DNA of 64,000 nucleotides from Escherichia phage vB_EcoD-Elw. Where the stretch lies: the sequence record OR621298. One strand, written 5' to 3'. The position numbers were made by a program, and so were the translations under genes. Shown here piece after piece: positions 1-64,000 of the stretch (positions are counted from its first letter, which is position 1; each line of letters opens with the position of its first letter). The notes beneath the pieces are model-generated. The model saw nothing but the letters and a program-made list of their open reading frames with translations. It was not told the DNA's origin and did not search any database.

Positions 1-109
1 GTCCACTGGCTGGCTAGATGAGAATGAGTCTCATTACCGCCCGGTACTTAGCAGGCTAATAGTCACGGCATGTTATCATTACACACCGTGACTATTTCAA
101 CTTTAATTA

Positions 110-844
110 TTACGCAACTTTTAATTTCTCAATATATTGTTGCGGGCTGCAACTATATTCTGCGCGTTCTTCCTCGGTCATACTTTCCCAACATAATTGC
201 AGGCGGTCGGCTAGGAACTGATAATCATTATCATCCTCAAGAGATTCATCAATAAAGGTTTCACCTATCAATGTAACCCCAATCGATAGAATATCGTTAA
301 CGGCTTGCGCGTCCAGCGTTTTAAATCCGTATGATGCCGCCGCTGATAGCACGCCTTTATGATCATCAATCATCGTGAAATCAGCGTTCGGATATAATTG
401 TTTAAATAACTCAAAGTAATGGCTTTTATAAATAGCGTCTTTGCTGTGGTATATCTCGCTAACTTTATCAGCCTCAAAATATTTGTGTAGTGTATCGCGG
501 GAAAATACACGGATATTACTATCCCCACGCCCTCGCAATCCTTGTTTGCGCAAATAATAATAATCCGACTTGCTCATTAGTCGAGCGGTGCAAATAATGT
601 TTAACGTGTTAACGTCATTCATACATTGGCGCATATATGTAACAAGGGGCAATAGTGTATCTTGCATTATTAAATCATGTTTGCAGGCTTCATTTTTATA
701 CTTATTTAAATCTAAATTGCCCTCGCTATCAAAGCAAGGCGCTACGCGATGGAAAGAATTAATGATAGTGCCGTCCAGATCCCAAATCATGACGCGGGAA
801 ATATGCGGGAAATTACGGGTAATATTCGTTTTAACTTGATTCAT
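110..844 (-). CDS. dmp: 5'-deoxyribonucleotidase-like HAD-superfamily phosphatase (T5 Dmp-like)
   Basis: 244-aa ORF; HAD motif I DLDGT near N-terminus; RBS GGAGAA upstream; sits ahead of A1-like gene as in T5 pre-early region. Confidence 0.6.
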   Translation of the reverse strand: MNQVKTNITRNFPHISRVMIWDLDGTIINSFHRVAPCFDSEGNLDLNKYKNEACKHDLIMQDTLLPLVTYMRQCMNDVNTLNIICTARLMSKSDYYYLRKQGLRGRGDSNIRVFSRDTLHKYFEADKVSEIYHSKDAIYKSHYFELFKQLYPNADFTMIDDHKGVLSAAASYGFKTLDAQAVNDILSIGVTLIGETFIDESLEDDNDYQFLADRLQLCWESMTEEERAEYSCSPQQYIEKLKVA

Positions 845-924
845 TTTGTTACGTTCTCCATTTAAGGGATTAGATTAATTCAGCATTACCCGCTATTTAT
901 AAGCGGGTAATAATAAATTAACTA

Positions 925-1317
925 TTAAAGACCATACGCCAACGCATCAGCAATAAAACTAATATCTTCACCAGATACACCGGAACGAATGCCCGCGCAG
1001 GTATATACCTTTGCGCTGGTCAATTGATCATCGAGGCAAGCGGGGCAAGGCGCGACAACTGCAAAGGCTAGGCCGGATTTTACGGCGTCGATGATAATCG
1101 TTTCTTGTTTCACAGTGTCAACATAAACACCTTTTGCTTTAATATGGCTAGTTAGTTTACCTTGCGTATAGGCAAAGGTAGTAACCTGCAAAGCGTCGTT
1201 AAAGTCCAATAGCTCATCAATAACGTGCCCCGCCTCGACGTGGTAACGTTCACCATTAGAATAAACCAGAACAATGGAAGATTGAGCGCGATCGAATGGG
1301 ATATTTTGCTTTTTCAT
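925..1317 (-). CDS. hypothetical protein (contains PCPAC motif)
   Basis: 130-aa ORF from track, same strand as neighbours. Confidence 0.45.
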   Translation of the reverse strand: MKKQNIPFDRAQSSIVLVYSNGERYHVEAGHVIDELLDFNDALQVTTFAYTQGKLTSHIKAKGVYVDTVKQETIIIDAVKSGLAFAVVAPCPACLDDQLTSAKVYTCAGIRSGVSGEDISFIADALAYGL

Positions 1318-1357
1318 ATTTATAAAACTCCAATTAATTTAATAAAGGGTATTTAAT

Positions 1358-1615
1358 TTACTTGATAATAATCTGCATTTGATACGGCGTTAATTCACCA
1401 TTTACGGGTAAATTATTATCGCTTAGCCACTCATAAAAAGCGTCATCATCGTCAAAAGGGATAATATCATTATCACGATAATCGACCGTAATAATCCCAT
1501 CCGTATTAGTTTTGGCGGCTAGGATAGGCCCGAAGCTGTAAACTTTATCGGATTCCATTTCATCCGGTGAAATAAATGCTTTTTCGTCCAGCGTTTTGGG
1601 TAATGTAACTTTCAT
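1358..1615 (-). CDS. hypothetical protein
   Basis: 85-aa ORF from track. Confidence 0.45.
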   Translation of the reverse strand: MKVTLPKTLDEKAFISPDEMESDKVYSFGPILAAKTNTDGIITVDYRDNDIIPFDDDDAFYEWLSDNNLPVNGELTPYQMQIIIK

Positions 1616-1671
1616 TCTAATTTAGCTCCTATAATAGCGGCTATATTTCAAGCCGCTAGGGTATTAATTAT

Positions 1672-3336
1672 TTACGCAAAAAATTTACCGTTCTTAAAAT
1701 CGATCAAAGTACGCTGACCATTTGCATAGGTAATTAAATGCGTTTGTGTCCAGCTTGACGCGCCAACGTTGTAACCCATGTCCAGACTACCAGCCACGCC
1801 AGCGGTATATACCCCGCCGTAAATGCTGGCGGTATGAGTGTGCCCCGTGTTTAATTTGCCCAATTTCTTAAACTGTTTCGGATTGCCACGGCTGCCGTTT
1901 ATGCCATTGTGACCGTGTACGCCGCATTCAATGCCTGCAATTTTAAATGATTGGTCAGTCGTTAGGAAAATGGCGTTAAACTCGCAACCTGCAACCTTAC
2001 GCAGCGCATAATCTAGCACGTTGAAAGTATCGTCTTTTTCTGCAATAGCTCCGTAAATCGCGGCATTCAGGCGGTGATATAGTTCCGCGTTCGCTGGGTC
2101 GTCTTTAATGTTAGCATTACGATCATCAAGCCAACGGGATAGCGCCAAATCGTGATTCGATTCAACAATGATTGTTTGCGAGAAATCGCGCTCCATTGAT
2201 TCCAGTACGCGCCCCGTATCGATGAGATCATCCAGAACTTTATCACGTCCGGCGGCGTATTGTTTTGCTAGGAATACACCCGAAGCGCGGTTGTGATGGT
2301 TGCGTGATGTAAAATCGTGAACGTCATGGATAAACTGATATTTTGGTTTAAGAATATCAAGCAAGCTATTTTCGCCAGCCCATGACGCAATGGCACAATC
2401 ATCATCAAGTTTTTCGGCGTGTATGTCGCCATATTGCAAGCCTAAAACATGCCCCGATGTTTCATAGCATCCGGCGGGAGTAGCGCAAACATTCAGATCA
2501 TAAAACACCCCGCTTTCGTCCATTGTTTCAAGCTGGCGAACAAAAAACTCACCGTCTTCGTCGAACTCAACAATCAGCGCACCGAAGTTATGCAGTGCTT
2601 CCGCTTTCTGTCCTGCTTTCTGCTGGATGTAATTTTTAAGCGTTGCCGTGCCAGTTGAATACATGCGGCGCACTACTTCACCTTTTAAAGCTGGCACGCT
2701 TTCGGCGGTGATTTTAGCGTGACCAATTGCCAGACCTTCCAGATTAAGCGCGGTTGCAGTTTCAGCGAATCCAGAAAGCGGATAATCTGCGGTGGGCAAA
2801 ACATTAATTTCAGCCATGAAAGCAAAACGGCGATTATTCAAAAACACGTTTTTGCTGCAAATATATTTATCGAACGCGGAATCATATTTTATTCCATCCG
2901 CGCCCTCGCCATTTTGGAATCCGTTTTTATTATAAATATACTTGCTAACCAGCAAATCAGCGCCGATATATTTAGCAAATTGCTCCAGTGAGGCTAAAAA
3001 GTTTTTATGCGGGAACGTATTATTCTGAATCGATGTAATAATAAAGCGTTTGCCTTGTTTTACTTCCCAGCTTTCCACCGTGCTAGAAACAATCCCCGCC
3101 GCTTCTGGGCGCTCATCGTTTTTAATGGCTTTTGCTACTTTCGCCGCTTTCGGTTTCGCTGGTTTATTTGCTTCCAGCCAATCACAAATAGCGGTGGAAT
3201 GTTTTGGAGTATCGTAAACCGCTTTTGATATATCGTCACAAACTTCCAATTTAGTGGCGCGCAGGCGTTTACCGTAGAAATTAAAGTCAGCGGCCATTTT
3301 CAGGATAACGGTTTGTTTTTCTGCGGAAATAATCAT
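1672..3336 (-). CDS. A1: A1-like pre-early protein (calcineurin-like metallophosphoesterase fold, probable nuclease)
   Basis: 554-aa ORF; metallophosphoesterase-type motifs (GDIH, GHTH); ATG with RBS; size and position match T5 A1. Confidence 0.7.
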   Translation of the reverse strand: MIISAEKQTVILKMAADFNFYGKRLRATKLEVCDDISKAVYDTPKHSTAICDWLEANKPAKPKAAKVAKAIKNDERPEAAGIVSSTVESWEVKQGKRFIITSIQNNTFPHKNFLASLEQFAKYIGADLLVSKYIYNKNGFQNGEGADGIKYDSAFDKYICSKNVFLNNRRFAFMAEINVLPTADYPLSGFAETATALNLEGLAIGHAKITAESVPALKGEVVRRMYSTGTATLKNYIQQKAGQKAEALHNFGALIVEFDEDGEFFVRQLETMDESGVFYDLNVCATPAGCYETSGHVLGLQYGDIHAEKLDDDCAIASWAGENSLLDILKPKYQFIHDVHDFTSRNHHNRASGVFLAKQYAAGRDKVLDDLIDTGRVLESMERDFSQTIIVESNHDLALSRWLDDRNANIKDDPANAELYHRLNAAIYGAIAEKDDTFNVLDYALRKVAGCEFNAIFLTTDQSFKIAGIECGVHGHNGINGSRGNPKQFKKLGKLNTGHTHTASIYGGVYTAGVAGSLDMGYNVGASSWTQTHLITYANGQRTLIDFKNGKFFA

Positions 3337-3433
3337 AGTAATAAAACTCCATTAAAGGGATTAAAAAACGTTTGTTATTGGCAAATATTGCCAAATATAA
3401 CGCCTATTATTTGAGGCGTTATAATTTGCAACA

Positions 3434-3679
3434 TTAATTTAAAGGCATAAGGCTAGAACTAACACCACAAACAACGGCGGCAATAAAACAAATCAGACCT
3501 AAACGCTTTGCTAACTTAGATTTACGTTTAAAATAATATGAATCTAAATCATTTTGAAAATAAGCGAATAGTAATGAGGCCGCCATAATAAATAAGCCTA
3601 GAATTAAGGATTCAGTAGGGTAAAAGATCATTTTAATAACTCCAGTCAAAGGGAAATTATAGTGGGGAATATTCCCCAC
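3434..3679 (-). CDS. small membrane protein
   Basis: 81-aa ORF with two hydrophobic segments. Confidence 0.4.
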   Translation of the reverse strand: MGNIPHYNFPLTGVIKMIFYPTESLILGLFIMAASLLFAYFQNDLDSYYFKRKSKLAKRLGLICFIAAVVCGVSSSLMPLN

Positions 3680-3688
3680 TAATTAAAT

Positions 3689-4105
3689 TTATTCGCCTGC
3701 GGCTTGTTTCACTTCATCGGCAACGCCTAACAGTTGCGCCACGGCGTCCAGCGTTTCCAGTTTTGCGCTTTCCAGTGATGCCAGATCGTCGGCGTCTTTG
3801 ATAATGCCGGAATCGATAGCGTGTTTTGCAATAACGCGCACATAATGCGCTTTGCGGATTGAGCTACCGCCGCCAACTTTGCGCGGCTTATCGCTTTTCT
3901 GATACGCTTTTGCGCTGGTCAATTTTGAGCGAACGGACACGGGGGAGGCCGCGCCAACTGCTTTTGCAATCTCTTTCAGGCCGTCGCTATTTGCGAAATC
4001 TAAACCGTTTTCATTAATTAACTGCTGGTACATGGTAACAGCTTTTTGGGTGTTTTCTTCATTCCATGCAAATTTTGCGGATTTTTCGGTTTTAACGTTA
4101 GCCAT
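3689..4105 (-). CDS. A2: A2-like pre-early protein
   Basis: 138-aa ORF directly downstream of A1-like gene; RBS AGGAG; assignment by size and synteny only. Confidence 0.5.
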   Translation of the reverse strand: MANVKTEKSAKFAWNEENTQKAVTMYQQLINENGLDFANSDGLKEIAKAVGAASPVSVRSKLTSAKAYQKSDKPRKVGGGSSIRKAHYVRVIAKHAIDSGIIKDADDLASLESAKLETLDAVAQLLGVADEVKQAAGE

Positions 4106-4204
4106 GATTGTAGCTCCTATTAGTTTAATTTAAGGGATAAGATTAACATAATGTTAATCGTTATATCCCCCGAACTACTAGGGGGATATAAAGTTAACAC
4201 TAAA

Positions 4205-4456
4205 TTATAAAACAGCTTCCCATTTTTCGTTACGCTGGACAACCTTTACAACGTCGCCGGATTTAACGCGAACGCTAAAAACGGTTTTGCCGTTGTTACT
4301 CCGTTCCGTTTCAGCGTATACCGCGTCGATTGTATCGAACGGCATAAGCGCCGCGCCTTTAATGCGTTCGGCCTTTCCGGTTAATTCATCCGTTTTAGTA
4401 ACGAAAGGAATAAAAACGGATTGACCAACTTTCGGCGCGGTAATAACGTTTTGCAT
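4205..4456 (-). CDS. hypothetical protein
   Basis: 83-aa ORF from track. Confidence 0.45.
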   Translation of the reverse strand: MQNVITAPKVGQSVFIPFVTKTDELTGKAERIKGAALMPFDTIDAVYAETERSNNGKTVFSVRVKSGDVVKVVQRNEKWEAVL

Positions 4457-4654
4457 AATATAAACTCCTAGTTATTTGGGGATTGTTCCGCATTACCTGC
4501 TAGAAAGTAACAGCAGGTAATAAGTAACAATCCGCTCGCCAATATAATCAATTTAAAGAACTCCACGCAGGCCGCTATATCCCAGTTAGGGGGCGGGGCA
4601 CATTATGGTAAGTGCCGACCGTCAAATTTTATCAAGTTATCGCTCTTATCGAAC

Positions 4655-4947
4655 TGGGTACATCTTAAAGCCTATCGGCTAGGGTGTCAAACAATTTTTT
4701 GCAGTTTTTTATGATTTTCTTTTAAGTCAATCATAATATTACGCCAGATCATTTCCAGACCTTGCTGGCGGCCTTTCTTGTACTGCTTAAATCGATATTT
4801 TACCGATCTTTGCGCTACTGTCAACAAATTTTTTGTTTTGCTGTCCAGTGCCTTGCTAGGTTTACCAGTGATCAATAAAGTTTGTTTCATATCGTCGATT
4901 CCTTATAATGTATAAGTTTACCGCCGATAGGCTTTAAGATGTACCCA
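4655..4947. repeat. 25-bp perfect inverted repeat pair (4655-4679 and 4923-4947) flanking a 67-aa ORF
   Basis: tgggtacatcttaaagcctatcggc at 4655-4679 and its exact reverse complement at 4923-4947. Confidence 0.85.
4687..4890 (-). CDS. small basic protein, inverted-repeat-flanked
   Basis: 67-aa K/R-rich ORF lying entirely between the 25-bp inverted repeats. Confidence 0.4.
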   Translation of the reverse strand: MKQTLLITGKPSKALDSKTKNLLTVAQRSVKYRFKQYKKGRQQGLEMIWRNIMIDLKENHKKLQKIV

Positions 4948-5177
4948 ATTTTTAAAGAGCGCGGCGGTAAACTTCCCGCCGTGTAGTTCGTCATTGCCGC
5001 CCTACGAGATAAATAATAGGGGATTCCCGAAAATGGCGCAACCTTATTTTTGTAAAGAAATGTAAAGACAAACGCCACCGGACACCATGCGGCGACCGGG
5101 GCGCGGCGCATTAAAATTAAAAGAAACGGGCGCGCGAATACCATAAAACCCAGCAGGTTGGCAAGTAATTTTTTCAT
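4887..5177 (-). CDS. hypothetical protein with hydrophobic N-terminus
   Basis: 96-aa ORF; N-terminal signal/TM-like segment. Confidence 0.35.
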   Translation of the reverse strand: MKKLLANLLGFMVFARPFLLILMRRAPVAAWCPVAFVFTFLYKNKVAPFSGIPYYLSRRAAMTNYTAGSLPPRSLKIGYILKPIGGKLIHYKESTI

Positions 5178-5348
5178 TTATATTTGCCTTGCCCTACTTG
5201 ACAAAACTTAAAAAGCTCGTGGTAGCGATAAACGAGGGTAGGCAATGCAATGGCATGGCTAAAACTTTCATCGCGTTCTAGGGCGTTTTAGGCGCATTCT
5301 AGCCTTGTTGATAACTTATCCCCAAAAGCAAAAATGAAATTTTCCTAG

Positions 5349-5746
5349 TTATCCACTTGACTTTTATTTTCCAGTGGATAACTACTTATTTTATGAAATA
5401 AATTAATTGACTTTTATTTGTTAGTATGCATCGGAAGAATAGCAGACTAATAATTACTAGAATAATAATCATGCTGGTGGATTGTAACGGCCTAAACTAT
5501 CAGCAGACTATTAATCACGAAAAATCTCGTTAGCTAACTAACTATTTCATGATGTATAATATACATATAAATTAATGAGAAATAATAATTATAATAAATA
5601 ATAACTACAGTAAATAATAACTATAAGAAACTATCGGCCTAAGTGAGAACCACTATCATTTAAGTTATACACAAAGTTATCCACAGCACTTTTTGACTTT
5701 ACACGATAGGCGGCGATATAAGGACTTTTACACAGACTTATCCACA
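5349..5746. promoter_or_regulatory. DnaA-box cluster (5349-5357, 5373-5381 inverted, 5677-5685, 5738-5746)
   Basis: TTATCCAC(A/T) matches; the first two form a 9-bp inverted pair with a 15-bp spacer. Confidence 0.55.
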
Positions 5747-5756
5747 GGTTATTCCA

Positions 5757-5772
5757 CTGTATAAATATACAG
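5757..5772. promoter_or_regulatory. LexA-box-like palindrome CTGTATAAATATACAG
   Basis: CTGT-N8-ACAG with AT-rich spacer, next to a perfect DnaA box. Confidence 0.4.
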
Positions 5773-6039
5773 GGTAAAAAGGTAGTGTTAACAACTGCAA
5801 TCAATTTTAAGCGGCTTAAATCGCATTCTAACGAGCTAAACGCTGCGGGGTAATATTAAAGTAAAGCCTTAATGCGTCACCCTGGTGGCTTCGCCGTGGT
5901 TTGCTCTTTATTGCACCGCTGCGCGGTTAGCATAAAAATAGGCGCTAGGCAAGGAAAATAAAAAGGTAAAATAATATTTGCCTATGCTAGAAATTTACCT
6001 TTATCATTCACTCACCGATTAACGAGGGAGGCCGAACAA

Positions 6040-7050
6040 ATGAGGCTTTATAAACCTGATAATGCCACCGTTTTAAAAGGTGCATTGCGCAACCTGCTGG
6101 ATGGTAGCAAGTCAACCAGCATTAAACATTTTATTAACAAGATTGAAACTATTCATCAAAACTTTTTTGATGATTATGACGCTTATGATATGGATAGTTT
6201 TCTACCCTTATATAGACAAGGGGCAACGCTAGTTTTATATAATCGGGATTGCCATATCTTTACAGGCAGGGGAGCGGGGCCGGATACCGATTTTATTGTT
6301 GCGCAGGGTAATAATATTGTTGCGTATCATAGCAATTCAGGCCGTCAATCATTTAATATAAATAGTTTTGAGCTTATTGGACTTGATCTGATAAATGGAC
6401 TTTCTAGCATTGAGGGATTTTTAGATGTTATCTGGAAGTATTTACCCGCTGGATGGCATAAGCCGGATAACGACGGATCTCAATATACCGGTATAATGGC
6501 TTTTGATGGCGACGGTAATTTTTTGTTACCACGGGAGCTATACCCATATATTTATGATGGGGATATAGAAAGCGCTGGTTTTTCTTTCTGGAAAGATGAA
6601 GATCAGATTATTGACAGCGTAGAAAACCATGCTGTAAATTCTAACACTCAAAGCGTTAACACTCAAACTACTGAAAACAAAGGAAAAAACACTATGACCA
6701 AGATTGCTAACATCGTTGCCGCTAATAAATCCGCCGTTGTAAATGCTGCAAAACTGGAAGCGGGTAAAATTGCACTGACTCAAATTACGAAAGTAGCGGC
6801 TAAAAAAGCACCGTTTATGATTAAAGGTTATATTGATACACCTATCGGTCGAGTAGTGATTGCCAACCTGCTGGGCGTAGCGGTTGACCAGTACGCCACA
6901 AGTAACCAAAAGGCGAAAGCGGTGGCAGGTGCAGCTATGGAAGCGGCTATGTTAGAAATGGTGCAAAGTTTTAACATCGCTGAGATGATTGATGAAATGG
7001 TAAAAGGTATTGATATTTCTACTTTTACCACTAGCACCGAAAGCGAGTAA
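6040..7050 (+). CDS. hypothetical protein
   Basis: 336-aa ORF; RBS GAGGGAGG upstream of ATG. Confidence 0.6.
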   Translation: MRLYKPDNATVLKGALRNLLDGSKSTSIKHFINKIETIHQNFFDDYDAYDMDSFLPLYRQGATLVLYNRDCHIFTGRGAGPDTDFIVAQGNNIVAYHSNSGRQSFNINSFELIGLDLINGLSSIEGFLDVIWKYLPAGWHKPDNDGSQYTGIMAFDGDGNFLLPRELYPYIYDGDIESAGFSFWKDEDQIIDSVENHAVNSNTQSVNTQTTENKGKNTMTKIANIVAANKSAVVNAAKLEAGKIALTQITKVAAKKAPFMIKGYIDTPIGRVVIANLLGVAVDQYATSNQKAKAVAGAAMEAAMLEMVQSFNIAEMIDEMVKGIDISTFTTSTESE

Positions 7051-7115
7051 TAATATTAAGCGGGGATTGTTACCCCGCTTTACTATTCCCTTGTTAACTA
7101 ATAGGAGGCTAATAA

Positions 7116-7610
7116 ATGGCTGATGAAAAATATGGCTTCTCACTGGGAGAAGTGAGCACGGCAAAACATGATATGATCATTTTGGTCGATTGTCATACTG
7201 GCTATTGCGGGGAAGGGAACACCGAGGAATATTTTGTTCCTGCTGGTACGGATCTGGACGCTTTCGCTCAGGAAATGGCTATTGATAATGCTTCTCGTTT
7301 TGGTAGCGATGGTTACGAAGACGAAGAAACTGGCGAATGGTATGAAAATGAAAACGTATATGCAAGCCTTTATCATTATCAATTAAGTAAATCCGGCACA
7401 TATGTAAACGGCGGCGATCCTATTAATTCCGTCATGAGATTAATTATTAAATATGGCGGCGTCGAGATAGTTGGTAACAAAGCGGTAATATACGCAAATC
7501 GATTAAAACAGCTTGTTTATATTCCTGATAGTACCCGATGGGATGAATATGCTGTTTTGCATGACGAATTGAAACGATGTTTCAATATTGAATCCTTACA
7601 AGTAGTCTAA
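7116..7610 (+). CDS. hypothetical protein
   Basis: 164-aa ORF; RBS AGGAGG upstream. Confidence 0.6.
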   Translation: MADEKYGFSLGEVSTAKHDMIILVDCHTGYCGEGNTEEYFVPAGTDLDAFAQEMAIDNASRFGSDGYEDEETGEWYENENVYASLYHYQLSKSGTYVNGGDPINSVMRLIIKYGGVEIVGNKAVIYANRLKQLVYIPDSTRWDEYAVLHDELKRCFNIESLQVV

Positions 7611-7623
7611 TGTAAAGTTTTGT

Positions 7624-7656
7624 AAAGGTCGCCTTTTATGGTGGCCTTTTTTGTTA
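7624..7656 (+). terminator. rho-independent terminator
   Basis: stem AAAGGTCGCC/GGTGGCCTTT (with G-U pairs) followed by TTTTTGTT. Confidence 0.5.
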
Positions 7657-7715
7657 TAATGCCTTTACACCGTTTGAGGACGGTTGAAAATTTTCCCAAA
7701 AATTGGAGGCTTAAA

Positions 7716-7946
7716 ATGGTTGCTTATTCTTCTGCTAGTCATCTGTTCACCGCTCAAGGCTGGGTATCTAACCGCGTTATTATTCACGAAATGGTGCAAG
7801 AATATGGCATTGCTAAAACATACAATACCATTCAGGCGCTTTATGATAATGATCAAATCGATCAGCAAACGGCGGGCTTTTTGCTGGATACCCTGAAAGC
7901 AGAACATTGCACCAAAAAACAAGCGGCTAAAATTGTTTTAATGTAA
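7716..7946 (+). CDS. hypothetical protein
   Basis: ORF 7638..7946 trimmed to the ATG preceded by RBS GGAGG. Confidence 0.5.
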   Translation: MVAYSSASHLFTAQGWVSNRVIIHEMVQEYGIAKTYNTIQALYDNDQIDQQTAGFLLDTLKAEHCTKKQAAKIVLM

Positions 7947-7993
7947 TTAATAACGGGGCGTTATTTTCGCCCCACTAACTAGGGGGAATGAAA

Positions 7994-8143
7994 ATGGTTA
8001 TTTTTCGAGCTATTTTAGCGGGTATCTTGGGCGCTATTTTATCGTTGTTTGCAATAGCTTTCGGCGTTCACGCGGTTATTATTGGCGCGGGTATCGCTGC
8101 ATTTTCTTATCTGCTGGGCTGCATGACTAGTAAAGGAGAATAA
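7994..8143 (+). CDS. small hydrophobic membrane peptide (49 aa)
   Basis: Not in ORF track (below 60 aa); RBS GGGGGAA; hydrophobic MVIFRAILAGILGAILSLFAIAFG...; ends 3 nt before next gene. Confidence 0.35.
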   Translation: MVIFRAILAGILGAILSLFAIAFGVHAVIIGAGIAAFSYLLGCMTSKGE

Positions 8144-8145
8144 AA

Positions 8146-8358
8146 ATGATCCGCAATGTTTCCCTTGCCCGTTCGAAAGGCTTTAAGCTGGTGGATGTTA
8201 ACACGTTCGAGCGTGAAGATTGTAAAATCGAATATGTAGCACGTAATAAGAATGCCTTTCGTGTTACAGAAAAGAAATTTGACAAGCGCGGCAACGTGAT
8301 CGCTGAAACGGTTAAACACTTTGCCACCTTTTACGCTGCGTTTCGTGGGGTGTTATAA
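8146..8358 (+). CDS. hypothetical protein
   Basis: 70-aa ORF; RBS AAAGGAG upstream. Confidence 0.55.
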   Translation: MIRNVSLARSKGFKLVDVNTFEREDCKIEYVARNKNAFRVTEKKFDKRGNVIAETVKHFATFYAAFRGVL

Positions 8359-8359
8359 A

Positions 8360-8704
8360 ATGGTTATTTATGAGGGCAACCGCTTTGTTGCTAATTGCCG
8401 CCCTGCATTGCTAGCAAATTACTTAAATCAGCTTTCACCAGCTTATAAGGGCGTTATTAATATTTATGAAGGCAAGGCGCATTATAAAATCAATGCGGTC
8501 GTTGCCCGTGAACTAGCGTTTCAATTTTTGACCTTTGCATCTTGTGACGTTCAGGTCATGGGTGAAGCGTTAATTGCAGAAAATGAAGATGATTTTATTA
8601 ATATTTTTCGCAAGATATGCACCGAGCGCCTGATAATGAAAGGCGCTTATATTCAATCCACTGCGGATAGTATTGAAACAGCGTTTCGAAAGGTGGCGCA
8701 ATGA
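8360..8704 (+). CDS. hypothetical protein
   Basis: ORF 8321..8704 trimmed to first ATG just after upstream stop. Confidence 0.5.
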   Translation: MVIYEGNRFVANCRPALLANYLNQLSPAYKGVINIYEGKAHYKINAVVARELAFQFLTFASCDVQVMGEALIAENEDDFINIFRKICTERLIMKGAYIQSTADSIETAFRKVAQ

Positions 8705-8904
8705 GCAATAAAATTGTTGTAACCAAAATCAGTACAATGGTTGATGTTTTTTACGTGCCCGATACGCCGGAAAACCGGCAAGCGGTCGAGCGTGGCGAGT
8801 ATGATAAAGTGATTTATGATCACGATGGTTATTATCAGCATTTGGTCGATTCCTATGGGGAAGAGGAAAAGATCACGCATCAATTACCGGAGGATGGTTT
8901 ATGA
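8701..8904 (+). CDS. hypothetical protein
   Basis: 67-aa ORF overlapping the upstream stop by 4 nt. Confidence 0.5.
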   Translation: MSNKIVVTKISTMVDVFYVPDTPENRQAVERGEYDKVIYDHDGYYQHLVDSYGEEEKITHQLPEDGL

Positions 8905-9014
8905 AACGATGGTTTAATCACTGGTATAAGCGGTTTTTAGTACGCCGTCGCAAATCTAGACATCAAGATGAGTGGCGGGAGTGGGCAAAGCGTAACGGTT
9001 GCCCGCTACTCTGA
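8901..9014 (+). CDS. small basic protein (37 aa)
   Basis: ATGA start/stop overlap with upstream gene; not in ORF track. Confidence 0.3.
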   Translation: MKRWFNHWYKRFLVRRRKSRHQDEWREWAKRNGCPLL

Positions 9015-9155
9015 GAACGACGGGGATTAGCTCCCCGTTTTTCCATGCCTCCAGTTAAATACCCCCTTGTTTTAGTATCCCCACCAAAATTAAACGCGTT
9101 AGAATGCGATCTAGGACGTTTTAGCGGTATATTAGAATTATTCACTACATAGGAA

Positions 9156-9175
9156 TACTGTATATTTATACAGTA
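9156..9175. promoter_or_regulatory. near-consensus LexA box TACTGTATATTTATACAGTA
   Basis: 19 of 20 match to TACTGTATATATATACAGTA; immediately followed by a DnaA box. Confidence 0.5.
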
Positions 9176-9183
9176 GGATAAGC

Positions 9184-9265
9184 TGTGGATAAGTCTGTTA
9201 ATAACGCCTCAAAATGGCTAGGATTCTGTCAAGTCAAATCGTGCTGTTAATAAGTCTGTGGATAA
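9184..9265. promoter_or_regulatory. DnaA boxes (9184-9192 and 9257-9265, both TGTGGATAA)
   Basis: Two perfect reverse-complement matches to TTATCCACA within direct repeats of aagtctgttaataa. Confidence 0.55.
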
Positions 9266-9289
9266 CTTAAATAATAGTGTTTCTCACTT

Positions 9290-9440
9290 CCATTCTTAAA
9301 TGCAAATCATTATCATTCGCATTTCACTTTCTAAATGAGAATCATTTCACTTCTTGAATAGTTCTCATTTCACTTTTTAAATGCGAATTATTATCATTCT
9401 CATTTCGCTTTTTAAATGATTCTTATTATCATTCGCATTC
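9290..9440. repeat. degenerate tandem repeats (~25-30 bp unit, catttcacttt...aaatgagaat) with internal inverted symmetry
   Basis: 4-5 reiterations of TCATTTCACTTTYTRAATG-like units. Confidence 0.6.
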
Positions 9441-9444
9441 AGGC

Positions 9445-9466
9445 GCGCAGGGCAATTGCCCTGCGC
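9445..9466. repeat. 22-bp perfect palindrome followed by a T-run
   Basis: GCGCAGGGCAATTGCCCTGCGC then TTTT; terminator-like or protein-binding site. Confidence 0.7.
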
Positions 9467-9470
9467 TTTT

Positions 9471-10070
9471 GTGCAAATCCGACATTGCTCCACGGGTGTT
9501 ACGTGCGGGCGTGTATGTGCGAATCCGACAATTTTTGGTAGTGTGCAAATCCGACCCGAAAAATTTTTATAGTGTGCAAATCCGACAATGAATTTTCCCA
9601 AAAACTCCAGCAATCCGATGCTGCGCATCAATCCTGTGGAATTAGCTAGAATATGTGCAAATCCGACATGGGTTTATTTGTGCGAATCCGACAAGATTTT
9701 TGTGACTTTGATTGGAGGGTGTGTGATTGTATGGGTTTGAGGAGAAGATGAGAGAGCGAGAAAAATTTGAGGGAACTGTGAGAGGGGCGCAGGATTGGTG
9801 CGGAGCACCTGATTTGCGGGGATTTTGGGGAAGAGTTGAGATAATTTGGGAAGATTTGGGATAGGTGCAGATAAAGTAAAATTTTATTAGCAAAACGAGG
9901 CAAAATAGCTTGACAAGTGAAAATTTCTGTGGCTCTAAAAACTCAGGCAATCATGGGCCTTCGGCCCGAAATAATGCTGCTATTTTCAGGAGATTATATG
10001 TTCCTAAAAACTTAGGCGTTTGTGCAAATCCGATCATAAATTTCTAGAAATGCAGTGTGCAAATCCGACA
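9471..10070 (+). repeat. array of 8 direct 14-bp iteron-like repeats GTGC(A/G)AATCCGACA
   Basis: Copies at 9471, 9517, 9543, 9574, 9655, 9680, 10022, 10057, all same orientation, irregular spacing; non-coding. Confidence 0.8.
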
Positions 10071-10578
10071 GTAATTTCTGGAAATGTGTTTTCAAAAAAT
10101 GTCTTCTAGAAATAACCGCCCTCCCTATAACCGCCTATTGCTGGAGTTTCTAGGAACAATGAAAACCGCCTGAGTTGGCTAGAGAAACAGATTTAAAGTT
10201 TAATGTAAACTCTAGAGTTAGTGCTCAACTATTCCTAGAAACTCAGGAGTCTAGAAGAAAGTGTTGTGCCATCCTAGCAGATGAGCAGCAACAGGTGTAT
10301 CATCTTGAACACAGATATTGCCTTTAAATATTCTCTTGTAAATAAAATTAATAGTTTCCCCAATCTCGTGAGTCTGCTGCTCTAGGCGTTCAAGATCTGT
10401 ATGCTAATCCCGTGAGAACTGCTGCAGAATACATCCTATCGCCGGAGGCGTCGGTGTACTCTTCGAGTTGGGATAGCAATAATCTTGTTGCCTAGAGCTA
10501 AAAACAGAAGTTGTTTTTAATCTATGAGATTATTATAACATGTTTGGGTATGAGAATGCAAGAAATTTTTGCTACTAT

Positions 10579-11310
10579 TTATTCCTTTCGTCTGTATTTG
10601 AGAACGATGCCCTTCGAAACCATGAAGAGGAAAGTTGCTAGATAGGAATGTGGGCTTTTAAGCGCATCATAATCTACTGTCCCGAAAGAACCTTCGCCGA
10701 AAACTTCAGAGTTCTCAAATGTAGGAAGTAAACGTGCCAATCCTACAGCTCCTATAATCTTAAAGAATTGATCCCAGTCATTTAACATTGCTTTATGTGC
10801 AGACTGTAAGATTAATGGCATCTCTAGGTTCTTTTCGAGACATAGATGAACCTGCGCAATCGTAGAGGCAATCCCTAGCAACACTTCATCTTTTGTATAA
10901 GGGAATCCAGTATCTTTTCTTTGGAGTCTAGGAAGATGATCATATTCACAACGTTTAGGTGGGATGAACTTTTCCTCGGGATATAATTCTAATGCAACTC
11001 TAACGTTTCCTTCTTTAAATACTGGAAGTTCCTGATCTGCAAAGACATGATATGAATCTGCCTTGAACCCTACAATCTTATCACCAACAGAATTGATGAT
11101 CTTTCTCATTGCAATATAAGAAGGGGATAGAGTTACGAATTTTTCTTCTTTATTATATTTAACAATTCCAGCTTCTGTATAAGCTGCGGGATGAAACTCA
11201 GAACAGAATGCTACTGCATGAGCTTCATCAGGAGTTAGTTCAGAAACACATTTGCCGTCAGCATTCTTAGCCAGCTTAATAATAGTCTTTAAATTCTCAC
11301 TAATACTCAT
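10579..11310 (-). CDS. hypothetical protein
   Basis: 243-aa ORF from track. Confidence 0.55.
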   Translation of the reverse strand: MSISENLKTIIKLAKNADGKCVSELTPDEAHAVAFCSEFHPAAYTEAGIVKYNKEEKFVTLSPSYIAMRKIINSVGDKIVGFKADSYHVFADQELPVFKEGNVRVALELYPEEKFIPPKRCEYDHLPRLQRKDTGFPYTKDEVLLGIASTIAQVHLCLEKNLEMPLILQSAHKAMLNDWDQFFKIIGAVGLARLLPTFENSEVFGEGSFGTVDYDALKSPHSYLATFLFMVSKGIVLKYRRKE

Positions 11311-11311
11311 A

Positions 11312-11695
11312 TCAAGCCTCCTGAACTTTGTCTGCCGGGTAGAAATCTTCTAGTGAATTGTAGTGAGCGGTAAAGAATTCAAAACTTAAGTAATCAGCAG
11401 TATTCTGGATGTAACGCAGCTCATTAATAAAAGACTCTTTGAAGATCTTGCGATTAGGTTTGAGCTTTATAATTTCTTCTACCAAAGTCTCTAGGATCTT
11501 TTTTGCGTCTTCAACTTGGTATGCAGCTAAGGCTTGAGATTCATAGATTACTTCATCTACTCCATTAGTAATTAAAGATACTTCTATGATTATTCCATCC
11601 TCTTCTGGATGGACTCTATTTGCATCCAGCTCACGAATGATAACACGAGTTTGACTAGTTATTTGACGATTTAACGCGATTGTGTAATGTAACAT
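11312..11695 (-). CDS. hypothetical protein
   Basis: 127-aa ORF, 1-nt gap to downstream gene. Confidence 0.55.
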   Translation of the reverse strand: MLHYTIALNRQITSQTRVIIRELDANRVHPEEDGIIIEVSLITNGVDEVIYESQALAAYQVEDAKKILETLVEEIIKLKPNRKIFKESFINELRYIQNTADYLSFEFFTAHYNSLEDFYPADKVQEA

Positions 11696-11767
11696 ATTAT
11701 TCTCCTAATGTGCCTCCCCCAGTAAAAGGTCTGAGGAGGCGTAGACCTATAAATTAATTAACGATCT

Positions 11768-12500
11768 TTATTGATCCTTTTTACTCTCATTAAGAGCAGC
11801 CCCCAACGCCTCAAGGATAGTATCATTTATGCTCCCAGGCCTAAGATTATTAAAGTGAGTAACATAGATGGGACTTTTAAAACCTTCAGCATTCGCAGGT
11901 GCTACGCTTCGCATATCAGATTCAAAAGCTTCTTGAGTATGTTTCAGCTGTACAGAAGGCCCATAATCTTCACCAACTCGATATGAGGAACTATTTTCTA
12001 TAGTGCCGCCGCATGGAACATTGTGCATTTCCGACGTTATTTTAGAATTAAATGCGATACCACTTTTGGTCCAGGAACCTCCAACAGTCACAGGAGTACT
12101 AGGACGATTCACCTCAGTCTTCACGAGTTTATAACCAGCATCTATTAATGCGTTAATAAGGTTATCAGCTGGAATCCGAGCCTTGCCAAAGATCTTACGA
12201 GCTTCTTTTAATTTATGCTCAAGATCTTTACAGGCTTTAATATCAGTGTACGAGTTTATAACCAGCATCTATTAATGCGTTAATAAGGTTATCAGCTGGA
12301 ATCCGAGCCTTGCCAAAGATCTTACGAGCTTCTTTTAATTTATGCTCAAGATCTTTACAGGCTTTAATATCAGTGTGCGCAAAGGTTAATTTCATAGATT
12401 TGAACTGTACAGTGGCAGTTAAGTCTTTAAAATCATAATCCCATGTATTTAATTCATGGTCTGGTACTACTTGAACAGGTTGTTGTGCATATAAAGTCAT
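11768..12500 (-). pseudogene. gene disrupted by an internal 127-bp tandem duplication (track ORFs 12243..12500 and 11768..12268)
   Basis: The two ORFs share an identical 42-aa stretch (TDIKACKDLEHKLKEARKIF...); 127 is not a multiple of 3, so the duplication shifts the frame. Confidence 0.5.
12123..12376. repeat. perfect 127-bp tandem direct duplication (12123-12249 and 12250-12376)
   Basis: Two adjacent identical copies read directly from the sequence. Confidence 0.85.
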
Positions 12501-12685
12501 TACTTATTCTCCAATTTGTCTAACAGCTTATGAGCTGCTAGGTTATATTGTTTAAGTTCACGGTTAAGGATTTGGTTCTCACACTTTAACTCTAAATTCT
12601 TATTATTAAGAATATTACAGATTAGTAGAAGTGCTAGTATAACTAGCAGGGAACCTACTAGCATTAAAAGAAAAAGAGTTTCCAT
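12500..12685 (-). CDS. small membrane protein
   Basis: 61-aa ORF, N-terminal TM then charged tail. Confidence 0.45.
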   Translation of the reverse strand: METLFLLMLVGSLLVILALLLICNILNNKNLELKCENQILNRELKQYNLAAHKLLDKLENK

Positions 12686-12909
12686 TATTTAATTCCCATG
12701 TAACGTTTGAGATACGTGATGAAGTCTTCTGTTGTATGTTCTACGCTACCCTGAACCACAAACAACTTTAAAGCCTCACGCTGTAATTTAAGAGCAGCTA
12801 ACTCACCACGTATATCTTCCGCTAGTTCTCTAGCTCTGCGCATAATAGCAAATGATACAAATGTTACAATAAATAACATAACTGCTAAAATAATTACTAT
12901 GATCTCCAT
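12685..12909 (-). CDS. small membrane protein
   Basis: 74-aa ORF, N-terminal TM then helical charged segment. Confidence 0.45.
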   Translation of the reverse strand: MEIIVIILAVMLFIVTFVSFAIMRRARELAEDIRGELAALKLQREALKLFVVQGSVEHTTEDFITYLKRYMGIK

Positions 12910-13187
12910 ATTAACATCCAGCTCTTATCGTATATTTGGGCATGTTCTACTAATTCATTTATCGATATAGAATTATCGTAGATACCCTCTAGTAAACGTT
13001 TTCTGTCAAATTTATCAACCAAATACTCTGTGCCATTTATCGCTACCCTATACAGCTCTGGAACTAAAGGGTGTTTGTTTGGTATTGGACGACTACCTAA
13101 GTCTATCTCATTATATCCCCAAGTTGTTTTAAATAGTTTGTTACTAAGTGCTGCTAGTGGATTTGACCATACAATATAGCTACTCAC
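12897..13187 (-). CDS. hypothetical protein
   Basis: 96-aa ORF. Confidence 0.45.
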   Translation of the reverse strand: MSSYIVWSNPLAALSNKLFKTTWGYNEIDLGSRPIPNKHPLVPELYRVAINGTEYLVDKFDRKRLLEGIYDNSISINELVEHAQIYDKSWMLIWRS

Positions 13188-13728
13188 TACTTATCTCCAT
13201 TCTTAGCTTTGAAAACTTATTATACCAAACTATATGATTATCGTCAATTACAAATTTATGGTAACATGCTGGTACGGTATAAGTTCCATAATCCGTGACG
13301 CGCTGCACAACCTTGTGTGCACACAGTCGACAACCATGCCCTTCTAAATGAGATCTAGCAGTCTGCCAGTAATAACCATCATGATCTGGACAATAAATCT
13401 CGACTTGCTGCTGCATTGTTTTATAATTTACACGCTCATATCCGAAGAAAGCCCCGTGAGCTGCAACGGCTTTCTTGATAAATATAAGGTTTAGTGCTTC
13501 TTGCTGGAAGTCGGGATGTAGCTGCTTAATCTTAGTTCTATTAATAGAACCATCCGATTTAATGAACCTATTTATTGGAAAGTTGTTAGCTTCCTCGATT
13601 AATAATTCATTTACTTTCTCTCTCATATTAAATAGTCTCACAGTTAAGGTAGAAACATTCGTAAGCATCTCCAGTAAACTCTTTATCTTGTAGTAAACAC
13701 TTAGTTTGGTCTTCCGGTACTCCAGCAT
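13180..13728 (-). CDS. hypothetical Cys/His-rich protein (possible zinc-binding)
   Basis: 182-aa ORF with CPDHDGYYW...HGCRLCAH cluster; start may be later. Confidence 0.4.
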   Translation of the reverse strand: MLEYRKTKLSVYYKIKSLLEMLTNVSTLTVRLFNMREKVNELLIEEANNFPINRFIKSDGSINRTKIKQLHPDFQQEALNLIFIKKAVAAHGAFFGYERVNYKTMQQQVEIYCPDHDGYYWQTARSHLEGHGCRLCAHKVVQRVTDYGTYTVPACYHKFVIDDNHIVWYNKFSKLRMEISSE

Positions 13729-13906
13729 CTAATAATTGTTGTTTACTTGGCTTTTCAGCGAATACTTTTACAAAATACTCACCATCCTGATTATACTCAT
13801 TTATATCTCTGGTAAGGACATATACTTGCATTTGAAGTTCCTTGAAAACATAAAAGGCCAGAACAATTAAGTCCTGGCCTCTAGAATTAGTGAAGTTGTT
13901 TACCAC
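13628..13906 (-). CDS. hypothetical protein
   Basis: 92-aa ORF; overlaps neighbour at its 3' end. Confidence 0.35.
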   Translation of the reverse strand: MVNNFTNSRGQDLIVLAFYVFKELQMQVYVLTRDINEYNQDGEYFVKVFAEKPSKQQLLDAGVPEDQTKCLLQDKEFTGDAYECFYLNCETI

Positions 13907-14260
13907 TTCGTAACATAGTGGCCGTTTCCATAAGACCTAGCGTAGTATCACGCTTATTGATCTGTTTACCAAGTTCATCGGTACGTTTACCAATGTAAAC
14001 GTTAATAGCCATATTCATAGCTGTAGCGAGATCTTCTTTGGTTATCTCTTCATCGTCTAAAGCTAATTTAGCCAAAGAATCAAATGTGCTAGAGAGTCCT
14101 ATAAGATCGGAGGTTTCTTTGGCCAAAATAGGATTAATATTATCTACTGTTACTTCTAGCATGGAGTTAACAATATCTTCTCCGTCTACTAGACCAGATT
14201 CAATATTACTCTCCCACTCCTTCATCTGCTCCAATAATGGATTTTTCTTTTCTGTCATGG
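13887..14260 (-). CDS. hypothetical protein
   Basis: ORF 13887..14324 trimmed to internal ATG (MTEKKNPLL) to relieve overlap. Confidence 0.4.
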
Positions 14261-14667
14261 TAGAGGTTTCCTGTGTCAGTTGGTAAGAAGGATGATTGAG
14301 CTTTAGGCGGATGTTGTTTAGCAATCCAGTTAAGAATCAGTACACGACTAGGAACAATATCAGTGTTGTACCAGAAATCATGGACCCATTGACGAGCATC
14401 CTCAAACTTACCAAATTTATATGCTTTCTTAAATAATTCAAACCCAAAACAATCTGGTGTAAAGTCTACTTCACGATATTGAACTACTTTAGAACCAGTT
14501 AGGTCTTGGATCGCTGCATTAATTTCTGTATGCGAGAATTTTGTTTCGTGAAACTTGTTAAAGAATCGGTAGTTGAAGCGTCCGTTCGTTTCGACAAATA
14601 ACTGGATAAAGAGATCGTTAAATTGGTTATCAAACCAGTAATTCTGTAGTTGTTGTAGTGCTGTCAT
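14206..14667 (-). CDS. hypothetical protein
   Basis: 153-aa ORF. Confidence 0.45.
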   Translation of the reverse strand: MTALQQLQNYWFDNQFNDLFIQLFVETNGRFNYRFFNKFHETKFSHTEINAAIQDLTGSKVVQYREVDFTPDCFGFELFKKAYKFGKFEDARQWVHDFWYNTDIVPSRVLILNWIAKQHPPKAQSSFLPTDTGNLYHDRKEKSIIGADEGVGE

Positions 14668-14864
14668 TTACGAACTCCGTTAATTGCCACGATGATGCCT
14701 TCGTACATAAAAGGAAGTAGCCCAGAAGTGTAGAAGATATTTTCCGTTATTCCTAGATGTCGAAAAAGTATATTAAATAATGCTGTTAGAAATACAATCT
14801 GAGGCAGTAATACAAAATACTCAGTTACAATCTTTGGTGCCTGATAAACAAGACGTTTTATCAT
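14664..14864 (-). CDS. small membrane protein
   Basis: 66-aa hydrophobic ORF. Confidence 0.35.
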   Translation of the reverse strand: MIKRLVYQAPKIVTEYFVLLPQIVFLTALFNILFRHLGITENIFYTSGLLPFMYEGIIVAINGVRK

Positions 14865-14963
14865 TGTTTTTAAGTCTCCTTATTACTTTGGCCTGCTCCA
14901 CAATAATAAAAACTGCAAGCACTAATAGTGCTATTAGCCCCGCAGTAATTGGTATTAAATCAA

Positions 14964-15308
14964 TCATGGGAGACGCCATACGTAATTAGCTGTCTGTAGA
15001 ACCTTAGGTGTGTCATCATGATACATTACTACAGACTTTGGTGAATAACTATCAGCTAGCTCTTTACGAATCATCTTACATTCTTCACCAGTATCGATAT
15101 TTTTAACTATCACTTTCATATTAAGAGGTGTTAATACAGAAAGCGGTTTCCAAGAGTCCTCAATTTCAATTCCTACCTTTTTCTCGATTACCATGAGAAC
15201 TTCTAGTGTATCATCTGGAATACTAATATTATTATTCACAAACTGTAATATCTCATGTAAGGTATTTAATTCATTAAAATTAAGCTTCATCTTTAAGAAT
15301 ATCCTCAA
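14964..15308 (-). CDS. hypothetical protein
   Basis: 114-aa ORF. Confidence 0.5.
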   Translation of the reverse strand: MRIFLKMKLNFNELNTLHEILQFVNNNISIPDDTLEVLMVIEKKVGIEIEDSWKPLSVLTPLNMKVIVKNIDTGEECKMIRKELADSYSPKSVVMYHDDTPKVLQTANYVWRLP

Positions 15309-15525
15309 TCATATCACAGGACTGTTGCAATTCGTCAGCAATGCGCTTAACATCTGTTTTTGTTACTTTACCTATTAACATCACCAGTAACATAGAAAGT
15401 ATAATAAGTGGAACTGGGATAACAAACAGTGCTACCTTAACAACATTCTTTGGTGCCCATGTATGGTACTTAGTAACTAGAACCCCTACCACGATTATAT
15501 AAAATGCTAGAATAAACATCATCAT
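15280..15525 (-). CDS. small membrane protein
   Basis: 81-aa ORF with two TM-like segments. Confidence 0.45.
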   Translation of the reverse strand: MMMFILAFYIIVVGVLVTKYHTWAPKNVVKVALFVIPVPLIILSMLLVMLIGKVTKTDVKRIADELQQSCDMIEDILKDEA

Positions 15526-15803
15526 TTTTTAATCTCCGTGATTATCTGTGTACGCATTACTTTAGCAGGTAATTTATTATTCCCAACTATTGCTTCTATA
15601 TTATTTAATTTTTCTTTTAGAATATCTGAGCGTCTCTGTGCTAGTTCAATATCTTGTTCTTGTTCTATTAAGCGGCAGTGAAGTCCACTATTAGTAGTAA
15701 GCATACTCTCTATATTTTTTCGCATGCTTACAATACCAATAATCCCGCCAATCGCTACTAGTGTCATAAGCACTAGCAATCCAATGAGAATTTCAGTTAA
15801 CAT
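15522..15803 (-). CDS. small membrane protein with coiled-coil tail
   Basis: 93-aa ORF. Confidence 0.45.
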   Translation of the reverse strand: MLTEILIGLLVLMTLVAIGGIIGIVSMRKNIESMLTTNSGLHCRLIEQEQDIELAQRRSDILKEKLNNIEAIVGNNKLPAKVMRTQIITEIKK

Positions 15804-15966
15804 TAAATGCCCCTACATTTTTCGTTATTTGGCGTTACTTTGCAAATCTCTACGTTTAGCTCATGAAGAGCCTTGTCTACTTCAGTTAAGCGTATGTTAA
15901 GAGAAACCATATTATATATTAGTATTCCTATAAGGAATGACAGTATTGAAATTGATACTCTTTCCA

Positions 15967-16218
15967 TTATTTCTTACCTTTCAGTTGCTTAACTTCACGC
16001 TCAAAAGATGCTGCACGACGTTCGGCAGTCGCTTGATGCTCTTTAGCAAAACGTGCTTCCTGTTTTGCAAGGTTGAATGCCATAGCATTCTTATTCAGAG
16101 AATCATACATCTTTTTCATTGCCGGAATAGACATCTTCATGAGCTGACCCTCAAAACCCTGCATGTCGAGGAGAATTGCCAGAACGTTAGCCATTTCATT
16201 TTTAGTCATGTTTTCCAT
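15967..16218 (-). CDS. hypothetical protein
   Basis: ORF 15967..16236 trimmed to M7; the first track ATG lies inside the promoter downstream box, RBS GAGAGGAAG precedes M7. Confidence 0.5.
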   Translation of the reverse strand: MENMTKNEMANVLAILLDMQGFEGQLMKMSIPAMKKMYDSLNKNAMAFNLAKQEARFAKEHQATAERRAASFEREVKQLKGKK

Positions 16219-16250
16219 TAGAACTTCCTCTCTCATTAATTTATGAACTT

Positions 16251-16279
16251 ATTATACAGAATTTTAAGGCTTAAAGCAA
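16251..16279 (-). promoter_or_regulatory. T5-type early promoter (-35 TTGCTT, 17-bp spacer, -10 TATAAT)
   Basis: Reverse complement of attata...17 nt...aagcaa with conserved ATAAATT downstream box. Confidence 0.6.
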
Positions 16280-16296
16280 CTGAATTTTTTAATTAC

Positions 16297-16728
16297 TTAC
16301 CAATCATTAACAACGCCGGAGAACTCAGAAGCAAAAACTTTTTCAAATTTCTCTGTAATTTCAGGATGATCTTTGCAGATCAGCTCAATGCATGCTTCTG
16401 GAGTCATTCCTTCATCTTCAGGATCACCATAGTATTTATCCCAAAGATCATCGGGGATGATGTGCTCCGCCAAATCTTGGAAAGAGATTAGCTGATAACG
16501 TTCTGCTTCCTCGGGGATAAGGATTTCACAAAGATCTTTATCTATATCGCTACGATAATCCGCAATTAATAGGGCATTGCAAGCATGACACTCCCAAACC
16601 ATCAAGCGTTCAGAAATAGGATTAGACTTATCCTGAACGTAAGACTGAAACAGGGTTCGGAAAGTTGCCTTAACTTGTTCAAACTTATCTGCTGCTGCGA
16701 AAACTAGAGCTTTATCAACTTTGTTCAT
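16297..16728 (-). CDS. hypothetical protein
   Basis: 143-aa ORF; RBS GAGAAGGAA. Confidence 0.55.
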   Translation of the reverse strand: MNKVDKALVFAAADKFEQVKATFRTLFQSYVQDKSNPISERLMVWECHACNALLIADYRSDIDKDLCEILIPEEAERYQLISFQDLAEHIIPDDLWDKYYGDPEDEGMTPEACIELICKDHPEITEKFEKVFASEFSGVVNDW

Positions 16729-16758
16729 TTTGATTCCTTCTCATCAATTTATAAAGTA

Positions 16759-16787
16759 ATTATACAGAAACTTAAGCATTTTAGCAA
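16759..16787 (-). promoter_or_regulatory. T5-type early promoter (-35 TTGCTA, -10 TATAAT)
   Basis: Same architecture, 17-bp spacer. Confidence 0.6.
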
Positions 16788-16895
16788 ATAAAACTTTTAG
16801 TTAAAATGCCTAATCCTGTGCCAATAGCAATACAAATGATTATAAGTATTGCTACTGTTTGTATGATTCGTTTAATAATAGCCTCAGCTATATAC

Positions 16896-17486
16896 TTAGA
16901 CATTTATATCTCCACGCAATACGGCAGCTACATCTTCCCCTATTTGTAATACTTCGCCGGTAGTACAATTAACTACTCTATCATAGCTAGTAAACTTACC
17001 AGATACAATATCCTCCAGTGGGATTGGAGTTTTACTCATTTCAAATGAGACATTAATATAATGTGGATCACGTAGAGAAGTAGTATGTACATGTCCGTGA
17101 ATATTTAGTTTGCCACGAAGTTCATTAGGGTGCAAAGGGCAGTGAGATAGCCAAAACTTTTTGCCGCCTCCAGTCTGTTTACCTAGAGCCTGGATATCGT
17201 CATAAACTTCCGCTAAATCCCTGATGCTCAGTCCTTGACGTTCCGCATCATGATTACCCATAATAAGTTGATTAGGGACATTGTGGATAACCGACTTTAA
17301 TTTGGTTAGACCTTCACGACCTACTGCAATATCTCCTAGCAAAATAAGTTTTGTTCGTTTACCAATATGCTTAGACAAAGTATCTAGAATATACTCATCG
17401 TGCTCTTTCATGTTCTTAAACCACGGACGGAAACGTAACGCTCCAGGGTGGTCTAGATGCAAGTCTGACCAGAATTTAACTTTCAT
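16896..17486 (-). CDS. calcineurin-like metallophosphoesterase
   Basis: 196-aa ORF; motifs GDIAVGREG, GNHD, GHVH. Confidence 0.65.
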   Translation of the reverse strand: MKVKFWSDLHLDHPGALRFRPWFKNMKEHDEYILDTLSKHIGKRTKLILLGDIAVGREGLTKLKSVIHNVPNQLIMGNHDAERQGLSIRDLAEVYDDIQALGKQTGGGKKFWLSHCPLHPNELRGKLNIHGHVHTTSLRDPHYINVSFEMSKTPIPLEDIVSGKFTSYDRVVNCTTGEVLQIGEDVAAVLRGDINV

Positions 17487-17775
17487 TACTCTTTTCCTTA
17501 TTCTGTATTAAACTATCAACCCAAGAGGTTAACACTTTGGTTTTAAACTCCTCGGGAGTCTCTCCTTCCTTAAGATCTACCTCATTAAGGTAGGTAGTAA
17601 GCCTTGTTTCTATCTCTATTTCAGCAGGAGAATTAAAACAAAAATTGACTGCTATTCCAGAATATATTACTCCGGTGTCTCCTTTGACGAAAGCATTAAC
17701 TAATGCCCTCCAACGAAGGGCATCAATACGCATTGCTCGTAATTCTTCTTGTACTTCTTTCATTCTATCATTCAT
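17476..17775 (-). CDS. hypothetical protein
   Basis: 99-aa ORF. Confidence 0.45.
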   Translation of the reverse strand: MNDRMKEVQEELRAMRIDALRWRALVNAFVKGDTGVIYSGIAVNFCFNSPAEIEIETRLTTYLNEVDLKEGETPEEFKTKVLTSWVDSLIQNKEKSNES

Positions 17776-18650
17776 TAAAGGATCCTCTGTACACCGCAGC
17801 TATCATTTTTGTCTGTGGTAAATGTGGTGATTTTGCCAGTTTCATCGTTAACCTGCGCAACCGTCAACTGCCCGTTGAAAACACCGCCAGTATCTAGGTA
17901 AACACGGTTCTGGTATAAAATCGGGTAAGGTACTCCGGTATGCCCATGAAATACAAAGTCTACTCCATTAACCGGAGGTACTTCTACCATGTATTTCTCT
18001 TTAAACCCTGCATAACGCTGGAAATGTGAGTGTTCTTCACCATTTTTAGCTAAGTGAAAACCTATTTCTTGGATTACATCTCGATCCCATAAGTATGGCT
18101 CAACATGGTATCCAGGATGGTCATGTGGGTCTTCCTTAGCTGCTTCTACTTGTGCAATAAGGCTATCCCATACTGGGGTTTCTACTTCGTTACCACATTC
18201 TTTGTACGTAAAAGGTACACCACCATGAACAACACCATACTTTTTACCACGATGCAATACAGTCAGAAATACTGGCATTTTTTCAGCCATGTCTTCAGCA
18301 ATATTTTTAATGGTATCTGCATCTAGTTCATTCATGGCCCACATACCACCGTTATACATCCAGTTAGCCCAATCTCCCACAATCATAAATTGGTCATGAT
18401 TACCACGGACACTGATAAAGCGTGGATTATACAGGAATTTGGCTAAAACTTGTAGGTTCTGCGTGCCTCGATCAATTAAATCTCCCACGCATACAACGCA
18501 GTCTTTCTTGCCATTATAGCCAGCTAATTGTAGTGCATCTTCTAGTAAATCGTTGCATCCATGAATATCACCAACAAAGAATAAGTTAACATCATCAGGT
18601 ACTACTAGTGTTTTATGCACATTAAATTCTTTTTTCATAATTATTCCCAA
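17775..18650 (-). CDS. serine/threonine protein phosphatase (PPP family, lambda-phosphatase-like)
   Basis: 291-aa ORF; GDIHG, GDLIDRG and GNHD motifs in canonical order. Confidence 0.8.
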   Translation of the reverse strand: MGIIMKKEFNVHKTLVVPDDVNLFFVGDIHGCNDLLEDALQLAGYNGKKDCVVCVGDLIDRGTQNLQVLAKFLYNPRFISVRGNHDQFMIVGDWANWMYNGGMWAMNELDADTIKNIAEDMAEKMPVFLTVLHRGKKYGVVHGGVPFTYKECGNEVETPVWDSLIAQVEAAKEDPHDHPGYHVEPYLWDRDVIQEIGFHLAKNGEEHSHFQRYAGFKEKYMVEVPPVNGVDFVFHGHTGVPYPILYQNRVYLDTGGVFNGQLTVAQVNDETGKITTFTTDKNDSCGVQRIL

Positions 18651-18886
18651 ATAACAGTTAAAATAGTTGTGCCATACTCATTAGATAACTGGAGAGTATA
18701 ACCCTCTTTATTGAGGGCTTTTATAGCTTCATAACTAATTTCGTCACGATTAAGCTGTACAAAGGAACCTCCAATCTCTACAGAAGATACTATCCTCCGC
18801 TTAACCCATCTATACGTTTTCTTTCGGCTCTTAAGGAGTGCAGCTCTATTTATTCTAGCTAAACGTTTTGCTTGTTCTGCTAACAT
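18641..18886 (-). CDS. hypothetical protein
   Basis: 81-aa ORF; RBS AGGAGG. Confidence 0.5.
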   Translation of the reverse strand: MLAEQAKRLARINRAALLKSRKKTYRWVKRRIVSSVEIGGSFVQLNRDEISYEAIKALNKEGYTLQLSNEYGTTILTVIWE

Positions 18887-18913
18887 TTAATCCTCCTATC
18901 AATTTATATAAGT

Positions 18914-18942
18914 ATTATACCAAAATTTTTAGCTGAAAGCAA
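18914..18942 (-). promoter_or_regulatory. T5-type early promoter
   Basis: -10 TATAAT and -35 TTGCTT (reverse complement on plus), 17-bp spacer. Confidence 0.55.
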
Positions 18943-18943
18943 G

Positions 18944-18976
18944 TAAAATAAAAGCCTGATCCGCTAAGATCAGGCT
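18944..18976 (-). terminator. rho-independent terminator
   Basis: stem GCCTGATC/GATCAGGC then U-run in minus sense, just downstream of the thioredoxin-like gene. Confidence 0.6.
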
Positions 18977-18983
18977 TGGTTTA

Positions 18984-19274
18984 TTAATCCTCTGGATTAT
19001 CATCCAGGAAATTTTTAATAGCTTCGTGCATAGTTTCTTTACGAAGCTGACGTCCAATCAAAATATGATTAGCTTCTACTCGACCATTAGGTAAGCGATC
19101 CGCTAGAACTACTACAGGAACTTGGCGTACACCAAATTTCTGCATTAATTCTGTATTATCAGTCTCTTTATGGACTTCCAAATTATAGTCATTGACTACT
19201 TTATCAAATACTGGCTCGAAAAGTTTACACGGGTTACAAGTAGAACCTTTCAATAGATATACTAATTTACTCAT
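18984..19274 (-). CDS. thioredoxin/glutaredoxin-like protein
   Basis: 96-aa ORF with CNPC (CxxC) motif near N-terminus. Confidence 0.55.
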   Translation of the reverse strand: MSKLVYLLKGSTCNPCKLFEPVFDKVVNDYNLEVHKETDNTELMQKFGVRQVPVVVLADRLPNGRVEANHILIGRQLRKETMHEAIKNFLDDNPED

Positions 19275-19698
19275 AGTTATTAATGGCCTCTAAGAAGTTT
19301 TTCATAGTTTTTACGGTTGCGGTGCTCAGATCAAGATTTACACCCAAACACTCGGTTAATGCTTCCTGATAGGGAGCCTTTAATCTGCCTTCCGGGACTT
19401 CTACCTTCTTATATTCTTTATTTTTGACCTTTTTAATCATAGTCTCTAGTACAAGAAGTGGTAATTTAGCACCTTCAATATCAGTACCCAAAAGTTCAGT
19501 TAAAATTTTATTAAGATCAAGACGAGTTAACTTTTTGCCTTTAGACATAGGAGCACCTACCTTTGTACCAATAGATTTTTCCGCTTTCTTTTCGAGCTTT
19601 TTGTACTCAGGAGAGTCATGATCACGGAGTGCAATGTTTAGCTCGTAATGTGGTATACGAAAATGTTCCGCCATTTGAGTATAGAAACGATCAGACAT
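19267..19698 (-). CDS. hypothetical protein
   Basis: 143-aa ORF. Confidence 0.5.
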   Translation of the reverse strand: MSDRFYTQMAEHFRIPHYELNIALRDHDSPEYKKLEKKAEKSIGTKVGAPMSKGKKLTRLDLNKILTELLGTDIEGAKLPLLVLETMIKKVKNKEYKKVEVPEGRLKAPYQEALTECLGVNLDLSTATVKTMKNFLEAINNYE

Positions 19699-19773
19699 AA
19701 TATATACCTCTCTTAACTAATTTATGTATATATTATATAATAACTAGGGCTAAAAGTCAACTACTTTTTTATC

Positions 19774-20190
19774 TTAATCTACTGCATGTATAAATCTTTT
19801 CCTAACTAGATACATAGTTATTGGGTAAATTGAGTACATAAGTATCGGGGAGAAAAGGGTGAAATACGCTGTAACTCCCCCAGCTAACATCAAAGGTATT
19901 AATGCTAGAGTAAGGGCCATAAGAATCATGCCGAATGAAACAGCCAAAGCTATGGATATAGGATTCTCTAGTTCCATCCATAACCAACAATATTTCGTAT
20001 CTCTATGGCAATTGCATTTACAAACGCCGAATGAACCCATAATTATATACTCTAGTCCGTGAATAACCTTTATTAATAAGCTATTTCGGGTAGTTAATGC
20101 AATGATAGTAAAGACTATCATTAAAACGAATACTACTAGACTTATTTTCCAGATACCTAGCAGCATCATAGTGAATAGTTCTGCAAACAT
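19774..20190 (-). CDS. multi-pass membrane protein
   Basis: 138-aa ORF, 3-4 hydrophobic segments, adjacent to lysis genes. Confidence 0.45.
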   Translation of the reverse strand: MFAELFTMMLLGIWKISLVVFVLMIVFTIIALTTRNSLLIKVIHGLEYIIMGSFGVCKCNCHRDTKYCWLWMELENPISIALAVSFGMILMALTLALIPLMLAGGVTAYFTLFSPILMYSIYPITMYLVRKRFIHAVD

Positions 20191-20253
20191 GGCTTTCTCC
20201 TATCTTCAAAAATTATTAAAGCCCCCTTTGCCTAAAAAGGCGGGAGTATTCCC

Positions 20254-20278
20254 GCCTAAGTTATTAATTAAACTAGTT
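20254..20278 (-). terminator. rho-independent terminator
   Basis: stem GGCGGGA/TCCCGCC followed by UUUUU in minus sense at the endolysin 3' end. Confidence 0.55.
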
Positions 20279-20681
20279 CGACATGACCGCCATCATAGGT
20301 ACCACGTTTTATTTCATCGTGATAGTCTCCCGAAGCATTCCAATCAGCACCAAAACGAAGCTTAATGCCTAGTTCTTTACCAGCTTGTTCAAAAGCCTTT
20401 TTAACTGCCCAAAATGCTTCTAAGTCATTCCAATCAATTTTGCCATTAATGTATGGAGCAAAATCAAGAGCATCCCCAGTAATATGCTTACTTTTACTAG
20501 GATCCTTTAAAAATGAAGTACCATTAGCAATATTCTGGGCACTTTGTGCTACTGTACGAATACCTTGTACGATCGTAAAATCATATGGAGATAATTCTAA
20601 AGCTCTACGAGCTACTTTTTGTAGCTCTGGCTTAACGGTAGCTAATTGTTTTTCGCTATTTTTACCAAATTTAAAACTCAT
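20268..20681 (-). CDS. lys: endolysin, L-alanyl-D-glutamate peptidase type (M15-like)
   Basis: 137-aa ORF; size, C-terminal GDYHDEIKRGTYDGGHVEL and position next to holin-like gene match T5 endolysin. Confidence 0.65.
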   Translation of the reverse strand: MSFKFGKNSEKQLATVKPELQKVARRALELSPYDFTIVQGIRTVAQSAQNIANGTSFLKDPSKSKHITGDALDFAPYINGKIDWNDLEAFWAVKKAFEQAGKELGIKLRFGADWNASGDYHDEIKRGTYDGGHVELV

Positions 20682-21334
20682 ATTGATCTACCTAAAGATC
20701 TCTGTTGTGGGGAACAGAGCTTTGTTAAATACTCGTTAAATTTCTCAGAATCGGCTGCATCTACAGGATTATCTTTCCAAGCAATACCAATATATCCAGC
20801 ATAGATATTGTTTAGATTGAAATACGGACAAGTGTATATGTAATTAAAAGTAACGTTCTTAAACGCAGGTATATTTAACCCCATGTATTTATTTACTTTT
20901 ACACTTAAATCCGATGCGTAGTTAAAGCCTTCCAAGTGACGTCTATATAGCTCAGACGTTTTATTTACCGCTTTATCGGCCAAGTCAGCCCTATCTAATT
21001 GCGCATTGCTTTCCCATGCAATAATGTTAGAATAATCATTAATGGCATCGGGTTTATACTTGACGACAAAAACAGCATCCGCACCCGTTTGAGAAAAGAG
21101 TACCATGCTCTTTTCTCTAGCTACATTAGGAAAGTTATCTATCCTTTGAGTTTGAACATCCTGTAGAACCGCAGACGTGGAGAAAGTCTTTAAGAATGAC
21201 ATCACCTCGCTAGTATTACTAACAAATAAGAAAATAATGACAGCAACTAAGATAGTTAGCAGACGTTTAAGAAGCGATGCTGGATCTTTCGCTTCTTGGA
21301 GCAGTACCGTTAATAATTGTAAGAACTTTTCCAA
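20678..21334 (-). CDS. holin-like membrane protein
   Basis: 218-aa ORF with N-terminal TM, directly upstream of and overlapping the endolysin gene. Confidence 0.5.
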   Translation of the reverse strand: MEKFLQLLTVLLQEAKDPASLLKRLLTILVAVIIFLFVSNTSEVMSFLKTFSTSAVLQDVQTQRIDNFPNVAREKSMVLFSQTGADAVFVVKYKPDAINDYSNIIAWESNAQLDRADLADKAVNKTSELYRRHLEGFNYASDLSVKVNKYMGLNIPAFKNVTFNYIYTCPYFNLNNIYAGYIGIAWKDNPVDAADSEKFNEYLTKLCSPQQRSLGRSI

Positions 21335-21489
21335 TTGTAACCTCCTCTAACCAGTACCATTATACTAATTTTGGAGGAAAATTTCAATGGGTTTTTAAAT
21401 GTTACACTTGGAGCACAAAATTATGTCGTTGTCAAGAAGAATTTTAGATAAAAGAAAAGCCAGGGTACTTAACCCTGGCTTAAAATTAC

Positions 21490-22086
21490 TTACTCTTCGT
21501 TGTGCTCTTCTGATTGAGGTAACTGGGCTTTATTATATTGCTCAGATCGATATTTTGCCAAGATTTCAATACGCTTACGGATTTCCTTGCTATCTAGATA
21601 GATATTTTTGTTGTCTTTTACCATCTCGTCGATTTCATCTATTGAGAAGAACGGATAGTAGACATCTAGCATCATATCTTCTACAAACTTGTTGTAAGAT
21701 TCATAGGCTTTCTTGATTTCTTGACCTTTCTCACAGAACCCGCCAGAGAACGTGTGTCCCATTAGCGTAGCATGTGGATGTACTACCCATCCATGACAGG
21801 ATAGGAAAATTGTGCAGTAAGCAGAAGCACTAGGACCAATCAGGTGTCCTATAACTGTTCCACGGCAATTAGCAATTAAGTTAGATAACTGTGCAGCAGT
21901 ATCAACATAACCACCCGGACCATTAATCATCAGATTAATTTCGTCGTCCTCATTTGCCTGCATAAGTACCATTGATAAATCACGGTATTCATCCGGCGGG
22001 CCTAATTCTTCATCAAAGAAGAAGGTATACTCGTTAGATTGGCGAATGGAGTGAAACAGATTAGTCTTTTCTTTTTTATTAGCCAT
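21490..22086 (-). CDS. ClpP-like serine protease
   Basis: 198-aa ORF; GPGGYVDTAAQLSNLI segment typical of ClpP/S14 family. Confidence 0.55.
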   Translation of the reverse strand: MANKKEKTNLFHSIRQSNEYTFFFDEELGPPDEYRDLSMVLMQANEDDEINLMINGPGGYVDTAAQLSNLIANCRGTVIGHLIGPSASAYCTIFLSCHGWVVHPHATLMGHTFSGGFCEKGQEIKKAYESYNKFVEDMMLDVYYPFFSIDEIDEMVKDNKNIYLDSKEIRKRIEILAKYRSEQYNKAQLPQSEEHNEE

Positions 22087-22098
22087 AGCGATCCTTGA

Positions 22099-22851
22099 TT
22101 ATCCAACTAGTGGTTCTAGCTCTAAGTCACAGAAGTTATAAACTTCTAGTTTAAGGTTATTGATACCATCGAATTTATTAACTAATTCGTGAGTAATATA
22201 TTTTGCAGGAATACCACTTTCAGATGGATGATCTGATTTAATAGTGAACTTCTGCTCAGCGGGTACTACATTTACTATCAAAGAATCCATATCTAAATGG
22301 TTTGTTTCTCTGAGTAACTCTCCTTCATTGGGGAATCTAACATCTGTTATTACGGCGACATCTGGGTCGTCTTTAGCGATGGATTGCTCCAGAATTATGA
22401 GCCAAATGCGTTCATGCACCAGCTGCCTTCCTAGCTCTGTCCCTACGAGCTGTAACATTTTTCTCGGAGAAATAAATAAACTATAAAGTCCGTCTTCTTT
22501 ATTCTCTGAGATAAGTTGTTGAGGATTAAGATATTTTTCCTCAAAAATAGGCCAAACGTACGAGAAGTCTTCAAACTTATCGATACCGTACTTAAACCAC
22601 ACATCTCTGGCTCGCTCCAGTTGAGATTGTGTGACCGTAAACCATTGGTCAATCTCTTTTCCCCTGCGCTCTCCTAAAAACTCTGGAGTTACACCGAGGA
22701 TTACGGATGCAAGTTCATAAACGGGCTTAGCAAAACTATAACGACGGGATAAACACGTTGGATACGTGTCATTACACCAATCGATAATTAATTTTGCAAC
22801 GGTATCTTTTCCCGAACCAGCTTCACCATGTAAACCGACTAATACTGACAT
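22099..22851 (-). CDS. dnk: deoxynucleoside monophosphate kinase
   Basis: 250-aa ORF; P-loop GEAGSGKDT near N-terminus. Confidence 0.6.
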   Translation of the reverse strand: MSVLVGLHGEAGSGKDTVAKLIIDWCNDTYPTCLSRRYSFAKPVYELASVILGVTPEFLGERRGKEIDQWFTVTQSQLERARDVWFKYGIDKFEDFSYVWPIFEEKYLNPQQLISENKEDGLYSLFISPRKMLQLVGTELGRQLVHERIWLIILEQSIAKDDPDVAVITDVRFPNEGELLRETNHLDMDSLIVNVVPAEQKFTIKSDHPSESGIPAKYITHELVNKFDGINNLKLEVYNFCDLELEPLVG

Positions 22852-23204
22852 TAATCTTTCCTATTGTTAATTGGTGGATAGTAAACTAAGCAACGTTTTT
22901 CTTGTAAATCTTGGCGATAGAAGCAAACCATACCAGTCAGTCGTGAAATGTAAGAGTAAACTGCTTCCTCACATTTTGCTTTTGCATTCCAATCTTTATA
23001 CGGTACAACAACTACTACGCCATCTTCTCCATTTGTAGCTAATTTCTTTTCAAACTTAAAGTCAAAGCTACAAGGTTGAAGTCCTTTAGGCCAGTCTACA
23101 TGAGCTTGCTTTAACTCATGAGATGGCTCTGGTTTTATTTCTTCTGCACAGCCTGTGATTGTGATTGTGGCTGCGAGCAGTACTCCAAGTTTCCAGTTAA
23201 ACAC
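22851..23204 (-). CDS. lipoprotein (possible outer-membrane spanin component)
   Basis: 117-aa ORF; signal peptide with lipobox ITGC; overlaps upstream gene in another frame. Confidence 0.4.
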   Translation of the reverse strand: MFNWKLGVLLAATITITGCAEEIKPEPSHELKQAHVDWPKGLQPCSFDFKFEKKLATNGEDGVVVVVPYKDWNAKAKCEEAVYSYISRLTGMVCFYRQDLQEKRCLVYYPPINNRKD

Positions 23205-23584
23205 GCTAATCTTTCCTCGAACTCTTTATTCTGCTTTTTAGCAATTAATGTTACCAATCCAGGCTTTGCAGCGATAACATCTTGGCGACTAAGAGCTTTA
23301 TCTAGCTGCTTAATCTTTTTGTCTAGATCTGCTTGAGATACATTATTCAGTGTAAAATATTGATTCATGCGTGTCTCACGACGTTCACTCTCAACTTTTA
23401 CATTATTCAAGGAAGTTTCTAGAGAAGAGATCTTTTTAGTAGCTACCGCAAGATCACCCGCTAAAGTCTCCACTTTATCTACTAAGTGATAAGCACCGAA
23501 CCCGATGCCTATTGCTAGACCTGCTCCCAGGATACACCACTTACCGTGCCATATTCCTGAAAGAAGTTTTTGTATCAAATCCAT
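23135..23584 (-). CDS. membrane-anchored coiled-coil protein (possible inner-membrane spanin component)
   Basis: 149-aa ORF; N-terminal TM then long coiled-coil; overlaps downstream lipoprotein gene by ~70 nt. Confidence 0.4.
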   Translation of the reverse strand: MDLIQKLLSGIWHGKWCILGAGLAIGIGFGAYHLVDKVETLAGDLAVATKKISSLETSLNNVKVESERRETRMNQYFTLNNVSQADLDKKIKQLDKALSRQDVIAAKPGLVTLIAKKQNKEFEERLACLTGNLEYCSQPQSQSQAVQKK

Positions 23585-24239
23585 GCGCTGCTAACCTGTC
23601 TTTATCTGATACTTTAATCATATCAGGCTCACCAGTTCCTAGTACACCGAAGATATACTGTTCGAGAACTTGGTGTAAACGGTATAAGTTACTTTCAATT
23701 TCCTGCCACGGAATACCGGACTGATGGAAACGAATGTTAGTCTGAATTACGAAGTTACGAACATCATCGTTATCGTTCTTTTTAATACCTTTCACATATG
23801 CAATTGGTACACGCAGTTCGGATAAGATACGTTCTGCTTTAGGTTTTGCTTCAGCGAGCAGATCACGCATTGTTTCACGAACATCTCCACGACTCTTATC
23901 CATTAAGTAAGAGCGAGCATGTAATCCCATCTCTTCCATTTTATCAAACATAGTGTCGAGATTAAACGTTTTGAAGCTAAATGCTGGATGCCAGCAGTAC
24001 AGCTCGTGTAACCAGTAAACTTCACCTGCAACAAACAGTGGGTTTACAAAGTATTCGAAGTCGCCACGGAAAGATAGTGAACCATCCCGAAATACTTGGC
24101 GAGTATGCACAATGTTCTTTTCTGCATCATCAGTTACCTTAACCAGTAGCTCTTCAGTTTTACGCTCCCAAACACGATCGGGGTCGAACAAACTGTTCTG
24201 CAAATCATACACATCGGCGAACTTAGAAATAATCCTCAT
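23541..24239 (-). CDS. hypothetical protein
   Basis: 232-aa ORF; RBS AGAGGA. Confidence 0.55.
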   Translation of the reverse strand: MRIISKFADVYDLQNSLFDPDRVWERKTEELLVKVTDDAEKNIVHTRQVFRDGSLSFRGDFEYFVNPLFVAGEVYWLHELYCWHPAFSFKTFNLDTMFDKMEEMGLHARSYLMDKSRGDVRETMRDLLAEAKPKAERILSELRVPIAYVKGIKKNDNDDVRNFVIQTNIRFHQSGIPWQEIESNLYRLHQVLEQYIFGVLGTGEPDMIKVSDKDRLAAHGFDTKTSFRNMAR

Positions 24240-24270
24240 ATTTAATCCTCTTGCCTCAATCTATAAACAT

Positions 24271-24299
24271 ATTATACAAAAGTTTGGGCATCTAAGCAA
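24271..24299 (-). promoter_or_regulatory. T5-type early promoter
   Basis: -10 TATAAT, -35 TTGCTT, 17-bp spacer. Confidence 0.55.
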
Positions 24300-24309
24300 C
24301 TAAAATTTT

Positions 24310-24349
24310 ATTATAAAAATAGCCCAGTCGCAAAAGTGCGTGCTGGGCT
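24310..24349 (-). terminator. rho-independent terminator
   Basis: stem AGCCCAG/CTGGGCT with AT-rich run in minus sense. Confidence 0.5.
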
Positions 24350-24393
24350 TTGTCATTATTTGCTTTTGCTAGTAAGTTGACTTAGTGTCAATC

Positions 24394-24774
24394 TTATGTA
24401 ATATTAGTTTCTCTAGCTTTGCGTAGTACCCCTGCATTTCTCCATAACTTAATATCGTCTACTGTTTCTTTATAAGGAGCTATGGTAAAACCTAGTGGGC
24501 CAGCACTAAATAACCCTAAGAATCCTATTGCACGCATATAGAACAAGCATTCTTCGCCTGTCATTTCTTCAACTGCTTTTCTTTGTTTTTCGTTTTCAAA
24601 CTCGTGCTCCTTGTTGTCTATACGAAGGTGTTTAATGAACCATTCAGCAGAATATTCATCTAAGTGTCTAAGTATAGCTACTGCATACCCAGCGCCAATT
24701 AAAAACCAAGTGGTAACAAGAATTAGTATTATAGTCATATAATCTCCAGTTAAGGTCAGCGACCAACTCACCAC
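24394..24774 (-). CDS. membrane protein
   Basis: 126-aa ORF with TM segments. Confidence 0.45.
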   Translation of the reverse strand: MVSWSLTLTGDYMTIILILVTTWFLIGAGYAVAILRHLDEYSAEWFIKHLRIDNKEHEFENEKQRKAVEEMTGEECLFYMRAIGFLGLFSAGPLGFTIAPYKETVDDIKLWRNAGVLRKARETNIT

Positions 24775-24848
24775 TTACCGCACTAAGGGGCACGACTCCC
24801 TTATCCGTAACAGTTGCAGGTGACGCAACTCGGTCCTACGCGAGTTCT

Positions 24849-25133
24849 TTAGGTATTCTGCATTTCAGCTTTAAATTTTTTCATATTACGAGTCTTTCTA
24901 TAAAAGAAAAACACAGATGTTGGGCCTAGAAGAATATCCACAATAAATATCATAGATCTAGCACATCTGAGTAATGTTTTATCATCAAGAGGAGGCAGAT
25001 CTAACGGTCGAGTTTTATGTATAACGTATAATATTACATCTTTATTCTTAGAAATATACAGATCATCAACCAAGCTGTAAATAGCTACTATAGATCCAAT
25101 GACGAACCAAAGAGCAAATGGAGAGATAATCAT
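24849..25133 (-). CDS. membrane protein
   Basis: 94-aa ORF. Confidence 0.45.
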   Translation of the reverse strand: MIISPFALWFVIGSIVAIYSLVDDLYISKNKDVILYVIHKTRPLDLPPLDDKTLLRCARSMIFIVDILLGPTSVFFFYRKTRNMKKFKAEMQNT

Positions 25134-25426
25134 TTCAGATCCTTTTCATTAATTAGAATATTAGTAAACAGTGGAATAACCCCTAGACTCATAGCAGGTC
25201 CAAACGTATTCATAGCTACCCACAGCTGCATAGTGATCATCCCATCTTTAATCTCTGGATCTTTATATTCTTCGATACGTTTTTTGGCAAAGGCAACTAC
25301 ATCTGGATTATTTTTATTTTCCTGAATATAGTCATGCCAAAACTGGGTATTCTCACTACGTAGGAATGTTAAAACATCCTTAGTTGCTGGAATCTGCACC
25401 GTGCTGTTGATGTTTAGCTTTTTCAC
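25130..25426 (-). CDS. hypothetical protein
   Basis: 98-aa ORF. Confidence 0.45.
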   Translation of the reverse strand: MKKLNINSTVQIPATKDVLTFLRSENTQFWHDYIQENKNNPDVVAFAKKRIEEYKDPEIKDGMITMQLWVAMNTFGPAMSLGVIPLFTNILINEKDLK

Positions 25427-25823
25427 GTTCTTCTCTCCTACGTTTGCATTCTTTCATCATATGAGCTGCTACAACTTCATGGTAGTAGTCATTAATGTTA
25501 CCTTCTGGCAAGAAATGCTTAATAGTCTCTAGCTGACAAATAACTCGATGAAGATGGTTATTTGGTAGACACAATTTTATACCTGCAACAAATCCAGAGA
25601 AGCCTGGAACACTGAACATGGGTTGGGCTTCCACTCTACCTTCAGAGTTGATATTAAGATCAATTGAGATACCCATTTTCATGCTATAAAGCTGGCAATA
25701 TTCTCCATTACCAGATCTTGACCAAACAGTGAAATCCTCATCAATTTGATCTTGGATTTCTGTAATTGCAAATTTAATTCTAGGGTCTAAATTATTCATC
25801 TTCACCTTCAAAGTCGCAATCAT
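25380..25823 (-). CDS. hypothetical protein
   Basis: 147-aa ORF. Confidence 0.45.
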   Translation of the reverse strand: MIATLKVKMNNLDPRIKFAITEIQDQIDEDFTVWSRSGNGEYCQLYSMKMGISIDLNINSEGRVEAQPMFSVPGFSGFVAGIKLCLPNNHLHRVICQLETIKHFLPEGNINDYYHEVVAAHMMKECKRRREEREKAKHQQHGADSSN

Positions 25824-26157
25824 AACGACAAGTAAAAGAACTGGAGCTATTAGTACGTTGAGTGGTTATTTCACCGCGTTTGCTAATAGTAACGGCTGGA
25901 GTAGAGAAGTTTTTATTAGTATATATTTCTACTTTACCATTACGTTCCTTAACATCACGAACTTTACCATACTCGGTAATAATGCCGTTCTGTTGGACTT
26001 TAACATTACCATTTTTCATAGAAACTTTGGTAGATGCCAGAGAACCGAAACTAACTGTGGAGATCATCAGTGCAATAATAAACTTATTCATCTTCATCCT
26101 CCCCACTACAATCACGACATACATCATAATCGTTGAAAGAACGTTCGTGAGCTTCAC
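25792..26157 (-). CDS. secreted/periplasmic protein (signal peptide)
   Basis: 121-aa ORF; N-terminal hydrophobic signal-like segment. Confidence 0.45.
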   Translation of the reverse strand: MKLTNVLSTIMMYVVIVVGRMKMNKFIIALMISTVSFGSLASTKVSMKNGNVKVQQNGIITEYGKVRDVKERNGKVEIYTNKNFSTPAVTISKRGEITTQRTNSSSSFTCRYDCDFEGEDE

Positions 26158-26365
26158 ACCACCAAGAACAAGAATCGCAGAGAAACATTTCGGTTTTCTC
26201 TAGTGCTTGACCTAAAAGATCATCAGCTTCCTCAGCAGTAATCTTCAATCCGCACACATCTGCCACACGTTCTTTAATTAAACGACCTGCTTCGTGATAA
26301 GACATACAGGTTCCCACAACATCATGTTCAAGAACATGAACAGCACAGTCTAGACGAGTTTTCAT
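26084..26365 (-). CDS. Cys-rich acidic protein
   Basis: 93-aa ORF; CDSCSWWC and CRDC clusters; RBS GAGAGG. Confidence 0.45.
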   Translation of the reverse strand: MKTRLDCAVHVLEHDVVGTCMSYHEAGRLIKERVADVCGLKITAEEADDLLGQALEKTEMFLCDSCSWWCEAHERSFNDYDVCRDCSGEDEDE

Positions 26366-26395
26366 TTCAAACCTCTCTCATCAATTTATAAATAT

Positions 26396-26424
26396 ATTAT
26401 AGCAAGAAAAGAGAGGTTTAGCAA
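26396..26424 (-). promoter_or_regulatory. T5-type early promoter
   Basis: -35 TTGCTA, 17 bp, -10 TATAAT, then ATAAATTGATGAGAGAGG leader. Confidence 0.6.
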
Positions 26425-26441
26425 ATGAATTATTTCAGAAT

Positions 26442-26789
26442 TTAGTCATAGCACCACCATAATCCACGCTTACGCATGTCATGATCGCGATTATAATCAT
26501 AATTTTCTGGATCTTTCATCACGCGGTGGAGTTCTTGACGATTCCCTTGACGAACCATTTTATTAGAATGCCACTTAACATTCTTACTAATAGAATTCCA
26601 GTTATAACCATCCTTTTTCTCATTACGAATGGTTGCTTCCTTCATTTCCTGTTCTACATCATCCCAGGATTTAGCATAAATAACACGAATCCAGTAGCCA
26701 TTTTCTTTGATGAAAGAATATTCTTGAGAGAATTGTTCTTTAGACTTCCACCACTGATCACCAGATTGTTTACGATAAGTACGGCTCAT
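26442..26789 (-). CDS. hypothetical protein
   Basis: 115-aa ORF; RBS GGAGG. Confidence 0.5.
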   Translation of the reverse strand: MSRTYRKQSGDQWWKSKEQFSQEYSFIKENGYWIRVIYAKSWDDVEQEMKEATIRNEKKDGYNWNSISKNVKWHSNKMVRQGNRQELHRVMKDPENYDYNRDHDMRKRGLWWCYD

Positions 26790-26910
26790 ATTACCTCCAT
26801 TAAGTCTTTTAAATTAACCTAATGTGGATGAATTTTGTTATACATATATTATGTACCTTTATACAGAAAAACCCCAGACTACTTATTCAATAGCTGGGGT
26901 TTGTTATTAA

Positions 26911-27225
26911 TTACAGATCGGGGCGTTCATCTTCGAAACAGCCTGAGCTAATTCCTTCTCCGAATCCTACAAAGCCATCAAATTCATCATTTGAGATGCC
27001 CATAATCATTGCTTCCATTTTCCTAACCTCCGAAATTTTCATGCCTGCTTTACTATTCTTATAATATTTGCGAGGGTTCCCGCACATCCAACAAGAACAG
27101 ATGCAAGGAGTAGTAGTGATAATACCTAACCGCTTAGGGCTTTCTTCATGTGGGAAGACTGTCCAATACTTCTTGCGGTTGTTCTTCACACGTTGCCGGT
27201 GATGGCGTCTTAATGCTCGATCCAC
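26911..27225 (-). CDS. Cys-rich basic protein
   Basis: 104-aa ORF with CICSCWMCG cluster. Confidence 0.45.
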   Translation of the reverse strand: MDRALRRHHRQRVKNNRKKYWTVFPHEESPKRLGIITTTPCICSCWMCGNPRKYYKNSKAGMKISEVRKMEAMIMGISNDEFDGFVGFGEGISSGCFEDERPDL

Positions 27226-27306
27226 ACATTTCTCCTAAAACTTGGGAGATAAACGGAGTTTGCTCGACTACCTTGCGTAGCTGGGAGAAATCGTATCCAA
27301 ACCCCA

Positions 27307-27675
27307 TTACATCGCCTGAGTAAATGTACGACTAATAACGTCGTTCTGTTGTTCACGAGTCAGTGCATTAAATCGAACAGCGTAGCCAGAGACACGGATG
27401 GTCAACTGAGGATATTTTTCAGGATGTTTCTGCGCATCCAAAAGCTGATCACGGCTTAACACATTGACATTTAGGTGCTGACCACCTTCGATTTGAGGGG
27501 CGACTTCCACCTTAACTTCACGGAAGGCTTCGGGATCGAATTGTGGTGTGATACCTTCTAGATCTTCAACTAGAACTTTCTGTTTAAGTTCACCATTGTC
27601 GGAGTATAGCTGAATAATCTGGTTTTCATGAACAAGGTTAATTACGCCAGACTTAAGATTTTGATATGCTTTCAT
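27307..27675 (-). CDS. grcA: GrcA/YfiD-like autonomous glycyl-radical cofactor
   Basis: 122-aa ORF; C-terminal [11 protein letters not shown]...[36 protein letters not shown] matches the glycyl-radical domain of E. coli GrcA as I recall it. Confidence 0.75.
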
Positions 27676-27717
27676 TAGATCTCCCTGATGTTAGAATTTG
27701 GCTCAGCTCTTTATTGT

Positions 27718-27912
27718 CTATAGTTTACCACGATATACAGAAACTGTCTTACCAGTTTGGTTCATAACGTATGCTACTTCATCTTCTTTTAAGAAGATTG
27801 CTTGATCTATTCCAGAAATAGCTATGCTTTTATTTCTGGGATTAAACCCTACGCTTTTACCAACATGAATCTGCTCACCACCATCAGTGGACATTATTTT
27901 AACTGTTAACAT
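27718..27912 (-). CDS. hypothetical protein
   Basis: 64-aa ORF. Confidence 0.4.
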   Translation of the reverse strand: MLTVKIMSTDGGEQIHVGKSVGFNPRNKSIAISGIDQAIFLKEDEVAYVMNQTGKTVSVYRGKL

Positions 27913-27949
27913 AATTGCTCCTATATTTAGCTATCTCTAGCTCTTTTAA

Positions 27950-28025
27950 TGGTAGTTAGTAGTGGATTTGAACCACTGTAGTCGCTCCGTATGAAGGAGG
28001 TGCATAACCACTCTGCCAACTAACT
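27950..28025 (-). tRNA. tRNA anticodon CAT (Met or Ile-lysidine)
   Basis: Hand fold: 7-bp acceptor AGTTAGT/ACTAACT, T-loop TTCAAAT, anticodon loop TTCATAC, encoded CCA. Confidence 0.55.
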
Positions 28026-28121
28026 GTTATGTTTTACTAGACTAAGTAAGTATTCTTTATACTCTTTAGACCAATTAGCTTTTTTAAACTTTCCTGGACG
28101 CATAGTCTTAATTCCTAGATT

Positions 28122-28198
28122 TGGTACTCCGGGAGGGATTTAAACCCCCGATCTCTCGGTTATCAGCCGAGTGCTTTAGATCGCTAAGCTACCGAAGT
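28122..28198 (-). tRNA. tRNA-Ile (GAT)
   Basis: Hand fold: anticodon arm CTCGG-CTGATAA-CCGAG, acceptor with one G-U, encoded CCA. Confidence 0.6.
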
Positions 28199-28213
28199 AT
28201 TAGAATATTTACA

Positions 28214-28504
28214 TCATACACTGTCTAAGTAAGAAGTATAATGGAATTTAGCTTCTCCAGTCTTATCTACTTCTACCTCAGTTCGTGGTACTTGACGAAC
28301 CACACCATGAATCATCTTATAGCGAATGCCTTTAGCTGGTTCATGATCTTTTGGGAATACTTGTTTAACCGTTACTACTTTATATCCTTCACGCGGTGTT
28401 AACACTACTACTTGATCACCTTCTTTGATTTTCCAAGAAGATGGAAATTCATAGGTATATCTTTGACCACCAGTTTGGAATACTACAGAAAGATAACGTT
28501 TCAT
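28214..28504 (-). CDS. hypothetical protein
   Basis: 96-aa ORF; RBS GAGAGGGAAA. Confidence 0.45.
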   Translation of the reverse strand: MKRYLSVVFQTGGQRYTYEFPSSWKIKEGDQVVVLTPREGYKVVTVKQVFPKDHEPAKGIRYKMIHGVVRQVPRTEVEVDKTGEAKFHYTSYLDSV

Positions 28505-28578
28505 TTGGTTTCCCTCTCATTAATTTATATAGATAGTATAACAAGAAATAAGAGAGAAGGCAAATGAATTTTTAAATT

Positions 28579-28653
28579 TGGTGCTCCCACCAGGAATCGA
28601 ACCCGGTTCAGATGCTTACAAGGCAACTGCATCGCCAGCAATGCTTTAGGAGC
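28579..28653 (-). tRNA. tRNA-Thr (TGT)
   Basis: Hand fold: anticodon loop CTTGTAA, T-loop TTCGATT, CCA encoded. Confidence 0.55.
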
Positions 28654-28820
28654 GATGATCCCGTTATTTCAACGGGATTTCTTTTTCAATAACAGGAGAC
28701 TTATCAGTCATAACTGTCATTGCCATTTGTTGTAGAAATTCAAAGGTGAAGGCTACACGTTCTTCACCAATCTCTACTTCTACACGTTTCTTTTGTTTAT
28801 CGATCTTGACTTTTAGGTTG

Positions 28821-29042
28821 TCAGCCATCTTCGGGTTCTCGTTGCTGCGCTACTTCTAGCCAGTCTGGTAGAAGAAACTTTGTACGAAATTCTTCGTAAG
28901 TTTCTTTGGGATAAAAGCTAAAACCTCCTTTCTCATCATTCAGGATAACAGAACCGTCAGTTTGTTCGTATGCTCGGTATGTTTCCCCAATAACAATAAC
29001 TCGTTTATCAGTACTTTTATTACGAAACTCAAAAACGTGCAT
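28821..29042 (-). CDS. hypothetical protein
   Basis: 73-aa ORF. Confidence 0.4.
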   Translation of the reverse strand: MHVFEFRNKSTDKRVIVIGETYRAYEQTDGSVILNDEKGGFSFYPKETYEEFRTKFLLPDWLEVAQQREPEDG

Positions 29043-29058
29043 AATGTTCCCTTAAAGT

Positions 29059-29134
29059 TGGAGCGGCTAGAGGGAATCGAACCCTACTCAGCGAGGCTTG
29101 GAAGGCCTGCGACACAACCCGTGTGCTTAACCGC
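29059..29134 (-). tRNA. tRNA-Gly (TCC)
   Basis: Hand fold: anticodon loop CTTCCAA, T-loop TTCGATT, acceptor GCGGTTA/TAGCCGC, CCA encoded. Confidence 0.6.
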
Positions 29135-29142
29135 TTATTGTT

Positions 29143-29220
29143 TGGCAGGGGATATTGGATTTGAACCAATGATCTCGACTTCAAAGGCCGAAGCTTTAGA
29201 CCAGGCTAAGCTAATCCCCA
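29143..29220 (-). tRNA. tRNA-Gln (TTG)
   Basis: Hand fold: anticodon arm TCGGC-CTTTGAA-GTCGA; position 1:72 unpaired (U-U); CCA encoded. Confidence 0.55.
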
Positions 29221-29226
29221 ACTGTT

Positions 29227-29302
29227 TGGCAGAAGGTAGTAGGTTCGAACCACTGATCGGGGTTTCAGAGACCCCAGCCTTAACCGACTTGGCTAACCTT
29301 CT
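29227..29302 (-). tRNA. tRNA-Gln (CTG)
   Basis: Hand fold: perfect acceptor AGAAGGT/ACCTTCT, anticodon arm GGGGT-CTCTGAA-ACCCC, CCA encoded. Confidence 0.6.
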
Positions 29303-29486
29303 TCTTAATACTTTTTGGATCTTCTAAACGTTTGCCTTCATGATCTACTCGAATAACTCCGCACCCTTCGCAAACCACAACTACACCATAACCTTCTTTG
29401 ACCTCAGCTTCTGTAATCAAACCAGAAAGATCACCAGTATCTCTGCCCCACATATCAATGGAGCATTGTTTGCAGAAATCAGCCAT
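29280..29486 (-). CDS. small zinc-ribbon-like protein
   Basis: 68-aa ORF with CKQC and CEGCG pairs; 3' end overlaps tRNA-Gln by ~23 nt. Confidence 0.4.
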   Translation of the reverse strand: MADFCKQCSIDMWGRDTGDLSGLITEAEVKEGYGVVVVCEGCGVIRVDHEGKRLEDPKSIKKKVSQVG

Positions 29487-29511
29487 ATTTTATTTCCTAT
29501 TTAAGTTAATT

Positions 29512-29588
29512 TGGGGTGGCTAGTGGAATTCGAATCCACATAGGCCTGATTCACAATCAGGATCATTAACCAATTATGATATAGCCAC
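29512..29588 (-). tRNA. tRNA-His (GTG)
   Basis: Hand fold: acceptor GTGGCTA/TAGCCAC, anticodon arm CCTGA-TTGTGAA-TCAGG, T-loop TTCGAAT, CCA encoded. Confidence 0.65.
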
Positions 29589-30088
29589 AATTGAAAACTC
29601 GCAGGGTTAGCGAAACCTTCCTCAATTAGCATGTTCTAGAATACTAATCAAGTTATCTCCTATTGCACGCAGCTCAAGACGAGTACGAATTTTCAATTGT
29701 GGTGGCTCTCAGAAACTCTTCTACTCTAGCCTTAGCAGCTTACTCCCGAACGCATGTCGGGGAAGTCTTACTAAGAGCTTCGAATAGCACCGTTACACTT
29801 TGAGCCATAGATGTATCAAGAAGCAGAAGGACTTGAACCTTCACGAGATAGACCATTTATCTCAGCCGCTTTATGAGGTATGTTGCAGGGAGTGGATGTT
29901 CCCTATAAACCTTTTAGGCAGCCCCGTCTACCGATTCCAGCATACTTCAAGAATTTTTATAAACCAGCAGAAGCCTCATTTAAAGCATCAACAATAGCTT
30001 CACGTTGGGTCATTCCATACCCAGTGGAATCTAGGTGTGGCAAATAAGCCATCCATCCCTTATCTGTTTCATGAAGGCATGCTTTAAA

Positions 30089-30107
30089 TTTTTTTTTTTT
30101 TTTTTTT
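30089..30107. repeat. 19-nt poly(T) homopolymer (poly(A) on the coding minus strand)
   Basis: 19 consecutive T read directly; lies inside a short minus-strand ORF that starts at 30143 behind RBS AAGGAA. Confidence 0.9.
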
Positions 30108-30163
30108 ACCGTCCTTCATTGTTACAGTAACTGTTTTGCTCATAATGATTCCTTATAGTTAAT

Positions 30164-30253
30164 TGGAGGAAGGTAATGGAGTCGAACCATCACCGTATCA
30201 CTACAGCGGGCTAGTTTTCAAGACTAGTTGCGTACCACTACGCCCTACCTTCC
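30164..30253 (-). tRNA. tRNA-Ser (TGA), class II
   Basis: 90 nt; acceptor GGAAGGT/ACCTTCC, anticodon arm CTAGT-CTTGAAA-ACTAG, long variable arm, CCA encoded. Confidence 0.6.
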
Positions 30254-30260
30254 ATTTGTT

Positions 30261-30351
30261 TGGCGGAAGAGGAGAGATTTGAACTCTCAAGCCGTTTTAC
30301 CAGTCAGCCACTTTCCAAGCGGTTTTCGTCGCCAATTCGATTTGCTCTTCC
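30261..30351 (-). tRNA. tRNA-Ser (GGA), class II
   Basis: 91 nt; acceptor GGAAGAG/CTCTTCC, T-arm GAGAG-TTCAAAT-CTCTC, long variable arm; anticodon assignment tentative. Confidence 0.45.
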
Positions 30352-30384
30352 AATAATAAGATGATGCCTCTATCACACCAGGCA

Positions 30385-30460
30385 GTTACGCCTCGCTGGG
30401 ATTCGAACCCATTAAAACAGCTCAACCGAGATAGTAGATTTAATTTACTCTGACCATCAA
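30385..30460 (-). other. tRNA-like element with canonical T-arm but no foldable acceptor stem
   Basis: GGGTTCGAATCCC T-arm motif present; no 7-bp acceptor pairing or CCA found by hand. Confidence 0.3.
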
Positions 30461-30463
30461 ATT

Positions 30464-30540
30464 TGGTGCGTGACAAGGGATTCGAACCCTCAAAACCCGA
30501 CTTCTAAGGACGGTATGTATGCCAATTCCATCAATCACGC
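30464..30540 (-). tRNA. tRNA with anticodon TAG (Leu-type anticodon) in a short 77-nt class-I-like body
   Basis: Acceptor GCGTGAT/GTCACGC (one G-U), T-arm GAGGG-TTCGAAT-CCCTT, anticodon loop CTTAGAA, discriminator A, CCA encoded. Confidence 0.45.
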
Positions 30541-30545
30541 GTATT

Positions 30546-30620
30546 TGGTGGACAAAGAGGGACTCGAACCCTCCCTACCAGATTGCAAATCTGGTGTGCT
30601 CCCGCTGACACTATTCGCCC
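30546..30620 (-). tRNA. tRNA-Ala (TGC)
   Basis: Anticodon arm CCAGA-TTTGCAA-TCTGG, T-arm GAGGG-TTCGAGT-CCCTC, acceptor with two G-U pairs, CCA encoded. Confidence 0.6.
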
Positions 30621-30997
30621 AAATTTATTAATCCAGCATGTACTTCTCTATGGCAGTTAGAGCATAATAGTACGCACTTTTTAAGTTCTGCTATTACTAC
30701 TTCTCTGTTTCTACGAGAAGTTCTAAACCTTGCAATGGAGTATTCCTTTTCTTCTGGATTAGTATGGTGGAAATCTAAGGCTTGTTTACACCTATTATAT
30801 CCACAAATACTACATTCTAATACAGGAAATACTTCTTTAATTAATTCTTCATGTCCAGCTACTCGTTCAGCTTTTTCACATGCTTTACATGTTGGCTTCC
30901 ACTTCTTTGTGCCATTAGGAGTAAATCCATTCGAATAAAAATATTCGGTTGTTAACGGATATTCATTCCCACAGGCTCTACATGTTTTTGTACACAC
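30611..30997 (-). CDS. HNH homing endonuclease
   Basis: 128-aa ORF; N-terminal Cys pairs and C-terminal HNH signature (DFHHTNP...CSNCH); 3' end overlaps tRNA-Ala by 10 nt. Confidence 0.7.
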   Translation of the reverse strand: MCTKTCRACGNEYPLTTEYFYSNGFTPNGTKKWKPTCKACEKAERVAGHEELIKEVFPVLECSICGYNRCKQALDFHHTNPEEKEYSIARFRTSRRNREVVIAELKKCVLLCSNCHREVHAGLINLGE

Positions 30998-31357
30998 TGC
31001 GTTAACCCCTGTAAGTTTACTAAGGCTATTAGCTCGGCGTAACTACAGCACCTTCGCTTCGAGCGGAAGGAACTGCGTCATCTCGCAAACCCGATACACT
31101 ATTCAGTTGCCGCTGAATCTAGTGGACTAATCTAGAACTTCTCCCGAATTGTAGGGATCGTGCTTTTTGGCAGCCAGTCCTAGGTCGAGCTAATACCTTA
31201 GTGAACTAAATTGATGGATACCAGACTAATTTTGCTACGACGTTTATCCTGAGGATCTCTTTTTCGGTAGCTCTGCTAGTGTAGACGTCATACACCTGGT
31301 ATCTAGGCAGCTATTTTCGCATCAATTTATATAAATATTATAACAAGAAATTAAGCA

Positions 31358-31720
31358 TTAAGCAAGTACATTTTTAGCGATTTCCTGTAGTTCCTTTACA
31401 TCACGAACGTAAAGGTAATCAGAGCTTCCAGAGTGCATACTTTGCATAACCACACCTTCATCTGGTGCATTATCCTTCAAGGTAATTCCTAGCCAGAACT
31501 CGGCAAAACTAGGTGTTATCTCACCTTGACTTGCCTTGAATACATCATATTCTGTAAGTTCTTGACCAGTAGATAATCCCAAATAGACAGAACTAAGATC
31601 AATCTCTTTATGAGACTCATAAAATTCCGATAGATCTTTTTCCATATCCCAGCCATGCTGCAATGCGAACTCCATTGTCACATGACCGAAATAACCTTGA
31701 ATCTTGTTTGATAATTGCAT
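31358..31720 (-). CDS. hypothetical protein
   Basis: Track ORF 31358..31726 starts at TTG; trimmed to ATG with RBS AAGGA. Confidence 0.45.
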   Translation of the reverse strand: MQLSNKIQGYFGHVTMEFALQHGWDMEKDLSEFYESHKEIDLSSVYLGLSTGQELTEYDVFKASQGEITPSFAEFWLGITLKDNAPDEGVVMQSMHSGSSDYLYVRDVKELQEIAKNVLA

Positions 31721-31745
31721 TTGCAATTCCTTATTTTGAGTTAAT

Positions 31746-31819
31746 TGGTACTCGGTGATAGAATCGAACTATCACAACCGCCGTGTAAAGACGGGGTTCT
31801 CCCATTAAACTAACCGAGC
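31746..31819 (-). tRNA. tRNA-Val (TAC)
   Basis: 74 nt; anticodon arm CCGTC-TTTACAC-GGCGG, T-arm GATAG-TTCGATT-CTATC, CCA encoded. Confidence 0.6.
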
Positions 31820-31823
31820 AATT

Positions 31824-31901
31824 TGGTAGATCGCCTGGGATTCGAACCCAGAACTGACGGATTAAAGGTCCGCTACTCTTATCCAGTTGAGCTAGCGATC
31901 T
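31824..31901 (-). tRNA. tRNA-Lys (TTT)
   Basis: Perfect acceptor AGATCGC/GCGATCT, T-arm CTGGG-TTCGAAT-CCCAG, anticodon loop CCTTTAA (C at position 33 is unusual). Confidence 0.5.
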
Positions 31902-31902
31902 A

Positions 31903-32070
31903 TTAGTAACCATTATATACCTCTTTAATAGAGTGAACTTTCAAGTAAGGGTGATTAGTATTAAACTCTGCCATTACTTCATCCCAATTTTTACCATAAT
32001 GTGCAAGTAAGGATCTTGAGGTATTATTACCTAAACGTTTGTCACTTACTACTAATCGAAATACTTTCAT
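31903..32070 (-). CDS. small protein (55 aa)
   Basis: Not in ORF track; ATG with RBS AGAGGA; translated by hand; fills the gap between tRNA genes. Confidence 0.35.
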   Translation of the reverse strand: MKVFRLVVSDKRLGNNTSRSLLAHYGKNWDEVMAEFNTNHPYLKVHSIKEVYNGY

Positions 32071-32090
32071 TTCGAAATCCTCTATTAAAG

Positions 32091-32167
32091 TGGAAGCGGG
32101 TGCAGGAATCGAACCTACCTCTTTCTAGCTTATGAGACTAGCGATCTCTACCAGAGATCTAACCCGC
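32091..32167 (-). tRNA. tRNA anticodon CAT (Met or Ile-lysidine)
   Basis: Anticodon arm CTAGT-CTCATAA-GCTAG at canonical position; acceptor and T-stem contain mismatches. Confidence 0.45.
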
Positions 32168-32174
32168 AATTGTT

Positions 32175-32252
32175 TGGTCTCCGTGGGAGGATTTGAACCC
32201 CCGACCCTATCGCCCCAAACGAAACGCTCTGGCCAAACTGAGCTACACGGAG
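32175..32252 (-). tRNA. tRNA-Pro (TGG)
   Basis: Acceptor CTCCGTG/CACGGAG, D-stem GCTC/GAGC, anticodon loop TTTGGGG, T-loop TTCAAAT, CCA encoded. Confidence 0.55.
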
Positions 32253-32256
32253 AATA

Positions 32257-32415
32257 TTATTTCTTCAACCACAACAAAGATAAGCCCAGCATACTAAAGC
32301 CGCTAACTAATCCGATACATTTTTCTTCTATAGTAAAAGTATCTAGATTAAATGCTGTTATAGCTATTGGCATACACCATAATGTCATAAAAACTTGAGC
32401 TATCTTGTGTTTCAT
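32257..32415 (-). CDS. small hydrophobic protein (52 aa)
   Basis: Not in ORF track; ATG with RBS GAGAAGGAAAG; sits immediately upstream of tRNA-Pro. Confidence 0.35.
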   Translation of the reverse strand: MKHKIAQVFMTLWCMPIAITAFNLDTFTIEEKCIGLVSGFSMLGLSLLWLKK

Positions 32416-32725
32416 TTTGCTTTCCTTCTCTTCACTTTATAAAATATATTATACAGATAATATAGCAGAATAGCAAATGAATTTTTAATAAATTTACTTA
32501 TTGTGTAGGCCACCTGGAGGCTACCAACCCCACGGCTGACAAAGAAGTTTGCGAGACCTCTCTTAAATGCCAGAATAGACCCGCCGATCTATCGGAACCT
32601 ACATAATAAGTAAACTTTCGTTTACTTACGCCCCGTTAGAGGGACTTTAGCGACTAGAACCGGCCGGAAACTTCATCGCCTTGTTTATTCAGAAGTCCGT
32701 TCTCTAGGGAGCAGAAATCTAAATT

Positions 32726-32800
32726 TGGTGGAGTTTGGGAGACTACGTGTTACTCCCTCTGTCCGAAGTAGGATAGTGCTTAACCGTTTAGCTGAACCCC
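32726..32800 (-). other. tRNA-like element (acceptor- and D-arm-like stems, CCA end, non-canonical T and anticodon arms)
   Basis: Plus-strand AAATTTGG junction as at true tRNA 3' ends; acceptor GGGGTTC/AAACTCC pairs 6 of 7; 5-bp GGGAG/CTCCC stem with 11-nt loop replaces the T-arm. Confidence 0.3.
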
Positions 32801-32979
32801 TTTAAATATTTATACGTTTTATCTAACAACTCTTGTTTAGAGATTATACCATCACGATATTCAGTAATAAAATTATCTATGTTGGAGTCCTTTGATACAA
32901 CGTTATCAGATAGCTCTGTGAATTTATTTGCTAAAAGATCTAATTCTTTGTAATTCACAAAACCTCCAGAATATGCCAT
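32788..32979 (-). CDS. hypothetical protein
   Basis: 63-aa ORF. Confidence 0.4.
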   Translation of the reverse strand: MAYSGGFVNYKELDLLANKFTELSDNVVSKDSNIDNFITEYRDGIISKQELLDKTYKYLKGFS

Positions 32980-33219
32980 TCTAGACAGGACTCGAACCTG
33001 CTATCACTTGTGCGGACTTACGAGAACCATTCTTTCACTCGAATCGAACGAGCTTCTGCCCTAGCCAAGCTGGTTTCCCCATCAACCACGCTAGAATGTT
33101 TGATTGTTTTCAGTGCAAGAGTCCGAGTCTTGGACACGACCGCTTCGCAAGTACATAGGCAGCTTATCATGAGTCAGCACTTCCGAATTGCTAGCTCCGT
33201 GTTCTGCACTGAGATTTTG

Positions 33220-33567
33220 TTAATTTAATAGTAAAGTACGATCTACTTCACCATTAATTGTTCGGCATTCCTCTGGAATTGCTGGTGTAGTCTTATATTC
33301 CCACCATTCAGAACCATCATATTCACCACGTTCTAACCAAGTTCCATCAGTAAACCATACGTTACCATAAAGCAATTGTCCACCGAAACCAGAATCATAT
33401 TTAAAGTCTAGATTATTTAGAAAATCTTCAATATCTTTTTCTGTATAACCTACGGGTAATACCCAAACTTCTTTGTCTCCATAATAACCGAATTCTATCT
33501 TAATACACTTAACTTCAGAATTAGTATTCTTTAGGGCAAGTAACAATTCTTCTTTAGCATTAATCAT
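33220..33567 (-). CDS. hypothetical protein
   Basis: 115-aa ORF. Confidence 0.45.
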   Translation of the reverse strand: MINAKEELLLALKNTNSEVKCIKIEFGYYGDKEVWVLPVGYTEKDIEDFLNNLDFKYDSGFGGQLLYGNVWFTDGTWLERGEYDGSEWWEYKTTPAIPEECRTINGEVDRTLLLN

Positions 33568-33593
33568 AGCATATTTCTCATACTAAATTAATT

Positions 33594-33669
33594 TGGTACA
33601 CCCACTAGGACTTGAACCTAGAACCCTCCGCTTAAGAGGCGGTAGCTCTAACCATTGAGCTATGGGTGT
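33594..33669 (-). tRNA. tRNA-Lys (CTT)
   Basis: 76 nt with canonical numbering: acceptor ACACCCA/TGGGTGT, D-stem GCTC/GAGC, anticodon loop CTCTTAA, T-arm CTAGG-TTCAAGT-CCTAG, CCA. Confidence 0.6.
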
Positions 33670-33675
33670 ATTAAA

Positions 33676-33828
33676 TTACTTTTCCAGTTCATCAGCTATG
33701 GCTTTGATTTTTTCAAAGTTTACATCACTAATAATGATACCTTCCAGTGACAGAGATATTCTAGCATTTTTCATAGCAGATTCTTTTATCTGCTCTATTT
33801 CTTCTGGAGTAAACTCCCTACGTTCCAT
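33676..33828 (-). CDS. small acidic protein (50 aa)
   Basis: Not in ORF track; ATG with RBS AAGGTAGG; between two tRNA genes. Confidence 0.3.
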   Translation of the reverse strand: MERREFTPEEIEQIKESAMKNARISLSLEGIIISDVNFEKIKAIADELEK

Positions 33829-33845
33829 AGCTAACCTACCTTATT

Positions 33846-33922
33846 TGGCGCGACCGATGGGATTTGAACCCACATTCCCTCCCGTGACAGGAGAGTACCA
33901 TTACCAAGCCAGCCCCGGTCGC
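33846..33922 (-). tRNA. tRNA-Asp (GTC)
   Basis: Acceptor GCGACCG/CGGTCGC, anticodon arm CTCTC-CTGTCAC-GGGAG, T-loop TTCAAAT, CCA encoded. Confidence 0.6.
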
Positions 33923-33931
33923 ATAATTCAT

Positions 33932-34117
33932 TTACTCAGCTTTGAGCTTTTCAATAGCTGCATTAAGTTCTTTAAGAAACTCTTTTCGTACATTAAGACG
34001 ATTGAGACTTACTAGTATATCGTGTTTAAGTTCTTCGATGTATTTCTTTTCAACTTCAATATTGTTGATAGTGCTATCACGATGAACTTCTAGCTGCGCA
34101 ATTACATTCTTGGACAT
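33932..34117 (-). CDS. hypothetical coiled-coil protein
   Basis: 61-aa ORF. Confidence 0.4.
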   Translation of the reverse strand: MSKNVIAQLEVHRDSTINNIEVEKKYIEELKHDILVSLNRLNVRKEFLKELNAAIEKLKAE

Positions 34118-34144
34118 GCTTGTTTCCTCAGTTATTAATGAAAA

Positions 34145-34215
34145 TGGTATCTGTGGCTGAATTCGATGTCAGCAATGATAGCTGGTTGGCTACCGGTTTA
34201 CTTAACTCTACACAG
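34145..34215 (-). other. tRNA-like element with 8-nt T-loop and imperfect acceptor
   Basis: 3' ...GATACCA end and GCTGA/TCAGC stem around a CATCGAAT loop; no standard anticodon arm found. Confidence 0.25.
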
Positions 34216-34219
34216 AATT

Positions 34220-34297
34220 TGGCGGTTCCTGCTGGATTCGAACCAGCAAACCTCAACTTAACAAGATGCCGCTCTAACCAATTAGAGCTAAGGAACC
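34220..34297 (-). tRNA. tRNA-Asn (GTT)
   Basis: Perfect acceptor GGTTCCT/AGGAACC, D-stem GCTC/GAGC, T-arm GCTGG-TTCGAAT-CCAGC, anticodon loop TTGTTAA on a weak 3-bp stem. Confidence 0.5.
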
Positions 34298-34792
34298 ATA
34301 TAAGTCAGAACTAGAGTTAATACGTTCTAGATATTTACTAAGATCCCTAGAATTTATACTAAACCACTCATGTTCTTTTAAATCTTTGAAATACTGGTGA
34401 ATTAGTTTTTCACCTTTTCGTTTGTCAAACCAAAACGACCAATGCTCTAATTTATAATCCCTATATGGGGAATAGGTCTGATATTGAGCTAATCTCTCTT
34501 TTGGATTTTGACTCATACCTATTTTATACTGATTTTTCCATGCAGGATTACTAATACAGTATACAAAACCTTCAGAAATAGGAAGTTTATTTTCCTGCTT
34601 AAACTTTATAAAGGAAAGTGCGGCAAGTTTTCTCGAATACATAGTATTCGTATTCTTTTTGGTATTACCATTAGTTCCTGAAAGATTTATATATTCTTCC
34701 ATAAATCTTTGGATTAGTTCTGCGGTTATACAGAAAGGCCCATTAGTAACAACGCCTTTCTTTACCAAACTATCAAAAACTTTTGTATGCAC
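34274..34792 (-). CDS. T5orf172-type GIY-YIG-like domain protein (putative homing endonuclease)
   Basis: 172-aa ORF (GTG start in track); GFVYCISNPAWKNQYKIGMSQNPKERL resembles the GIY-YIG-like T5orf172 domain; 3' end overlaps tRNA-Asn. Confidence 0.6.
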   Translation of the reverse strand: MHTKVFDSLVKKGVVTNGPFCITAELIQRFMEEYINLSGTNGNTKKNTNTMYSRKLAALSFIKFKQENKLPISEGFVYCISNPAWKNQYKIGMSQNPKERLAQYQTYSPYRDYKLEHWSFWFDKRKGEKLIHQYFKDLKEHEWFSINSRDLSKYLERINSSSDLYGSLALIG

Positions 34793-34813
34793 TACTTCTT
34801 TCCTTTAGTAAAT

Positions 34814-34889
34814 TGGACGACCGCATGAGATTTGAACTCACATAAAAAGGATTTGCAATCCTTCGCCTAAGCCCTTCAGCCAACGGTCG
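34814..34889 (-). tRNA. tRNA-Cys (GCA)
   Basis: Anticodon arm AAGGA-TTGCAAA-TCCTT, T-loop TTCAAAT, acceptor CGACCGT/GCGGTCG, CCA encoded. Confidence 0.6.
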
Positions 34890-34958
34890 GTTTATCTTGT
34901 TCTGTCATGTTGCTTCTCCAGTTCAATTTATGTAATTATTATACAGAACTTTTGGAAA

Positions 34959-35231
34959 CTAAGCAACTACATTTTTTAAGAATTTGATGCCTTTCTTTTT
35001 CTTCTTATATTTCCACGTTAATGGATTCTGTCGATTATGAACGCTTGAGATCTTTGTCTCGTCAAAGTTCTTCAATATCATGTAATCACAGGATAATTGT
35101 TCTAGTAGAATGTGATCACCGTCAAAAGCGTATACATAAGGCTGTTGACTAACACGATAATGATAGACTTTGTTAATTCTACGTTTCAGCGACTTATCAG
35201 CGCAGTAAATAAAGAAGTTTTCAGGATGCAT
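34959..35231 (-). CDS. hypothetical protein
   Basis: Track ORF 34959..35246 starts at TTG; trimmed to ATG (MHPENFF) with RBS AAGGAG. Confidence 0.45.
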   Translation of the reverse strand: MHPENFFIYCADKSLKRRINKVYHYRVSQQPYVYAFDGDHILLEQLSCDYMILKNFDETKISSVHNRQNPLTWKYKKKKKGIKFLKNVVA

Positions 35232-35248
35232 CAGCAGCTCCTTCAATT

Positions 35249-35323
35249 TGGTGCACCCTGTTCGTATCGAACGAACCTCTCAAGCTCTTCAGGCAAGCGC
35301 TAATCCATCTCAGCTAAAGGTGC
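35249..35323 (-). tRNA. tRNA-Phe (GAA)
   Basis: Perfect T-arm GTTCG-TTCGATA-CGAAC, acceptor GCACCTT/AGGGTGC; anticodon loop CTGAAGA on a weak stem. Confidence 0.45.
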
Positions 35324-35329
35324 AAATTT

Positions 35330-35406
35330 TGGCAAACCTACTAGGACTCGAACCTAGACCGTACGGTTTTGGAGACCGACATGCTGTCCAGTAACACTCT
35401 AGGAAT
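35330..35406 (-). tRNA. tRNA-Trp (CCA)
   Basis: Anticodon arm TCGGT-CTCCAAA-ACCGT, T-arm CTAGG-TTCGAGT-CCTAG; acceptor stem has two U-U mismatches. Confidence 0.4.
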
Positions 35407-35414
35407 GCAGAAAT

Positions 35415-35491
35415 TGGCGTCCTGTGCGGGGATCGAACCCGCAAATCCTACCTTGAAAGGGTAGTGACTTTACCAGTTTGTCTAACAGGAC
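35415..35491 (-). tRNA. tRNA-Glu (TTC)
   Basis: Perfect acceptor GTCCTGT/ACAGGAC, anticodon arm CTACC-CTTTCAA-GGTAG, T-arm GCGGG-TTCGATC-CCCGC, CCA. Confidence 0.65.
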
Positions 35492-35498
35492 TTAAATT

Positions 35499-35589
35499 TG
35501 GTGTTGGATGATGGAGTCGAACCACCCGAGACCCTTCCGAGTCGGCAGATTTACAGTCTGCTTCGCTACCTCTACGATACTAATCCAAC
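35499..35589 (-). tRNA. tRNA-Tyr (GTA), class II
   Basis: 91 nt; perfect acceptor GTTGGAT/ATCCAAC, anticodon arm GCAGA-CTGTAAA-TCTGC, long variable arm, CCA. Confidence 0.6.
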
Positions 35590-35719
35590 ATATTTAGAAG
35601 TATTCAAAAATTCTCATTTAAACACTTTTAAATATGCTTTCAAATTAGGTAACTATTATACCAAGTTTTAAGGCACTGAGCAAGTCAAATTTTAAAGAAC
35701 TTGCTCAGTGCTATATTAG

Positions 35720-35995
35720 TTAGTCGAACTTAGGAGTGACAGTTAAGGAGAACGGAAGTTCGAAAACTTCTTCACCCTCATTACTAACGGTAACTACACG
35801 ACCTTTAAGTTCAGACATTAAAATATCAATATCAGCTTTTGCATCTGGAGCCATGCCAGCTTCAATACATTTAGCTTTAACCTCCGGTAGAAGATCTACG
35901 TTATAGAGATAGAGCCACTCAATCTCACCTTCCCAGTCTTCCCAGGATTTGCAGATTGCACTTTCAATACCAGTTGCTACAACACGATTTTGCAT
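35720..35995 (-). CDS. hypothetical protein
   Basis: 91-aa ORF; RBS GAAGGAG. Confidence 0.5.
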   Translation of the reverse strand: MQNRVVATGIESAICKSWEDWEGEIEWLYLYNVDLLPEVKAKCIEAGMAPDAKADIDILMSELKGRVVTVSNEGEEVFELPFSLTVTPKFD

Positions 35996-36085
35996 TCGTT
36001 AACTCCTTCATCAATTTATACAACTATTATATCAGAAATTTAAAGCAAAAGGCAAGTACATTTTTAAAAATTCTGTTTGGAGGAG

Positions 36086-36292
36086 CTAAACTCCAGATTC
36101 TTCAGCTAAGTCTAGGCTAATAAGAGTTATAGCCATAATTGCTGCACCGTGTTCTTTTTCTCCGGTGTTTTTAGCAGAGTCTATAATAGTCTTAATCTGT
36201 TCGTAATAGCCTTTTACTTCTTGTTCAATACCTGCCTCGGCTATCATGCCTTTAGTCATGATTCGTTGCATAGTAATTTCACGGTTAGCCAT
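36086..36292 (-). CDS. hypothetical protein
   Basis: 68-aa ORF. Confidence 0.45.
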   Translation of the reverse strand: MANREITMQRIMTKGMIAEAGIEQEVKGYYEQIKTIIDSAKNTGEKEHGAAIMAITLISLDLAEESGV

Positions 36293-36452
36293 GATGTTTC
36301 TCCAGCTTCATTTTTAATAGTTTACAAATGAAATCAACGTCTTCATCTGTACCTAGATCTCTATCTTCAAGAGTTGCCTTGAAGTTTTTAGTCAATTCCA
36401 TGAGGATAACTTCTCTAGAACGACGTGTTGGCGGAGGTGGATGTCTATACAT
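36285..36452 (-). CDS. small Pro-rich protein (55 aa)
   Basis: Not in ORF track; hand-translated; 8-nt overlap with the downstream start codon. Confidence 0.35.
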   Translation of the reverse strand: MYRHPPPPTRRSREVILMELTKNFKATLEDRDLGTDEDVDFICKLLKMKLEKHHG

Positions 36453-36467
36453 CTTATTTCCTTAGTT

Positions 36468-36544
36468 TGGTAGGGGTGGTGGGATTCGAACCCACAAAAC
36501 CTGAATTTTAAGTCCAGTACCTATGCCAATTCGATTACACCCCC
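36468..36544 (-). tRNA. tRNA with anticodon TAA (Leu-type anticodon) in a short 77-nt class-I-like body
   Basis: Perfect anticodon arm CTGGA-CTTAAAA-TTCAG, T-arm GTGGG-TTCGAAT-CCCAC, discriminator A, CCA; variable region only 5 nt. Confidence 0.5.
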
Positions 36545-36551
36545 GTGTAGT

Positions 36552-36740
36552 TTAGTCAATTACTTTTGAGGCTTCAAGGTAGTCGATATAGTGTATGTTT
36601 TCTACCGTAATCATATAATCTGCCACTTTATCCATAGCTTGGGCTTCAGAGGTAGCTCTGGCTAACCTATATCCTTTTTTATATTCATCCGGGTATTCTC
36701 TATCTTGGATAAACACAACATAAACTATATATAGATCCAT
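36552..36740 (-). CDS. hypothetical protein
   Basis: 62-aa ORF. Confidence 0.4.
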   Translation of the reverse strand: MDLYIVYVVFIQDREYPDEYKKGYRLARATSEAQAMDKVADYMITVENIHYIDYLEASKVID

Positions 36741-36759
36741 TTGTGACCTCTATTTAATT

Positions 36760-36837
36760 TGGTGGCTCCCCGAGGATTCGAACCTACGTACCTTCCGGTT
36801 ATGAGCCGGGTGCTCATACCATATGAGCTTGAGAACC
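36760..36837 (-). tRNA. tRNA anticodon CAT (Met or Ile-lysidine)
   Basis: Anticodon arm CCCGG-CTCATAA-CCGGA; acceptor pairs with two G-U; T-stem only 3 bp. Confidence 0.45.
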
Positions 36838-36843
36838 AGAATT

Positions 36844-36932
36844 TGGCGGAAGAAGCGGGAATCGAACCCACAAGGCTATATTTCAAACCGACAGATTAGC
36901 AATCTGCTGCAATACCGTTATGCTATTCTTCC
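36844..36932 (-). tRNA. tRNA-Ser (GCT), class II
   Basis: 89 nt; perfect acceptor GGAAGAA/TTCTTCC, anticodon arm GCAGA-TTGCTAA-TCTGT, long variable arm, T-loop TTCGATT, CCA. Confidence 0.6.
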
Positions 36933-36953
36933 GAATTTATAAGATATATTATA

Positions 36954-37472
36954 TTAGAAATTTAGCTTCATAGCAAGAAAATTTTTCAAGTTTTCGGTAG
37001 ACATCTCATCCACATCTACGGGAGAAACAAAGCCGTTTAATTTTCTAGCAAATTTTTCACCCGCAGGATCATTATCTCCGACAGCTACCAATTTAAAAGG
37101 TAGTAATTTCAGTTGCTTTAATAACGCTTTTCCTGGAGAAGAACCCAACATTGCTAGGGCTGGATAACCAGCATTATGTAACGCAACTGCCTTAAATACA
37201 GATTCAGCAATCAATACTACTTTTTCATCTCCATTGAGAGTTTCTAGTCCCCATACACACTGGGTAGTAGAATAAGTAAAGTATTTAGCTTCAAAGGGGC
37301 ACTTACCATGACCTTTTGGAGCAGAAGGATTATAAGTTTGATAGCCCCTCAACATCCCAGAGAAGTCATACAACGGGACTGTTAGCCATCCTTCCGGACT
37401 TAACCAGCAATGATATTTATCTGTATCAAATCCTCTAGATAAGAGGTGCTGTGTTAGCTCATCAACATTCAT
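36954..37472 (-). CDS. Toprim-domain protein (DnaG/primase-like catalytic core)
   Basis: Track ORF trimmed to M18 (the first 17 codons are the promoter read backwards); VAVGDNDPAGEKFA is a Toprim DxD signature; RBS AAGAGGAA. Confidence 0.5.
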   Translation of the reverse strand: MNVDELTQHLLSRGFDTDKYHCWLSPEGWLTVPLYDFSGMLRGYQTYNPSAPKGHGKCPFEAKYFTYSTTQCVWGLETLNGDEKVVLIAESVFKAVALHNAGYPALAMLGSSPGKALLKQLKLLPFKLVAVGDNDPAGEKFARKLNGFVSPVDVDEMSTENLKNFLAMKLNF

Positions 37473-37502
37473 ATTTGGTTCCTCTTTCAAATTTATAGAT
37501 AT

Positions 37503-37531
37503 ATTATACAGAGAATTTAGCATTCAAGCAA
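37503..37531 (-). promoter_or_regulatory. T5-type early promoter
   Basis: -10 TATAAT, -35 TTGCTT, 17-bp spacer, conserved downstream box. Confidence 0.6.
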
Positions 37532-37646
37532 TCAAATTTTTTAACTTTTTAGAGGAAAATCATAGGGCACTTAAGGATAGCAGATAAGTGGTGAGGACCA
37601 AAATTTGTGACCCCACTAAAAATTCAGGGGCAATTTTTAAAGACCC

Positions 37647-37675
37647 CTTGACATTTTCGCTGGGGTAGTGTAAAG
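37647..37675 (+). promoter_or_regulatory. sigma70-like promoter (-35 TTGACA, -10 TAAAGT) for the plus-strand cassette
   Basis: Consensus -35 with 17-bp spacer; -10 matches 4 of 6; preceded by a GGGG...CCCC hairpin. Confidence 0.4.
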
Positions 37676-37737
37676 TATATGTTATGGATGAGTGATCAAA
37701 GAGACACACATTTTCTATATACTAGGAGGTGTCAAAA

Positions 37738-38721
37738 ATGACAGAAGAAGTAGCTAAGAGTCCTGAGACCGTCGCTAGCGTTGCAGCAGAACTGCACCGT
37801 CACGAGGAATCAGATAAGAAAAAGTGGGAGAAGGTCAGAGCCTACGAAGAAAAACATCGTGAACACGATGATGAAGAAGATGATGATGAACATTGTCATA
37901 AATATGGAAAACATAAAATGCAAGAACCAGTAAACGTATTTACTAGTGGCTTCCCTGGCCTACTGGGTGGTTACCCAGCAAACGCAGGTGCTTTCGGTGG
38001 TGAAGGTATGGGACTATTCGGAGCTATCCTAATCGGTGCTCTATTAACAGGCGGATTCGGTGGTTTCGGTGGATTCGGTGGACGTGGTGTAGTTGGTGAT
38101 GGTACCGCAGTTGATGCAGTACTTCAGAACCAAGATACCGCTAGTATTCTAGCAGCTATTAACACTACTCGTACAGAAGCTAACCAGGGTACTGGAGCTG
38201 TTTTAAGCGCAGTTAACAATGGGTTTAGCCAGACATCCCAAAACCAGAGCCGTGATACTCAGTCTGTACTAACTACGATCTATGGTACAGGTGCTAATCT
38301 GTCTAATCAGATCTGTCAGGAAACTCGCAACGTTATTCAGGGTCAGTTCGATCTTTCTCGCCAGATTGATCAATCTTTCGCAGCTAATCAGATAGCTCGT
38401 GCACAAGATAAGTTTGATTCTGCACAGATCGCTTTCCAGCAGACTTTACAAACTAATAACCAGTTTGCCGCTGTTCAGGCTCAGATGTGTGCTAACCAGA
38501 ACTCTCTGGAACGTCAGATCGCTGAATGTTGCTGTGAACTTCAGACTGCGATCGCTGGTGTAACTACTGCGCGTATTCAGGATGAGTTAGATGCATGTCG
38601 CCTACGTGAAGCAATCGCTGCGGGTAACGGTGCTAACGGTCAGGTAATTAATCAAATCGCTGTAAGTCTTGGTGCTATCACTCAGACTCTGGCTGGTCTG
38701 CAGGCTAAACTGCCGGCTTAA
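37738..38721 (+). CDS. low-complexity protein: acidic/His N-terminus, Gly-rich hydrophobic segment, Q/N-rich C-terminus
   Basis: Track ORF 37729..38721 (GTG) trimmed to ATG 9 nt after RBS AGGAGG; GGFGGFGGFGG and hydrophobic GLFGAILIGALLTGG segment. Confidence 0.55.
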   Translation: MTEEVAKSPETVASVAAELHRHEESDKKKWEKVRAYEEKHREHDDEEDDDEHCHKYGKHKMQEPVNVFTSGFPGLLGGYPANAGAFGGEGMGLFGAILIGALLTGGFGGFGGFGGRGVVGDGTAVDAVLQNQDTASILAAINTTRTEANQGTGAVLSAVNNGFSQTSQNQSRDTQSVLTTIYGTGANLSNQICQETRNVIQGQFDLSRQIDQSFAANQIARAQDKFDSAQIAFQQTLQTNNQFAAVQAQMCANQNSLERQIAECCCELQTAIAGVTTARIQDELDACRLREAIAAGNGANGQVINQIAVSLGAITQTLAGLQAKLPA

Positions 38722-38742
38722 TATTAAGGGGAGGAGCCCATT

Positions 38743-39159
38743 ATGAGTAAATATGGTTTTGTAAATAACGGACTTAATCAAAGTATGGGCTCCCAGCAGC
38801 CCATTCCGGGTCTGGATAACCCCTACTTACAACAATTGCAACAGCGTTTAGCAGAAGCGCAACAGATGCAGCAACAACTCCAGCAAAACCCTGGAAGTGT
38901 GAGTCCTATGCAAATGATGCAGCAAATGAGCGGGCAGTCGCAAATGCCTCAACAAATGCAGCAACAGGTGCCGCAGCAGCAAGCTCAGCAGCAAACCCAA
39001 CAACCGCAGGTTTCTGCGGAAGGACAGGCAGTACTAGCCCTTTTCGAAGACTTCGCAAAGACAGAGGATGGTAAGCAGCTTGTATCACTTATGGGTAAGT
39101 TTAATAGCTTCTGCCAAAGCCAGGTTGCAAAAGCTCAAAATAGTGGTAATAACTCCTAA
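38743..39159 (+). CDS. Gln-rich low-complexity protein
   Basis: 138-aa ORF; RBS GGGGAGGAG; central QQ/MQ repeats. Confidence 0.5.
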   Translation: MSKYGFVNNGLNQSMGSQQPIPGLDNPYLQQLQQRLAEAQQMQQQLQQNPGSVSPMQMMQQMSGQSQMPQQMQQQVPQQQAQQQTQQPQVSAEGQAVLALFEDFAKTEDGKQLVSLMGKFNSFCQSQVAKAQNSGNNS

Positions 39160-39168
39160 GGAGGAATT

Positions 39169-39363
39169 ATGTGTTGCAGAAAATCTGTTTCGTGCTGCCC
39201 AATGCCTGTAGCACGTTGTTGCTCTCCAGCAATGTTTACGCAAATACCGGCGTTCAATCCGTTTGCCTTTAAGCCTACTCTTATCCTGCCCCCTAGAGTA
39301 GATTTTCAGTCAAGATTGGCCTCCCGTATGGGTGGTTGCTGTAATAAGAGTATATGGTTCTGA
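39169..39363 (+). CDS. Cys/Pro-rich small peptide (64 aa)
   Basis: RBS AGGAGG; paired CC motifs (MCCRK, SCC, RCC, GGCC). Confidence 0.45.
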   Translation: MCCRKSVSCCPMPVARCCSPAMFTQIPAFNPFAFKPTLILPPRVDFQSRLASRMGGCCNKSIWF

Positions 39364-39377
39364 AGAACCAAACAATA

Positions 39378-39413
39378 AAGCCCCTAGTCGAAAGACTTAG
39401 GGGCTTTTCTTTT
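39378..39413 (+). terminator. rho-independent terminator
   Basis: stem AAGCCCCTAG/CTAGGGGCTT followed by TTTTCTTTT. Confidence 0.65.
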
Positions 39414-39420
39414 ATCTTAA

Positions 39421-39460
39421 ATACAGAAAAGCCCTGCGCTCTCCAGGAAACGCAGGGCTT
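39421..39460 (-). terminator. rho-independent terminator (convergent)
   Basis: stem AGCCCTGCG/CGCAGGGCT with U-run in minus sense, downstream of the SPFH gene. Confidence 0.55.
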
Positions 39461-39483
39461 ATTTCAGATGTTACATGCGGGTA

Positions 39484-40431
39484 TTACTTATTACGCATAT
39501 CCATAATCATTTGGCCATCATAGCCAGTGCCAACCACAGTCTGCGGTACACCACCTTGGTATTTCTGAGCACGAATCATTTCAACTTCCAGTTGCTTCCA
39601 GCGAATCATCTCAGGAGTAATGGTACGTTGCAACGCGGCGTTAGCTTCAGCTTCTTTCTTAGCTGCGTACAGTTTGGCATCTGCGTCACGCTCATTGGCA
39701 ATAGCTTGGTTATTACGAGCTTCGCGATCTGCTTCTGCTTGTTTAACCTTCTGCTGTGCTTCTTGTTCAACACGAGCCAGTTCAGCTTTCGCAGCATTAA
39801 CTTGCTCTTCACGAACTTTGGTATTCTGTACCTGTTCCATGATTACCGGTGGCAAAGTAATATCCTGAAGGAATACCTGCTTAACTGTATAACCATATGG
39901 GCGTGCATACTCTTCAACTTCCTGTTGAATTGCAGTTTGCAATTGAGCCTGAATTTTAGCATCAAACAAATCTTGTGCTTTAGGTACAGACTTACCAAAC
40001 TCACGAATAGTAGACAGTAATTTTTCAGTTACATATTTGTCTAGCGCTTGATCCTGAGTACCTGCGTTAATACGGTTAATCGGTGCCTTAGAACCATCAA
40101 ACTGCAACATAACAGTCAGGTCAACAGTGGATTTAAACTTATCCTGACTAGGAACCTGAAGTTTATCTAATTTTAGAGCAATATCTTTAGTACTAAAAGT
40201 ATCGAAAGAAGCAAAAGGATTTACAATATGAAAGCCGGGTAGTACTGGGCTAGGGTCAACTTTACCCAGGAAAGTCTGGGTTTTAACAGTACCGTCTTGA
40301 ACAACGGTATAAGAGTTAAAGGCTAGAATCAAGCCTGCTAAACCAACTATAGCACCAATACCCCAACGTTTAATAGTACGAATTACTTTCTGCTCAGAAG
40401 TCAGTTCTTTCATATTTTTAGTATTAAACAT
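39484..40431 (-). CDS. SPFH/band-7 (prohibitin/HflC-like) membrane protein
   Basis: 315-aa ORF; N-terminal TM, SPFH-like core, C-terminal coiled-coil rich in E/A/Q/K. Confidence 0.6.
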   Translation of the reverse strand: MFNTKNMKELTSEQKVIRTIKRWGIGAIVGLAGLILAFNSYTVVQDGTVKTQTFLGKVDPSPVLPGFHIVNPFASFDTFSTKDIALKLDKLQVPSQDKFKSTVDLTVMLQFDGSKAPINRINAGTQDQALDKYVTEKLLSTIREFGKSVPKAQDLFDAKIQAQLQTAIQQEVEEYARPYGYTVKQVFLQDITLPPVIMEQVQNTKVREEQVNAAKAELARVEQEAQQKVKQAEADREARNNQAIANERDADAKLYAAKKEAEANAALQRTITPEMIRWKQLEVEMIRAQKYQGGVPQTVVGTGYDGQMIMDMRNK

Positions 40432-40465
40432 ATATTTCCTTTGTTTTAGTTACAGTTAATAAAAT

Positions 40466-40540
40466 TGGCCGAGGTGACAGGATTCGAACCTGCATAAAGG
40501 AATTTAGAAGACTCCTGCCTCTCCATTAGACTACACCCCG
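40466..40540 (-). tRNA. tRNA-Arg (TCT)
   Basis: Anticodon arm GGAGT-CTTCTAA-ATTCC, T-arm GCAGG-TTCGAAT-CCTGT, acceptor CGGGGTG/CACCTCG, CCA. Confidence 0.6.
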
Positions 40541-41337
40541 TTTAAGTATTTTTAAGAACTCTCGTAAAAACTCTTAAAAATACAGACGATACCGGGAGAG
40601 TCATAAGTCTCACTCATTAAGTATTTCAAGACAAAATACAGTAACGTCTATTATTTTCCAGTTTAAGTCAAGGTGACTTAGTGGTTATGTCCTGCGGTAT
40701 ACTGAGGACTCGGTTAGGATTGGGGTCATGACTTCCCGCCTTTTGCTGCTACTCAACAGGAGTTATCGCGAATTACCTGTGCTATTGTGCACCATTAGTG
40801 ACATCTCTCATGTCAGCATTTCCCACTTTGTGGATAGCTTGAAAAACTACTCCGATATGGAGAAAGAACTTCACTATCCTAGAATACCTTCTAAAGTTCT
40901 TCTTTAGCCTGGACATAGTTAAATCGTAATAAAACTATTCAGCAGACTAGTTGGTTAGTCTGGAACCAACTACCGCGTGGTTTAGGCAGTGCGCAACTAA
41001 CCTCGGAAGCTTTTACGTTAAAAGCATCAGTTATCCAGTTCTTACCGACCGTAGGATTCGAACCTACATCTTCCACCAGTTACGGCTTGATAATACCAAT
41101 TATACTAGGACGGCAGTGTTACTACATAAGTGATTTCCACACCCCACTATTTATAAATTAGGGAAGAGTTTAGGGGAGAGGTTTCAGACGCCTCATTTTA
41201 TACGTTCTAGCCACTAACCGGGATTGCCGCCCCCTGTGTACTAGTTTTACAACTAACCCACCGACTCTATTCAATGCGCTCCGGTTGGGATTCTGCACTC
41301 AGCGTAATCGGCTCGCTGTTCCCTAATTTATGAATAT

Positions 41338-41366
41338 ATTATACAGAATTTATAAGCATTTAGCAA
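41338..41366 (-). promoter_or_regulatory. T5-type early promoter reading into the 40.5-41.3 kb non-coding region and tRNA-Arg
   Basis: -10 TATAAT, -35 TTGCTA, 17-bp spacer. Confidence 0.55.
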
Positions 41367-41374
41367 ATGAATTT

Positions 41375-41809
41375 TTAGAAAAATTCACTAGCGATCAAAG
41401 CAGTTGTTTTACCGTCATAACGTCCAGGAAATTCTGCCTTAATAGTTTTCATTAATAGAGCTTTGGTAATACCTGGATTTAATTTAACCAGTTCTGCAAA
41501 ATACTCACGAATCTGAACTTCAGTTAACTGCTCCAGAGCATATTCATGCTCTAGACCTGCTAACAAGTCGAGATATTCAGCATCTGGAGTATATTCGATA
41601 TTTGCTTTTGCAGCAGAAGTCATTGTATTCTCAATTGCTTTGAACTGTGATTTAACCCAGTTAGTAAACTCTAGTCTAGATACGCAATCTTTATCAATTC
41701 GTTGTAAGTCGCCTAAAATCGTACTAAGGTGCTTGACTGACACAGTATCACCGTGTTTGCGAGCTTTTTCAATTAATTCTCGCAGCACACGAATCATATT
41801 CGTACCCAT
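41375..41809 (-). CDS. hypothetical protein
   Basis: 144-aa ORF; start overlaps upstream stop (TAATG). Confidence 0.5.
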   Translation of the reverse strand: MGTNMIRVLRELIEKARKHGDTVSVKHLSTILGDLQRIDKDCVSRLEFTNWVKSQFKAIENTMTSAAKANIEYTPDAEYLDLLAGLEHEYALEQLTEVQIREYFAELVKLNPGITKALLMKTIKAEFPGRYDGKTTALIASEFF

Positions 41810-41979
41810 TATTTCATCCCCAATGCTTGGTTAAAAGATTGTTCTGTCATAACTGCTGAGACTTTGGCGAAATCAAACTTTTTAGGGTTCGTAGTGATTT
41901 CAGCAACGTTAGAAGTTTTAACAGTTTTCGTAGTACGAATACCACGAGTGTTAACACCAATAATTACAACTGATTTCAT
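41809..41979 (-). CDS. small protein (56 aa)
   Basis: Not in ORF track; ATG with RBS GAGAGGAAG; stop overlaps the next start. Confidence 0.4.
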   Translation of the reverse strand: MKSVVIIGVNTRGIRTTKTVKTSNVAEITTNPKKFDFAKVSAVMTEQSFNQALGMK

Positions 41980-42047
41980 ATTTCGCTTCCTCTCATTAAT
42001 TTATGAAAGTATTATACAGAAATTTAAGTAGTTAAGCAAGTAAATTT

Positions 42048-42497
42048 TTAAGTTTTAGTGACAACAGGTTTATAAAACGTATGTCCCTTAATCTTAGTTG
42101 TTTTCTTAAACTTCTTTGTCCAGTAAGGTTTATCTTTACCACTATGGAAGTATAGTGCTCCATGTGTAGGATCTTGTGGTAAATCAACGTAGTATATCAC
42201 TCTAGCTAAATTCTTAGCGGTTTGCCAAGCCTCATCAGTTTTATCAACTTTTGGTCTCTTAGATACCCAAGAGAACTGGTTAGACTGATATACTACTTTA
42301 CAGTAGGAATCTGGGAATTTACCGGAGTTTACACGGTTTTTAGTAACATATGCAATCGCCGTCATTCCCTTTATGCCCTCACCACGACTTTCGAAATAGA
42401 TATTTTTAGCAATGCAATCTATTTCTTTTGCATCGTGCGATGCCTGACTACTAAAGCTGAAGGTAAGGGCAGCTACTAAAAGCAAAGCTGCCTTCAT
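42048..42497 (-). CDS. secreted cell-wall hydrolase (SleB/CwlJ-like)
   Basis: Track ORF trimmed to MKAALLL (signal peptide); NIYFESRGEG and YCKVVYQSNQFSW motifs; RBS AGGAG. Confidence 0.55.
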   Translation of the reverse strand: MKAALLLVAALTFSFSSQASHDAKEIDCIAKNIYFESRGEGIKGMTAIAYVTKNRVNSGKFPDSYCKVVYQSNQFSWVSKRPKVDKTDEAWQTAKNLARVIYYVDLPQDPTHGALYFHSGKDKPYWTKKFKKTTKIKGHTFYKPVVTKT

Positions 42498-42502
42498 TCT
42501 TT

Positions 42503-42820
42503 TTACTCCTGCCAATCATATTCAACACGATTGGGATTTTCTTTATACCCTAAGTCAAGCAAATCATTACGCATATTTTGCTTAGCTACTGGGTTCGAGG
42601 TTACTAGTACCACTTTCTTTGGTCTCTGTCCAAATTCTAAGAGTAAACGAAGAATTTGATAACCTTCCATACCATCTACAGCCAAGTCATTATCCATATA
42701 AACGAAATGGCCTGTGGTATCAGTTTTATTCAGAAACTCTACAGCGGCTTCTGGGGTTCGAATGATAATGTCCATTCCGTGAAGATTGCGCACATCATCA
42801 ATCAAAATATGAAAAGTCAT
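42503..42820 (-). CDS. stand-alone receiver (CheY-like REC) domain protein
   Basis: 105-aa ORF; acidic pocket residues (DD near N-terminus, central D, later T/S and K) spaced as in receiver domains. Confidence 0.4.
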   Translation of the reverse strand: MTFHILIDDVRNLHGMDIIIRTPEAAVEFLNKTDTTGHFVYMDNDLAVDGMEGYQILRLLLEFGQRPKKVVLVTSNPVAKQNMRNDLLDLGYKENPNRVEYDWQE

Positions 42821-43262
42821 AATAGCCTCGTTTCATCAATTTAAAAATATATTATACACATAATTTAGTAAATTAGCAAATACATTTTTAAATTGTGAAA
42901 CTAGTAAACCGATAAACAGCCTAGAGGCGCCACAGGCCATATCTTATGAGCCATGTACCTTTGATCTAGGGTTTGAATCATCAACGAATACTTTGCATCT
43001 TTTAGCTTTAGAAGTTTAGAAGTTTGAGTTCTTTAAACTTTTCAGCTTTCATACTTAAATGTTGATCTTTGAAGTTGTGTCGGTAATATCAACGACGCTT
43101 TGTTTTTACGTGTCAGATTAAATGTCTGATGTAATAAACATAATCTCCAATAGATTATACTTTATAGTATGGTCAGCGGTCTTATTTAACCTCGTATTTC
43201 AACCGCTGCTGCGAGGTAAGATGCTTGGGCTTTCGTCTACCGATTTACTAGCTTTTAAATTA

Positions 43263-43901
43263 TTACTCTACTTCAATGAAGGTAGAGGCGTTAGACTCGG
43301 ACAGAACAAAGTCAACATTTGTTGCAAAGTCCTGATATTCCTCGTCATGCTGCTTAATCAGCTTCTCCAGTTCCAGCGGATCAATCAAGAATGGAGTATT
43401 CTTGAGTTCCAGCAGGTTGAGCTGCATTTTAACCTCATCTTCGGAAGTTTTCTTATCGCGGGTAGCCATGCTATCCTGCAAACGCTCATATTTAGTATCA
43501 AACTGTGCTTTCTGCGTATTAAACTTAACCGTAGCGGCGTGGAACTGCTTACGCATGTTAGCCAGCAGTTGAGCTTTAAGTTCCATAGAACGCTTAGCTT
43601 CAATTGCTTCCGCAACAGTCATCTTACGAGAACCAATCTCAACTACTGTTTCCGCATTGCTCTTAATCAGAGCAGCTTTGATACGATCACGCTGGGACAT
43701 CATATCCAGGAGAGATTGGAAATCTGCCTTAATACGAGCAGATAGATCGTCTACTTCGATTGCAGCGCCAACTACAACCTTATTTTTATCCTTACCTTCA
43801 CCAACAGCGATCAGAAGCTGTTGTTCAGTAGCTTTACGGATTTTAGCTTCCAGAGATTTGATAGTTGCCAGAGCGCGAGTTTTAGAGATACGAGTAGTCA
43901 T
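43263..43901 (-). CDS. coiled-coil protein
   Basis: 212-aa ORF; RBS AAGGAAG. Confidence 0.5.
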   Translation of the reverse strand: MTTRISKTRALATIKSLEAKIRKATEQQLLIAVGEGKDKNKVVVGAAIEVDDLSARIKADFQSLLDMMSQRDRIKAALIKSNAETVVEIGSRKMTVAEAIEAKRSMELKAQLLANMRKQFHAATVKFNTQKAQFDTKYERLQDSMATRDKKTSEDEVKMQLNLLELKNTPFLIDPLELEKLIKQHDEEYQDFATNVDFVLSESNASTFIEVE

Positions 43902-43954
43902 TATTTGCTTCCTTATATGAAGTTTGAGATTTGAATTTGTTTAAATTTGGTCTA

Positions 43955-44137
43955 TTACAGACCAATTGCCAGCAGAGTGCGCAGAACAGTATCGTTACTG
44001 TTATCAATTTTAGGATTAGCACGATTTAGCAGATCAAAGATTTTCTGGATACCTGATTGACGTTCAGCCATACGACGGATACCCAGATTACGAGTAGCTT
44101 TCTTACCATTTTTACGAACATTTTTAGATACTGGCAT
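43955..44137 (-). CDS. small basic protein
   Basis: 60-aa ORF; RBS AAGGAAAA. Confidence 0.45.
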   Translation of the reverse strand: MPVSKNVRKNGKKATRNLGIRRMAERQSGIQKIFDLLNRANPKIDNSNDTVLRTLLAIGL

Positions 44138-44207
44138 ATTTGTTTTCCTTTTATTGTTTTCTCAAATTTATGAATATATTATACAGAATTTTGGAGCCGG
44201 AAGCAAA

Positions 44208-44909
44208 TCAAATTTTCATTTTTTCGATCATAGCTGCAACACAATAGCTCTCAACTAAGGCATCAAATGCTGGGTCGTGCTTAACCGGATAGATCCCATA
44301 ACGAATGGTGTCCATCTTCTCCATTTTAGCTTTTGCCCAGCTAATACCTTCAGCTTCTAGATCTTTGTAACTATAACCAGCTTGCATCCAGAGATTACGA
44401 AGAGATCGAACATTGCCCAAATTCCAGAATTTCCACGGAACTACCTCTTCATTGGTTCCAGCATGGAACGTGTTTGCCGAGTAGATAGTCATATCAAACT
44501 CTGGGCCATTGCCGTAATACAAAGCATTTTCGCCTAGAGCCAACTCCATAATATTTTGAGCCATAGAGAAGGCAGCATAGTTAGAGCCAAGTTTATTAGT
44601 GCAATGATGTTTACCATTTTGGAAGGCAATCAGCTTTGGATTACGCCCGTTCATAGCTTCCATAATGTGGATAGCAGACGGGCTATTTTTAGCTTGATCC
44701 ATCCAGAATGCTAGAGTAGATGCTGTAACTTTGGCACCAGAATTAAGTTGATCTTGTACATCCAAAGTAACAAATACTAGATCAGGGTCTTTATCAATTC
44801 CATGCATAGCCACAAAAGCGAATGAAGGCATCGCGATATGAGTAGTACCACAATCTCCTGGAGTTCCTAGAGATTCAATATCTAGCATACCAAATGGTTT
44901 TACTTTCAT
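44208..44909 (-). CDS. DEDDh-type 3'-5' exonuclease-like protein
   Basis: 233-aa ORF; N-terminal LDIESLG (Exo I-like DxE) and C-terminal HDPAFDA (Exo III-like). Confidence 0.45.
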   Translation of the reverse strand: MKVKPFGMLDIESLGTPGDCGTTHIAMPSFAFVAMHGIDKDPDLVFVTLDVQDQLNSGAKVTASTLAFWMDQAKNSPSAIHIMEAMNGRNPKLIAFQNGKHHCTNKLGSNYAAFSMAQNIMELALGENALYYGNGPEFDMTIYSANTFHAGTNEEVVPWKFWNLGNVRSLRNLWMQAGYSYKDLEAEGISWAKAKMEKMDTIRYGIYPVKHDPAFDALVESYCVAAMIEKMKI

Positions 44910-44937
44910 AACTTATCCTTTATTGTGTAGAAAACTA

Positions 44938-45174
44938 TTAAAGAGCTGTCTCTTTAATAGACTCCCACTTCTTGGGGTCTTTAAAACCAGGAAGCATATC
45001 CTCACTGACATCCCAGTTCTCTTCCATAGAAAAGTCAGGCCATTCATTCCAGCTACCTTCCAGCTCTTCATAACAGGTATCCATTATCTCATGACTAGAA
45101 AGTCGTGTATAATCCCTAGCAGACTTATGAGTGCTAGCACGGTTAAAATCATTCTTTGCTACAAAATTACGCAT
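44938..45174 (-). CDS. hypothetical acidic protein
   Basis: 78-aa ORF; RBS GGAGAAA. Confidence 0.45.
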   Translation of the reverse strand: MRNFVAKNDFNRASTHKSARDYTRLSSHEIMDTCYEELEGSWNEWPDFSMEENWDVSEDMLPGFKDPKKWESIKETAL

Positions 45175-45215
45175 AGTTTCTCCAAATAAGAGGGGCTTTC
45201 GCCCCCTGATTTAAA

Positions 45216-45431
45216 TCACTTGCCCAGCAGTTTAAGGATATTTTCCATAATAGTTTGGGCAGACTTTTCACTCTTGTTGGTTTCAGCCAACTTTAAAGCG
45301 AGTTCTTCCTGCTGTTTCTGAATATCCGCAGCAATTTTTTGATCAGCCTCAATACGAGCTTGAAGCTCATCAGTGATAGTGGTAAAGGAAGCAACGATTT
45401 CAGTAACGGAGCGTGGTTTCTTAGAGAACAT
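45216..45431 (-). CDS. hypothetical coiled-coil protein
   Basis: 71-aa ORF; RBS AAGGATA; hairpin terminator downstream. Confidence 0.45.
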   Translation of the reverse strand: MFSKKPRSVTEIVASFTTITDELQARIEADQKIAADIQKQQEELALKLAETNKSEKSAQTIMENILKLLGK

Positions 45432-45495
45432 AAAAAATATCCTTGATTAGTTAGAGAATTAGTAGATTGTAGGGGCTTCTGCCCCTATTTATCTA

Positions 45496-46011
45496 TTACT
45501 TCGCTTTACGCTTGCGAGCTGGTTTAGCAGATTTACGAGCAGAATCACCCGTGAACTTAATGCCTACACCGTAACACAGAGCACGAACGTTATCTTTGCT
45601 ATACTCTACACCGAAGATATTTGGCTTAACAGAACCAAACTGTCCACGAGCATCACGCAGTACATCTGCCGTTGGTTTGCGTTTCTGGTTAACTGATTTC
45701 TCGTAATCTTTCATGGCCATGCCATTACGAGGGAACAATTCTGCTCCAGCATTGAAACTCAGTGTTACTGGAACAGATTTGTGACCATAACCTTGTACAT
45801 AGGTCACAAGGCGGGCTACAGAACGAGTAGCGTTCTTAGCCTTCGGCTTTTGACGAATCGGGGCCGGACGATTCAGTGCCTGTGCAGCTTGAGCATCAGT
45901 AGGGTGTTTGCGCAGGTGGCGTTCCAGACGAGCTTTGCGGTTAGCCTCAGTCTGAGGGAAAGTTTTAACTGCCGGAGCTGCTTGAGTTTTTGCGTTTTTC
46001 TGCTTAGCCAT
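45496..46011 (-). CDS. basic protein, probable nucleic-acid binding
   Basis: 171-aa ORF; K/R-rich N- and C-termini; RBS AAAGGAAAA. Confidence 0.5.
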   Translation of the reverse strand: MAKQKNAKTQAAPAVKTFPQTEANRKARLERHLRKHPTDAQAAQALNRPAPIRQKPKAKNATRSVARLVTYVQGYGHKSVPVTLSFNAGAELFPRNGMAMKDYEKSVNQKRKPTADVLRDARGQFGSVKPNIFGVEYSKDNVRALCYGVGIKFTGDSARKSAKPARKRKAK

Positions 46012-46049
46012 TATTTGTTTTCCTTTTTGTTTATCAATTTATGAAGTAT

Positions 46050-46078
46050 ATTATACGGTAATTTGAAGCGTTTAGCAA
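46050..46078 (-). promoter_or_regulatory. T5-type early promoter
   Basis: -10 TATAAT, -35 TTGCTA, 17-bp spacer. Confidence 0.55.
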
Positions 46079-46086
46079 ATGAATTT

Positions 46087-46536
46087 TTAATTTATTAACT
46101 GTAAGCTTCTTTTAATTTCAGACCTTACCTGCATCAAAAGAACTCCTAAAGTATTGTCCCCGATGCCTCGGCAAACACCCCAATATGTATCTCCCCAGGT
46201 ATTTCCTTCGATCAAAGTTGCATTTTTTGTTGCTAACAGTTTGTCTCTCAAATCAGGGATTGCAAACTTTAACCGTAAAAGCTCTAGCATTACATCATCT
46301 TTTACCTTATCCCAGTCAGAGCGTAGAGTTAATTTACGTCCTCTACGTTTGGCAACTCCTGCATTTAGGGAGCGCAGTACATGAGCTACATCATCTTTTT
46401 GGTCAGATTTCATAGCCTGAAAAGCATGTTCTACAGTATCAGCATGCCATATTTCATTTAGATATTCGAAAGTAATTGGTGATAAATAAAAGTTAGATAA
46501 GAAACTATAAGTACCTTTAAATTCAGTAATCTTCAT
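46087..46536 (-). CDS. NADAR-family (YbiA-like, DUF1768) protein
   Basis: 149-aa ORF; FKGTYSFLSNFY...EHAFQAMK matches the NADAR core as I recall it. Confidence 0.6.
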   Translation of the reverse strand: MKITEFKGTYSFLSNFYLSPITFEYLNEIWHADTVEHAFQAMKSDQKDDVAHVLRSLNAGVAKRRGRKLTLRSDWDKVKDDVMLELLRLKFAIPDLRDKLLATKNATLIEGNTWGDTYWGVCRGIGDNTLGVLLMQVRSEIKRSLQLIN

Positions 46537-46817
46537 TTTTTACGCCCCGCATCTTTAGCCTCCTCGGCTGTATAGATATACTGATAAGCCCCTTTGGAGT
46601 AGGCTGGAGCAGTACACATTTTCTTACGCTCAATCTCTTCTTGAGCTTTTCTTTCGCGTTCAGCTAATTCTTCGTCCAGATAAACTAAACGTTGTTCTGG
46701 AGGAGGTGGAAGACGTGTTTCTGGCTCACCAATATTAGCCTTTCTTATTTGACGAGGTGATTGTGCACGTTTTCTCAATGGTTTAAATCCTAGTGAATTT
46801 GAGTTATAAATCCGCAT
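46533..46817 (-). CDS. hypothetical protein
   Basis: 94-aa ORF; RBS GGAGG; stop overlaps NADAR start (ATGA). Confidence 0.5.
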   Translation of the reverse strand: MRIYNSNSLGFKPLRKRAQSPRQIRKANIGEPETRLPPPPEQRLVYLDEELAERERKAQEEIERKKMCTAPAYSKGAYQYIYTAEEAKDAGRKK

Positions 46818-46893
46818 AAAGCCCTCCTCACTTTCAATACGAATATTATACTAAATTAGAGAGCTTTAAGCAAGAGAATTTTTAATTTATTTA

Positions 46894-47370
46894 TTACATC
46901 TCAGCCATTTCAGCTTCAGTAATAACTGTGTTACACAGTGCATCTACAGCTTCATTACCACTAATACCAGAATGTCCTTTAACCTTAATAAAGGTAGGAT
47001 TAGTATTATGAAAGTTGATATACTGCTGTGTTAATTTAAATGCTTCCTGCCAAAGTTCTAGATTAAGAGGAACTTCACCATCTGCTTTCTTCCAGCCTTT
47101 CCTTTGCCAAGAAAACATCCAACTTTCCATACCATTTTTGCAATAAGCAGAATCAGTATAGATAACAATTGGTCTATTATCTTTTTTAACTGACCAACGT
47201 AGAGCCTCTACAATAGCCGTGAGTTCCATCTCATTATTTGTAGTTTTAGGACTATATCCAGATTTAGAACCTAAACGATCATCGTTATCATCATAGACAA
47301 TAAATCCCCAAGCACCTGGACCTGGGTTAGACTTACAAGCACCATCTGTGTAAATGTGGAAAACCGACAT
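46894..47370 (-). CDS. rnh: ribonuclease H (RNase HI-like)
   Basis: 158-aa ORF; YTDGAC, TNNEMELTA, YTDS and C-terminal D motifs in RNase HI order. Confidence 0.8.
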   Translation of the reverse strand: MSVFHIYTDGACKSNPGPGAWGFIVYDDNDDRLGSKSGYSPKTTNNEMELTAIVEALRWSVKKDNRPIVIYTDSAYCKNGMESWMFSWQRKGWKKADGEVPLNLELWQEAFKLTQQYINFHNTNPTFIKVKGHSGISGNEAVDALCNTVITEAEMAEM

Positions 47371-47639
47371 TATTTGCTCCAGTCAATTTCAAGCCAAAAA
47401 CCTTCACGCTGCTCATACTTAGCTTCTACGACATAGCCTAGTTTAGTGAGTCGTTGCATAACGCTGTTTCTGGCGTTTTCTGAATATTCAGTTAATCCCT
47501 GAATATGGCAGTTAAATTCTTTTTCTTTGATTGCTTTATCAATCTCTACGGCAATAAGTGACTCTAGATTAAGTACTTCCTGTTTAATAACAGCAATAGT
47601 ATTTTGTTTTGCTTCTAAAGCAGATAAAAGAATAGACAT
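47370..47639 (-). CDS. hypothetical protein
   Basis: 89-aa ORF; translationally coupled to neighbours. Confidence 0.45.
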   Translation of the reverse strand: MSILLSALEAKQNTIAVIKQEVLNLESLIAVEIDKAIKEKEFNCHIQGLTEYSENARNSVMQRLTKLGYVVEAKYEQREGFWLEIDWSK

Positions 47640-47893
47640 TAGTTTTCGCCTTCTATAATTACCCTAGTCGCTGGAGGAATTGGCGGCATAGGAGGAATAC
47701 ATGGTTGACCTCTCTGTGCATCATTTAGTACTCTTGGCGGTTCAGGTCTAATTGCCTTTAATTCCTTTTCTAGGAATTGTTCTAACGCCCGTTCTACAAA
47801 ATGATCGAAAGGTAAGTGATAATACTGAGACAGAGCTAAGAACCTACGTTCTTGACTTTGTGTTAAATAAACTTTCTTTTTAAATAGTCCCAT
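47639..47893 (-). CDS. hypothetical protein
   Basis: Track ORF trimmed to M15 (the N-terminal 14 codons are the promoter read backwards); RBS GGAGA. Confidence 0.45.
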   Translation of the reverse strand: MGLFKKKVYLTQSQERRFLALSQYYHLPFDHFVERALEQFLEKELKAIRPEPPRVLNDAQRGQPCIPPMPPIPPATRVIIEGEN

Positions 47894-47917
47894 AGTTGTC
47901 TCCGATTTATAAAATAT

Positions 47918-47946
47918 ATTATATCTAAATTTCACTCAGTAAGCAA
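47918..47946 (-). promoter_or_regulatory. T5-type early promoter
   Basis: -10 TATAAT, -35 TTGCTT, 17-bp spacer. Confidence 0.55.
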
Positions 47947-47985
47947 ATGAAATTTAAATATAATAGCCCCGAAGGGCTATTTGAG

Positions 47986-48825
47986 TTAAGAAGACATCTT
48001 AGCTTTAAGAGCTGGGTGAGGATCGTACCCCTCTAAATGGAATGACCAAGCTGCAGTATTATTCTCCAGTAAATCGTAGAGATCTACAAATTCTGGCATT
48101 ACTAGAGTTGGTAAAGAACGAGGTTTACGTTTTACCTGTTCTTCTACCTGTTCCATATGGTCATTATAGATATGAGTATCACCGCCACTAAAGATAAGGT
48201 AGCGAGGTTTTAATCCAGTCAGTTTTGCCAGGATATGTGTTAATAAAGCATAACTAGCAATATTGAAAGGTAAACCGAGGAAACAATCCACAGAGCGTTG
48301 TGTCCATTTAAGATCTAGGTATCCATCGTTACTTACATAGCACTGGAAGCCGTAGTGACAAGGTGGTAATGCCATTTTATCAAGTTCAGCTACGTTCCAC
48401 GCAGAAACTAGATGTCTGCGGCCATGAGGATTATTCTTGAGTCCTTCAATAAGTTCTAGAATCTGATCTCGCCCACCAAAGTTACGCCACTGTTTACCAT
48501 ATACCGGTCCTAGATTACCCTTATCATACCCCATACTTATAGCTTGGTCTTCATAATTTGGAGTCCAGATGGTCCACTGTCCTTCGTCACGACCAAATGT
48601 GAATACACGTAGATCATGGAGATTTGTGGAACCAGACAAGAACCATAAGAGTTCTCCTACTACGGATTTCCAAGCTAGACGTTTAGTGGTTACAGCTGGG
48701 AATCCCTCACGTAGATCGAATTTAGCGTAAGAATCAAAAATTGAAACTGTGCCTGTTCCTGTACGGTCATTACGGGGTTCACCTAGTAAAATTACATCTG
48801 TCAAAATTTTTAAGTATTGTTGCAT
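47986..48825 (-). CDS. thyA: thymidylate synthase
   Basis: 279-aa ORF; ThyA active-site region LPPCHYGFQCYV and overall ThyA-like sequence. Confidence 0.9.
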   Translation of the reverse strand: MQQYLKILTDVILLGEPRNDRTGTGTVSIFDSYAKFDLREGFPAVTTKRLAWKSVVGELLWFLSGSTNLHDLRVFTFGRDEGQWTIWTPNYEDQAISMGYDKGNLGPVYGKQWRNFGGRDQILELIEGLKNNPHGRRHLVSAWNVAELDKMALPPCHYGFQCYVSNDGYLDLKWTQRSVDCFLGLPFNIASYALLTHILAKLTGLKPRYLIFSGGDTHIYNDHMEQVEEQVKRKPRSLPTLVMPEFVDLYDLLENNTAAWSFHLEGYDPHPALKAKMSS

Positions 48826-49358
48826 TAATAAGTAACCAATTCCTGTACAAATCGCAGGCTGTTATCACTGTTTGCGCCAACTGCATAGACTAATCGAGTG
48901 GATTCATAGTTATAATCCAGTATCATACTATCTAGGTGTGTATCTGCCTCTAGCTTCTGTTCGCTAAAGATTGTAGATACAAAAGCGCTTTCAATATGCC
49001 CATGTTGGTACATTTCTAGAAGAAGATTAGCCCCACCTAGAACTACTGTTTGTTGATCTTTTAGAAAAGTAGGTAATGTATCACCTATCATTGATATGGG
49101 AGTGTAAATATCATGTGTAATATCGTCTGGCAGTGGACGATCAGCACGAATAAATAGGTCAGAAGCTCCAATCATACGTTCTCTAACGGCGTATGGAAGA
49201 GCTAAATAAGTACCCGCACCAATGATAATATTATCTGGATTCAACACGTCCAGTTGAGAATAGAAAGCATCTAGTTCTTCTTTGAAGGAACCCCATGGAA
49301 GTTTACCGCGGAGGCCGAACTCCCCATTCGGCCCAACTGCATACATTGCTGTAATCAT
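48825..49358 (-). CDS. dihydrofolate reductase
   Basis: 177-aa ORF; N-terminal MITAMYAVGPNGEFG...LPW pattern; coupled to thyA and nrdB. Confidence 0.75.
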   Translation of the reverse strand: MITAMYAVGPNGEFGLRGKLPWGSFKEELDAFYSQLDVLNPDNIIIGAGTYLALPYAVRERMIGASDLFIRADRPLPDDITHDIYTPISMIGDTLPTFLKDQQTVVLGGANLLLEMYQHGHIESAFVSTIFSEQKLEADTHLDSMILDYNYESTRLVYAVGANSDNSLRFVQELVTY

Positions 49359-50500
49359 AAGAAATCTCCAAATTCATTACCCAGATCTTTCAGAGTATCA
49401 GTAGAGGTCTCAGTTACCTGACCTACACGGTAGGCTGCACCAATCTGGATTTCTTGCGGAGCAGGCTGTAGAGAAGTAGTATCCAACCAGTTCATGATCC
49501 ACGGAATAGGGTTTTTGGTGATTACTGGTAAGTGACTAGGCCATTCTACACCAATGTGCATAAATGCATTACGCCCCACAAAGTACAGATATTCTTCTAG
49601 AAGTTCTGCGTTCAAGCCAATCAGACTACGACCTTTGAAAATGAAATGACCCCATTCAATTTCAGTTTTCAGAGTTTTCAGGAGCTGTGCTGGTGCTTTA
49701 GCCACTGCTTCATCTACCAGATCTTTATCAAACTGCTGGAACATAATCTGGATGATTGCTTTAGACATCTGGGTGTGCAGAGCCTCATCTTTAGCGATTA
49801 ATTGCAGATTTTTAGCAATACCTTGCAGAATATCGTTCTCTGCTAATGCAAAGGTACATGCAAAGGATGCGTAAAACTGCATTGCTTCCAGACCATAGAT
49901 AGCAAAGTAAGCGTCTAATAGTTTAGCCTGAGTTTCACGTTTAACTTCAGGGAACTCCGTTTCTGGATATGTATTGTCGCCACGATGATCGCGTACTGCG
50001 ATGAAATACTGACCTAACTGGTACAGTTCATCGAATAGTTCAACAGAATCAGCGATGCGTGCGAATGCTTCTTGGTTTTTGGTTACAGAATCAATAAATT
50101 CTGCTGGGTCAGTCAGCACATTACGAATAATATTGCTATAAGCACGACTATGCAGGTCTTCAAAATAGCTCCACTGTTTGAGCATACCTTCCAATTCTGG
50201 ACGACTTACAAGTGGCATAATAGCTGCTTCAGGGGCACGACTGATAAAGGAATCAGTTTGAGTCTGCCATGCTAGGTTCAGGAGTGTAATTTCCTGAATT
50301 TCCCGTGGGAGGTTAGGCCATTGTTTCTTATCTGCTTCCAGACTGATTTCAGTTTCAGTCCAAAATTGAGAGCGTTGCAGAAGTGCCAGACGTTCTAGTT
50401 CTGGATGTGCTACACGTACATAATCTGCGATACCGAGAGAATCTCCCAGGAAAAGGTCAGCATTAGTATGCTCCCAATTCAGGTTTAGTAAAGTAGTCAT
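49355..50500 (-). CDS. nrdB: ribonucleotide reductase class Ia beta subunit
   Basis: 381-aa ORF; size, ferritin-like iron-ligand spacing, position next to nrdA. Confidence 0.8.
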   Translation of the reverse strand: MTTLLNLNWEHTNADLFLGDSLGIADYVRVAHPELERLALLQRSQFWTETEISLEADKKQWPNLPREIQEITLLNLAWQTQTDSFISRAPEAAIMPLVSRPELEGMLKQWSYFEDLHSRAYSNIIRNVLTDPAEFIDSVTKNQEAFARIADSVELFDELYQLGQYFIAVRDHRGDNTYPETEFPEVKRETQAKLLDAYFAIYGLEAMQFYASFACTFALAENDILQGIAKNLQLIAKDEALHTQMSKAIIQIMFQQFDKDLVDEAVAKAPAQLLKTLKTEIEWGHFIFKGRSLIGLNAELLEEYLYFVGRNAFMHIGVEWPSHLPVITKNPIPWIMNWLDTTSLQPAPQEIQIGAAYRVGQVTETSTDTLKDLGNEFGDFL

Positions 50501-50531
50501 TGATTTTCCTCTTTCTCACTATTTCAGGAAT

Positions 50532-50560
50532 ATTATAGCAAATCTGGTAGCGATTAGCAA
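50532..50560 (-). promoter_or_regulatory. T5-type early promoter
   Basis: -10 TATAAT, -35 TTGCTA, 17-bp spacer upstream of nrdB. Confidence 0.5.
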
Positions 50561-50606
50561 GTAAAATTTCAAAGAAAAAGGAGACCCGAAGATCTCCTTA
50601 TTTTTA

Positions 50607-52937
50607 TTAAATAGTACAACCACCGGATGCACAACCGGCTGCTTCTTCTCCAGCACCTCCACCATTTGCGGTATTGAAGTTAGCATAATACCAAGTTTTC
50701 CACCCATACTTAACAGCAGTCATGAAATCACGAACTACTACTGGACCAGGAATGATTTCATTCTCAAACTTGGTGTAGTCATAGTACATATTCGTACTGA
50801 TAGACTGACTGAAGAATTTCTGCATAGTTGCTACCCATTTGATCCACTCGATACGATCTACATCATAAGCCAGTTTATAGCTCATTAACGTTTCCCAATC
50901 GGTTGCACCCGGAGCAATTGCAATTACTTTATTCACTGCACTACCCTTGATAGATACAATCTTACGAGGCGGTTCAATAGAGTTAGTAACACCTAACAGA
51001 ACAGAAGAACTTTCTCCCGGCATCTGAGCAGTCAGAACAGAGTTACGCATACCGTATTTCAGAATATCTGCACGCAGAGACTCCCAATCCATTTCTAGAC
51101 CTACGGATACCAGTTCATCAACAGTTTTCTTGTACGTGTCTATTACCAGAATTCCTTTAGATGGTTTAGTACGATCAAACCACTCACATGCACCCTGTTC
51201 TTTAGCTAGGCGTACAGAGGCTTTATGCAGGAAGTAAGACAGTTTTTCAGCCTCACGGTGAATCCAGTTACGGGCTTCAATACCTTCATAAGCCAGACCT
51301 TCTGCTGCCATTGCACCTGCTGCGTTCATCAGGCCAATACCAACATTACGACGTTTCTTAGCCGTATATTCCATAGTTGGGAACGGATAATCCTGAATTT
51401 CAATAATTGTATCAACGAATTTCAGAAGGATGTAGCAAGTTTTTTCCCACTCAGCCAGAGATTCCATGCGCCCCAGTACAACACCACCTAAGTTACACAG
51501 AGATACTTCACCAATGTCCTCCGGCTTCATTTGATCAAGCTGCTCTTTTGTCTTATACAGCTCTGTAATGTGATGGAATGGGCGTGTAGGCTGAGTAATC
51601 TCAACACAAAGGTTTGTCATACGGATCGGATCAAGGAAATTACCGTGACGATTAGATTCCCCGATATGATGAGCATACATACGTCCTGTTTCCATTCGGA
51701 TACGTAGCCAAGTATCTAGGATTTCTTTTGCAGAGACTTTAGGAGCTGCAGGAACTGTTTTTCCTTCGTGGTCGATCTTTGTAAGAGATGCCACACGTTT
51801 CTCCGCTGCCACGTAGATTTCTTCAAATTTAGCCTCGTCATCACTATAAAACGCTTCATGAACTTCTGGAGCATAGAAGTATGACATTAGCGTAATATCT
51901 TCATTTTTCAGATAACGTTTTAACAAAAGATTGTTGAAACTCAGAGAATAATCCATCTTATCGATTTTATTCTCATCTGTAGCACGTTGTTGCTTAACCT
52001 GCATCAATTGAATGATTTCAGGGTCGAAGTACGGATAAGACACTGTAGCAGAACCACCACGAGTTTGCTGAGTATTGGCCTTTACTGAGCGGTCAATGTG
52101 TCGATAATATGGCAGTTTTCCGGAATGCGGGAATGCCCCATTTCGCACCGGATCAGCAATTGATCGGCTTTCAAGATGATACCCGATTCCCGCTCTGGCT
52201 GCGACCATTTTGAAGACGATGTGCTCGGCGGTGTCGATTGAATCCAACGTGTCAGTGGAATCCACGAGGCAGCAACTAGCAAATCCACGGTCACTAGAGC
52301 GCAGACCAACCAGTGGCGGCGTAGGAACGTTGATTTTGTGGAGTGACATTGCGTTGTAGAGGTCGATTGCATCTAGAATTGTCCAGTTAGGTTGAGATAG
52401 CATCGCCATTGCCATACCCATGTAGGCAAACTGCGGGGTTTCATAAATTTCACCAGTGGCTATATTACGACGGGAATATTTATCAAAGAACTGTTTCAGC
52501 CCACCACTAGTAAAAAGACGGTCACGATCATGGTCGATAACCTGATTCAGAGCTTCAAATTGCTCATCGGTAATCCATGCACTCATGTCTTCCCATGCAC
52601 CTACGCTAACCATGTGGTCATGGAAGAAACGTAGAGAAGGTGGTTCGAAAGAGTCATAAAGGCGCTTACGCATTTGCGCAAGACGTAATTCCTTTGCTGG
52701 CACATCGTATGCTGGGTTATCTTTGATAAGACTTTCAGCAGCTTTAATTAATGCGTCCATCAGAGTGTCGGAATCTACAACCCCTTTAGGTAGAGTTTTT
52801 TGAGCAGCCATAGTAATGGCTGACCAACTTACATCAACTGTTTTGCAACCATACTCCGCCCAACCATTGAGTTTTTCAGGAGCAAAGTCTTCTACAGTAC
52901 CGTCACGTTTAATTACTTTTTCAATGCGATGGCTCAT
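50607..52937 (-). CDS. nrdA: ribonucleotide reductase class Ia alpha subunit
   Basis: Track ORF 50607..53042 trimmed to MSHRIEKVIKRDG (ATP-cone start) with RBS AAAGGAAAG. Confidence 0.85.
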   Translation of the reverse strand: MSHRIEKVIKRDGTVEDFAPEKLNGWAEYGCKTVDVSWSAITMAAQKTLPKGVVDSDTLMDALIKAAESLIKDNPAYDVPAKELRLAQMRKRLYDSFEPPSLRFFHDHMVSVGAWEDMSAWITDEQFEALNQVIDHDRDRLFTSGGLKQFFDKYSRRNIATGEIYETPQFAYMGMAMAMLSQPNWTILDAIDLYNAMSLHKINVPTPPLVGLRSSDRGFASCCLVDSTDTLDSIDTAEHIVFKMVAARAGIGYHLESRSIADPVRNGAFPHSGKLPYYRHIDRSVKANTQQTRGGSATVSYPYFDPEIIQLMQVKQQRATDENKIDKMDYSLSFNNLLLKRYLKNEDITLMSYFYAPEVHEAFYSDDEAKFEEIYVAAEKRVASLTKIDHEGKTVPAAPKVSAKEILDTWLRIRMETGRMYAHHIGESNRHGNFLDPIRMTNLCVEITQPTRPFHHITELYKTKEQLDQMKPEDIGEVSLCNLGGVVLGRMESLAEWEKTCYILLKFVDTIIEIQDYPFPTMEYTAKKRRNVGIGLMNAAGAMAAEGLAYEGIEARNWIHREAEKLSYFLHKASVRLAKEQGACEWFDRTKPSKGILVIDTYKKTVDELVSVGLEMDWESLRADILKYGMRNSVLTAQMPGESSSVLLGVTNSIEPPRKIVSIKGSAVNKVIAIAPGATDWETLMSYKLAYDVDRIEWIKWVATMQKFFSQSISTNMYYDYTKFENEIIPGPVVVRDFMTAVKYGWKTWYYANFNTANGGGAGEEAAGCASGGCTI

Positions 52938-53007
52938 TTGGCTTTCCTTTTTATATTTATCAGGATTTAAGGAATATTCTACTTTATTATTGGTCATTAG
53001 GCAAATA

Positions 53008-53040
53008 AAATTTTCTGATAGAAAAGGCCCGGGTATTTTC
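53008..53040 (-). terminator. rho-independent terminator
   Basis: stem GGGCCTGGGTA/TACCCGGGCC followed by UUUU in minus sense. Confidence 0.55.
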
Positions 53041-53079
53041 ATACCCAGGCCCTGTATATTACCAGTCTAGCTTTTTAGC

Positions 53080-53301
53080 TTATTCAATTACTTTAGCTCT
53101 AGCCACTTCTTTTAATAGAATATCTATGGAGGTGCTCAGCTCGTTATAATTGAATGGTTTATTTGGATTTGAGGTTACAATTTTCCACGCTAGGGTTGTC
53201 TTAGGACTTTCTTCCCCTTCCTTACGTGTAATCATATTGGCAGCACTCAGTGAAGTACGATGTATTTTAGTTTTACGGCTCAGATGAACGACGTTTCCCA
53301 T
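53080..53301 (-). CDS. hypothetical protein
   Basis: Track ORF 53080..53370 trimmed to ATG just after the phoH stop; RBS GGGGAAGG. Confidence 0.4.
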   Translation of the reverse strand: MGNVVHLSRKTKIHRTSLSAANMITRKEGEESPKTTLAWKIVTSNPNKPFNYNELSTSIDILLKEVARAKVIE

Positions 53302-53302
53302 A

Positions 53303-54055
53303 TTACACCTTCCCCATGTCTTTAAAGATGTCATAGAATGCTTTAGACTCAACAGAACGAACGTTATCAATCAATTCAATCATTGAGAATGGGGCATTTT
53401 CGTATTTCTCATAGACTTCCATAAGGAGTGCTAGACCTGAGTCACCTTTAATGTCTTTCTGAGCTATATCTCCGCAGATAATTAAACGGCAGTCTTGCCC
53501 TACACGAGTTAGAAGACAAATCATTGCCTCAACGGAAATATTCTGAGCTTCATCGACAATTACATAGGAGTTGTTGAAAGTTCTGCCACGAGCATGTTCG
53601 ACAGCCAAAAATTTAATTTTCTGACGTTCGACATATCCCTTATAGGCGTGATCGCCGATGGCCCATTTCATACCATCAGCTATTGGCTCTAACCAAGGCT
53701 CTAGCTTTTCCGCTAGATCACCAGGAAGCATACCAAGAGACTTACCTAGAGGTTCATTAGGACGTACGAGAATCACTTGCTCAATATCTGAGTGAATGTC
53801 TACGAGTTCCTGAGCTGCAAGAACGGACGGAATAAAGGTTTTACCAGTACCTGGCTCACCGATACCCACAGTTACTGTGTTGTTCTTGATCATATTGATA
53901 TATGATTTTTGCTCGCGGTTTTTACCTACTAGGGATTTAGCAACTGGGTTAGCGTAATCATTAGAAAAATCAGCCTGAATTACGTTATTCTCATATTTGT
54001 TGCCACGCTTTCTTGAACCATTGCGGTTCTCTCTTTTTTGACGTGCTTTTCCCAT
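53303..54055 (-). CDS. phoH: PhoH-like P-loop ATPase
   Basis: Track ORF (GTG) trimmed to ATG with RBS AGGAG; Walker A GEPGTGKT. Confidence 0.75.
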   Translation of the reverse strand: MGKARQKRENRNGSRKRGNKYENNVIQADFSNDYANPVAKSLVGKNREQKSYINMIKNNTVTVGIGEPGTGKTFIPSVLAAQELVDIHSDIEQVILVRPNEPLGKSLGMLPGDLAEKLEPWLEPIADGMKWAIGDHAYKGYVERQKIKFLAVEHARGRTFNNSYVIVDEAQNISVEAMICLLTRVGQDCRLIICGDIAQKDIKGDSGLALLMEVYEKYENAPFSMIELIDNVRSVESKAFYDIFKDMGKV

Positions 54056-54128
54056 AAATAACACTCCTATAGTGTACTTCGCTAACAGAGGATCAACAAA
54101 AAGATCTTGTTTATCAACTTACAAATAT

Positions 54129-54157
54129 ATTATACCAATATATACAGTAAAAAGCAA
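54129..54157 (-). promoter_or_regulatory. T5-type early promoter
   Basis: -10 TATAAT, -35 TTGCTT, 17-bp spacer upstream of phoH. Confidence 0.55.
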
Positions 54158-54349
54158 CTACAATTTTAAATAAGCCTATGATATTGCATTTAAATAAAAA
54201 ATTTGCTTGCTTTTAACGTGAGATGTGTGATACTAGATAATCATTTTATATCGCGTGCACGAGTGCGTGATTATACAATTTTTAATAGAAATTGGCAAAT
54301 AAAATTTTTTGACTCAGATCATGTTGCAGAACTTTATAGTAAAATATTG

Positions 54350-54378
54350 TTGACATCCGCCCTCGAATGAGTTATAAT
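54350..54378 (+). promoter_or_regulatory. consensus sigma70 promoter (-35 TTGACA, -10 TATAAT) for nrdD
   Basis: Perfect hexamers with 17-bp spacer, ~30 nt upstream of the nrdD start. Confidence 0.65.
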
Positions 54379-54407
54379 AGTAGTCTTAGTTAGAGAAGGA
54401 GAGTGTA

Positions 54408-56282
54408 ATGAATCGTAATGAAGAACTAAAATATAAAGAAATGCAGGCGTTAATTAGAAACTGCAAAGAGATTATCGAAGGGTCAGCGGATGAAGAGCTG
54501 CTGTTTAATAATGCCAATAAACCCTCAGAACGTTTCCCTACACAGAGGGATATGCTTGCAGGTGAATTGAGTAAGTATCTGATTCTAGAAGAAATGCCAA
54601 TTCAGATTCGAAATGCTCATATGATTGGGGATATTCATTTCCATGATGCTGATTATGCTGCATTAGGCATGACTAATTGTTGTCTGGTAGCTCTGGAAGA
54701 TATGTTGAAGAATGGTATGAAGGTTGGTAATGCTGAAATTAGCACTCCAAACTCTATCACTACTGCAGCGGCTATTACTGCTCAGATTATCACTCAAGTT
54801 AGCTCCCATCAGTATGGGGGCACTTCCGTGGATCGCCTTGATGAAGTATTAGCTCCTTATGTTCGTAAATCCTATGACAAAAATCATGCGTTTGCAAAAC
54901 GTTGGACTAAGGATGAAGCCAAAGCATCAGTAATGGCTACGGAGATGACTGAAAAAGAAGTCTATGACGCTTGTCAGGGTTTAGAATATGAAATCAATAC
55001 CATGTTCAACTCTAATGGTCAGAGTCCATTTATTACCTTTGGTTTTGGTCTAGGAACTTCTTGGGAAGCACGTCTAGTACAGAAAGCAATATTGAAAGTA
55101 CGCATGGATGGTTTAGGTATCAATAAACGTACAGCTATCTTCCCGAAACTGGTATTTGTACTTCGTGATGGCGTAAATATGAAACCAGGGGATGTTAGTT
55201 ATGACATCAAGAAGTTAGCTATGAAATGTACTGCTGAACGTATGTATCCAGATTATATCAGCTATGACAAGGTTGTAGAAGTTACTGGAGACTATAAAGT
55301 TTCTATGGGCTGCCGTTCATTCCTAGCTGCTACAGAAGATGGTGAAACTGCTGGTCGTAATAACTTAGGTGTTGTTTCTGTAAACTTGCCTAGAATTGCT
55401 ATCGAAGCTGAAGGAAATATTGATCTATTCTTTGATTTGCTTGAGCTACGTGTGGATACAGCGTTAAAAGCATTGGAGTGGAGAGTTGATCGCTTAAAAT
55501 ACATCCAAGCTAAAGCTGCACCCATCCTCTATATGTCAGGAGCCTTTGGGTTACGCTTGGAGCCTGATGAATATGTATTCGATCATTTCTATAACCGTGC
55601 TTCTGTATCTCTAGGATATATTGGTTGCCATGAAATGCTACAGTTCATGTTTGGCAAAGATGTAGATACAATGTCCGAGACCTGCATCAAGTTTGTTCAG
55701 CGTGTGCTGCAGTACATGCGAGATAGAGTCGATCAGAAGAAGGAGGAGACTAAGTTAGGTTATAGCCTGTATGCTACACCGTCGGAATCCCTATGCGATC
55801 GTTTTTGTCGTCTAGACCGTGAATATTTCCCGGAGCATGAAGATATTCTGTCCAAAGGATACTACACTAACTCTCACCACCTTGATGTGGAACGTAAAGT
55901 TGCTCCCAACGTGAAATTTGATTATGAATCTAACTTTACTCCGATTGCTTCTGGTGGGTGTATTTCCTATGTAGAACTACCGGATATGAAACGATTCCCA
56001 GATGCACTAGAATGGGTTATTAATTATGCTGCTAGTAAAGTTCATTACTTCGGTATTAATACTCCGGTGGATTCTTGTGGTAAATGTGGATTCTTAGGTG
56101 AAACAGTAGCATCCGAAGATGGGTTTAAGTGCCCTATCTGTGGTAATCATGACCCCGAAACTCTTGAAGTAACTCGTCGAGTTTGTGGGTATCTTGGAAA
56201 TCCAGGTGCTCGTCCATTTAACCCAGGCAAACAGCATGAGGTTATGGGCAGAGTGAAACATCAGGATATTCGAGCTAAATAA
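54408..56282 (+). CDS. nrdD: anaerobic ribonucleoside-triphosphate reductase (class III)
   Basis: 624-aa ORF; C-terminal Cys cluster (CGKCG...CPICG) and glycyl-radical motif RVCGYLG; RBS GAAGGAGAG. Confidence 0.85.
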   Translation: MNRNEELKYKEMQALIRNCKEIIEGSADEELLFNNANKPSERFPTQRDMLAGELSKYLILEEMPIQIRNAHMIGDIHFHDADYAALGMTNCCLVALEDMLKNGMKVGNAEISTPNSITTAAAITAQIITQVSSHQYGGTSVDRLDEVLAPYVRKSYDKNHAFAKRWTKDEAKASVMATEMTEKEVYDACQGLEYEINTMFNSNGQSPFITFGFGLGTSWEARLVQKAILKVRMDGLGINKRTAIFPKLVFVLRDGVNMKPGDVSYDIKKLAMKCTAERMYPDYISYDKVVEVTGDYKVSMGCRSFLAATEDGETAGRNNLGVVSVNLPRIAIEAEGNIDLFFDLLELRVDTALKALEWRVDRLKYIQAKAAPILYMSGAFGLRLEPDEYVFDHFYNRASVSLGYIGCHEMLQFMFGKDVDTMSETCIKFVQRVLQYMRDRVDQKKEETKLGYSLYATPSESLCDRFCRLDREYFPEHEDILSKGYYTNSHHLDVERKVAPNVKFDYESNFTPIASGGCISYVELPDMKRFPDALEWVINYAASKVHYFGINTPVDSCGKCGFLGETVASEDGFKCPICGNHDPETLEVTRRVCGYLGNPGARPFNPGKQHEVMGRVKHQDIRAK

Positions 56283-56289
56283 GCTAATC

Positions 56290-56320
56290 AGCCGGGTTGC
56301 TAGTCGACCTGGCTTTTATT
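56290..56320 (+). terminator. rho-independent terminator
   Basis: GC-rich imperfect stem followed by TTTTATTTTATT. Confidence 0.5.
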
Positions 56321-56324
56321 TTAT

Positions 56325-56353
56325 TTGCTTTCAGCCAAAAATTTATATATAAT
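56325..56353 (+). promoter_or_regulatory. T5-type promoter (-35 TTGCTT, -10 TATAAT), PN25-like architecture
   Basis: 17-bp spacer; downstream ATAAATTTGAGAGGAG leader. Confidence 0.65.
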
Positions 56354-56381
56354 AGATTTATAAATTTGAGAGGAGAAAGAT

Positions 56382-56762
56382 ATGGAATTAAAGCACTATA
56401 TAGTTGAATCTACATGTGGTAGTTTCCATCTGGGTGTAGATGATGTTGCTGAGGCTGTCTTTGCTGCCACAGGTGATTACTCGCATATAGAGGGTGTTGG
56501 ATACCCTACCATTATTGGCGATTGGGTGGGAACAAATCTAGATGTATCACCTTATAACCCATATTGCTTGTTTGATGAAGACAGAGATGAAGTAAAATGT
56601 AATCTTGAATTTGTGTATAATAGAGTGTTAAAAGTATACCAACGTAGCCCCAATGGGTACGAAGATATTACTTGGAGTATTAAACAGTATCTTAAAGATG
56701 TGTACTCTAGTTTTTCTGACGAAGACCTAGAAACAGTTGCAGTGGAGTTTAATAATGACTAA
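56382..56762 (+). CDS. hypothetical protein
   Basis: 126-aa ORF; RBS GAGGAGAAAG. Confidence 0.55.
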   Translation: MELKHYIVESTCGSFHLGVDDVAEAVFAATGDYSHIEGVGYPTIIGDWVGTNLDVSPYNPYCLFDEDRDEVKCNLEFVYNRVLKVYQRSPNGYEDITWSIKQYLKDVYSSFSDEDLETVAVEFNND

Positions 56763-56961
56763 GAATGTGAAACACCTTAAATATCGCTTAATTTACAACG
56801 GACGTATGGAAACAGAAGATCTGGCCCAGTTAGCTATTAATTCTAATGAGGTTACGGTGCGTGCGCTGGCAATTGAAAAGTTGCGTGCTTCTTATGAAAA
56901 TCGTGTTATGGAACTAGAGGAGAAACTTTATGGCATTCTCGAAGCCGATGCTACCAGATAA
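56737..56961 (+). CDS. hypothetical protein
   Basis: 74-aa ORF overlapping neighbours. Confidence 0.4.
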   Translation: MQWSLIMTKNVKHLKYRLIYNGRMETEDLAQLAINSNEVTVRALAIEKLRASYENRVMELEEKLYGILEADATR

Positions 56962-57151
56962 GGGTTTAAACTCCGCTTTGGAAAACGCATTAATGCAGCA
57001 CTGGGAAACTGGCTATAAGGATGGTGTTGAATCCTGCGCTACTATGCTAGAAGTTATTGCTAATACCTTAATGGAGAAAGGCAATAAAGAATTAGCTGAG
57101 CTATTAGACAGTATTGGGCAAAACTTCAGAGAACAGGTGAAAAATGCGTAG
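56930..57151 (+). CDS. hypothetical protein
   Basis: 73-aa ORF. Confidence 0.4.
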   Translation: MAFSKPMLPDKGLNSALENALMQHWETGYKDGVESCATMLEVIANTLMEKGNKELAELLDSIGQNFREQVKNA

Positions 57152-57968
57152 ATTAATTATTATTAGCGGTGCAGGTTTGAGTGTTGAAAGTGGTGTACGA
57201 GCTTTTCGTACTGATACTGCTAGTGGTAAAGCACTGTGGGATGATTATGATCTAGAAGAAGTATGTAATATTCATGCCTTTCGTGGTAATTTTTATCATA
57301 AAACCCATATGTTTTACAACAAGCGTCGTGAAGAGCTAAAAACTGTTGAACCTAACCTTGCGCATCTTCGTATTGGTGAGTGGTATAAACAATACCCAGG
57401 TCAAGTAGTAAACTTGACTACCAATGTTGATGACCTTATTGAACGTGCTGGCGTTCCACATAGTGACATTCTGCACATTCACGGATATTTAAAAGAGGTT
57501 GTTGTAGCTGACAGCTACAATAGTAGTAATAAACGAATTATTGATGTTGGGTATAACTCTATTGACCCAGATGATTATAAATGGGTTAAACCTAATGTAA
57601 TCTTCTTTGGTGAGCATGCTCCAGCATATACAGAAATGTACAATGTTTTTGATGGTATTACCAGTCAAGATATGATCATTGTGGTTGGTTGCTCTAACCA
57701 AGTAATTAACTTCTACTGGGAATTATTTCCTGTTCTTAATTTGACTGCTGCCAAATTAATGGTAGTTAACTACTATGATAGTGCCCTAGCGACAGAGCCG
57801 GGCTACCAAGGTATGACTCGTAGTGAGATGTACCAGCTGGAAGAACGCGGTATCCCTTACTGGAGTAAAGGGGCTGTAGATGCCTTCAGTGACCCTGATT
57901 TTATTGCTCGTGTAGAAGCTCATCTAGAGGGTAGACCTTATATGCCGGGGAAACAAATATGTCCATAA
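57144..57968 (+). CDS. Sir2-family NAD-dependent deacylase/ADP-ribosyltransferase-like protein
   Basis: 274-aa ORF; N-terminal GAGLSVESGVRAFR matches the Sir2 NAD-binding motif. Confidence 0.6.
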   Translation: MRRLIIISGAGLSVESGVRAFRTDTASGKALWDDYDLEEVCNIHAFRGNFYHKTHMFYNKRREELKTVEPNLAHLRIGEWYKQYPGQVVNLTTNVDDLIERAGVPHSDILHIHGYLKEVVVADSYNSSNKRIIDVGYNSIDPDDYKWVKPNVIFFGEHAPAYTEMYNVFDGITSQDMIIVVGCSNQVINFYWELFPVLNLTAAKLMVVNYYDSALATEPGYQGMTRSEMYQLEERGIPYWSKGAVDAFSDPDFIARVEAHLEGRPYMPGKQICP

Positions 57969-58141
57969 TTAAATCTGTGTATACACACCCTGATGATATA
58001 TTTGTATGGGCGGACGGTAGTTGGTGTTATCGCTGTGAGTTGTGGGAAATGGACTATAAATCCGATGACTATGGTGTTATATATGTGGATACGGTTGAGT
58101 ATGATACGTTCTTAGAAAGGAACAAAAATGGAAATAAGTAA
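57959..58141 (+). CDS. hypothetical protein
   Basis: 60-aa ORF. Confidence 0.35.
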   Translation: MSIIKSVYTHPDDIFVWADGSWCYRCELWEMDYKSDDYGVIYVDTVEYDTFLERNKNGNK

Positions 58142-58634
58142 TACTCCAATTATTTTTCTAGACATTGATGGGGTGCTCAATTCGAGCATCTCCCACCATC
58201 ATGCACCTGATGATGAAAAGATTTTCTTTGGAAGTGACTGGGTTTTCAAACCACTTCTCAAGGCTTTTCAGGACTTTATTCGTCCTTCTCCGATAATGAT
58301 TGTTGGAGTATCCTCATGGTTCTCTGTCAGGAATGAGATGGAGAACGTTCAGATTATGACCGGATTAGGTCTTATCGATCGTTTTCTTGGTACAACGGAT
58401 TTTACCGGGGGTGGATTATCTAGGGGTAATTCTGTTCTTCGCTTCGTTGAAAAGCATAAGCTCAAACATTGGTGTGTGCTGGATGATGCCGGTGCTATGA
58501 TGTATCAGTATCCAACGGTTATAGTCAATGGTAGAACAGGAATAAATCTTCAGGATTTAAAAGCTGTTAGCTATATGCTAGAATTTAGCCCAGATCTTGA
58601 AATGTGTAAATCCTTACAACAATTTAAGGTGTAA
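58128..58634 (+). CDS. HAD-superfamily hydrolase-like protein
   Basis: 168-aa ORF; motif I FLDIDGVLN at N-terminus. Confidence 0.5.
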   Translation: MEISNTPIIFLDIDGVLNSSISHHHAPDDEKIFFGSDWVFKPLLKAFQDFIRPSPIMIVGVSSWFSVRNEMENVQIMTGLGLIDRFLGTTDFTGGGLSRGNSVLRFVEKHKLKHWCVLDDAGAMMYQYPTVIVNGRTGINLQDLKAVSYMLEFSPDLEMCKSLQQFKV

Positions 58635-58636
58635 AT

Positions 58637-59065
58637 ATGTTCAATAATGTATTCTCTAAAGAAGCTAACCCAATTTTGGTTAACTTTTGGCGTACTCTCC
58701 CGGCTAGCCTGTATAATGAGGCTATTAACTCCTTGAAAATATGGTGTGAGAATAACGAAATCTCCTTTGCTTTTAAAGATGATATTGATGAGGCCCCCTG
58801 TATTGGTCTAGTTGTGCAGGTAGAGGAGGGTCTTGAAGAGATTGTGGGCTGGAAAGAGTTAGACGAAATGGGCTTAGTTTTTGCGTTAAATTATAAGCTG
58901 TTTATGCCTGCTAAGCATCGCCTAGTTGTTAACTATAAAACTAGTGAATCTCCTGGTTTTCAGGTTAATGAACGTTATGGTTGGTCTTACTCACCGGAAG
59001 AAGTAAATGATGGTATCCAAAAACTTCGTCGTTTTGGTTATCAAATTCCGGGTTTAACCGCCTAA
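58637..59065 (+). CDS. hypothetical protein (paralog of next gene)
   Basis: 142-aa ORF; shares PCIG, MGL..ALN and GYQIPGL-type motifs with 59075..59467. Confidence 0.5.
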   Translation: MFNNVFSKEANPILVNFWRTLPASLYNEAINSLKIWCENNEISFAFKDDIDEAPCIGLVVQVEEGLEEIVGWKELDEMGLVFALNYKLFMPAKHRLVVNYKTSESPGFQVNERYGWSYSPEEVNDGIQKLRRFGYQIPGLTA

Positions 59066-59074
59066 GGGGGCATA

Positions 59075-59467
59075 ATGGAACAAGTATATTGGCGTCAGAT
59101 TGATCCTAGTTTGGTGAAGCGTGCGGAGAAGCTGCTACAACGTTGGTTGGTGGTAAGACAAGTCTCCTTCACTTTTCCGGAGCAGCAAACGGATGATCCA
59201 TGCATTGGCGTTTTCCTGTCTGGATATGCCGGGGAATGGGAATTGGATTGGAATGAATTGTCTGCTATGGGCTTGATTGTTGCCCTAAACTTCTCTATAT
59301 TCCATCCACGTGGTTTGGCCATATGTCGTGTGCCTGATGACGGTTGTTCGCCCCATCTTTTACAGGTGGAAGATGATATTTGGGAGTACACTCCAGATAT
59401 TCTCGCAGAAGCTAAAGAACAATTAAATCGTGTTGGGATTTATGTTCCGGGCTTAAATGATGGATGA
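59075..59467 (+). CDS. hypothetical protein (paralog of previous gene)
   Basis: 130-aa ORF; RBS AAGGGGG. Confidence 0.5.
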   Translation: MEQVYWRQIDPSLVKRAEKLLQRWLVVRQVSFTFPEQQTDDPCIGVFLSGYAGEWELDWNELSAMGLIVALNFSIFHPRGLAICRVPDDGCSPHLLQVEDDIWEYTPDILAEAKEQLNRVGIYVPGLNDG

Positions 59468-59489
59468 TTTTTATTAGCTAAACTCTGAT

Positions 59490-59516
59490 TACCGAGTCAT
59501 TTTGGCTCGGTTTTAT
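59490..59516 (+). terminator. rho-independent terminator
   Basis: stem ACCGAG/CTCGGT followed by TTTTA. Confidence 0.5.
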
Positions 59517-59558
59517 CCGTACTTAAGACCAATGATAGCACCATCCGGAAAATTTTAC

Positions 59559-59587
59559 TTGCATGATGCCCAAAATCTTGATATAAT
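59559..59587 (+). promoter_or_regulatory. sigma70-type promoter (-35 TTGCAT, -10 TATAAT)
   Basis: 17-bp spacer; ~500 nt non-coding leader before the 929-aa gene. Confidence 0.5.
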
Positions 59588-60084
59588 ATTTATATTGAAT
59601 TGAGAGACATTAGTAAAAATTGATTTTGCTAATTTTTCTTGTTTACAATCCGCGATACGGAACAGTTAGGCTGCCCCATTAAGGGTTGTTTTAACTATTA
59701 CTAGTGTTTATATTGCATTAGTTAATCTTCAATTAAGTGATCTGTGTACCCTGAATTCGGAAAGGTAAATCCAAACCGTGCATATTTAGCTCGTTATATA
59801 GGCAGAGTTTTATATGGGGGTGCGAACGAAAAGAGCAGCGAATGGCGGCACGTACAGTAGTCACCTACCAATAGGATAGTGAGGACAAATAGAATCGGCT
59901 TAGCGGCCAATGACCTAGGTTCTATTCTGTATATGAGCGAAGAGAGCACAGCACTGAGATATGATAACTTATTCATATTGCTTGATGATAATTAATGTTT
60001 ACGTAAATAGTAGTAATAGTTGTTCTATTCTTTCTGAATAGTCCTAAAGAAAAGATTTCGATTAACCAACACAGGAGTATTGTT

Positions 60085-62874
60085 GTGTTTTCTATTCTCC
60101 AAGGTCACGCCGGATTTTCTCGTGATTTAGCAACAGGTATTTGGCGAGAAATCAAAGCGGAAGATTATACCTTTGCCAAGCGATTCTCGAAAAAGCATCC
60201 AGAAGGTAAACCAGCTTCTATGCCCTTCAAATTTGATGTAATAGAAGAGCATGACCCGCAAAGCCTTGCCGAAATGTTACCACTTATGAGACGTTTAACG
60301 TCTGACCCTCATATCGTTGCGGTACGAGGTCGATGTCTTGCACCTAAAAATAACGTGCGACGTAAGAAAGGTAACTTTAATGTATCTAATCCTAGTAATA
60401 TTATTGCTATGGACGTGGATGGTATCCTAGATACCGGTGGGTATGACAAGTTTAACCTTGTTGGTATGGCCCGCCACATTATTAAGATGTTGAATAGTAT
60501 TAGTGAGGACATGTTCCCTCTTGATGCAGGCTTTATAGCTCATGCATCGTCTTCGGCTGGGCTTAAACCAGGTATCCGAATGCACTTAATGCTAGAATCT
60601 AACGTCAAGGTAACTCAGGGTCAGTTAAAGTTCTTATTTACATCTATCAACGATAGTAGTAAGCAAAAATTTGGTTTTGATATTGCCGACTTAGCTTATT
60701 ATTCATCTGTCCAGCTCCACTATTTTGCCGACCCCTTATTTAGTGATGGTATTGTTGATCCGTTTAAAGCGGAGAGTAAGCCACGTCTGGTGTATGTTAA
60801 AGGTTCGAAAGTAAATTTGCCCAATAATCTGGTTGACTATGAAACAACTAGAGGGGAGTTTAAGGAAGAGTTTTATTCTTTACTTGATCAAATTAAAGGC
60901 AAAAAGATCGCGTCTGATAAAGTAGAAGAAACCATCAGCGAATTGGAAGAAGCTGAGGATGGGGTGTACCTGCGTATTATCCCCAAACTATACCATAGAG
61001 CATTAGAGGATGGTGTTGATTTTGCATGGCTAGAACGTGAGATTAAACCCGCTTTATCTGAATATATTGCAACTAAAGATAACAGTCGTAATATTCAAGA
61101 TTACTTTAATAACGGTCGTAAGCAGGCTCTCAAAGCGTTTGTTAATAATTCTAAACGTGAGATTCCATTAAATCTGAAAGGTGTTCCGCTCAAGAAGTTA
61201 GAAGTGGATTCTCCACCAGAAGTTCCGTACCTGAAGATTAACATTGTGCCTCCAAAAGGCCATATAACATTTGTTAAGGCAAGTCTTGGTACTGGTAAAA
61301 CTACGGCAGTAACTAAATGGCTGGACGCAGGTGTTCTTCCTGGCAACTTTTTAGCAGTTACAAATACTAGAGCACTGGTATCTTCAAACGCTAAGAAATT
61401 TAGCGCAGGACAATATGATAAGTCTGTAGATATGCTCAACTTTAAACGTGGAGCTATTGATCGTATGTCCACAACTATTCACTCTTTGCATAAGTTCAAA
61501 AGTTTTATTGGTCAAATAGATACCATTTTTATTGATGAATGTGATGCTGTAATGAATGATCTATTATTCGCACCTGTTGTTAAGCAACGTCGCGAATGTA
61601 TTCAAGTTCTACGTGACATCCTCATGACAGCTAAAACTGTAATTCTATCAGATGGTGATATTAGTGCCGAAACTATTGAAGCATATGGTTCTCTAATTGA
61701 TTTTGATAAACCAGTAGCATTTTATAATCATCACCGTAAGATGCTGTCAAAAGCTCATGCTTATGAGTTCCCGGATGAGTCCAGTATTTGGGTTGCACTT
61801 CAGACTTCTCTAGAGATGGGTGAGAAATCTATCCTAGTATCTGATTGTGGGCCGGATGAACTGAATGAGAAGGGCATGGCGTTGCGTCGTAATACGGGTG
61901 CATTAGTTAAGGAAATCCACTCAAACTCTACGTCTGATGTAGATATTAGACGTATTCTGGATTACACAACTAATGAGCTAATTGACCAACAAATTGATTG
62001 CTTATTATGTAGTCCATCTGTAACGAGTGGTGTTGACTTTAACTATTTTGATAACGTATTCGTTATCACTAGAACTAGCAACCAAGCGCCAAACATGCGT
62101 TTCCAAGCAATCAGGCGCGACCGTGGTGCTCAGAATATCTATTATTTTATTGATAAATCCACTAGTGGGTTCTCCGCAGGTTCTGAACAATATAATATTG
62201 ATGAAGGTTGGCTGGAGTTAGCACAGCAATTATACGCACGTCGCAGAGAACTAGAATCTAGGAACTATACTAGTACTTTACGTTATTACTTGCTTGATCA
62301 GGGTGCAACTATTGATATTTTCAGCGAAAGCTGGGGAACTATTGAAGGTGCTGGTAAAGAATACACAGAAGAGCGAATCAAAGCTATCCTACATTCAACT
62401 CCGGATTACTGTGCACCACGTCATGCGGATGCGTATGAGGCTAAACTACTTCTTGTTCGCTATTATCATCTTGAGTCTATTAAAGATGTAACAGTTGAGC
62501 ATGTTGAACAATATATCAAAGATAAACCGAATGATCGAGCTGCATTCTTCCATAAGATGCACGAGATGTTCTGGGAAGATATTAAGAAGTGTTCAAATGT
62601 GACCATTAAACCATTCATAGAGGCTCTGAAAGGTAAGAAGAAAGACTTCTTCCTTAAAACAGGTCAGAGTGCTAACCCAAAATATGCTAGAATGTATCTT
62701 GGTATGATGGGTATTGGTAAGGATATGAACACTGAAAATATTGTAGACTGGTACAGAACCTATTGTAAAATCGAGTGTATGCCAATCCCATATAAGTTTA
62801 TGACTGATGAGGAGAAACATATGCATGATGAAGCAATGGCAGAGCTAGGTGCTAGAAATGACAGTGAAGAATAA
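60085..62874 (+). CDS. large P-loop NTPase, helicase-like (possible replication-associated protein)
   Basis: 929-aa ORF, GTG start after RBS CAGGAG; Walker A ASLGTGKTTAV and DExD-like FIDECDAV. Confidence 0.55.
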   Translation: MFSILQGHAGFSRDLATGIWREIKAEDYTFAKRFSKKHPEGKPASMPFKFDVIEEHDPQSLAEMLPLMRRLTSDPHIVAVRGRCLAPKNNVRRKKGNFNVSNPSNIIAMDVDGILDTGGYDKFNLVGMARHIIKMLNSISEDMFPLDAGFIAHASSSAGLKPGIRMHLMLESNVKVTQGQLKFLFTSINDSSKQKFGFDIADLAYYSSVQLHYFADPLFSDGIVDPFKAESKPRLVYVKGSKVNLPNNLVDYETTRGEFKEEFYSLLDQIKGKKIASDKVEETISELEEAEDGVYLRIIPKLYHRALEDGVDFAWLEREIKPALSEYIATKDNSRNIQDYFNNGRKQALKAFVNNSKREIPLNLKGVPLKKLEVDSPPEVPYLKINIVPPKGHITFVKASLGTGKTTAVTKWLDAGVLPGNFLAVTNTRALVSSNAKKFSAGQYDKSVDMLNFKRGAIDRMSTTIHSLHKFKSFIGQIDTIFIDECDAVMNDLLFAPVVKQRRECIQVLRDILMTAKTVILSDGDISAETIEAYGSLIDFDKPVAFYNHHRKMLSKAHAYEFPDESSIWVALQTSLEMGEKSILVSDCGPDELNEKGMALRRNTGALVKEIHSNSTSDVDIRRILDYTTNELIDQQIDCLLCSPSVTSGVDFNYFDNVFVITRTSNQAPNMRFQAIRRDRGAQNIYYFIDKSTSGFSAGSEQYNIDEGWLELAQQLYARRRELESRNYTSTLRYYLLDQGATIDIFSESWGTIEGAGKEYTEERIKAILHSTPDYCAPRHADAYEAKLLLVRYYHLESIKDVTVEHVEQYIKDKPNDRAAFFHKMHEMFWEDIKKCSNVTIKPFIEALKGKKKDFFLKTGQSANPKYARMYLGMMGIGKDMNTENIVDWYRTYCKIECMPIPYKFMTDEEKHMHDEAMAELGARNDSEE

Positions 62875-63091
62875 AAAATGGGAAACAAGGAAGTTCCCAG
62901 TAAAAGAACGTAAAGTTCCTGTTTATGATACTTCGGAAAAGCTATGTAGGGTGGTACCACGTAGATTAGCTGGTATCCCTAACATATCCGAGTGGTTACT
63001 TAAACAACGGAAAACAAACGTGTCTCTTCGCATCGGCTTTGAATTAGATAAAGTCTATGCTGAACTTGCTTCTTTGCTCAAGGAATCGTAA
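62858..63091 (+). CDS. hypothetical protein
   Basis: Track ORF 62849..63091 trimmed to ATG with RBS AGGTG; overlaps the end of the upstream gene. Confidence 0.35.
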   Translation: MTVKNKKWETRKFPVKERKVPVYDTSEKLCRVVPRRLAGIPNISEWLLKQRKTNVSLRIGFELDKVYAELASLLKES

Positions 63092-63099
63092 AAATTTAT

Positions 63100-63128
63100 T
63101 TGCTTTCAGGAAAAATTTTCTGTATAAT
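63100..63128 (+). promoter_or_regulatory. PN25-type strong T5 promoter
   Basis: aaaatttatttgctttcaggaaaaattttctgtataatagattcataaatttgagagaggag is near-identical to the published T5 PN25 sequence as I recall it. Confidence 0.8.
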
Positions 63129-63159
63129 AGATTCATAAATTTGAGAGAGGAGTTTAAAT

Positions 63160-63864
63160 ATGGCCGGTTCTCGCAGAAAGAAACATATCCATGAAATCCC
63201 GGATGAAGTCTTTAAAAAAGTTATAGAGCATCTGGAGAACGGTGGTACTAAGAAAGCAGCTTGTGAGATGCTCGGCGTATCATCCAATCCAACTATGGAA
63301 AGGATGATTGAAGAGTGGCAAGACCGCCAGATTCAAGTTGCCGAAATGAAGAAAAAGAAACGTGGCACACTCATTGAAGGTATTGAGTTGGCCAACGTTA
63401 TTGAACAGTATTTATCTGGTGATTCTTTTGAAGAGATTGCCGATCGTAATTATCGCTCTGTAGCAATGGTTAAATCTGTTCTGGAACGCTATGGTGCTCT
63501 GCTTCGTTTGAACGATATTGTAGACCCGTTGAATCCTCCTATTATTCCTGATGATGCTGTAGCAGAAGAATTTGAAGTTGGTGAGCTTGTTTGGGTTCCT
63601 GGATACCAGTGTATCGGTGAAATCAAAAAAGCAATGGATAATCCTGTTGGTTGCTACCGTGTATGGCTTCTATCGGAAGGCAAACAACAGAACGTTCATT
63701 ATATGAATTATGAGCTGGCTTCTGTTAAACACCTGGAAAAGTTAGGAGTTGATGTAAAATCTCTGGGGTATAAATGGACTCGGGAAGAAGTCATTACGTT
63801 GATTAACGAAGCTGTTAAGGCCGCCTTGAAACTTGATAAAGAAAAAGGAAAACGCCGTGAGTAG
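63160..63864 (+). CDS. hypothetical protein transcribed from the PN25-type promoter
   Basis: 234-aa ORF; RBS GAGAGGAG 8 nt upstream of ATG. Confidence 0.6.
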   Translation: MAGSRRKKHIHEIPDEVFKKVIEHLENGGTKKAACEMLGVSSNPTMERMIEEWQDRQIQVAEMKKKKRGTLIEGIELANVIEQYLSGDSFEEIADRNYRSVAMVKSVLERYGALLRLNDIVDPLNPPIIPDDAVAEEFEVGELVWVPGYQCIGEIKKAMDNPVGCYRVWLLSEGKQQNVHYMNYELASVKHLEKLGVDVKSLGYKWTREEVITLINEAVKAALKLDKEKGKRRE

Positions 63865-64000
63865 ACTAACTGATTTACTTAAAGATGGGGAAGTAAAAAC
63901 ACTATATCGTAGAAGCTGGGGTAACGATAATAACGGCTTAGTATTACTAACTTTAGATGCTGACTCGGATGTAGCTACTCAGCATACCTGGGTAGCCGGT

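What the first reader, a model, noticed from the sequence alone, without database searches (positions are those of the whole stretch)
40545..41330. ~800-bp non-coding stretch downstream of an early promoter, containing a T-arm-like hairpin and a DnaA-box-like site
In a genome otherwise packed with overlapping genes, this interval has no credible ORF (track ORF 40951..41133 is a lone 60-aa frame). It is transcribed leftward from the promoter at 41338-41366 toward tRNA-Arg. It contains a perfect GTAGG-TTCGAAT-CCTAC T-arm-like hairpin (~41052-41068) and a TGTGGATAG DnaA-like site (~40818-40826). Similar long leaders occur at 31000-31320 (upstream of the HNH gene) and 59590-60084 (ahead of the 929-aa gene).
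Basis: seen in the sequence. Interest (0 to 1): 0.5.

Follow-up and report, generated by a model that had tools for sequence, protein, structure and literature searches.

The report
Large structured phage RNA (T5 RNAX)
The "empty" 800 bases are the rnaX gene of T5-like phages: a large, elaborately folded non-coding RNA carrying a tRNA look-alike, listed in GenBank as a stable RNA but never explained, and resembling the giant phage RNAs GOLLD and ROOL found next to tRNA clusters.

Summary
The interval is real non-coding DNA, but it is more than a leader. It is homologous to the feature annotated "rnaX, RNAX, stable RNA with unknown functions" in phage T5 and BF23. On the minus strand it gives an RNA of about 790 nt. 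The RNA runs from an early sigma-70 promoter (about 41331) to the 5' end of tRNA-Arg (40541).

I compared 24 to 48 relatives from four genera of T5-like phages. The RNA is a fixed series of self-closed structured domains, and many base pairs are kept by compensatory changes. G.U pairs outnumber A.C by 142 to 12, which fixes the strand.

That domain sits on a covarying 12-bp stalk formed by its own leader and trailer. Its anticodon arm is degenerate, with a 6-nt loop, so it cannot decode. In some relatives a non-tRNA insert replaces it.

No ORF is conserved. The DnaA-like 9-mer lies at 40829-40837, is no more than chance gives, and is not conserved even in T5. There is no support for an origin.

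No Rfam family other than tRNA matches. Function remains unknown. The closest analogues are the GOLLD and ROOL RNAs.

The parts
41338..41366 (-). Early sigma-70 promoter (-35 TTGCTA 41366-41361; -10 TATAAT 41343-41338). The transcription start is inferred at about 41331.
   Evidence: 10/12 match. The homologous feature is annotated 'promoter P16-17' in T5 and BF23.
40541..41331 (-). RNAX, a structured non-coding RNA of about 790 nt. It may be one RNA or a precursor of several.
   Evidence: The matching parts are 92-99% identical to the T5 misc_RNA rnaX, 'stable RNA with unknown functions'. BF23 rnaX is 784 nt. No terminator is predicted on this strand. No ORF is conserved.
41153..41332 (-). 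5' domain. It is closed by the 13-bp helix P1 (41331-41319 AUAAAUUAGGGAA with 41165-41153 UUCCCUAAUUUAU). It contains hairpin P2 (41318-41300 CAGCG-AGCCGAUUA-CGCUG).
   Evidence: Alignment of 16 relatives. Pair counts: 97.6% paired; 4 pairs changed on both sides against 1.1 in shuffles (0/500); 38-49% paired in slid controls. In T5 the domain is reduced to a plain hairpin. In MET_P1, CitS1 and phage 2-3 an HNH gene replaces it.
41026..41134 (-). tRNA-like domain on its stalk. Helix H1 (41134-41121 with 41039-41026) is formed by the leader and trailer of the tRNA-like element. An internal loop follows: AACACU (41120-41115; AAUACU in 1 of 44 sequences) opposite AAGA (41043-41040).
   Evidence: RNAalifold. 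Pair counts: H1 has 12 pairs, 7 of them with compensatory changes, and 99.6% of cells paired. The whole module is 91.4% paired against 79.3% in shuffles (0/500), and 29-42% in slid controls.
41043..41114 (-). tRNA-like element. It has an acceptor-like stem GCCGUCC/GGUCGGU with a U.U mismatch kept in most relatives, a D arm with the conserved GG, a short 3-bp hairpin with a 6-nt loop GUAACU in place of an anticodon arm, and the T arm. No CCA is encoded.
   Evidence: Rfam tRNA 35.5 bits, cut-off 29. ARAGORN does not call it. Relatives are aligned. Genome records label it tRNA-OTHER, Pseudo, Undet, Sec or Ser.
41051..41067 (-).
   Evidence: Sequence checked. The stem covaries between relatives (GUAGG/CCUAC, GCAGG/CCUGC, GUGGG/CCCAC).
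41009..41025 (-). Hairpin H3, GCUUUU-AACGU-AAAAGC.
   Evidence: 100% of cells paired; 3 of 5 pairs have compensatory changes.
40973..41003 (-). Tentative H-type pseudoknot. A stem AGG..AG/CU..CCU has the loop UUGCG (40996-40992), which would pair with CGCGG (40977-40973).
   Evidence: Read by eye from alignment A1. There is one compensatory change (UUGCG/CGCGG to UUUCG/CGAGG in S124 and VAC51) and one mismatch (GSW6). The long-insert variants do not support it. Weak.
40845..40972 (-). Middle hairpin modules: UAGUUGGUU/AACCAACUA; GAAGAACUU/AAGUUCUUU enclosing UAGAA-GGUA-UUCUA; and CUCC-AUAUC-GGAG.
   Evidence: MFE z-score -2.15. UAGAA/UUCUA changes to UAGGC/GCCUA and UAGUC/GACUA in other lineages. 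This part is swapped for other modules in many relatives.
40829..40837 (+). DnaA-like 9-mer TGTGGATAG. Not a functional element. On the RNA strand it reads CUAUCCACA.
   Evidence: chance level. (not conserved).
40681..40826 (-). 3' core domain (module B). It is closed by GUGG/CCAC (40826-40823 with 40684-40681). It holds hairpins B2 (40815-40799), B3 (40794-40747), B4 (40741-40716) and B5 (40709-40689).
   Evidence: 97.9% paired against 93.5% in shuffles (0/500); 9 pairs changed on both sides against 4.3 (0/500); 34-47% paired in slid controls. B2, B4 and B5 carry the compensatory changes.
40726..40733 (-). Invariant loop AGUCAUGA of hairpin B4. It contains the self-complementary UCAUGA (GUCAUGAC with its neighbours).
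   Evidence: AGUCAUGACC is present in all 44 distinct homologues while the flanking stem varies. It occurs once in the window.
40665..40679 (-). Hairpin B6, AAGUCA-CCU-UGACUU. The conserved AAACUGGAA follows it.
   Evidence: Invariant in the 11 aligned sequences, so covariation says nothing for or against it.
40584..40650 (-). Tail module, closed by AGACG/CGUCU (40649-40645 with 40588-40584).
   Evidence: Other lineages carry a different insert closed by an equivalent helix, GACGG/CCGUC.
40546..40583 (-). Terminal AU-rich hairpin of 17 bp (GUAUUUUUAAGAGUUUU-UACG-AGAGUUCUUAAAAAUAC). The RNA ends five bases later with UUAAA (40545-40541).
   Evidence: It occurs once in the window and never in shuffles. 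It is mostly 92-100% identical across most of the 454 phage records matched, including Pectobacterium. Where a CDS separates RNAX from tRNA-Arg, the hairpin stays with RNAX.
40466..40540 (-). tRNA-Arg(UCU), co-transcribed directly downstream. Its 5' processing would create the 3' end of RNAX.

Best explanation
The interval is the rnaX gene of T5-like phages. It makes a multi-domain structured non-coding RNA of about 790 nt, read from the minus strand.

Shown or directly supported:
- It is homologous to the annotated 'stable RNA' RNAX of T5 and BF23.
- It lies downstream of a strong early sigma-70 promoter, and no terminator is predicted before tRNA-Arg.
- It has no conserved ORF.
- Its helices are maintained by compensatory substitutions across four genera.
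- The order of its domains is fixed: 5' domain, stalked tRNA-like domain, hairpins, 3' core, tail, terminal hairpin.

Inferred:
- The 5' end is locked in helix P1.
- The 3' end is made when RNase P cuts at the 5' end of tRNA-Arg, which leaves the 17-bp hairpin as a cap. Together these would explain the RNA's stability.

The mechanism I commit to (about 0.3-0.35): RNAX acts in trans as a structural RNA particle tied to the phage tRNA island, in the manner proposed for GOLLD and ROOL. It displays a tRNA acceptor/elbow mimic on a long stalk to some tRNA-binding factor. It may self-associate through the invariant palindromic loop AGUCAUGA.

It is not a decoding tRNA, not a protein gene and not an origin.
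For: - **Annotation.** T5 rnaX is 719 nt and BF23 rnaX is 784 nt, both labelled 'stable RNA with unknown functions'. The parts of the window that match T5 RNAX are 92-99% identical.
- **Covariation in three modules.** Module A: 18 pairs changed on both sides against 10.8 in shuffles (0/500), 91.4% of cells paired against 29-42% in slid controls. Module B: 9 against 4.3 (0/500), 97.9% paired. 5' domain: 4 against 1.1 (0/500), 97.6% paired.
- **Strand.** G.U 142 cells against A.C 12 cells within the helices.
- **No conserved ORF**.
- **Breadth.** Tequintavirus, Epseptimavirus, Sugarlandvirus and Hongcheonvirus all have it, with the same module order and lengths of roughly 590-1340 nt.
- **Conserved unpaired motifs.** AGUCAUGACC in 44 of 44 distinct sequences and AACACUGCC in 43 of 44.
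- **tRNA-like domain.** The D-loop GG and the T loop are conserved, but the anticodon arm is a 3-5 bp hairpin with a 6-nt loop in most relatives.
- **Parallels with GOLLD and ROOL** (PMC12286853). Those RNAs are phage-encoded and near tRNA islands. GOLLD has a conserved 3' region and a variable 5' region, and tRNAs sometimes sit in its linker.
Against: - I have no transcript data. 'Stable RNA' rests on two GenBank annotations, and I found no paper behind them.
- Thermodynamic stability is unremarkable. The z-score is -1.74 for the whole RNA and better on the other strand (-2.18). Modules A and B alone give z = -0.8 and 0.0.
- Each module is closed by its own helix, and I found no convincing pairing between modules. 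Modules are swapped, lost or replaced between lineages, which fits a string of separate small RNAs equally well.
- The GOLLD and ROOL models of Rfam do not match.
- Self-association and decoy function are analogy only. An invariant loop cannot be tested by covariation.
- The sequences are related and mosaic, so the shuffle controls overstate significance for some measures.
Confidence: 0.8

Rival explanations
1. The region is a polycistronic precursor, not one large RNA. RNase P, RNase III or RNase E would cut it into several stable RNAs of about 100-180 nt: the 5' domain, an excised tRNA-like RNA, the 3' core and the tail. T5 RNAIII, RNAI and RNA1 lie head to tail in the same way. Each piece would have its own, unknown role.
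For: - Every module is closed by its own helix: P1, H1, B1, and AGACG/CGUCU.
- Module sizes of 109-180 nt resemble those of T5 RNAI, RNAIII, RNA1, RNA2 and RNA2H, which are 106-172 nt and three of which are contiguous.
- Modules are lost or replaced independently between lineages.
- No inter-module helix was found.
- The tRNA-like element has U at position -1 and an intact acceptor/T-arm stack, as RNase P substrates do. That last comparison rests on my own knowledge of RNase P.
Against: - The GenBank annotators drew one 719-nt or 784-nt RNA.
- The module order is invariant in four genera.
- The leader and trailer of the tRNA-like element are base-paired (H1), which would hold the halves together even after excision.
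- In the GSW6, Kp150049, Sds2 and SE18 type, a non-tRNA insert replaces the cloverleaf, yet the stalk and internal loop are kept.
Confidence: 0.35
2. It is a long cis-acting 5' leader. Its structure would control the processing, stability or expression of the downstream tRNA-Arg and the SPFH lipoprotein gene in the same operon.
For: - There is no terminator between the promoter and tRNA-Arg or the SPFH gene. The bidirectional terminator lies beyond that gene.
- RNAX lies upstream of tRNA-Arg in every relative examined.
Against: - 600-1300 nt of covarying structure is far more than any known tRNA leader needs.
- In Epseptimavirus and Sugarlandvirus one to three CDSs separate RNAX from tRNA-Arg, yet the RNA and its terminal hairpin are kept.
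- It is annotated as a stable RNA in its own right.
Confidence: 0.1
3. It is evolutionary debris: a decaying tRNA pseudogene plus spacer and recombination scars left by homing endonucleases in the tRNA region.
For: - Several genome records label the element tRNA-Pseudo or tRNA-OTHER.
- HNH genes sit at module boundaries in some relatives.
- The region is mosaic.
Against: - Compensatory changes keep helices intact across genera.
- Unpaired motifs are invariant in 44 of 44 distinct sequences.
- The degenerate 'anticodon' hairpin itself covaries (GCC/GGU, GGC/GCC, ACC/GGU).
Confidence: 0.03
4. It is a DNA-level element, either a replication origin or a DnaA-binding region.
For: One 8/9 DnaA-box match at 40829-40837. 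The DNA of the terminal hairpin is a near-palindrome.
Against: - A single site is at chance frequency: 31 in the window against 19 +/- 4.9 expected.
- It is not conserved in T5, Sugarland-type phages or bobsandoy.
- Perfect DnaA boxes cluster elsewhere, at window 5306-5746 and 9184-9265. That matches the known DnaA-box-rich region at the FST/SST border (PMC10644984).
- The excess of G.U over A.C shows that selection acts on one RNA strand.
Confidence: 0.02

Closest known systems
rnaX (RNAX) of phage T5 (NC_005859, 40848-41566) and BF23 (AJ604530, 13651-14434), 'stable RNA with unknown functions'
   Same: It is the same locus, with the same strand, promoter (P16-17) and downstream tRNA-Arg. The parts matching T5 are 92-99% identical. 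The length is close to that of BF23 (784 nt).
   Different: T5 lacks the roughly 150-nt 5' domain, which is reduced to a hairpin, and carries an extra 65-85 nt near the 3' end. The annotation gives no structure, no domains and no function.
GOLLD RNA (giant ornate phage/prophage RNA)
   Same: Both are encoded by phages beside a tRNA island. Both are hundreds of nucleotides long, with many covarying helices, a conserved 3' part and a variable 5' part. GOLLD sometimes has a tRNA in a variable linker (PMC12286853). Function is unknown for both.
   Different: Rfam's GOLLD model finds nothing at E <= 10 in the window or E <= 1 in 13 relatives. Here the hosts are Enterobacterales and the phages are lytic. 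The embedded element is a non-decoding tRNA mimic. Nothing is known about multimer formation.
ROOL RNA (rumen-originating ornate large RNA)
   Same: Both are phage or prophage RNAs near tRNA islands, with complex multi-helix folds, possible pseudoknots and no known protein partner (PMC12286853).
   Different: The Rfam ROOL model does not match. The sequence and architecture are unrelated. Cage formation is untested.
Other stable RNAs of phage tRNA clusters: T5 RNA1, RNA2 and RNA3 ('tRNA-like stable RNA') and RNAI, RNAIII, RNAIV and RNA2H; also the T4 species 1 and 2 RNAs (from my own knowledge)
   Same: They are co-transcribed with phage tRNAs. They are released by processing, which I infer rather than show. 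Some are tRNA-like. Their function is unknown. The window holds homologues of all seven T5 RNAs.
   Different: Those RNAs are 73-172 nt. RNAX is four to ten times larger and has several domains.
Bacterial Y RNA YrlA and the MALAT1 mascRNA module (a tRNA mimic on a stem formed by flanking sequence)
   Same: Both present a tRNA-like acceptor/T/D module with a reduced anticodon arm on a helix formed by the sequences either side of it (PMC4201824 and PMC8457004, abstracts only).
   Different: No Rfam Y-RNA hit. The annotated genes next to the locus show no Ro60/Rsr homologue, and I ran no dedicated search for one. Here the module is internal to a much larger RNA.

Membership tests
T5-type rnaX (RNAX stable RNA) | Sequence homology to the annotated T5 and BF23 rnaX | tested here: met
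   T5 RNAX positions 1-138 match at 99.3% and positions 203-712 at 91.7%. Searches give the annotations.
T5-type rnaX (RNAX stable RNA) | Position between promoter P16-17 and tRNA-Arg(UCU), on the same strand | tested here: met
T5-type rnaX (RNAX stable RNA) | Accumulates as a stable transcript in infected cells | not testable with these tools
   This rests only on the wording of the GenBank annotations. I found no paper.
Canonical decoding tRNA | Match to the tRNA covariance model above Rfam's gathering score | tested here: met
   35.5 bits against a cut-off of 29. Relatives score 25-38 bits.
Canonical decoding tRNA | A 5-bp anticodon stem with a 7-nt loop | tested here: not met
   The stem is 3-5 bp. 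The loop is 6 nt (GUAACU, GUAAAU or UUCACC) in most relatives, shorter in Pectobacterium, and replaced by other stem-loops in some Sugarland-type phages. ARAGORN gives no call.
Canonical decoding tRNA | Fully paired 7-bp acceptor stem with free ends and a 3' CCA (encoded or added) | tested here: not met
   Positions 1-72 form G.U or G.A. A U5.U68 mismatch is kept in most relatives. AAGA follows the stem instead of CCA. The leader and trailer are paired in helix H1.
GOLLD RNA | Match to the family covariance model (conserved 3' domain) | tested here: not met
   No hit at E <= 10 over window 40300-41600, nor at E <= 1 in 13 homologous loci.
GOLLD RNA | Phage-encoded, next to a tRNA island, with a variable 5' part, a conserved 3' part and sometimes a tRNA in a variable region | tested here: met
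   The features of the family are as described in PMC12286853.
GOLLD RNA | Homo-oligomeric nanocage | not testable with these tools
   This needs native gels or cryo-EM. The only hint is the invariant palindromic loop AGUCAUGA.
ROOL RNA | Match to the family covariance model | tested here: not met
   Searches gave no hit.
DnaA-box cluster / replication origin | Several consensus DnaA boxes close together, conserved among relatives | tested here: not met
   There is one 8/9 site, at chance level, and it is not conserved.
Protein-coding gene | An ORF kept open, with conserved translation, in diverged relatives | tested here: not met
   the hits are partial or contain stops, and no ORF is shared.

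The most novel reading that the evidence does not exclude
RNAX is a third, independent class of giant ornate phage RNA, functionally analogous to GOLLD and ROOL. It would be an RNA particle encoded beside a tRNA island that self-associates (candidate contact: the invariant palindromic loop AGUCAUGA). It would display or enclose a tRNA mimic, so as to capture a host tRNA-binding enzyme or defence factor, or to organise phage tRNA use. The difference is that it occurs in the genetically tractable T5/E. coli system.
Probability: 0.3. Interest if true: 0.8.

Novelty: new member of a known kind. Interest (0 to 1): 0.55.

Why it matters
The locus has been in GenBank for about twenty years as "stable RNA with unknown functions". 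It has no Rfam family, and the searchable literature holds no structure, distribution or function for it.

In hundreds of T5-like phage genomes, many of them candidates for therapy or biocontrol, it is left blank or mis-annotated. Labels include tRNA-Sec, tRNA-Ser, pseudo-tRNA and strings of hypothetical proteins.

It is in fact a conserved structured RNA of 0.6-1.3 kb with an embedded tRNA mimic. That places it beside GOLLD and ROOL, whose biology is a long-standing open question and whose hosts are hard to manipulate.

T5 and E. coli would allow direct tests: deletion, complementation, RNase mutants, panels of defence systems, and cryo-EM.

Tried and rejected
- **Origin or DnaA box.** Rejected.
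- **Hidden ORFs.** Rejected. Some relatives do have lineage-specific ORFs of 105-122 aa inside variant modules, which I did not examine.
- **Known RNA families.** Rfam in E-value mode on the window region and on 13 relatives found only tRNA. A weak Hrs13 hit on the wrong strand was ignored.
- **Thermodynamic stability.** The z-scores are uninformative and do not separate the strands.
- **More distant relatives.**
  - The search for related loci with the upstream protein gave only 6 isolate genomes.
  - IMG/VR pattern scans gave 22 and 32 contigs, all T5-like by length and shared motifs.
  - The metagenome scan gave 5 contigs, all close to sequences I already had.
  - The bacterial-genome scan gave 7 hits that are chance matches with no extended similarity.
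  - tblastn with the SPFH protein led to T4-like phages rather than distant T5-like ones.
- **Upstream 144-aa gene as a tRNA-binding partner.** Relatives annotate it as tRNA amidotransferase or YqeY-like. It has no Pfam hit at E <= 0.01, and Sugarland-type phages lack it next to RNAX, so I dropped it as evidence.
- **Pairings between modules.** An all-against-all column scan was dominated by invariant columns and gave nothing convincing.
- **Pseudoknot after H3.** The evidence is weak, so I kept it only as tentative.
- **Literature.** Searches for RNAX and for T5 stable RNAs found no paper.
Full report
**What the window is.** The window is a T5-like phage. The best match is Salmonella phage SCF at 99.4%, and hundreds of Tequintavirus and Epseptimavirus records match. 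A 24-gene tRNA cluster lies on the minus strand. It ends with tRNA-Arg(UCU) at 40466-40540. The finding covers the interval between that tRNA and a promoter-like site on the minus strand. That site is TTGCTA-17-TATAAT at 41366..41338, a 10/12 match.

**Checking the observation.**
- The stretch is non-coding. The longest ORF is 60 aa. None of the five ORFs of 42-60 aa survives full-length in diverged relatives. The other two align only partially.
- The hairpin GUAGG-UUCGAAU-CCUAC lies at 41051-41067.
- The DnaA-like 9-mer TGTGGATAG lies at 40829-40837, not 40818-40826. It is one of 31 sites in the window with at most one mismatch, against 19 +/- 4.9 in shuffles.
- That 9-mer is not conserved. 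T5 reads CUACCAACA on the RNA strand, Sugarland-type phages begin CUAUCAA, and bobsandoy CUAUCAG.
- Perfect DnaA boxes do cluster at window 5306-5746 and 9184-9265. The literature describes a DnaA-box-rich non-coding region at the FST/SST border of T5 and BF23 (PMC10644984), which matches the 9.2-kb cluster.

**The locus is already named.** In the T5 reference record the homologous interval is the misc_RNA "rnaX, RNAX, stable RNA with unknown functions". It spans 40848-41566 on the minus strand (719 nt). It abuts tRNA-Arg and starts inside "promoter P16-17". The BF23 tRNA-region record annotates the same feature at 784 nt. T5 RNAX matches the window at 99.3% (positions 1-138) and 91.7% (positions 203-712). 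T5 also has seven shorter annotated "stable RNAs" in the tRNA region, and all have homologues in the window. I found no paper that describes RNAX.

**The hairpin belongs to a tRNA-like element.**
- Rfam's tRNA model matches 41043-41114(-) at 35.5 bits against a cut-off of 29. ARAGORN does not call it.
- Genome records label it tRNA-OTHER, Pseudo, Undet, Sec or Ser.
- In aligned relatives the T stem covaries: GUAGG/CCUAC, GCAGG/CCUGC and GUGGG/CCCAC.
- The acceptor-like stem covaries: GCCGUCC/GGUCGG, GCCCUCU/AGUGGG and GCCAGA/UCUGG.
- The D-loop GG is conserved.
- In most relatives the anticodon arm is a hairpin of only 3-5 bp with a 6-nt loop, and its stem also covaries.
- The 1-72 pair is G.U or G.A. 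A U5.U68 mismatch is kept in most relatives. No CCA is encoded.
- So it keeps the acceptor and elbow shape of a tRNA but cannot decode.

**The whole interval is structured RNA.** I collected the region from 24 phages and metagenome contigs, and later from 44 distinct sequences. They belong to Tequintavirus, Epseptimavirus, Sugarlandvirus and Hongcheonvirus (Pectobacterium). The region is 590-1340 nt long and mosaic, but the order of its modules never changes.
- **Stalk of the tRNA-like element.** RNAalifold found that the leader and trailer of the element pair with each other (helix H1, window 41134-41121 with 41039-41026). Seven of its 12 pairs show compensatory changes and 99.6% of cells are paired.
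- **Internal loop.** Between H1 and the acceptor-like stem lies a conserved internal loop: AACACU (AAUACU in 1 of 44 sequences) opposite AAGA.
- **Module A as a whole.** 91.4% of cells pair, against 79.3% in shuffles (0/500). Eighteen pairs changed on both sides, against 10.8 (0/500). Slid controls give 29-42% paired.
- **3' core (40826-40681).** 97.9% of cells pair, against 93.5% (0/500). Nine pairs changed on both sides, against 4.3 (0/500). Slid controls give 34-47%.
- **5' domain (41332-41153).** It is closed by a 13-bp helix that starts at the predicted 5' end of the transcript. 97.6% of cells pair, and 4 pairs changed on both sides against 1.1 (0/500).
- **Strand.** Across these helices G.U pairs outnumber A.C by 142 to 12. 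This assigns the structure to the window's minus strand.
- **Caveats.** The structures were derived from the same sequences, and those sequences are related, so the percentage-paired figures are somewhat inflated. The counts of pairs changed on both sides and the slid controls are the more robust measures.

**Modularity.**
- T5 has lost the 5' domain down to a plain hairpin.
- In MET_P1, CitS1 and phage 2-3 an HNH endonuclease gene takes the place of the 5' domain.
- In GSW6, Kp150049, Sds2 and SE18 a different small insert replaces the cloverleaf, while H1, the internal loop and the basal stem remain.
- The middle and tail modules come in alternative versions plugged into equivalent closing helices.
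- Several unpaired motifs are essentially invariant: AACACUGCC in 43 of 44 sequences and AGUCAUGACC in 44 of 44.
- The second of these is the 8-nt loop of hairpin B4 and contains the self-complementary UCAUGA. The stem around it varies while the loop does not.
- The terminal 17-bp AU-rich hairpin (40546-40583) is the most conserved piece of all. It is mostly 92-100% identical in most of the 454 records, including Pectobacterium. It stays with RNAX when a CDS separates RNAX from tRNA-Arg. Its conservation is of sequence rather than of pairing: most Epseptimavirus copies have a C.A mismatch.

**How it probably works.**
- *Shown or directly supported:* a strong early promoter; no terminator before tRNA-Arg; a structured, non-coding, strand-specific RNA.
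- *Inferred:* the 5' end is sequestered in P1, and the 3' end arises when RNase P cuts at tRNA-Arg. That leaves the hairpin plus UUAAA as a protected end, which would make the RNA stable.
- *Function, by analogy only:* I favour a trans-acting structural RNA tied to the tRNA island. It would present a tRNA acceptor/elbow mimic on a stalk, and it might self-associate through the palindromic loop. I put this at about 0.3-0.35.
- *Main rival (0.35):* the transcript is cut into several stable RNAs of 100-180 nt. Each module is self-closed. Module sizes match the other T5 stable RNAs, three of which lie head to tail. My scan for inter-module helices found nothing convincing.
- A role as a cis-acting leader, as debris or as an origin is unlikely, for the reasons given under the rival explanations.

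**Comparison with known systems.**
- It is a member of the annotated T5/BF23 rnaX locus.
- It is not a canonical tRNA, because the anticodon arm and the acceptor ends fail the defining features.
- It resembles GOLLD and ROOL in setting and architecture. Those RNAs are phage-encoded and lie near tRNA islands. GOLLD has a conserved 3' part and a variable 5' part, and sometimes a tRNA in its linker (PMC12286853).
- Rfam's models for those families do not match. It therefore works like them at most; it is not one of them.
- The tRNA mimic on a stem made from flanking sequence also recalls bacterial Y RNA (YrlA) and the MALAT1 mascRNA module. No family match supports membership in either.

**Distribution.** I found RNAX only in T5-like phages. 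Pattern scans of IMG/VR returned only contigs that look T5-like. Metagenome hits were close relatives. The seven bacterial-genome hits are chance matches.

**Verdict.** The origin idea is wrong. The "leader" is an annotated but uncharacterised large structured RNA. Its existence is already on record. Its architecture, breadth and resemblance to the giant phage RNAs are, as far as I could find, undescribed.

Noticed in passing
window 5306-5746 and 9184-9265: Consensus DnaA boxes cluster here. The first stretch has 2 perfect sites and 6 one-mismatch sites within 440 bp. The second has 2 perfect sites 73 bp apart. The second cluster matches the DnaA-box-rich non-coding region at the FST/SST border described for T5 and BF23 (PMC10644984).
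   Followed up: partly
window 29590-29951, 31024-31195, 32502-32604, 32974-33098, 34145-34217: These are homologues (84-100% identity) of the seven other T5 'stable RNAs with unknown functions': RNAIII, RNAI, RNA1, RNA2H, RNAIV, RNA2 and RNA3. None matches an Rfam family, apart from a weak tRNA hit for RNA1 (20.5 bits).
   Followed up: partly
window 41375-41809 (-): The 144-aa gene upstream of RNAX is a rare allele. Most T5-like phages carry a version only about 44-46% identical, annotated as tRNA amidotransferase, YqeY-like or recombination exonuclease. The window's protein has no Pfam hit at E <= 0.01.
   Followed up: partly
L012 1573-2055; L020 1603-2085; L051 1506-1988: An HNH homing-endonuclease gene sits exactly at the 5' edge of the conserved RNAX core, in place of the 5' domain.
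   Followed up: no
L012 476-985; L017 277-786; L018 376-885; L019 276-788; L020 477-986; L011 273-782: In several Epseptimavirus genomes a CDS of about 169 aa, annotated hypothetical, lies between the terminal hairpin of RNAX and tRNA-Arg. An RBS-like AAGGA follows the hairpin.
   Followed up: no
L015 932-1841; L056 974-2007; L055 1378-2056; L003 829-1399: Several genome records place chains of short 'hypothetical protein' CDSs, on either strand, across the RNAX region. These are probably over-calls. Others label the tRNA mimic tRNA-Sec(TCA) or tRNA-Ser(ACT).
   Followed up: partly
L004 1638-1703 (T5): T5 RNAX carries an extra segment near its 3' end that repeats the motif AGUCACCUUGAC..AAACUGGAA. 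It looks like a local duplication that the window lacks.
   Followed up: no
S132 (L019), CitS1 (L020), KpK7rec12 (L022) RNAX regions: Lineage-specific variant modules contain ORFs of 105-122 aa. I did not test whether any of them is a real small gene embedded in the RNA region.
   Followed up: no
   Followed up: no

Follow-up and report, generated by a model that had tools for sequence, protein, structure and literature searches.

The DNA analysed here (the window) is a stretch of 64,000 nucleotides from Escherichia phage vB_EcoD-Elw (OR621298). Megablast of its positions 44000-49000 matched 448 phage records, the best match being Escherichia phage vB_EcoS_HdH2 (Demerecviridae, Markadamsvirinae, Tequintavirus) with 96.3% identity over the full 5 kb. 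Judged by sequence similarity, the window is that of a T5-like phage belonging to Tequintavirus. The genes of the 44000-49000 stretch are all situated on the minus strand, and the stretch includes, in the order of transcription, the following features:

nrdA, nrdB, frd and then thy (thy at 47986-48825), minus strand: first in the order of transcription
47639-47935 and then 47370-47639, minus strand: two small ORFs after thy
46894-47370, minus strand: RNase H gene (rnh), after the small ORFs
46845..46873, minus strand: putative sigma-70 promoter TTGCTT-17-TATAAT with an AT-rich upstream stretch, predicted to drive the T5.090-like gene and the NADAR gene as a pair
46533..46817, minus strand: T5.090 homologue of 94 aa (phrog_4593, function unknown), directly upstream of the NADAR gene
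46533..46536, minus strand: ATGA start/stop overlap, the ATG at 46536-46534 lying over the upstream TGA at 46535-46533
46087..46536, minus strand: adfN-type NADAR gene of 149 aa (identified by ORF, Pfam, identity with the Bas33 and Bas32 proteins, AlphaFold2 and Foldseek)
46050..46078, minus strand: putative P-H207-type promoter TTGCTA-17-TATAAT, right after the NADAR stop codon and predicted to drive the DUF7022 gene
45496..46011, minus strand: DUF7022 gene, homologue of T5.089 (Pfam PF22887, E=6e-77; HdH2 annotation note)
downstream of the DUF7022 gene, minus strand: an ORF of 71 aa and then a terminator-like hairpin at 45206-45191
44208-44909, minus strand: Rv2179c-like exonuclease gene, last in the stretch

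The last of these genes is named 'putative metallopeptidase' in many records; its Pfam match to the 3'-5' exoribonuclease Rv2179c-like family (E=4.7e-8) supports the RefSeq label 'exonuclease'.

The NADAR gene is an intact ORF with an ATG start. The initial annotation had given exactly its coordinates, 46087-46536, with the strand missing, and the two motifs quoted there were located in the product, FLSNFY at residues 12-17 and EHAFQAMK at residues 36-43. The HMM search that had been proposed as a check gave a clear result: PF08719 (NADAR/DUF1768) was the single Pfam match in hmmscan (E=6.3e-22, 79 bits, gathering cut-off 35.1), spanning residues 9-142 of the protein and positions 9-163 of the 163 in the profile, which is far beyond chance. 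The protein is not a member of the NCBIfam family NF053876 'NADAR family anti-phage protein', against which it scored 45 bits with the cut-off at 240. The plus-strand ORFs 46154-46384 and 46185-46415 inside the gene are mechanical and had no supporting evidence. The base composition of the gene (GC 36.2%, GC3 27.3%) resembles that of the neighbouring rnh (36.7% and 24.5%, respectively), and recent foreign acquisition is thus unsupported by composition.

The 94-aa product of the preceding gene is 91% identical to T5.090 over 92 aa, differing only at the C-terminus, and had no Pfam or NCBIfam match. The 4-nt overlap between this gene and the NADAR gene is annotated identically in HdH2, Bas32, Bas33 and WP85. 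The sole strong SD-like element, GAGGAGG, is situated about 20 nt 5' of the NADAR ATG, and a weak GGGG is present at -13 to -8. Because of the ATGA overlap, and because GAGGAGG is too distant to serve the ATG, the translation of NADAR is likely to be coupled to that of the T5.090-like gene.

The promoter at 46845..46873 matches almost base for base the promoter annotated before T5.090 in NC_005859, and the one at 46050..46078, found by a scan, corresponds in the alignment to 'promoter P-H 207', annotated before T5.089 in T5. P-H207 counts among the classical strong early promoters of T5. The simple promoter scan detected 15 promoter-like sites when 15.8 were expected from shuffled sequence, and the promoter assignments therefore rest on the alignment to the annotated T5 promoters; the scan missed the promoter at 46845..46873 because the -35 hexamer matches the consensus at three of six positions. 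Homology supports the early operon in which the gene had been placed initially, as the gene lies in the rnh/thy/frd/nrd block of the T5 map and between two annotated T5 promoters. From this position we infer that the NADAR gene would be expressed early.

A phmmer search against PDB sequences matched E. coli YbiA (2B3W, E=2.8e-15) and the NADAR of Phytophthora nicotianae (8BAU, E=6.8e-7). The latter structure was solved with ADP-ribose, and its contact and catalytic residues have been published (PMC11543638). The chain index of 8BAU equals the published numbering +2, which was checked on K75, R79, W89, R93, E125, D130 and W133. A gap in the phmmer alignment put E36 of the window protein opposite F, and for E36 and K43 the segments VEHAFQAMK and SEQYFMKRK were re-registered by hand with the offset +2. 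The residues of the P. nicotianae NADAR correspond to those of the window protein as follows:

E43 to E36 (hand-corrected phmmer alignment)
K50 to K43 (hand-corrected phmmer alignment)
K75 to K63 (phmmer alignment)
R79 to R67 (phmmer alignment)
W89 to W75 (phmmer alignment)
R93 to K79 (phmmer alignment)
E125 to E110 (phmmer alignment)
D130 to D116 (phmmer alignment)
W133 to W119 (phmmer alignment)

The catalytic Glu and Lys of NADARs are E43/K50 in the P. nicotianae protein and E88/K95 in the NADAR of E. coli C7 (PMC11543638). A search of a large protein collection found 1035 relatives at E<=1e-5, and PF08719 was present in every relative among the matches listed. Conservation was studied from an alignment of 54 sequences, consisting of the window protein and 53 relatives with 48-59% identity. 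Of the catalytic and contact residues, E36, K43, E110, D116 and W119 were invariant in this alignment and K63 and W75 at least 90% conserved. Also the motif residues were strongly constrained: L13, S14, N15, E36, Q40 and K43 were invariant, and F12, F16, H37 and A41 at least 90% conserved.

The AlphaFold2 model of the 149-aa protein, built on the same alignment, had a pLDDT of 97.5 and a pTM of 0.91. In Foldseek against the PDB its significant matches were NADAR structures only, 2B3W (TMq 0.82, 37% identity) and 8BAU (TMq 0.78); the third match, the DarT1-associated NADAR of G. lovleyi (8BAT), was weak (TMq 0.52, E=0.4). The model has the YbiA-type alpha+beta fold, a helical core flanked by two small beta-sheets, and superposes on both YbiA and 8BAU. 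The NADAR fold, on which the initial assignment depended, is thus present in the structure prediction, and the membership of the product in the NADAR family is agreed upon by the Pfam match, the sequence matches to 2B3W and 8BAU, and the AlphaFold2 and Foldseek results.

At the position of the last strand that is diagnostic of the subfamily, both the P. nicotianae NADAR (E125) and the window protein (E110) have Glu, and this residue is invariant in the family alignment. The window protein consists of the bare NADAR core and is neither DarG1-like nor T4 gp30.3-like. The antitoxins of the DarG1/BC4488 family (E. coli C7, G. lovleyi 8BAT) belong to the same superfamily, act on guanine-ADP-ribose in ssDNA and neutralise DarT1. 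However, they have 229-234 aa, a catalytic Asp (D171), a basic N-terminal extension with a proposed role in DNA binding, and a darT1 gene next to them (PMC11543638). In the window protein the domain begins from residue ~9 with no N-terminal extension, Glu takes the place of Asp, and the gene has no toxin neighbour, so that the Asp, the length of ~230 aa with a basic extension and the darT1 adjacency of the DarG1/BC4488 group are all lacking. T4 gp30.3 (AdfN^T4) is likewise an orphan phage NADAR, countering DarTG1 by taking ADP-ribose off DNA guanine, but it has 208 aa and groups with the DarG1-type NADARs; at the diagnostic position it has His, where the 149-aa window protein retains E110. The closest solved folds, E. 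coli YbiA and the P. nicotianae NADAR, share with the window protein the bare core, the diagnostic Glu and the ADP-ribose-binding residues.

Proteins of two BASEL phages proved to be effectively the same as the window protein. Locus tags identify Escherichia phage IrisVonRoten as Bas32 and HildyBeyeler as Bas33. The Bas33 protein (bas33_0070) is identical at 149 of 149 positions and the Bas32 protein (bas32_0066) at 147 of 149, the differences, T9A and K104E, lying outside the catalytic set. In both phages the NADAR gene has the same slot, the same 4-nt ATGA overlap and the same neighbours as in the window, and the difference is limited to the host phage genome; the 5 kb surrounding the gene in the window reaches an identity of no more than about 96-98% with phages in the database. 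In the available text of PMC11825919 the proteins of Bas32 and Bas33 are described as identical, whereas T9A and K104E separate their deposited sequences.

According to the available parts of the publications of Johannesman, Carlson & LeRoux (Johannesman et al., bioRxiv 2024, PMC11257639; Nat Commun 2025, PMC11825919), the Bas32 protein was found by DELTA-BLAST and named AdfN^Bas32 (anti-DarT factor NADAR). In the same text, AdfN^Bas32 neutralises the DarT1 toxin in E. coli without phage, and its ectopic expression brings RB69, T5 and Bas25 back to full titre on DarTG1 hosts, but does not rescue T5 against the thymine-modifying DarTG2 (PMC11825919). T4 gp30.3, as published, does not neutralise DarT1 outside T-even infection and rescues T5 very modestly, whereas the Bas32 twin of the window protein works without phage. 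The initial annotation had suggested a role in counter-defence against DarT-type toxins in general. For DarT1/DarTG1 this agrees with the published AdfN^Bas32, and for DarTG2, where the available text of PMC11825919 reports no rescue, it does not. The interpretation was right but had already been demonstrated, as the near-identical AdfN^Bas32 is published as an anti-DarT1 factor; the anti-DarT1 role of this NADAR is already known and is re-identified here, and no new biology beyond the published work on AdfN is revealed.

The finding matters mainly for annotation, as the gene deserves the label AdfN-type anti-DarTG1 factor. Among the hits, the record of Salmonella phage WP85 is the only one already annotating the gene as 'antitoxin-like enzyme, NADAR superfamily'. 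Other GenBank names for the same gene are 'swarming motility protein YbiA', 'GTP cyclohydrolase II', 'glycosylase', 'ADP-ribosyltransferase', 'DUF1768' and 'hypothetical protein'. The T5-like NADAR gene was also present in two short records bearing the name 'Listeria phage' (OR848833, 3468 bp; OR847649, 2093 bp), a name that suggests contamination or a labelling error.

What can be described in new detail is the gene as a cassette. T5 has no NADAR gene; there P-H207 and then T5.089 come directly after T5.090. In a pairwise alignment the window and T5 were nearly identical across the promoter and most of T5.090 and diverged over some 60 nt at the end of T5.090; after these the window had about 450 extra bases, and the homology was back at AAAAATTCATTTGCTA, directly after the NADAR stop codon. 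The NADAR gene is thus an accessory cassette of about 450 bp that lies precisely between the T5.090 homologue and P-H207. With at least 97.8% nucleotide identity it was present in 95 phage records, the majority of them from Salmonella and Escherichia. Set against the 448 records matching the surrounding 5 kb, this means that about one in five T5-like phages of the collection has the gene. The absence of the cassette from T5 fits the published inhibition of T5 by DarTG1, and its presence or absence predicts which T5-like phages, including candidates for therapy against E. coli and Salmonella, should escape DarTG1.

Another NADAR of 149 aa, 60% identical, was found in the Epseptimavirus UTK0009 (Salmonella phage vB_SenS_UTK0009, OQ359889; positions 2489-2938 of the extracted locus L006). 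There the slot is different, the gene lying directly after rnh, between rnh and the T5.090 homologue. This divergent NADAR in another slot indicates that the Markadamsvirinae have at least two NADAR alleles and two insertion sites. The T5.090-like gene was considered as a dedicated partner of NADAR and rejected, as T5 has T5.090 without NADAR and in UTK0009 the NADAR gene is on the other side of the T5.090 homologue.

The two small minus-strand ORFs between thy and rnh, 47370-47639 (89 aa) and 47639-47935 (98 aa), belong to phrog_13270 and phrog_17630, both of unknown function, and neither had a Pfam or NCBIfam match. This position holds no gene in T5 or Bas32, one in Bas33 and two in the window. 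Judged by this variation, it is a second variable accessory slot by the NADAR cassette, and other anti-defence genes could be found there. The plus strand of the window includes, at 57144-59467, a row of genes with links to NAD/ADP-ribose or to RNA repair:

57144-57968, plus strand: SIR2-family protein
58128-58634, plus strand: HAD_SAK_2 domain protein, counterpart of T5.105 in T5
58637-59065 and 59075-59467, plus strand: two DUF7415 proteins

T5.105 is annotated as 'Sir2', which looks like a misannotation.

The neighbours of the NADAR gene, the T5.090-like gene, the DUF7022 gene, the RNase H gene and the small ORFs, show it to be an orphan: no ART domain was found among them with Pfam, NCBIfam or PHROG, and there is no adjacent toxin gene and no darT. 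The product of 46087..46536 is very probably an orphan antitoxin-like guanine-ADP-ribose DNA glycohydrolase of the AdfN type, in its Markadamsvirinae form. With high confidence the results can be read jointly as an accessory, AdfN-type orphan enzyme that counters DarT1 by guanine de-ADP-ribosylation. It is known that NADARs hydrolyse the guanine-ADP-ribose which DarT1 produces, and the catalytic residues involved have been defined (Schuller et al. 2023, PMC11543638). Transcription of the window gene would start from T5 early promoters of the host type, within the block for nucleotide metabolism and replication, and translation of the gene would probably take place by re-initiation from the T5.090-like gene via the ATGA overlap. 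When the phage infects a DarTG1 host, DarT1 would ADP-ribosylate guanines in the phage DNA and thereby block replication. The NADAR core would bind the ADP-ribose moiety through K63, R67, W75, K79, D116 and W119 and hydrolyse the ribose-guanine N-glycosidic bond using E36, K43 and E110, and with the unmodified base restored phage replication could resume. As the support for AdfN^Bas32 activity in the available text of PMC11825919 is in vivo and from ectopic expression, we infer both the catalytic chemistry of this protein and its necessity in the native phage.

The specificity of NADARs is narrower in vivo than in vitro (Cihlova et al. 2024, PMC11125620). E. coli YbiA, also a bare NADAR core, is a guanine-ADP-ribose hydrolase in vitro but fails against DarT1 in vivo (PMC11125620), and therefore the fold and the active site alone do not guarantee an anti-DarT1 phenotype. 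As the bare core of AdfN^Bas32 neutralises DarT1 in vivo and the equally bare E. coli YbiA does not, a specificity determinant other than the DarG1-type N-terminal DNA-binding extension is suggested.

The AdfN model could be extended, compatibly, so that the enzyme is a broader base de-ADP-ribosylase having DarT1 as one target among several, the others being guanine or cytidine modifications of DNA or RNA made by YarT-like, pierisin/ScARP-like or undiscovered ARTs. We regard this as possible but tentative. NADARs of several subfamilies strip ADP-ribose from RNA guanosine (PMC11833690) and, according to the available part of PMC12945103, some NADARs, including YbiA-type ones, remove it from cytidine; the window protein has the YbiA-type Glu, E110. 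The nearest parallel is the YbiA of Chondromyces crocatus, a bare YbiA-type core serving as the antidote to YarT, a nucleic-acid ADP-ribosylating toxin unrelated to DarT (PMC11125620), although it is encoded in a bacterial toxin-antitoxin operon and the window gene is a phage orphan. Also the authors of the AdfN paper suggest that such counter-defences may detoxify other ART-based defences. Against this, NADARs are markedly specific in vivo despite their shared activity in vitro (PMC11125620). The full form of the proposal, a 149-aa core erasing both guanine and cytidine modifications from both DNA and RNA and shielding T5-like phages from several ART defences, is somewhat more doubtful still.

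The remaining explanations would replace the guanine de-ADP-ribosylase by another activity, and each is far less probable. In sequence, the best match among solved structures is E. coli YbiA (37% identity), the housekeeping N-glycosidase of riboflavin intermediates that gives no protection against DarT1 in vivo (PMC11125620). Were the window protein such an enzyme, clearing reactive intermediates of the riboflavin pathway, the labels 'GTP cyclohydrolase II' and 'swarming motility protein YbiA' would point roughly in the right direction, and many database records do bear names of this kind. The NCBIfam equivalog domain for the riboflavin N-glycosidase, TIGR02464, matched with E=2.6e-18, but its 66.8 bits stay below the curated cut-off of 73.7, and no riboflavin genes are present nearby; on these grounds the identification was rejected. 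Furthermore, the available text of PMC11825919 demonstrates the anti-DarT1 phenotype directly, and its tree places the Bas32 protein beside archaeal NADARs, outside the housekeeping YbiA group and not with AdfN^T4, all of which makes a housekeeping role extremely unlikely. The 'YbiA-like' of the initial annotation therefore holds for the fold and the diagnostic Glu, but not for membership in the housekeeping group, from which both the TIGR02464 score and the published tree, as far as it is available, separate the protein. Action on soluble low-molecular-weight ADP-ribose derivatives, such as immune signals or NAD+ breakdown products, in place of DNA adducts has been proposed for phage NADARs in general on the basis of comparative genomics (Iyer et al. 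2022, PMC9503650), and the SIR2-family and HAD_SAK_2 genes of the same phage bring NAD/ADP-ribose biology into the genome. This is nevertheless very unlikely, as in the available text of PMC11825919 the near-identical AdfN^Bas32 counteracts a toxin that modifies DNA, and does so in cells free of phage, and degradation of a signal does not explain a base-specific rescue from DarTG1 but not DarTG2. Stoichiometric binding of DarT1 in the manner of AdfA, without catalysis, would accord with the in vivo neutralisation that the same text describes as the evidence for AdfN^Bas32, and the DarG antitoxin of the DarT2 system does bind its toxin as well (PMC11125620). [quoted passage not shown]

Relatives of the AdfN-type protein were detected also in cellular genomes. 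When prokaryotic species were scanned with one genome each, 517 relatives were found, the best 80 of which were 44-54% identical to the window protein and came mostly from bacteria (Bryobacterales, Planctomycetota, Clostridia and Pseudomonadales), with one Pacearchaeota MAG. The neighbouring ORF clusters were noisy in the high-GC genomes, and only neighbours confirmed by Pfam were counted. Bryobacterales have several NADAR copies per chromosome, four or more in one case, and in this group DUF3560 genes come after NADAR (for example OZ241991.1, positions 3001-5955 of loci L009 and L010). In seven loci of Clostridia, neighbour clustering together with Pfam gave the gene order NADAR, LPD11, YodL-like, Macro domain (for example Sellimonas catena NZ_CP173695, positions 3001-5399 of locus L053). 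The relatives beside Macro, LPD11, YodL and DUF3560 genes were 47-50% identical to the window protein. Such neighbours are typical members of the 'polyvalent protein' repertoire that conjugative elements and phages use for anti-defence, and these bacterial neighbourhoods fit a counter-defence role of the NADAR clade on mobile elements generally. The NADAR-Macro modules also echo the pairing of AdfN (NADAR) with AdfM (macrodomain) in T4.

What the first reader, a model, noticed from the sequence alone, without database searches (positions are those of the whole stretch)
54408..59467. Plus-strand module: nrdD without nrdG, followed by a Sir2-like gene, a HAD-like gene and tandem paralogs
nrdD has its own consensus sigma70 promoter and terminator, but no radical-SAM activase motif is present in the window, so the enzyme presumably depends on host NrdG. 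Downstream, from a PN25-type promoter, come a Sir2-family protein (GAGLSVESGVRAFR), a HAD-like protein (FLDIDGVLN) and two paralogous ~135-aa proteins. Sir2 and HAD domains are common in NAD+-manipulating defence and counter-defence systems, so this operon may act on host NAD+/ADP-ribose metabolism.
Basis: partly seen in the sequence, partly recalled or inferred. Interest (0 to 1): 0.45.

Follow-up and report, generated by a model that had tools for sequence, protein, structure and literature searches.

The report
T5-phage nrdD and Sir2–HAD early operon
This is the already catalogued early-gene block of a T5-like phage: an anaerobic ribonucleotide reductase that has to borrow the host's activating enzyme, followed by a dispensable operon holding a sirtuin, a phosphatase and two duplicated proteins whose functions nobody has tested.

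Summary
The window is a T5-like phage (96% nucleotide identity to phage EC148), and 54408-59467 is the ortholog of T5 genes T5.099-T5.107.

- **nrdD:** it has the only perfect TTGACA-N17-TATAAT in the window and its own terminator. No NrdG-like gene occurs in the window, in the rest of EC148, or in T5 1-72 kb.
- **Promoter:** a near-copy of T5 promoter PN25 drives eight overlapping genes.
- **Sirtuin:** it is CobB-like. The NAD-binding and catalytic residues and the class III YxxR motif are intact. All zinc cysteines are lost. It matches no defence-type model.
- **HAD:** it is the "Swiss Army Knife" RNA-repair type, and all four HAD motifs are conserved.
- **Paralogs:** each consists of two DUF7415 repeats. 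The predicted fold has no solved relative.

All of this has been described before. T5 was annotated in 2005, nrdD-only phages were reported in 2013, and the sirtuin-HAD neighbourhood in T5-like phage SP15 was described in 2022 with a proposed NAD+-dependent RNA-end repair role.

The genes are dispensable: phage DT57C has deleted the sirtuin and HAD, and Klebsiella T5-like phages lack the HAD. The idea that the operon manipulates the NAD+ pool has no specific support. Interest is low.

The parts
54350..54378 (+). nrdD promoter, TTGACA-17 nt-TATAAT
   Evidence: 12/12 consensus match. It is the only perfect match in the window, where 0.02 are expected by chance. T5 annotates a promoter at the orthologous place.
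54408..56282 (+). nrdD: class III (anaerobic) ribonucleotide reductase catalytic subunit, without an ATP-cone (T5.099 ortholog)
   Evidence: Pfam NRDD and Gly_radical. NCBIfam PRK09263 gives 842 bits against a 657 cut-off, matching profile positions 87-706 of 712. It is 54% identical to E. coli NrdD residues 110-705. The RVCGYLG glycyl motif and the CGKCG...CPICG zinc site are read directly from the translation.
56290..56314 (+). intrinsic terminator after nrdD
   Evidence: 10-bp stem with 6 G-C pairs, followed by TTTTATTTTAT. T5 annotates a terminator at the orthologous place.
56320..56370 (+). PN25-type early promoter and leader (-35 TTGCTT at 56325-56330, -10 TATAAT at 56348-56353)
   Evidence: Sequence read. 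It aligns with the window's PN25 ortholog and with the annotated T5 PN25, and the columns are invariant from TTTATTTGCTTTCAG through TATAATAGATT.ATAAATTTGAG. The pattern occurs exactly twice in the window.
56382..56762 (+). T5.100-like 126-aa protein, function unknown
   Evidence: phrog_11748, unknown function. No Pfam, NCBIfam or PADLOC hit. Homologs were found only in T5-like phages. The AF2 model has pLDDT 63 and is unusable.
56755..56961 (+). T5.101-like 68-aa protein, function unknown (the ATG at 56755 is inside the TTG-started ORF 56737-56961)
   Evidence: ORF list. phrog_5236. Gene call transferred from CitS1 and EC148.
56930..57151 (+). 73-aa protein, function unknown
   Evidence: ORF list. 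phrog_5827. Annotated in CitS1.
57144..57968 (+). phage-clade sirtuin (T5.102 ortholog), CobB-like class III type without zinc cysteines
   Evidence: PF02146, E 6.9e-25. Best solved relative is E. coli CobB 1s5p, E 1.4e-17. Invariant GAG, S16, F21-R22, F57-Y58-N59, R62, T92, N94, H111, H113-G114 and FGE across 8 phage sirtuins plus CobB; no Cys4 in any phage member. Below every CobB equivalog cut-off. No PADLOC hit.
57959..58141 (+). T5.104-like 60-aa protein, function unknown
   Evidence: phrog_5116. T5 annotation.
58128..58634 (+). HAD-superfamily phosphatase of the 'Swiss Army Knife' RNA-repair type (T5.105 ortholog)
   Evidence: PF18143 HAD_SAK_2, E 4e-20, 73 bits against a 27.5 cut-off. 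Invariant D12, D14 (motif I DxDGV), S62/S63, R99/R105 and D119-D120 in five phage homologs.
58637..59065 (+). DUF7415 tandem-repeat protein, paralog A (T5.106 ortholog)
   Evidence: PF24187, E 1.1e-35, two stretches. 31% identical to paralog B.
59075..59467 (+). DUF7415 tandem-repeat protein, paralog B (T5.107 ortholog)
59491..59511 (+). hairpin ending the operon (terminator-like, weak T tract)
   Evidence: RNA fold of 59466-59525 gives -13.2 kcal/mol, z -2.9. T5 annotates a terminator at the orthologous place. The consensus scan did not call it.

Best explanation
The region is the early-gene block T5.099-T5.107 of a T5-like phage. It consists of two transcription units.

Unit 1 is monocistronic nrdD. 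It encodes an ATP-cone-less class III ribonucleotide reductase that supplies dNTPs when the enterobacterial host is anaerobic. The phage encodes no radical-SAM activase, so the glycyl radical has to be installed by the host's NrdG (inferred).

Unit 2 is an eight-gene operon of overlapping reading frames. It starts at a PN25-type early promoter and ends at a hairpin near 59500. Its products are accessory and dispensable for plaque formation.

My preferred mechanism for the sirtuin plus HAD pair is the one proposed by Iyer et al. 2022. In it, the sirtuin uses NAD+ to remove a 2'-phosphate from a nuclease-cleaved RNA end, in the manner of KptA/Tpt1, releasing nicotinamide and ADP-ribose 1'',2''-cyclic phosphate. 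The SAK-type HAD phosphatase then removes terminal phosphates. This would help the phage restore tRNAs or other RNAs cut by host anticodon nucleases.

The DUF7415 pair and the four small proteins are probably host-takeover or binding proteins of unknown target.

How likely each step is:
- Gene identities and operon architecture: at least 0.95 (shown).
- Dependence on host NrdG: about 0.8 (inferred).
- RNA-end processing role of sirtuin plus HAD: about 0.35 (inferred from gene neighbourhoods only).
For: Identity and architecture:
- 96% nucleotide identity to T5-like phages across the whole region.
- One-to-one correspondence with the T5 annotation, including its promoters and terminators.
- Domain assignments from Pfam, PHROG and NCBIfam.
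- Promoter and terminator evidence.

Dependence on host NrdG:
- No activase in the window or in relatives' genomes.
- NrdD is of the E. coli type, with a near-identical radical-domain C-terminus.
- The window also encodes a GrcA-like glycyl-radical protein at 27310-27678(-), which likewise has no phage activase.
- nrdD-only phages are documented.

RNA-end repair:
- The HAD belongs to HAD_SAK_2 and keeps all catalytic motifs.
- The sirtuin keeps its NAD+-binding and catalytic residues.
- Its 57-61% identical orthologs in rV5-like phages lie in an operon RNA_lig_T4_1 - cREC_REC - Sir2 - pyrophosphohydrolase.
- In the jumbo phage BF the sirtuin lies between a gene annotated 'RNA ligase' and a Nudix gene.
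- The T5-like phage SP15 neighbourhood is explicitly described and interpreted this way in PMC9503650 section 3.7.3.

Dispensability:
- Phage DT57C carries a deletion that fuses the sirtuin N-terminus to the HAD C-terminus.
- Klebsiella T5-like phages lack the HAD.
Against: - No RNA ligase, 2H or polynucleotide-kinase gene is annotated anywhere in T5 1-72 kb or in EC148 61-107.7 kb. A complete heal-and-seal pathway would therefore need host enzymes.
- The sirtuin's closest characterised relatives are protein deacylases (CobB, SIRT5), and it keeps their YxxR acyl-carboxylate motif.
- Sirtuin-HAD linkage is confined to Demerecviridae. The HAD occurs without a sirtuin in T4-like phages, in one case between td and nrdA.1/denA, which is a nucleotide-metabolism setting. 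The sirtuin occurs without the HAD in Sugarlandvirus-like, rV5-like and jumbo phages.
- The sirtuin allele has been exchanged independently of the HAD. Against Epseptimavirus it is about 52% identical, while the HAD is about 90% identical.
- No biochemical data exist for any of these proteins (literature searches).
- Cross-activation of a phage NrdD by host NrdG is not guaranteed. As I recall it, T4 needs its own NrdG; I did not check this here.
Confidence: 0.5

Rival explanations
1. The sirtuin is an ordinary NAD+-dependent protein deacylase, a phage version of CobB. It removes acetyl or succinyl groups from host or phage proteins early in infection to retune metabolism or gene expression. 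The HAD is an unrelated neighbour, for example a nucleotide phosphatase working with the surrounding dNTP-metabolism genes.
For: - The best matches are CobB and SIRT5, that is, class III sirtuins.
- GAGxS, the catalytic His and the class III YxxR motif are conserved across the phage clade.
- The same idea was proposed for the KVP40-like phage sirtuin, which also lacks zinc (PMC5107563).
- The HAD homolog in an Aeromonas T4-like phage sits between td and nrdA.1/denA.
- In T5-like phages the whole block lies among nrdA, nrdB, thy, frd, phoH and nrdD.
- The HAD and the sirtuin occur independently of each other in several lineages.
Against: - The sirtuin scores far below every CobB equivalog cut-off (100 bits against 243).
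- The Cys4 zinc module, which is a structural hallmark of protein-deacylating sirtuins, is lost in every member of the clade.
- The recurring neighbours of close orthologs are RNA-processing genes: Rnl1-type ligase, cREC, a gene annotated 'RNA ligase' that Iyer et al. class as 2H, and Nudix.
- The HAD's own family assignment is to RNA-repair proteins.
Confidence: 0.3
2. The sirtuin and HAD act on the NAD+ pool or on NAD+-derived small molecules such as ADP-ribose derivatives and immune signals. In this reading they form a counter-defence or host-takeover module.
For: - NAD+ is a known battleground for T5-like phages. They use an NAD+-dependent DNA ligase. Epseptimavirus relatives carry the NARP3 NAD+-rebuilding pair (PMC13464706).
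- In the jumbo phage BF the orthologous sirtuin lies next to Nampt and a cytidylyltransferase-type gene.
- The sirtuin is catalytically intact.
- The operon is early and dispensable, as accessory and anti-defence genes usually are.
Against: - There is no similarity to defence-type SIR2 NADases or to any PADLOC model.
- None of the nine ORFs has a Macro, Nudix, ART, Nampt, NMNAT or NadR/PnuC domain, and a motif scan found no NadR/PnuC signature elsewhere in the window.
- A phage that depends on an NAD+-dependent ligase gains nothing obvious from depleting NAD+.
- No anti-defence phenotype has been reported.
Confidence: 0.12
3. The DUF7415 proteins are functionally tied to the anaerobic reductase, for example as adaptors that let host NrdG activate the phage NrdD. 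In that case the grouping of nrdD with the operon would be functional rather than positional.
For: - A single-repeat DUF7415 gene lies exactly between nrdD and nrdG, overlapping both, in Klebsiella T4-like phages of the genus Jiaodavirus.
- In the Demerecviridae loci examined that have a sirtuin (T5, S116, My1, vB_Kpn13-P2), one or two DUF7415 genes sit in the same block downstream of nrdD.
Against: - Elsewhere DUF7415 genes sit in unrelated contexts. One is next to NudE in Pseudotevenvirus-like phages. Another is in the early region of a P2-like prophage, between a TraR-like gene and Dam/gpA, with no nrdD nearby.
- In T5-like phages a terminator and seven or eight genes separate them from nrdD.
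- The fold gives no functional hint.
Confidence: 0.03

Closest known systems
Bacteriophage T5 genes T5.099-T5.107 (NC_005859; Wang et al. 2005 annotation)
   Same: Gene order, promoters, terminators and products correspond one to one. Many T5-like records share 95-96% nucleotide identity with the region.
   Different: The window lacks the small gene T5.103. Its sirtuin C-terminus differs by a few residues, and its nrdD is called 624 aa against 574 aa in T5, a difference in start choice. None of these is a functional difference.
Phage sirtuin-centred predicted RNA-repair systems (Iyer, Burroughs, Anantharaman, Aravind 2022, PMC9503650, type 3 'SP15-like')
   Same: It is the same neighbourhood, a sirtuin plus a SAK-like HAD in a T5-like phage. 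It is also the same sirtuin clade as in the rV5-like phages (type 2) and the jumbo phages (type 1).
   Different: This is a computational prediction only. T5-like phages have no RNA ligase, cREC, 2H or Nudix partner. The HAD is missing in Klebsiella T5-like phages.
E. coli CobB / human SIRT5 (class III sirtuins)
   Same: Rossmann NAD+ site GAGxSxxSGxxxFR, catalytic His in HxHG, FGE, and the YxxR motif.
   Different: All four zinc cysteines are absent. TQNID reads TTNVD. The score is below the CobB equivalog cut-offs. There is a C-terminal extension of about 60 residues.
T4 NrdD/NrdG and E. coli NrdD/NrdG (class III RNR)
   Same: The catalytic subunit has the glycyl radical motif, the zinc ribbon and the active-site cysteines. 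Like T4 NrdD, it has no ATP-cone.
   Different: There is no phage-encoded activase, whereas T4-like phages carry nrdG next to nrdD. The sequence is nearer the E. coli type (PRK09263, above cut-off) than PRK14704, a shorter 618-position NrdD model on which it scores 349 bits, below cut-off. By phmmer it scores 593 bits against T4 NrdD itself.
KptA/Tpt1 RNA 2'-phosphotransferase
   Same: The proposed chemistry is analogous: an oxygen nucleophile attacks C1'' of NAD+, then the ribose 2''-OH attacks it, giving a cyclic ADP-ribose product. This is established knowledge of both enzyme families, and the analogy is drawn.
   Different: The fold is unrelated (ART versus Rossmann sirtuin). No activity has been shown for the phage protein.
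T5 promoter PN25 (the promoter of pQE expression vectors)
   Same: Near-identical sequence from the -35 region through the leader.
   Different: It is a second copy. The true PN25 lies upstream of the D2 gene, at window 63095-63145.

Membership tests
Class III ribonucleotide reductase (NrdD/NrdG) | NrdD catalytic-subunit profile above the curated cut-off | tested here: met
   Pfam NRDD E 1.9e-171. NCBIfam PRK09263 842 bits against 657, and TIGR02487 587 bits against 326.
Class III ribonucleotide reductase (NrdD/NrdG) | C-terminal glycyl-radical motif (RVCGY) preceded by a four-cysteine zinc site | tested here: met
   The translation reads ...DSCGKCGF...FKCPICGNHD...TRRVCGYLGNPGARPF. Pfam Gly_radical E 7.5e-23. 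It aligns with E. coli NrdD residues 644-705.
Class III ribonucleotide reductase (NrdD/NrdG) | Active-site cysteine-containing segments conserved (TNCCL, MGCRSFL) | tested here: met
   Alignment to 9d3x and to E. coli NrdD.
Class III ribonucleotide reductase (NrdD/NrdG) | Cognate radical-SAM activase NrdG encoded by the same genome | tested here: not met
   No CxxxCxxC radical-SAM ORF and no tblastn hit at E<=1 with E. coli or phage NrdG, in the window, in EC148 61-107.7 kb or in T5 1-72 kb. Positive controls gave E 2e-44. The enzyme is still a class III reductase. The activase must come from the host.
Class III ribonucleotide reductase (NrdD/NrdG) | N-terminal ATP-cone (present in E. coli NrdD, not universal) | tested here: not met
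   The match starts at profile position 87 of 712 and at E. coli residue 110. No PF03477 hit.
Sirtuin (Sir2, PF02146) | Family profile above the gathering score, and the NAD+-binding motif GAGxSxxSGxxxFR | tested here: met
   88.5 bits against 24. GAGLSVESGVRAFR is invariant in its key positions across the clade.
Sirtuin (Sir2, PF02146) | Catalytic histidine (HG) and the Asn/Asp of the TQNID motif | tested here: met
   H113-G114 and N94 are invariant, and D96 is kept in the window protein. The Gln is replaced by Thr or Ala in the phage clade.
Sirtuin (Sir2, PF02146) | Cys4 zinc-binding module in the small domain | tested here: not met
   No cysteine appears in the corresponding segment in any of 8 phage-clade sequences, whereas CobB has them. 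The same was noted for KVP40-like phage sirtuins.
Class III sirtuins (CobB/SIRT5) | YxxR acyl-carboxylate recognition motif | tested here: met
   FYNKRR aligns with CobB FYNARR. Y58 is invariant, and R61 is present in 8 of 9 sequences.
CobB equivalog (NCBIfam) | Score above the curated equivalog cut-off | tested here: not met
   Best score is 100 bits against a cut-off of 243 (NF001753), then 90 against 320 (NF040867).
Sirtuin (any class) | NAD+-dependent deacylase or ADP-ribosyl-transfer activity | not testable with these tools
   This needs an enzyme assay. No published assay was found.
Defence-associated SIR2 NADases (DSR, ThsA, Sir2-HerA, pAgo-associated) | Match to a defence-system SIR2 model | tested here: not met
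   No PADLOC family at E<=0.01 for any of the eight operon proteins. The only Pfam hit is PF02146, not SIR2_2.
Phage sirtuin RNA-repair systems (Iyer et al. 2022) | Membership of the phage sirtuin clade shared with rV5-like and jumbo phages | tested here: met
   57-61% identity to the rV5-like sirtuins and 38-42% to those of Vibrio phages and Serratia phage BF. The shared clade features are the absence of zinc cysteines and T[TA]N in place of TQN.
Phage sirtuin RNA-repair systems (Iyer et al. 2022) | Conserved neighbourhood with an RNA-end-processing enzyme | tested here: met
   A HAD_SAK_2 gene lies one small gene downstream in the window, T5, Epseptimavirus and My1. It is absent in Klebsiella T5-like phages.
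Phage sirtuin RNA-repair systems (Iyer et al. 2022) | An RNA ligase available in the same genome to seal healed ends | tested here: not met
   None is annotated in T5 1-72 kb or in EC148 61-107.7 kb. The rV5-like phage has RNA_lig_T4_1 beside the sirtuin.
HAD-superfamily phosphatase (HAD_SAK_2, PF18143) | Family profile, motif I DxDx(T/V), motif II S/T, motif III K/R, motif IV DD | tested here: met
   73 bits against 27.5. D12, D14, S62/S63, R99/R105 and D119-D120 are invariant in five phage homologs.
DUF7415 (PF24187) | Family profile above the gathering score | tested here: met
   122 and 108 bits against 27, with two stretches in each protein. Single-repeat homologs align to the C-terminal half.
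Phage NAD+ reconstitution pathways (NARP1/2/3) | Nampt/NMNAT, Adps/Namat or NadR-like/PnuC-like gene pair | tested here: not met
   No such domain in the nine ORFs. No HxGH nucleotidyltransferase motif and no polytopic membrane ORF of 120 aa or more in the window; this is a motif-level check only.

The most novel reading that the evidence does not exclude
The zinc-less phage sirtuin clade may not be a protein deacylase at all. It may instead be a nucleic-acid enzyme, an NAD+-dependent RNA 2'-phosphotransferase that arose independently of KptA/Tpt1. In T5-like phages it would work with the SAK-type HAD phosphatase and with host ligases to undo damage by anticodon nucleases. That would be the first sirtuin shown to act on RNA. 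The idea has been in the literature since 2022, so confirming it would be a test of an existing proposal rather than a new discovery.
Probability: 0.25. Interest if true: 0.65.

Novelty: already known. Interest (0 to 1): 0.2.

Why it matters
As a genome feature it changes little. The block is present and annotated in hundreds of T5-like phage genomes, and each of its unusual points has already been noted in print.

What remains open is the biochemistry.
- Can a host NrdG really activate a foreign NrdD?
- What does the widespread zinc-less phage sirtuin clade act on: protein acyl-lysine, RNA 2'-phosphate, or something else?

T5 is genetically tractable and natural deletion variants such as DT57C exist, so this locus is a convenient place to test the 2022 prediction.

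There is also a practical annotation point. The HAD gene is widely mislabelled 'Sir2' in GenBank and PHROG records.

Tried and rejected
Repeated the search with authentic E. coli and KP179 NrdG taken from fetched loci. Nothing was found either time.
- Tested whether the 262-aa gene upstream of the HAD homolog in Proteus phage Pm5461 is a hidden sirtuin. It has no Pfam hit and no BLASTP similarity. Sirtuin-HAD linkage therefore does not extend to T4-like phages.
- Followed the lead that DUF7415 is tied to nrdD/nrdG, which came from the Jiaodavirus arrangement. Contexts elsewhere are unrelated, so the link is probably positional.
- Looked for a hidden RNA-repair domain in the first operon gene (T5.100-like). 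Homologs occur only in T5-like phages and the AF2 model has pLDDT 63. I did not run a fold search on it.
- Compared the T5.034 phosphoesterase with the phosphoesterase beside the rV5-like sirtuin. The similarity is only at superfamily level (24% identity, E 0.04).
- Ran Rfam on 53000-60300 at E<=0.1. There were no hits.
- Looked for NARP3-like genes in the window by motif. None were found.
- Searched the literature for experimental work on a T5 or other phage sirtuin, and on DUF7415. None was found.

Full report
**What the window is.** A megablast of 54300-59600 finds 456 phage records. The best cover 100% of the query at about 96% identity, and all are T5-like phages of the family Demerecviridae: EC148, CitS1, T5_ev212 and others. 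The curated T5 record (NC_005859) shows the same layout gene for gene:
- phoH on the minus strand;
- then promoter, nrdD (T5.099) and terminator;
- then promoter, T5.100, T5.101, Sir2 (T5.102), T5.103, T5.104, T5.105, T5.106 and T5.107, followed by a terminator;
- then a further promoter, a long leader, and the D1 'replication origin binding'/helicase gene.

The finding is therefore the T5.099-T5.107 block of a Tequintavirus-type phage.

**Checking the observation.**
- nrdD (54408-56282, 624 aa) hits Pfam NRDD and Gly_radical and scores above the NCBIfam cut-off for the E. coli-type NrdD equivalog.
- Its promoter at 54350-54378 is a perfect TTGACA-17-TATAAT. It is the only one in the 64 kb, where 0.02 are expected by chance. 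A 10-bp hairpin followed by a T tract lies at 56290-56314.
- The stretch 56320-56370 carries -35 TTGCTT, a 17-nt spacer and -10 TATAAT. It is almost identical to the window's ortholog of T5 promoter PN25 at 63095-63145, which lies upstream of the D2 gene as in T5. 'PN25-type' is the right description. It is a second copy, not PN25 itself.
- The sirtuin, HAD and paralog calls are confirmed by Pfam. The two paralogs are 31% identical (E 1e-20).

All are conserved PHROGs of unknown function. From 56382 to 59467 successive genes overlap by 8-32 nt or are separated by 2-9 nt, and a hairpin at 59491-59511 ends the unit. This is one early operon of eight genes.

**nrdD without nrdG.**
- A six-frame scan for the radical-SAM CxxxCxxC motif finds only three zinc-finger-like stretches in minus-strand ORFs around 27-31 kb, unrelated to activases.
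- tblastn with the authentic E. coli NrdG and the NrdG of T4-like phage KP179 gives nothing at E<=1 in the window, in the rest of the EC148 genome (61.0-107.7 kb), or in T5 1-72 kb. The two queries find each other at E 2e-44, which serves as the positive control.
- The phage NrdD is 54% identical to E. coli NrdD over E. coli residues 110-705, so it lacks the ATP-cone. Around the radical glycine the sequences are nearly the same: VTRRVCGYLGNPGARPFNPGKQ in the phage against VTRRVCGYLGSPDARPFNAGKQ in E. coli.
- Dwivedi et al. 2013 already reported that many phages carry nrdD with nrdAB but without nrdG, and they mention the T5/EPS7/SPC35 arrangement with phoH between the reductase genes.
- The window also encodes a GrcA/YfiD-like 'spare part' glycyl-radical protein at 27310-27678(-). 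It is 95% identical to T5.056 and hits Pfam Gly_radical at E 3.7e-18. It too has no phage activase.

Reliance on host radical-SAM activases therefore looks like the general strategy of these phages. That remains an inference. Cross-activation has not been shown, and from memory it does not work between E. coli NrdG and T4 NrdD.

**The sirtuin.**
- The best solved relative is E. coli CobB (1s5p, E 1.4e-17), followed by archaeal Sir2 and human SIRT5.
- In an alignment of eight phage sirtuins with CobB, these positions are invariant: GAG, S16, G17, F21-R22, F57-Y58-N59, R62, T92, N94, H111, H113-G114, F155-G156-E157. The eight are from the window, T5, Epseptimavirus S116, My1, rV5-like JES2013, phage arall (Stephanstirmvirinae), a Vibrio schizoT4-like phage, and jumbo phage BF.
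- The NAD+ site, the catalytic histidine and the class III Y-x-x-R motif are all kept.
- All four zinc cysteines are missing in every phage member. The Gln of TQNID is replaced by Thr or Ala.
- The protein scores well below all CobB equivalog cut-offs.
- It matches no PADLOC defence model.

So it is a catalytically competent, divergent, phage-specific sirtuin clade. It is not a defence-type NADase.

**The HAD.** It belongs to PF18143, 'HAD domain in Swiss Army Knife RNA repair proteins' (E 4e-20). Across homologs from Tequintavirus, Epseptimavirus, My1, Proteus phage Pm5461 and Aeromonas phage AsFcp_2, all four HAD motifs are invariant:
- motif I: LDxDGVLN;
- motif II: SSW;
- motif III: an Arg after TGGG;
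- motif IV: DD.

Many records label this gene 'Sir2'. That is an annotation artefact. PHROG 18062 ('Sir2') matches only the HAD C-terminus. It appears to derive from phage DT57C, where a natural deletion fuses the sirtuin N-terminus to the HAD C-terminus to give a 90-aa 'defective Sir2'.

**Comparative context.**
- The block nrdD - small ORFs - Sir2 - (HAD) - DUF7415 is conserved across Demerecviridae, but it is modular:
  - My1 has Sir2, HAD and one DUF7415 gene.
  - A Klebsiella T5-like phage has Sir2 followed directly by two DUF7415 genes and no HAD.
  - DT57C has lost Sir2, the small ORFs and the HAD, but keeps both DUF7415 genes.
- The sirtuin allele has been exchanged independently of its neighbours. 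It is about 52% identical between this phage and Epseptimavirus, where the HAD is about 90% identical. It is 57-61% identical to the sirtuin of rV5-like myoviruses.
- In those rV5-like phages the sirtuin lies in an operon with a T4 Rnl1-type RNA ligase, a cREC 'cyclic-phosphate processing' domain and a pyrophosphohydrolase.
- In jumbo phage BF it lies between a gene annotated 'RNA ligase' and a Nudix gene, next to Nampt and a cytidylyltransferase gene.
- The HAD occurs without a sirtuin in T4-like phages. In one case it sits between td and nrdA.1/denA/rnlA.

**What is already published.** Iyer, Burroughs, Anantharaman and Aravind (2022) describe exactly these three neighbourhood types. [quoted passage not shown] They propose that this sirtuin clade removes RNA 2'-phosphates in a KptA-like, NAD+-dependent reaction during repair of RNAs cut by metal-independent nucleases. 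An earlier paper on Vibrio phages proposed a CobB-like deacetylase role, and noted both the missing zinc site and the T5 homolog. I found no experimental work on any phage sirtuin of this clade, and no paper mentioning DUF7415.

**Weighing the mechanisms.**

For RNA-end repair:
- the HAD's family assignment;
- the repeated association of close sirtuin orthologs with RNA ligase, cREC and Nudix genes and a gene annotated 'RNA ligase' that Iyer et al. class as 2H;
- the chemical parallel between the sirtuin and Tpt1 reactions.

Against RNA-end repair:
- T5-like phages have no RNA ligase of their own.
- Sirtuin-HAD linkage is restricted to one lineage and is breakable.
- The sirtuin keeps the YxxR motif typical of desuccinylases.
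- The HAD's other contexts are nucleotide-metabolism clusters.

I rate RNA-end processing at about 0.35 and a protein deacylase with an unrelated HAD at about 0.3. For that last idea, the only support is general. NAD+ matters to these phages: they have an NAD+-dependent ligase, and relatives carry NARP3.

**DUF7415 paralogs.**
- Each protein contains two copies of a roughly 53-aa unit. Single-unit homologs of 72-90 aa align to the C-terminal half.
- With a 79-sequence alignment AF2 gives a confident model (pLDDT 95.9).
- One context is striking. In Klebsiella Jiaodaviruses the single-unit gene sits between nrdD and nrdG and overlaps both.
- Other contexts do not involve nrdD: next to NudE in Pseudotevenvirus-like phages, and in the early region of a P2-like prophage.
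- I therefore treat the link with nrdD as positional (probability of a functional link about 0.03).

The function is unknown. Small, early, duplicated, phage-only proteins of this kind are most often host-protein binders.

**Verdict.** The NAD+-manipulation reading is at best loosely supported. A more specific hypothesis for the same genes has already been published. The locus is an ordinary, well-conserved and previously annotated part of T5-like genomes, so I rate it 'already known' with low interest. What remains of value is the chance to test the untested biochemistry of the phage sirtuin clade in a tractable phage.

Noticed in passing
window 27310-27678 (-): A GrcA/YfiD-like autonomous glycyl-radical protein with motif RVSGY. 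It is 95% identical to T5.056, which T5 annotates as 'acetyltransferase-related'. This is a second glycyl-radical protein in a phage that encodes no radical-SAM activase.
   Followed up: partly
L008:3495-3713 (Klebsiella phage KP179 gp172): A single-repeat DUF7415 gene sits between nrdD and nrdG and overlaps both in Jiaodavirus T4-like phages. This accounts for many of the 324 Klebsiella-phage records hit. Other DUF7415 contexts are unrelated to nrdD.
   Followed up: partly
L007:3854-4126 (phage DT57C) and window 58128-58634: DT57C carries a natural deletion that fuses the sirtuin N-terminus to the HAD C-terminus. PHROG 18062, labelled 'Sir2', matches only the HAD C-terminal half. The HAD gene (T5.105 and its orthologs) is therefore widely mislabelled 'Sir2 NAD-dependent deacetylase' in RefSeq and GenBank records.
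   Followed up: yes
window 57144-57968 compared with L014:3501-4352 and L010:5001-5762: The sirtuin allele is mosaic. By tblastn it is about 52% identical to that of the sister genus Epseptimavirus, which carries a roughly 26-residue insertion, but 57-61% identical to rV5-like myovirus sirtuins. The adjacent HAD is about 90% identical between the two T5-like genera. This suggests the sirtuin gene alone has been replaced by recombination.
   Followed up: partly
window 57950-58150: The window, like EC148, lacks the small gene T5.103 that T5, CitS1 and many others carry between the sirtuin and T5.104. This is an indel of about 150 bp, and it explains the two-piece alignments.
   Followed up: partly
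window 63095-63145 and 63160-63864: This is the true ortholog of T5 promoter PN25, the promoter used in pQE expression vectors. It lies upstream of the D2-like gene and is identical to my recollection of the published PN25 core.
   Followed up: yes
window 59468-60084: A 617-bp non-coding stretch lies between the operon's terminator and the D1 helicase/'origin binding' gene. It holds a promoter-like site around 59556-59590, a 10-nt unit GTTCTATTCT repeated three times, and an 18-nt inverted repeat whose arms are 293 nt apart. There is no Rfam match.
   Followed up: partly
window 54270-54298 (-) and 54350-54378 (+): Back-to-back near-consensus promoters (11/12 and 12/12) lie in the 340-bp phoH-nrdD divergent intergenic region. 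T5 annotates two minus-strand promoters and one plus-strand promoter there.
   Followed up: no
whole window (motif scan): Epseptimavirus relatives such as Bas30/TrudiRoth carry the experimentally shown NAD+-rebuilding pair NARP3 (NadR-like plus PnuC-like; PMC13464706). A motif-level scan found no HxGH nucleotidyltransferase and no polytopic membrane ORF in this window, so this phage probably lacks it.
   Followed up: partly
window 39484-40431 (-), with GC 0.458 over 38001-40000: An SPFH/Band-7 domain protein (T5.080 'lipoprotein' ortholog) lies in the most GC-rich 2-kb bin of the window.
   Followed up: no
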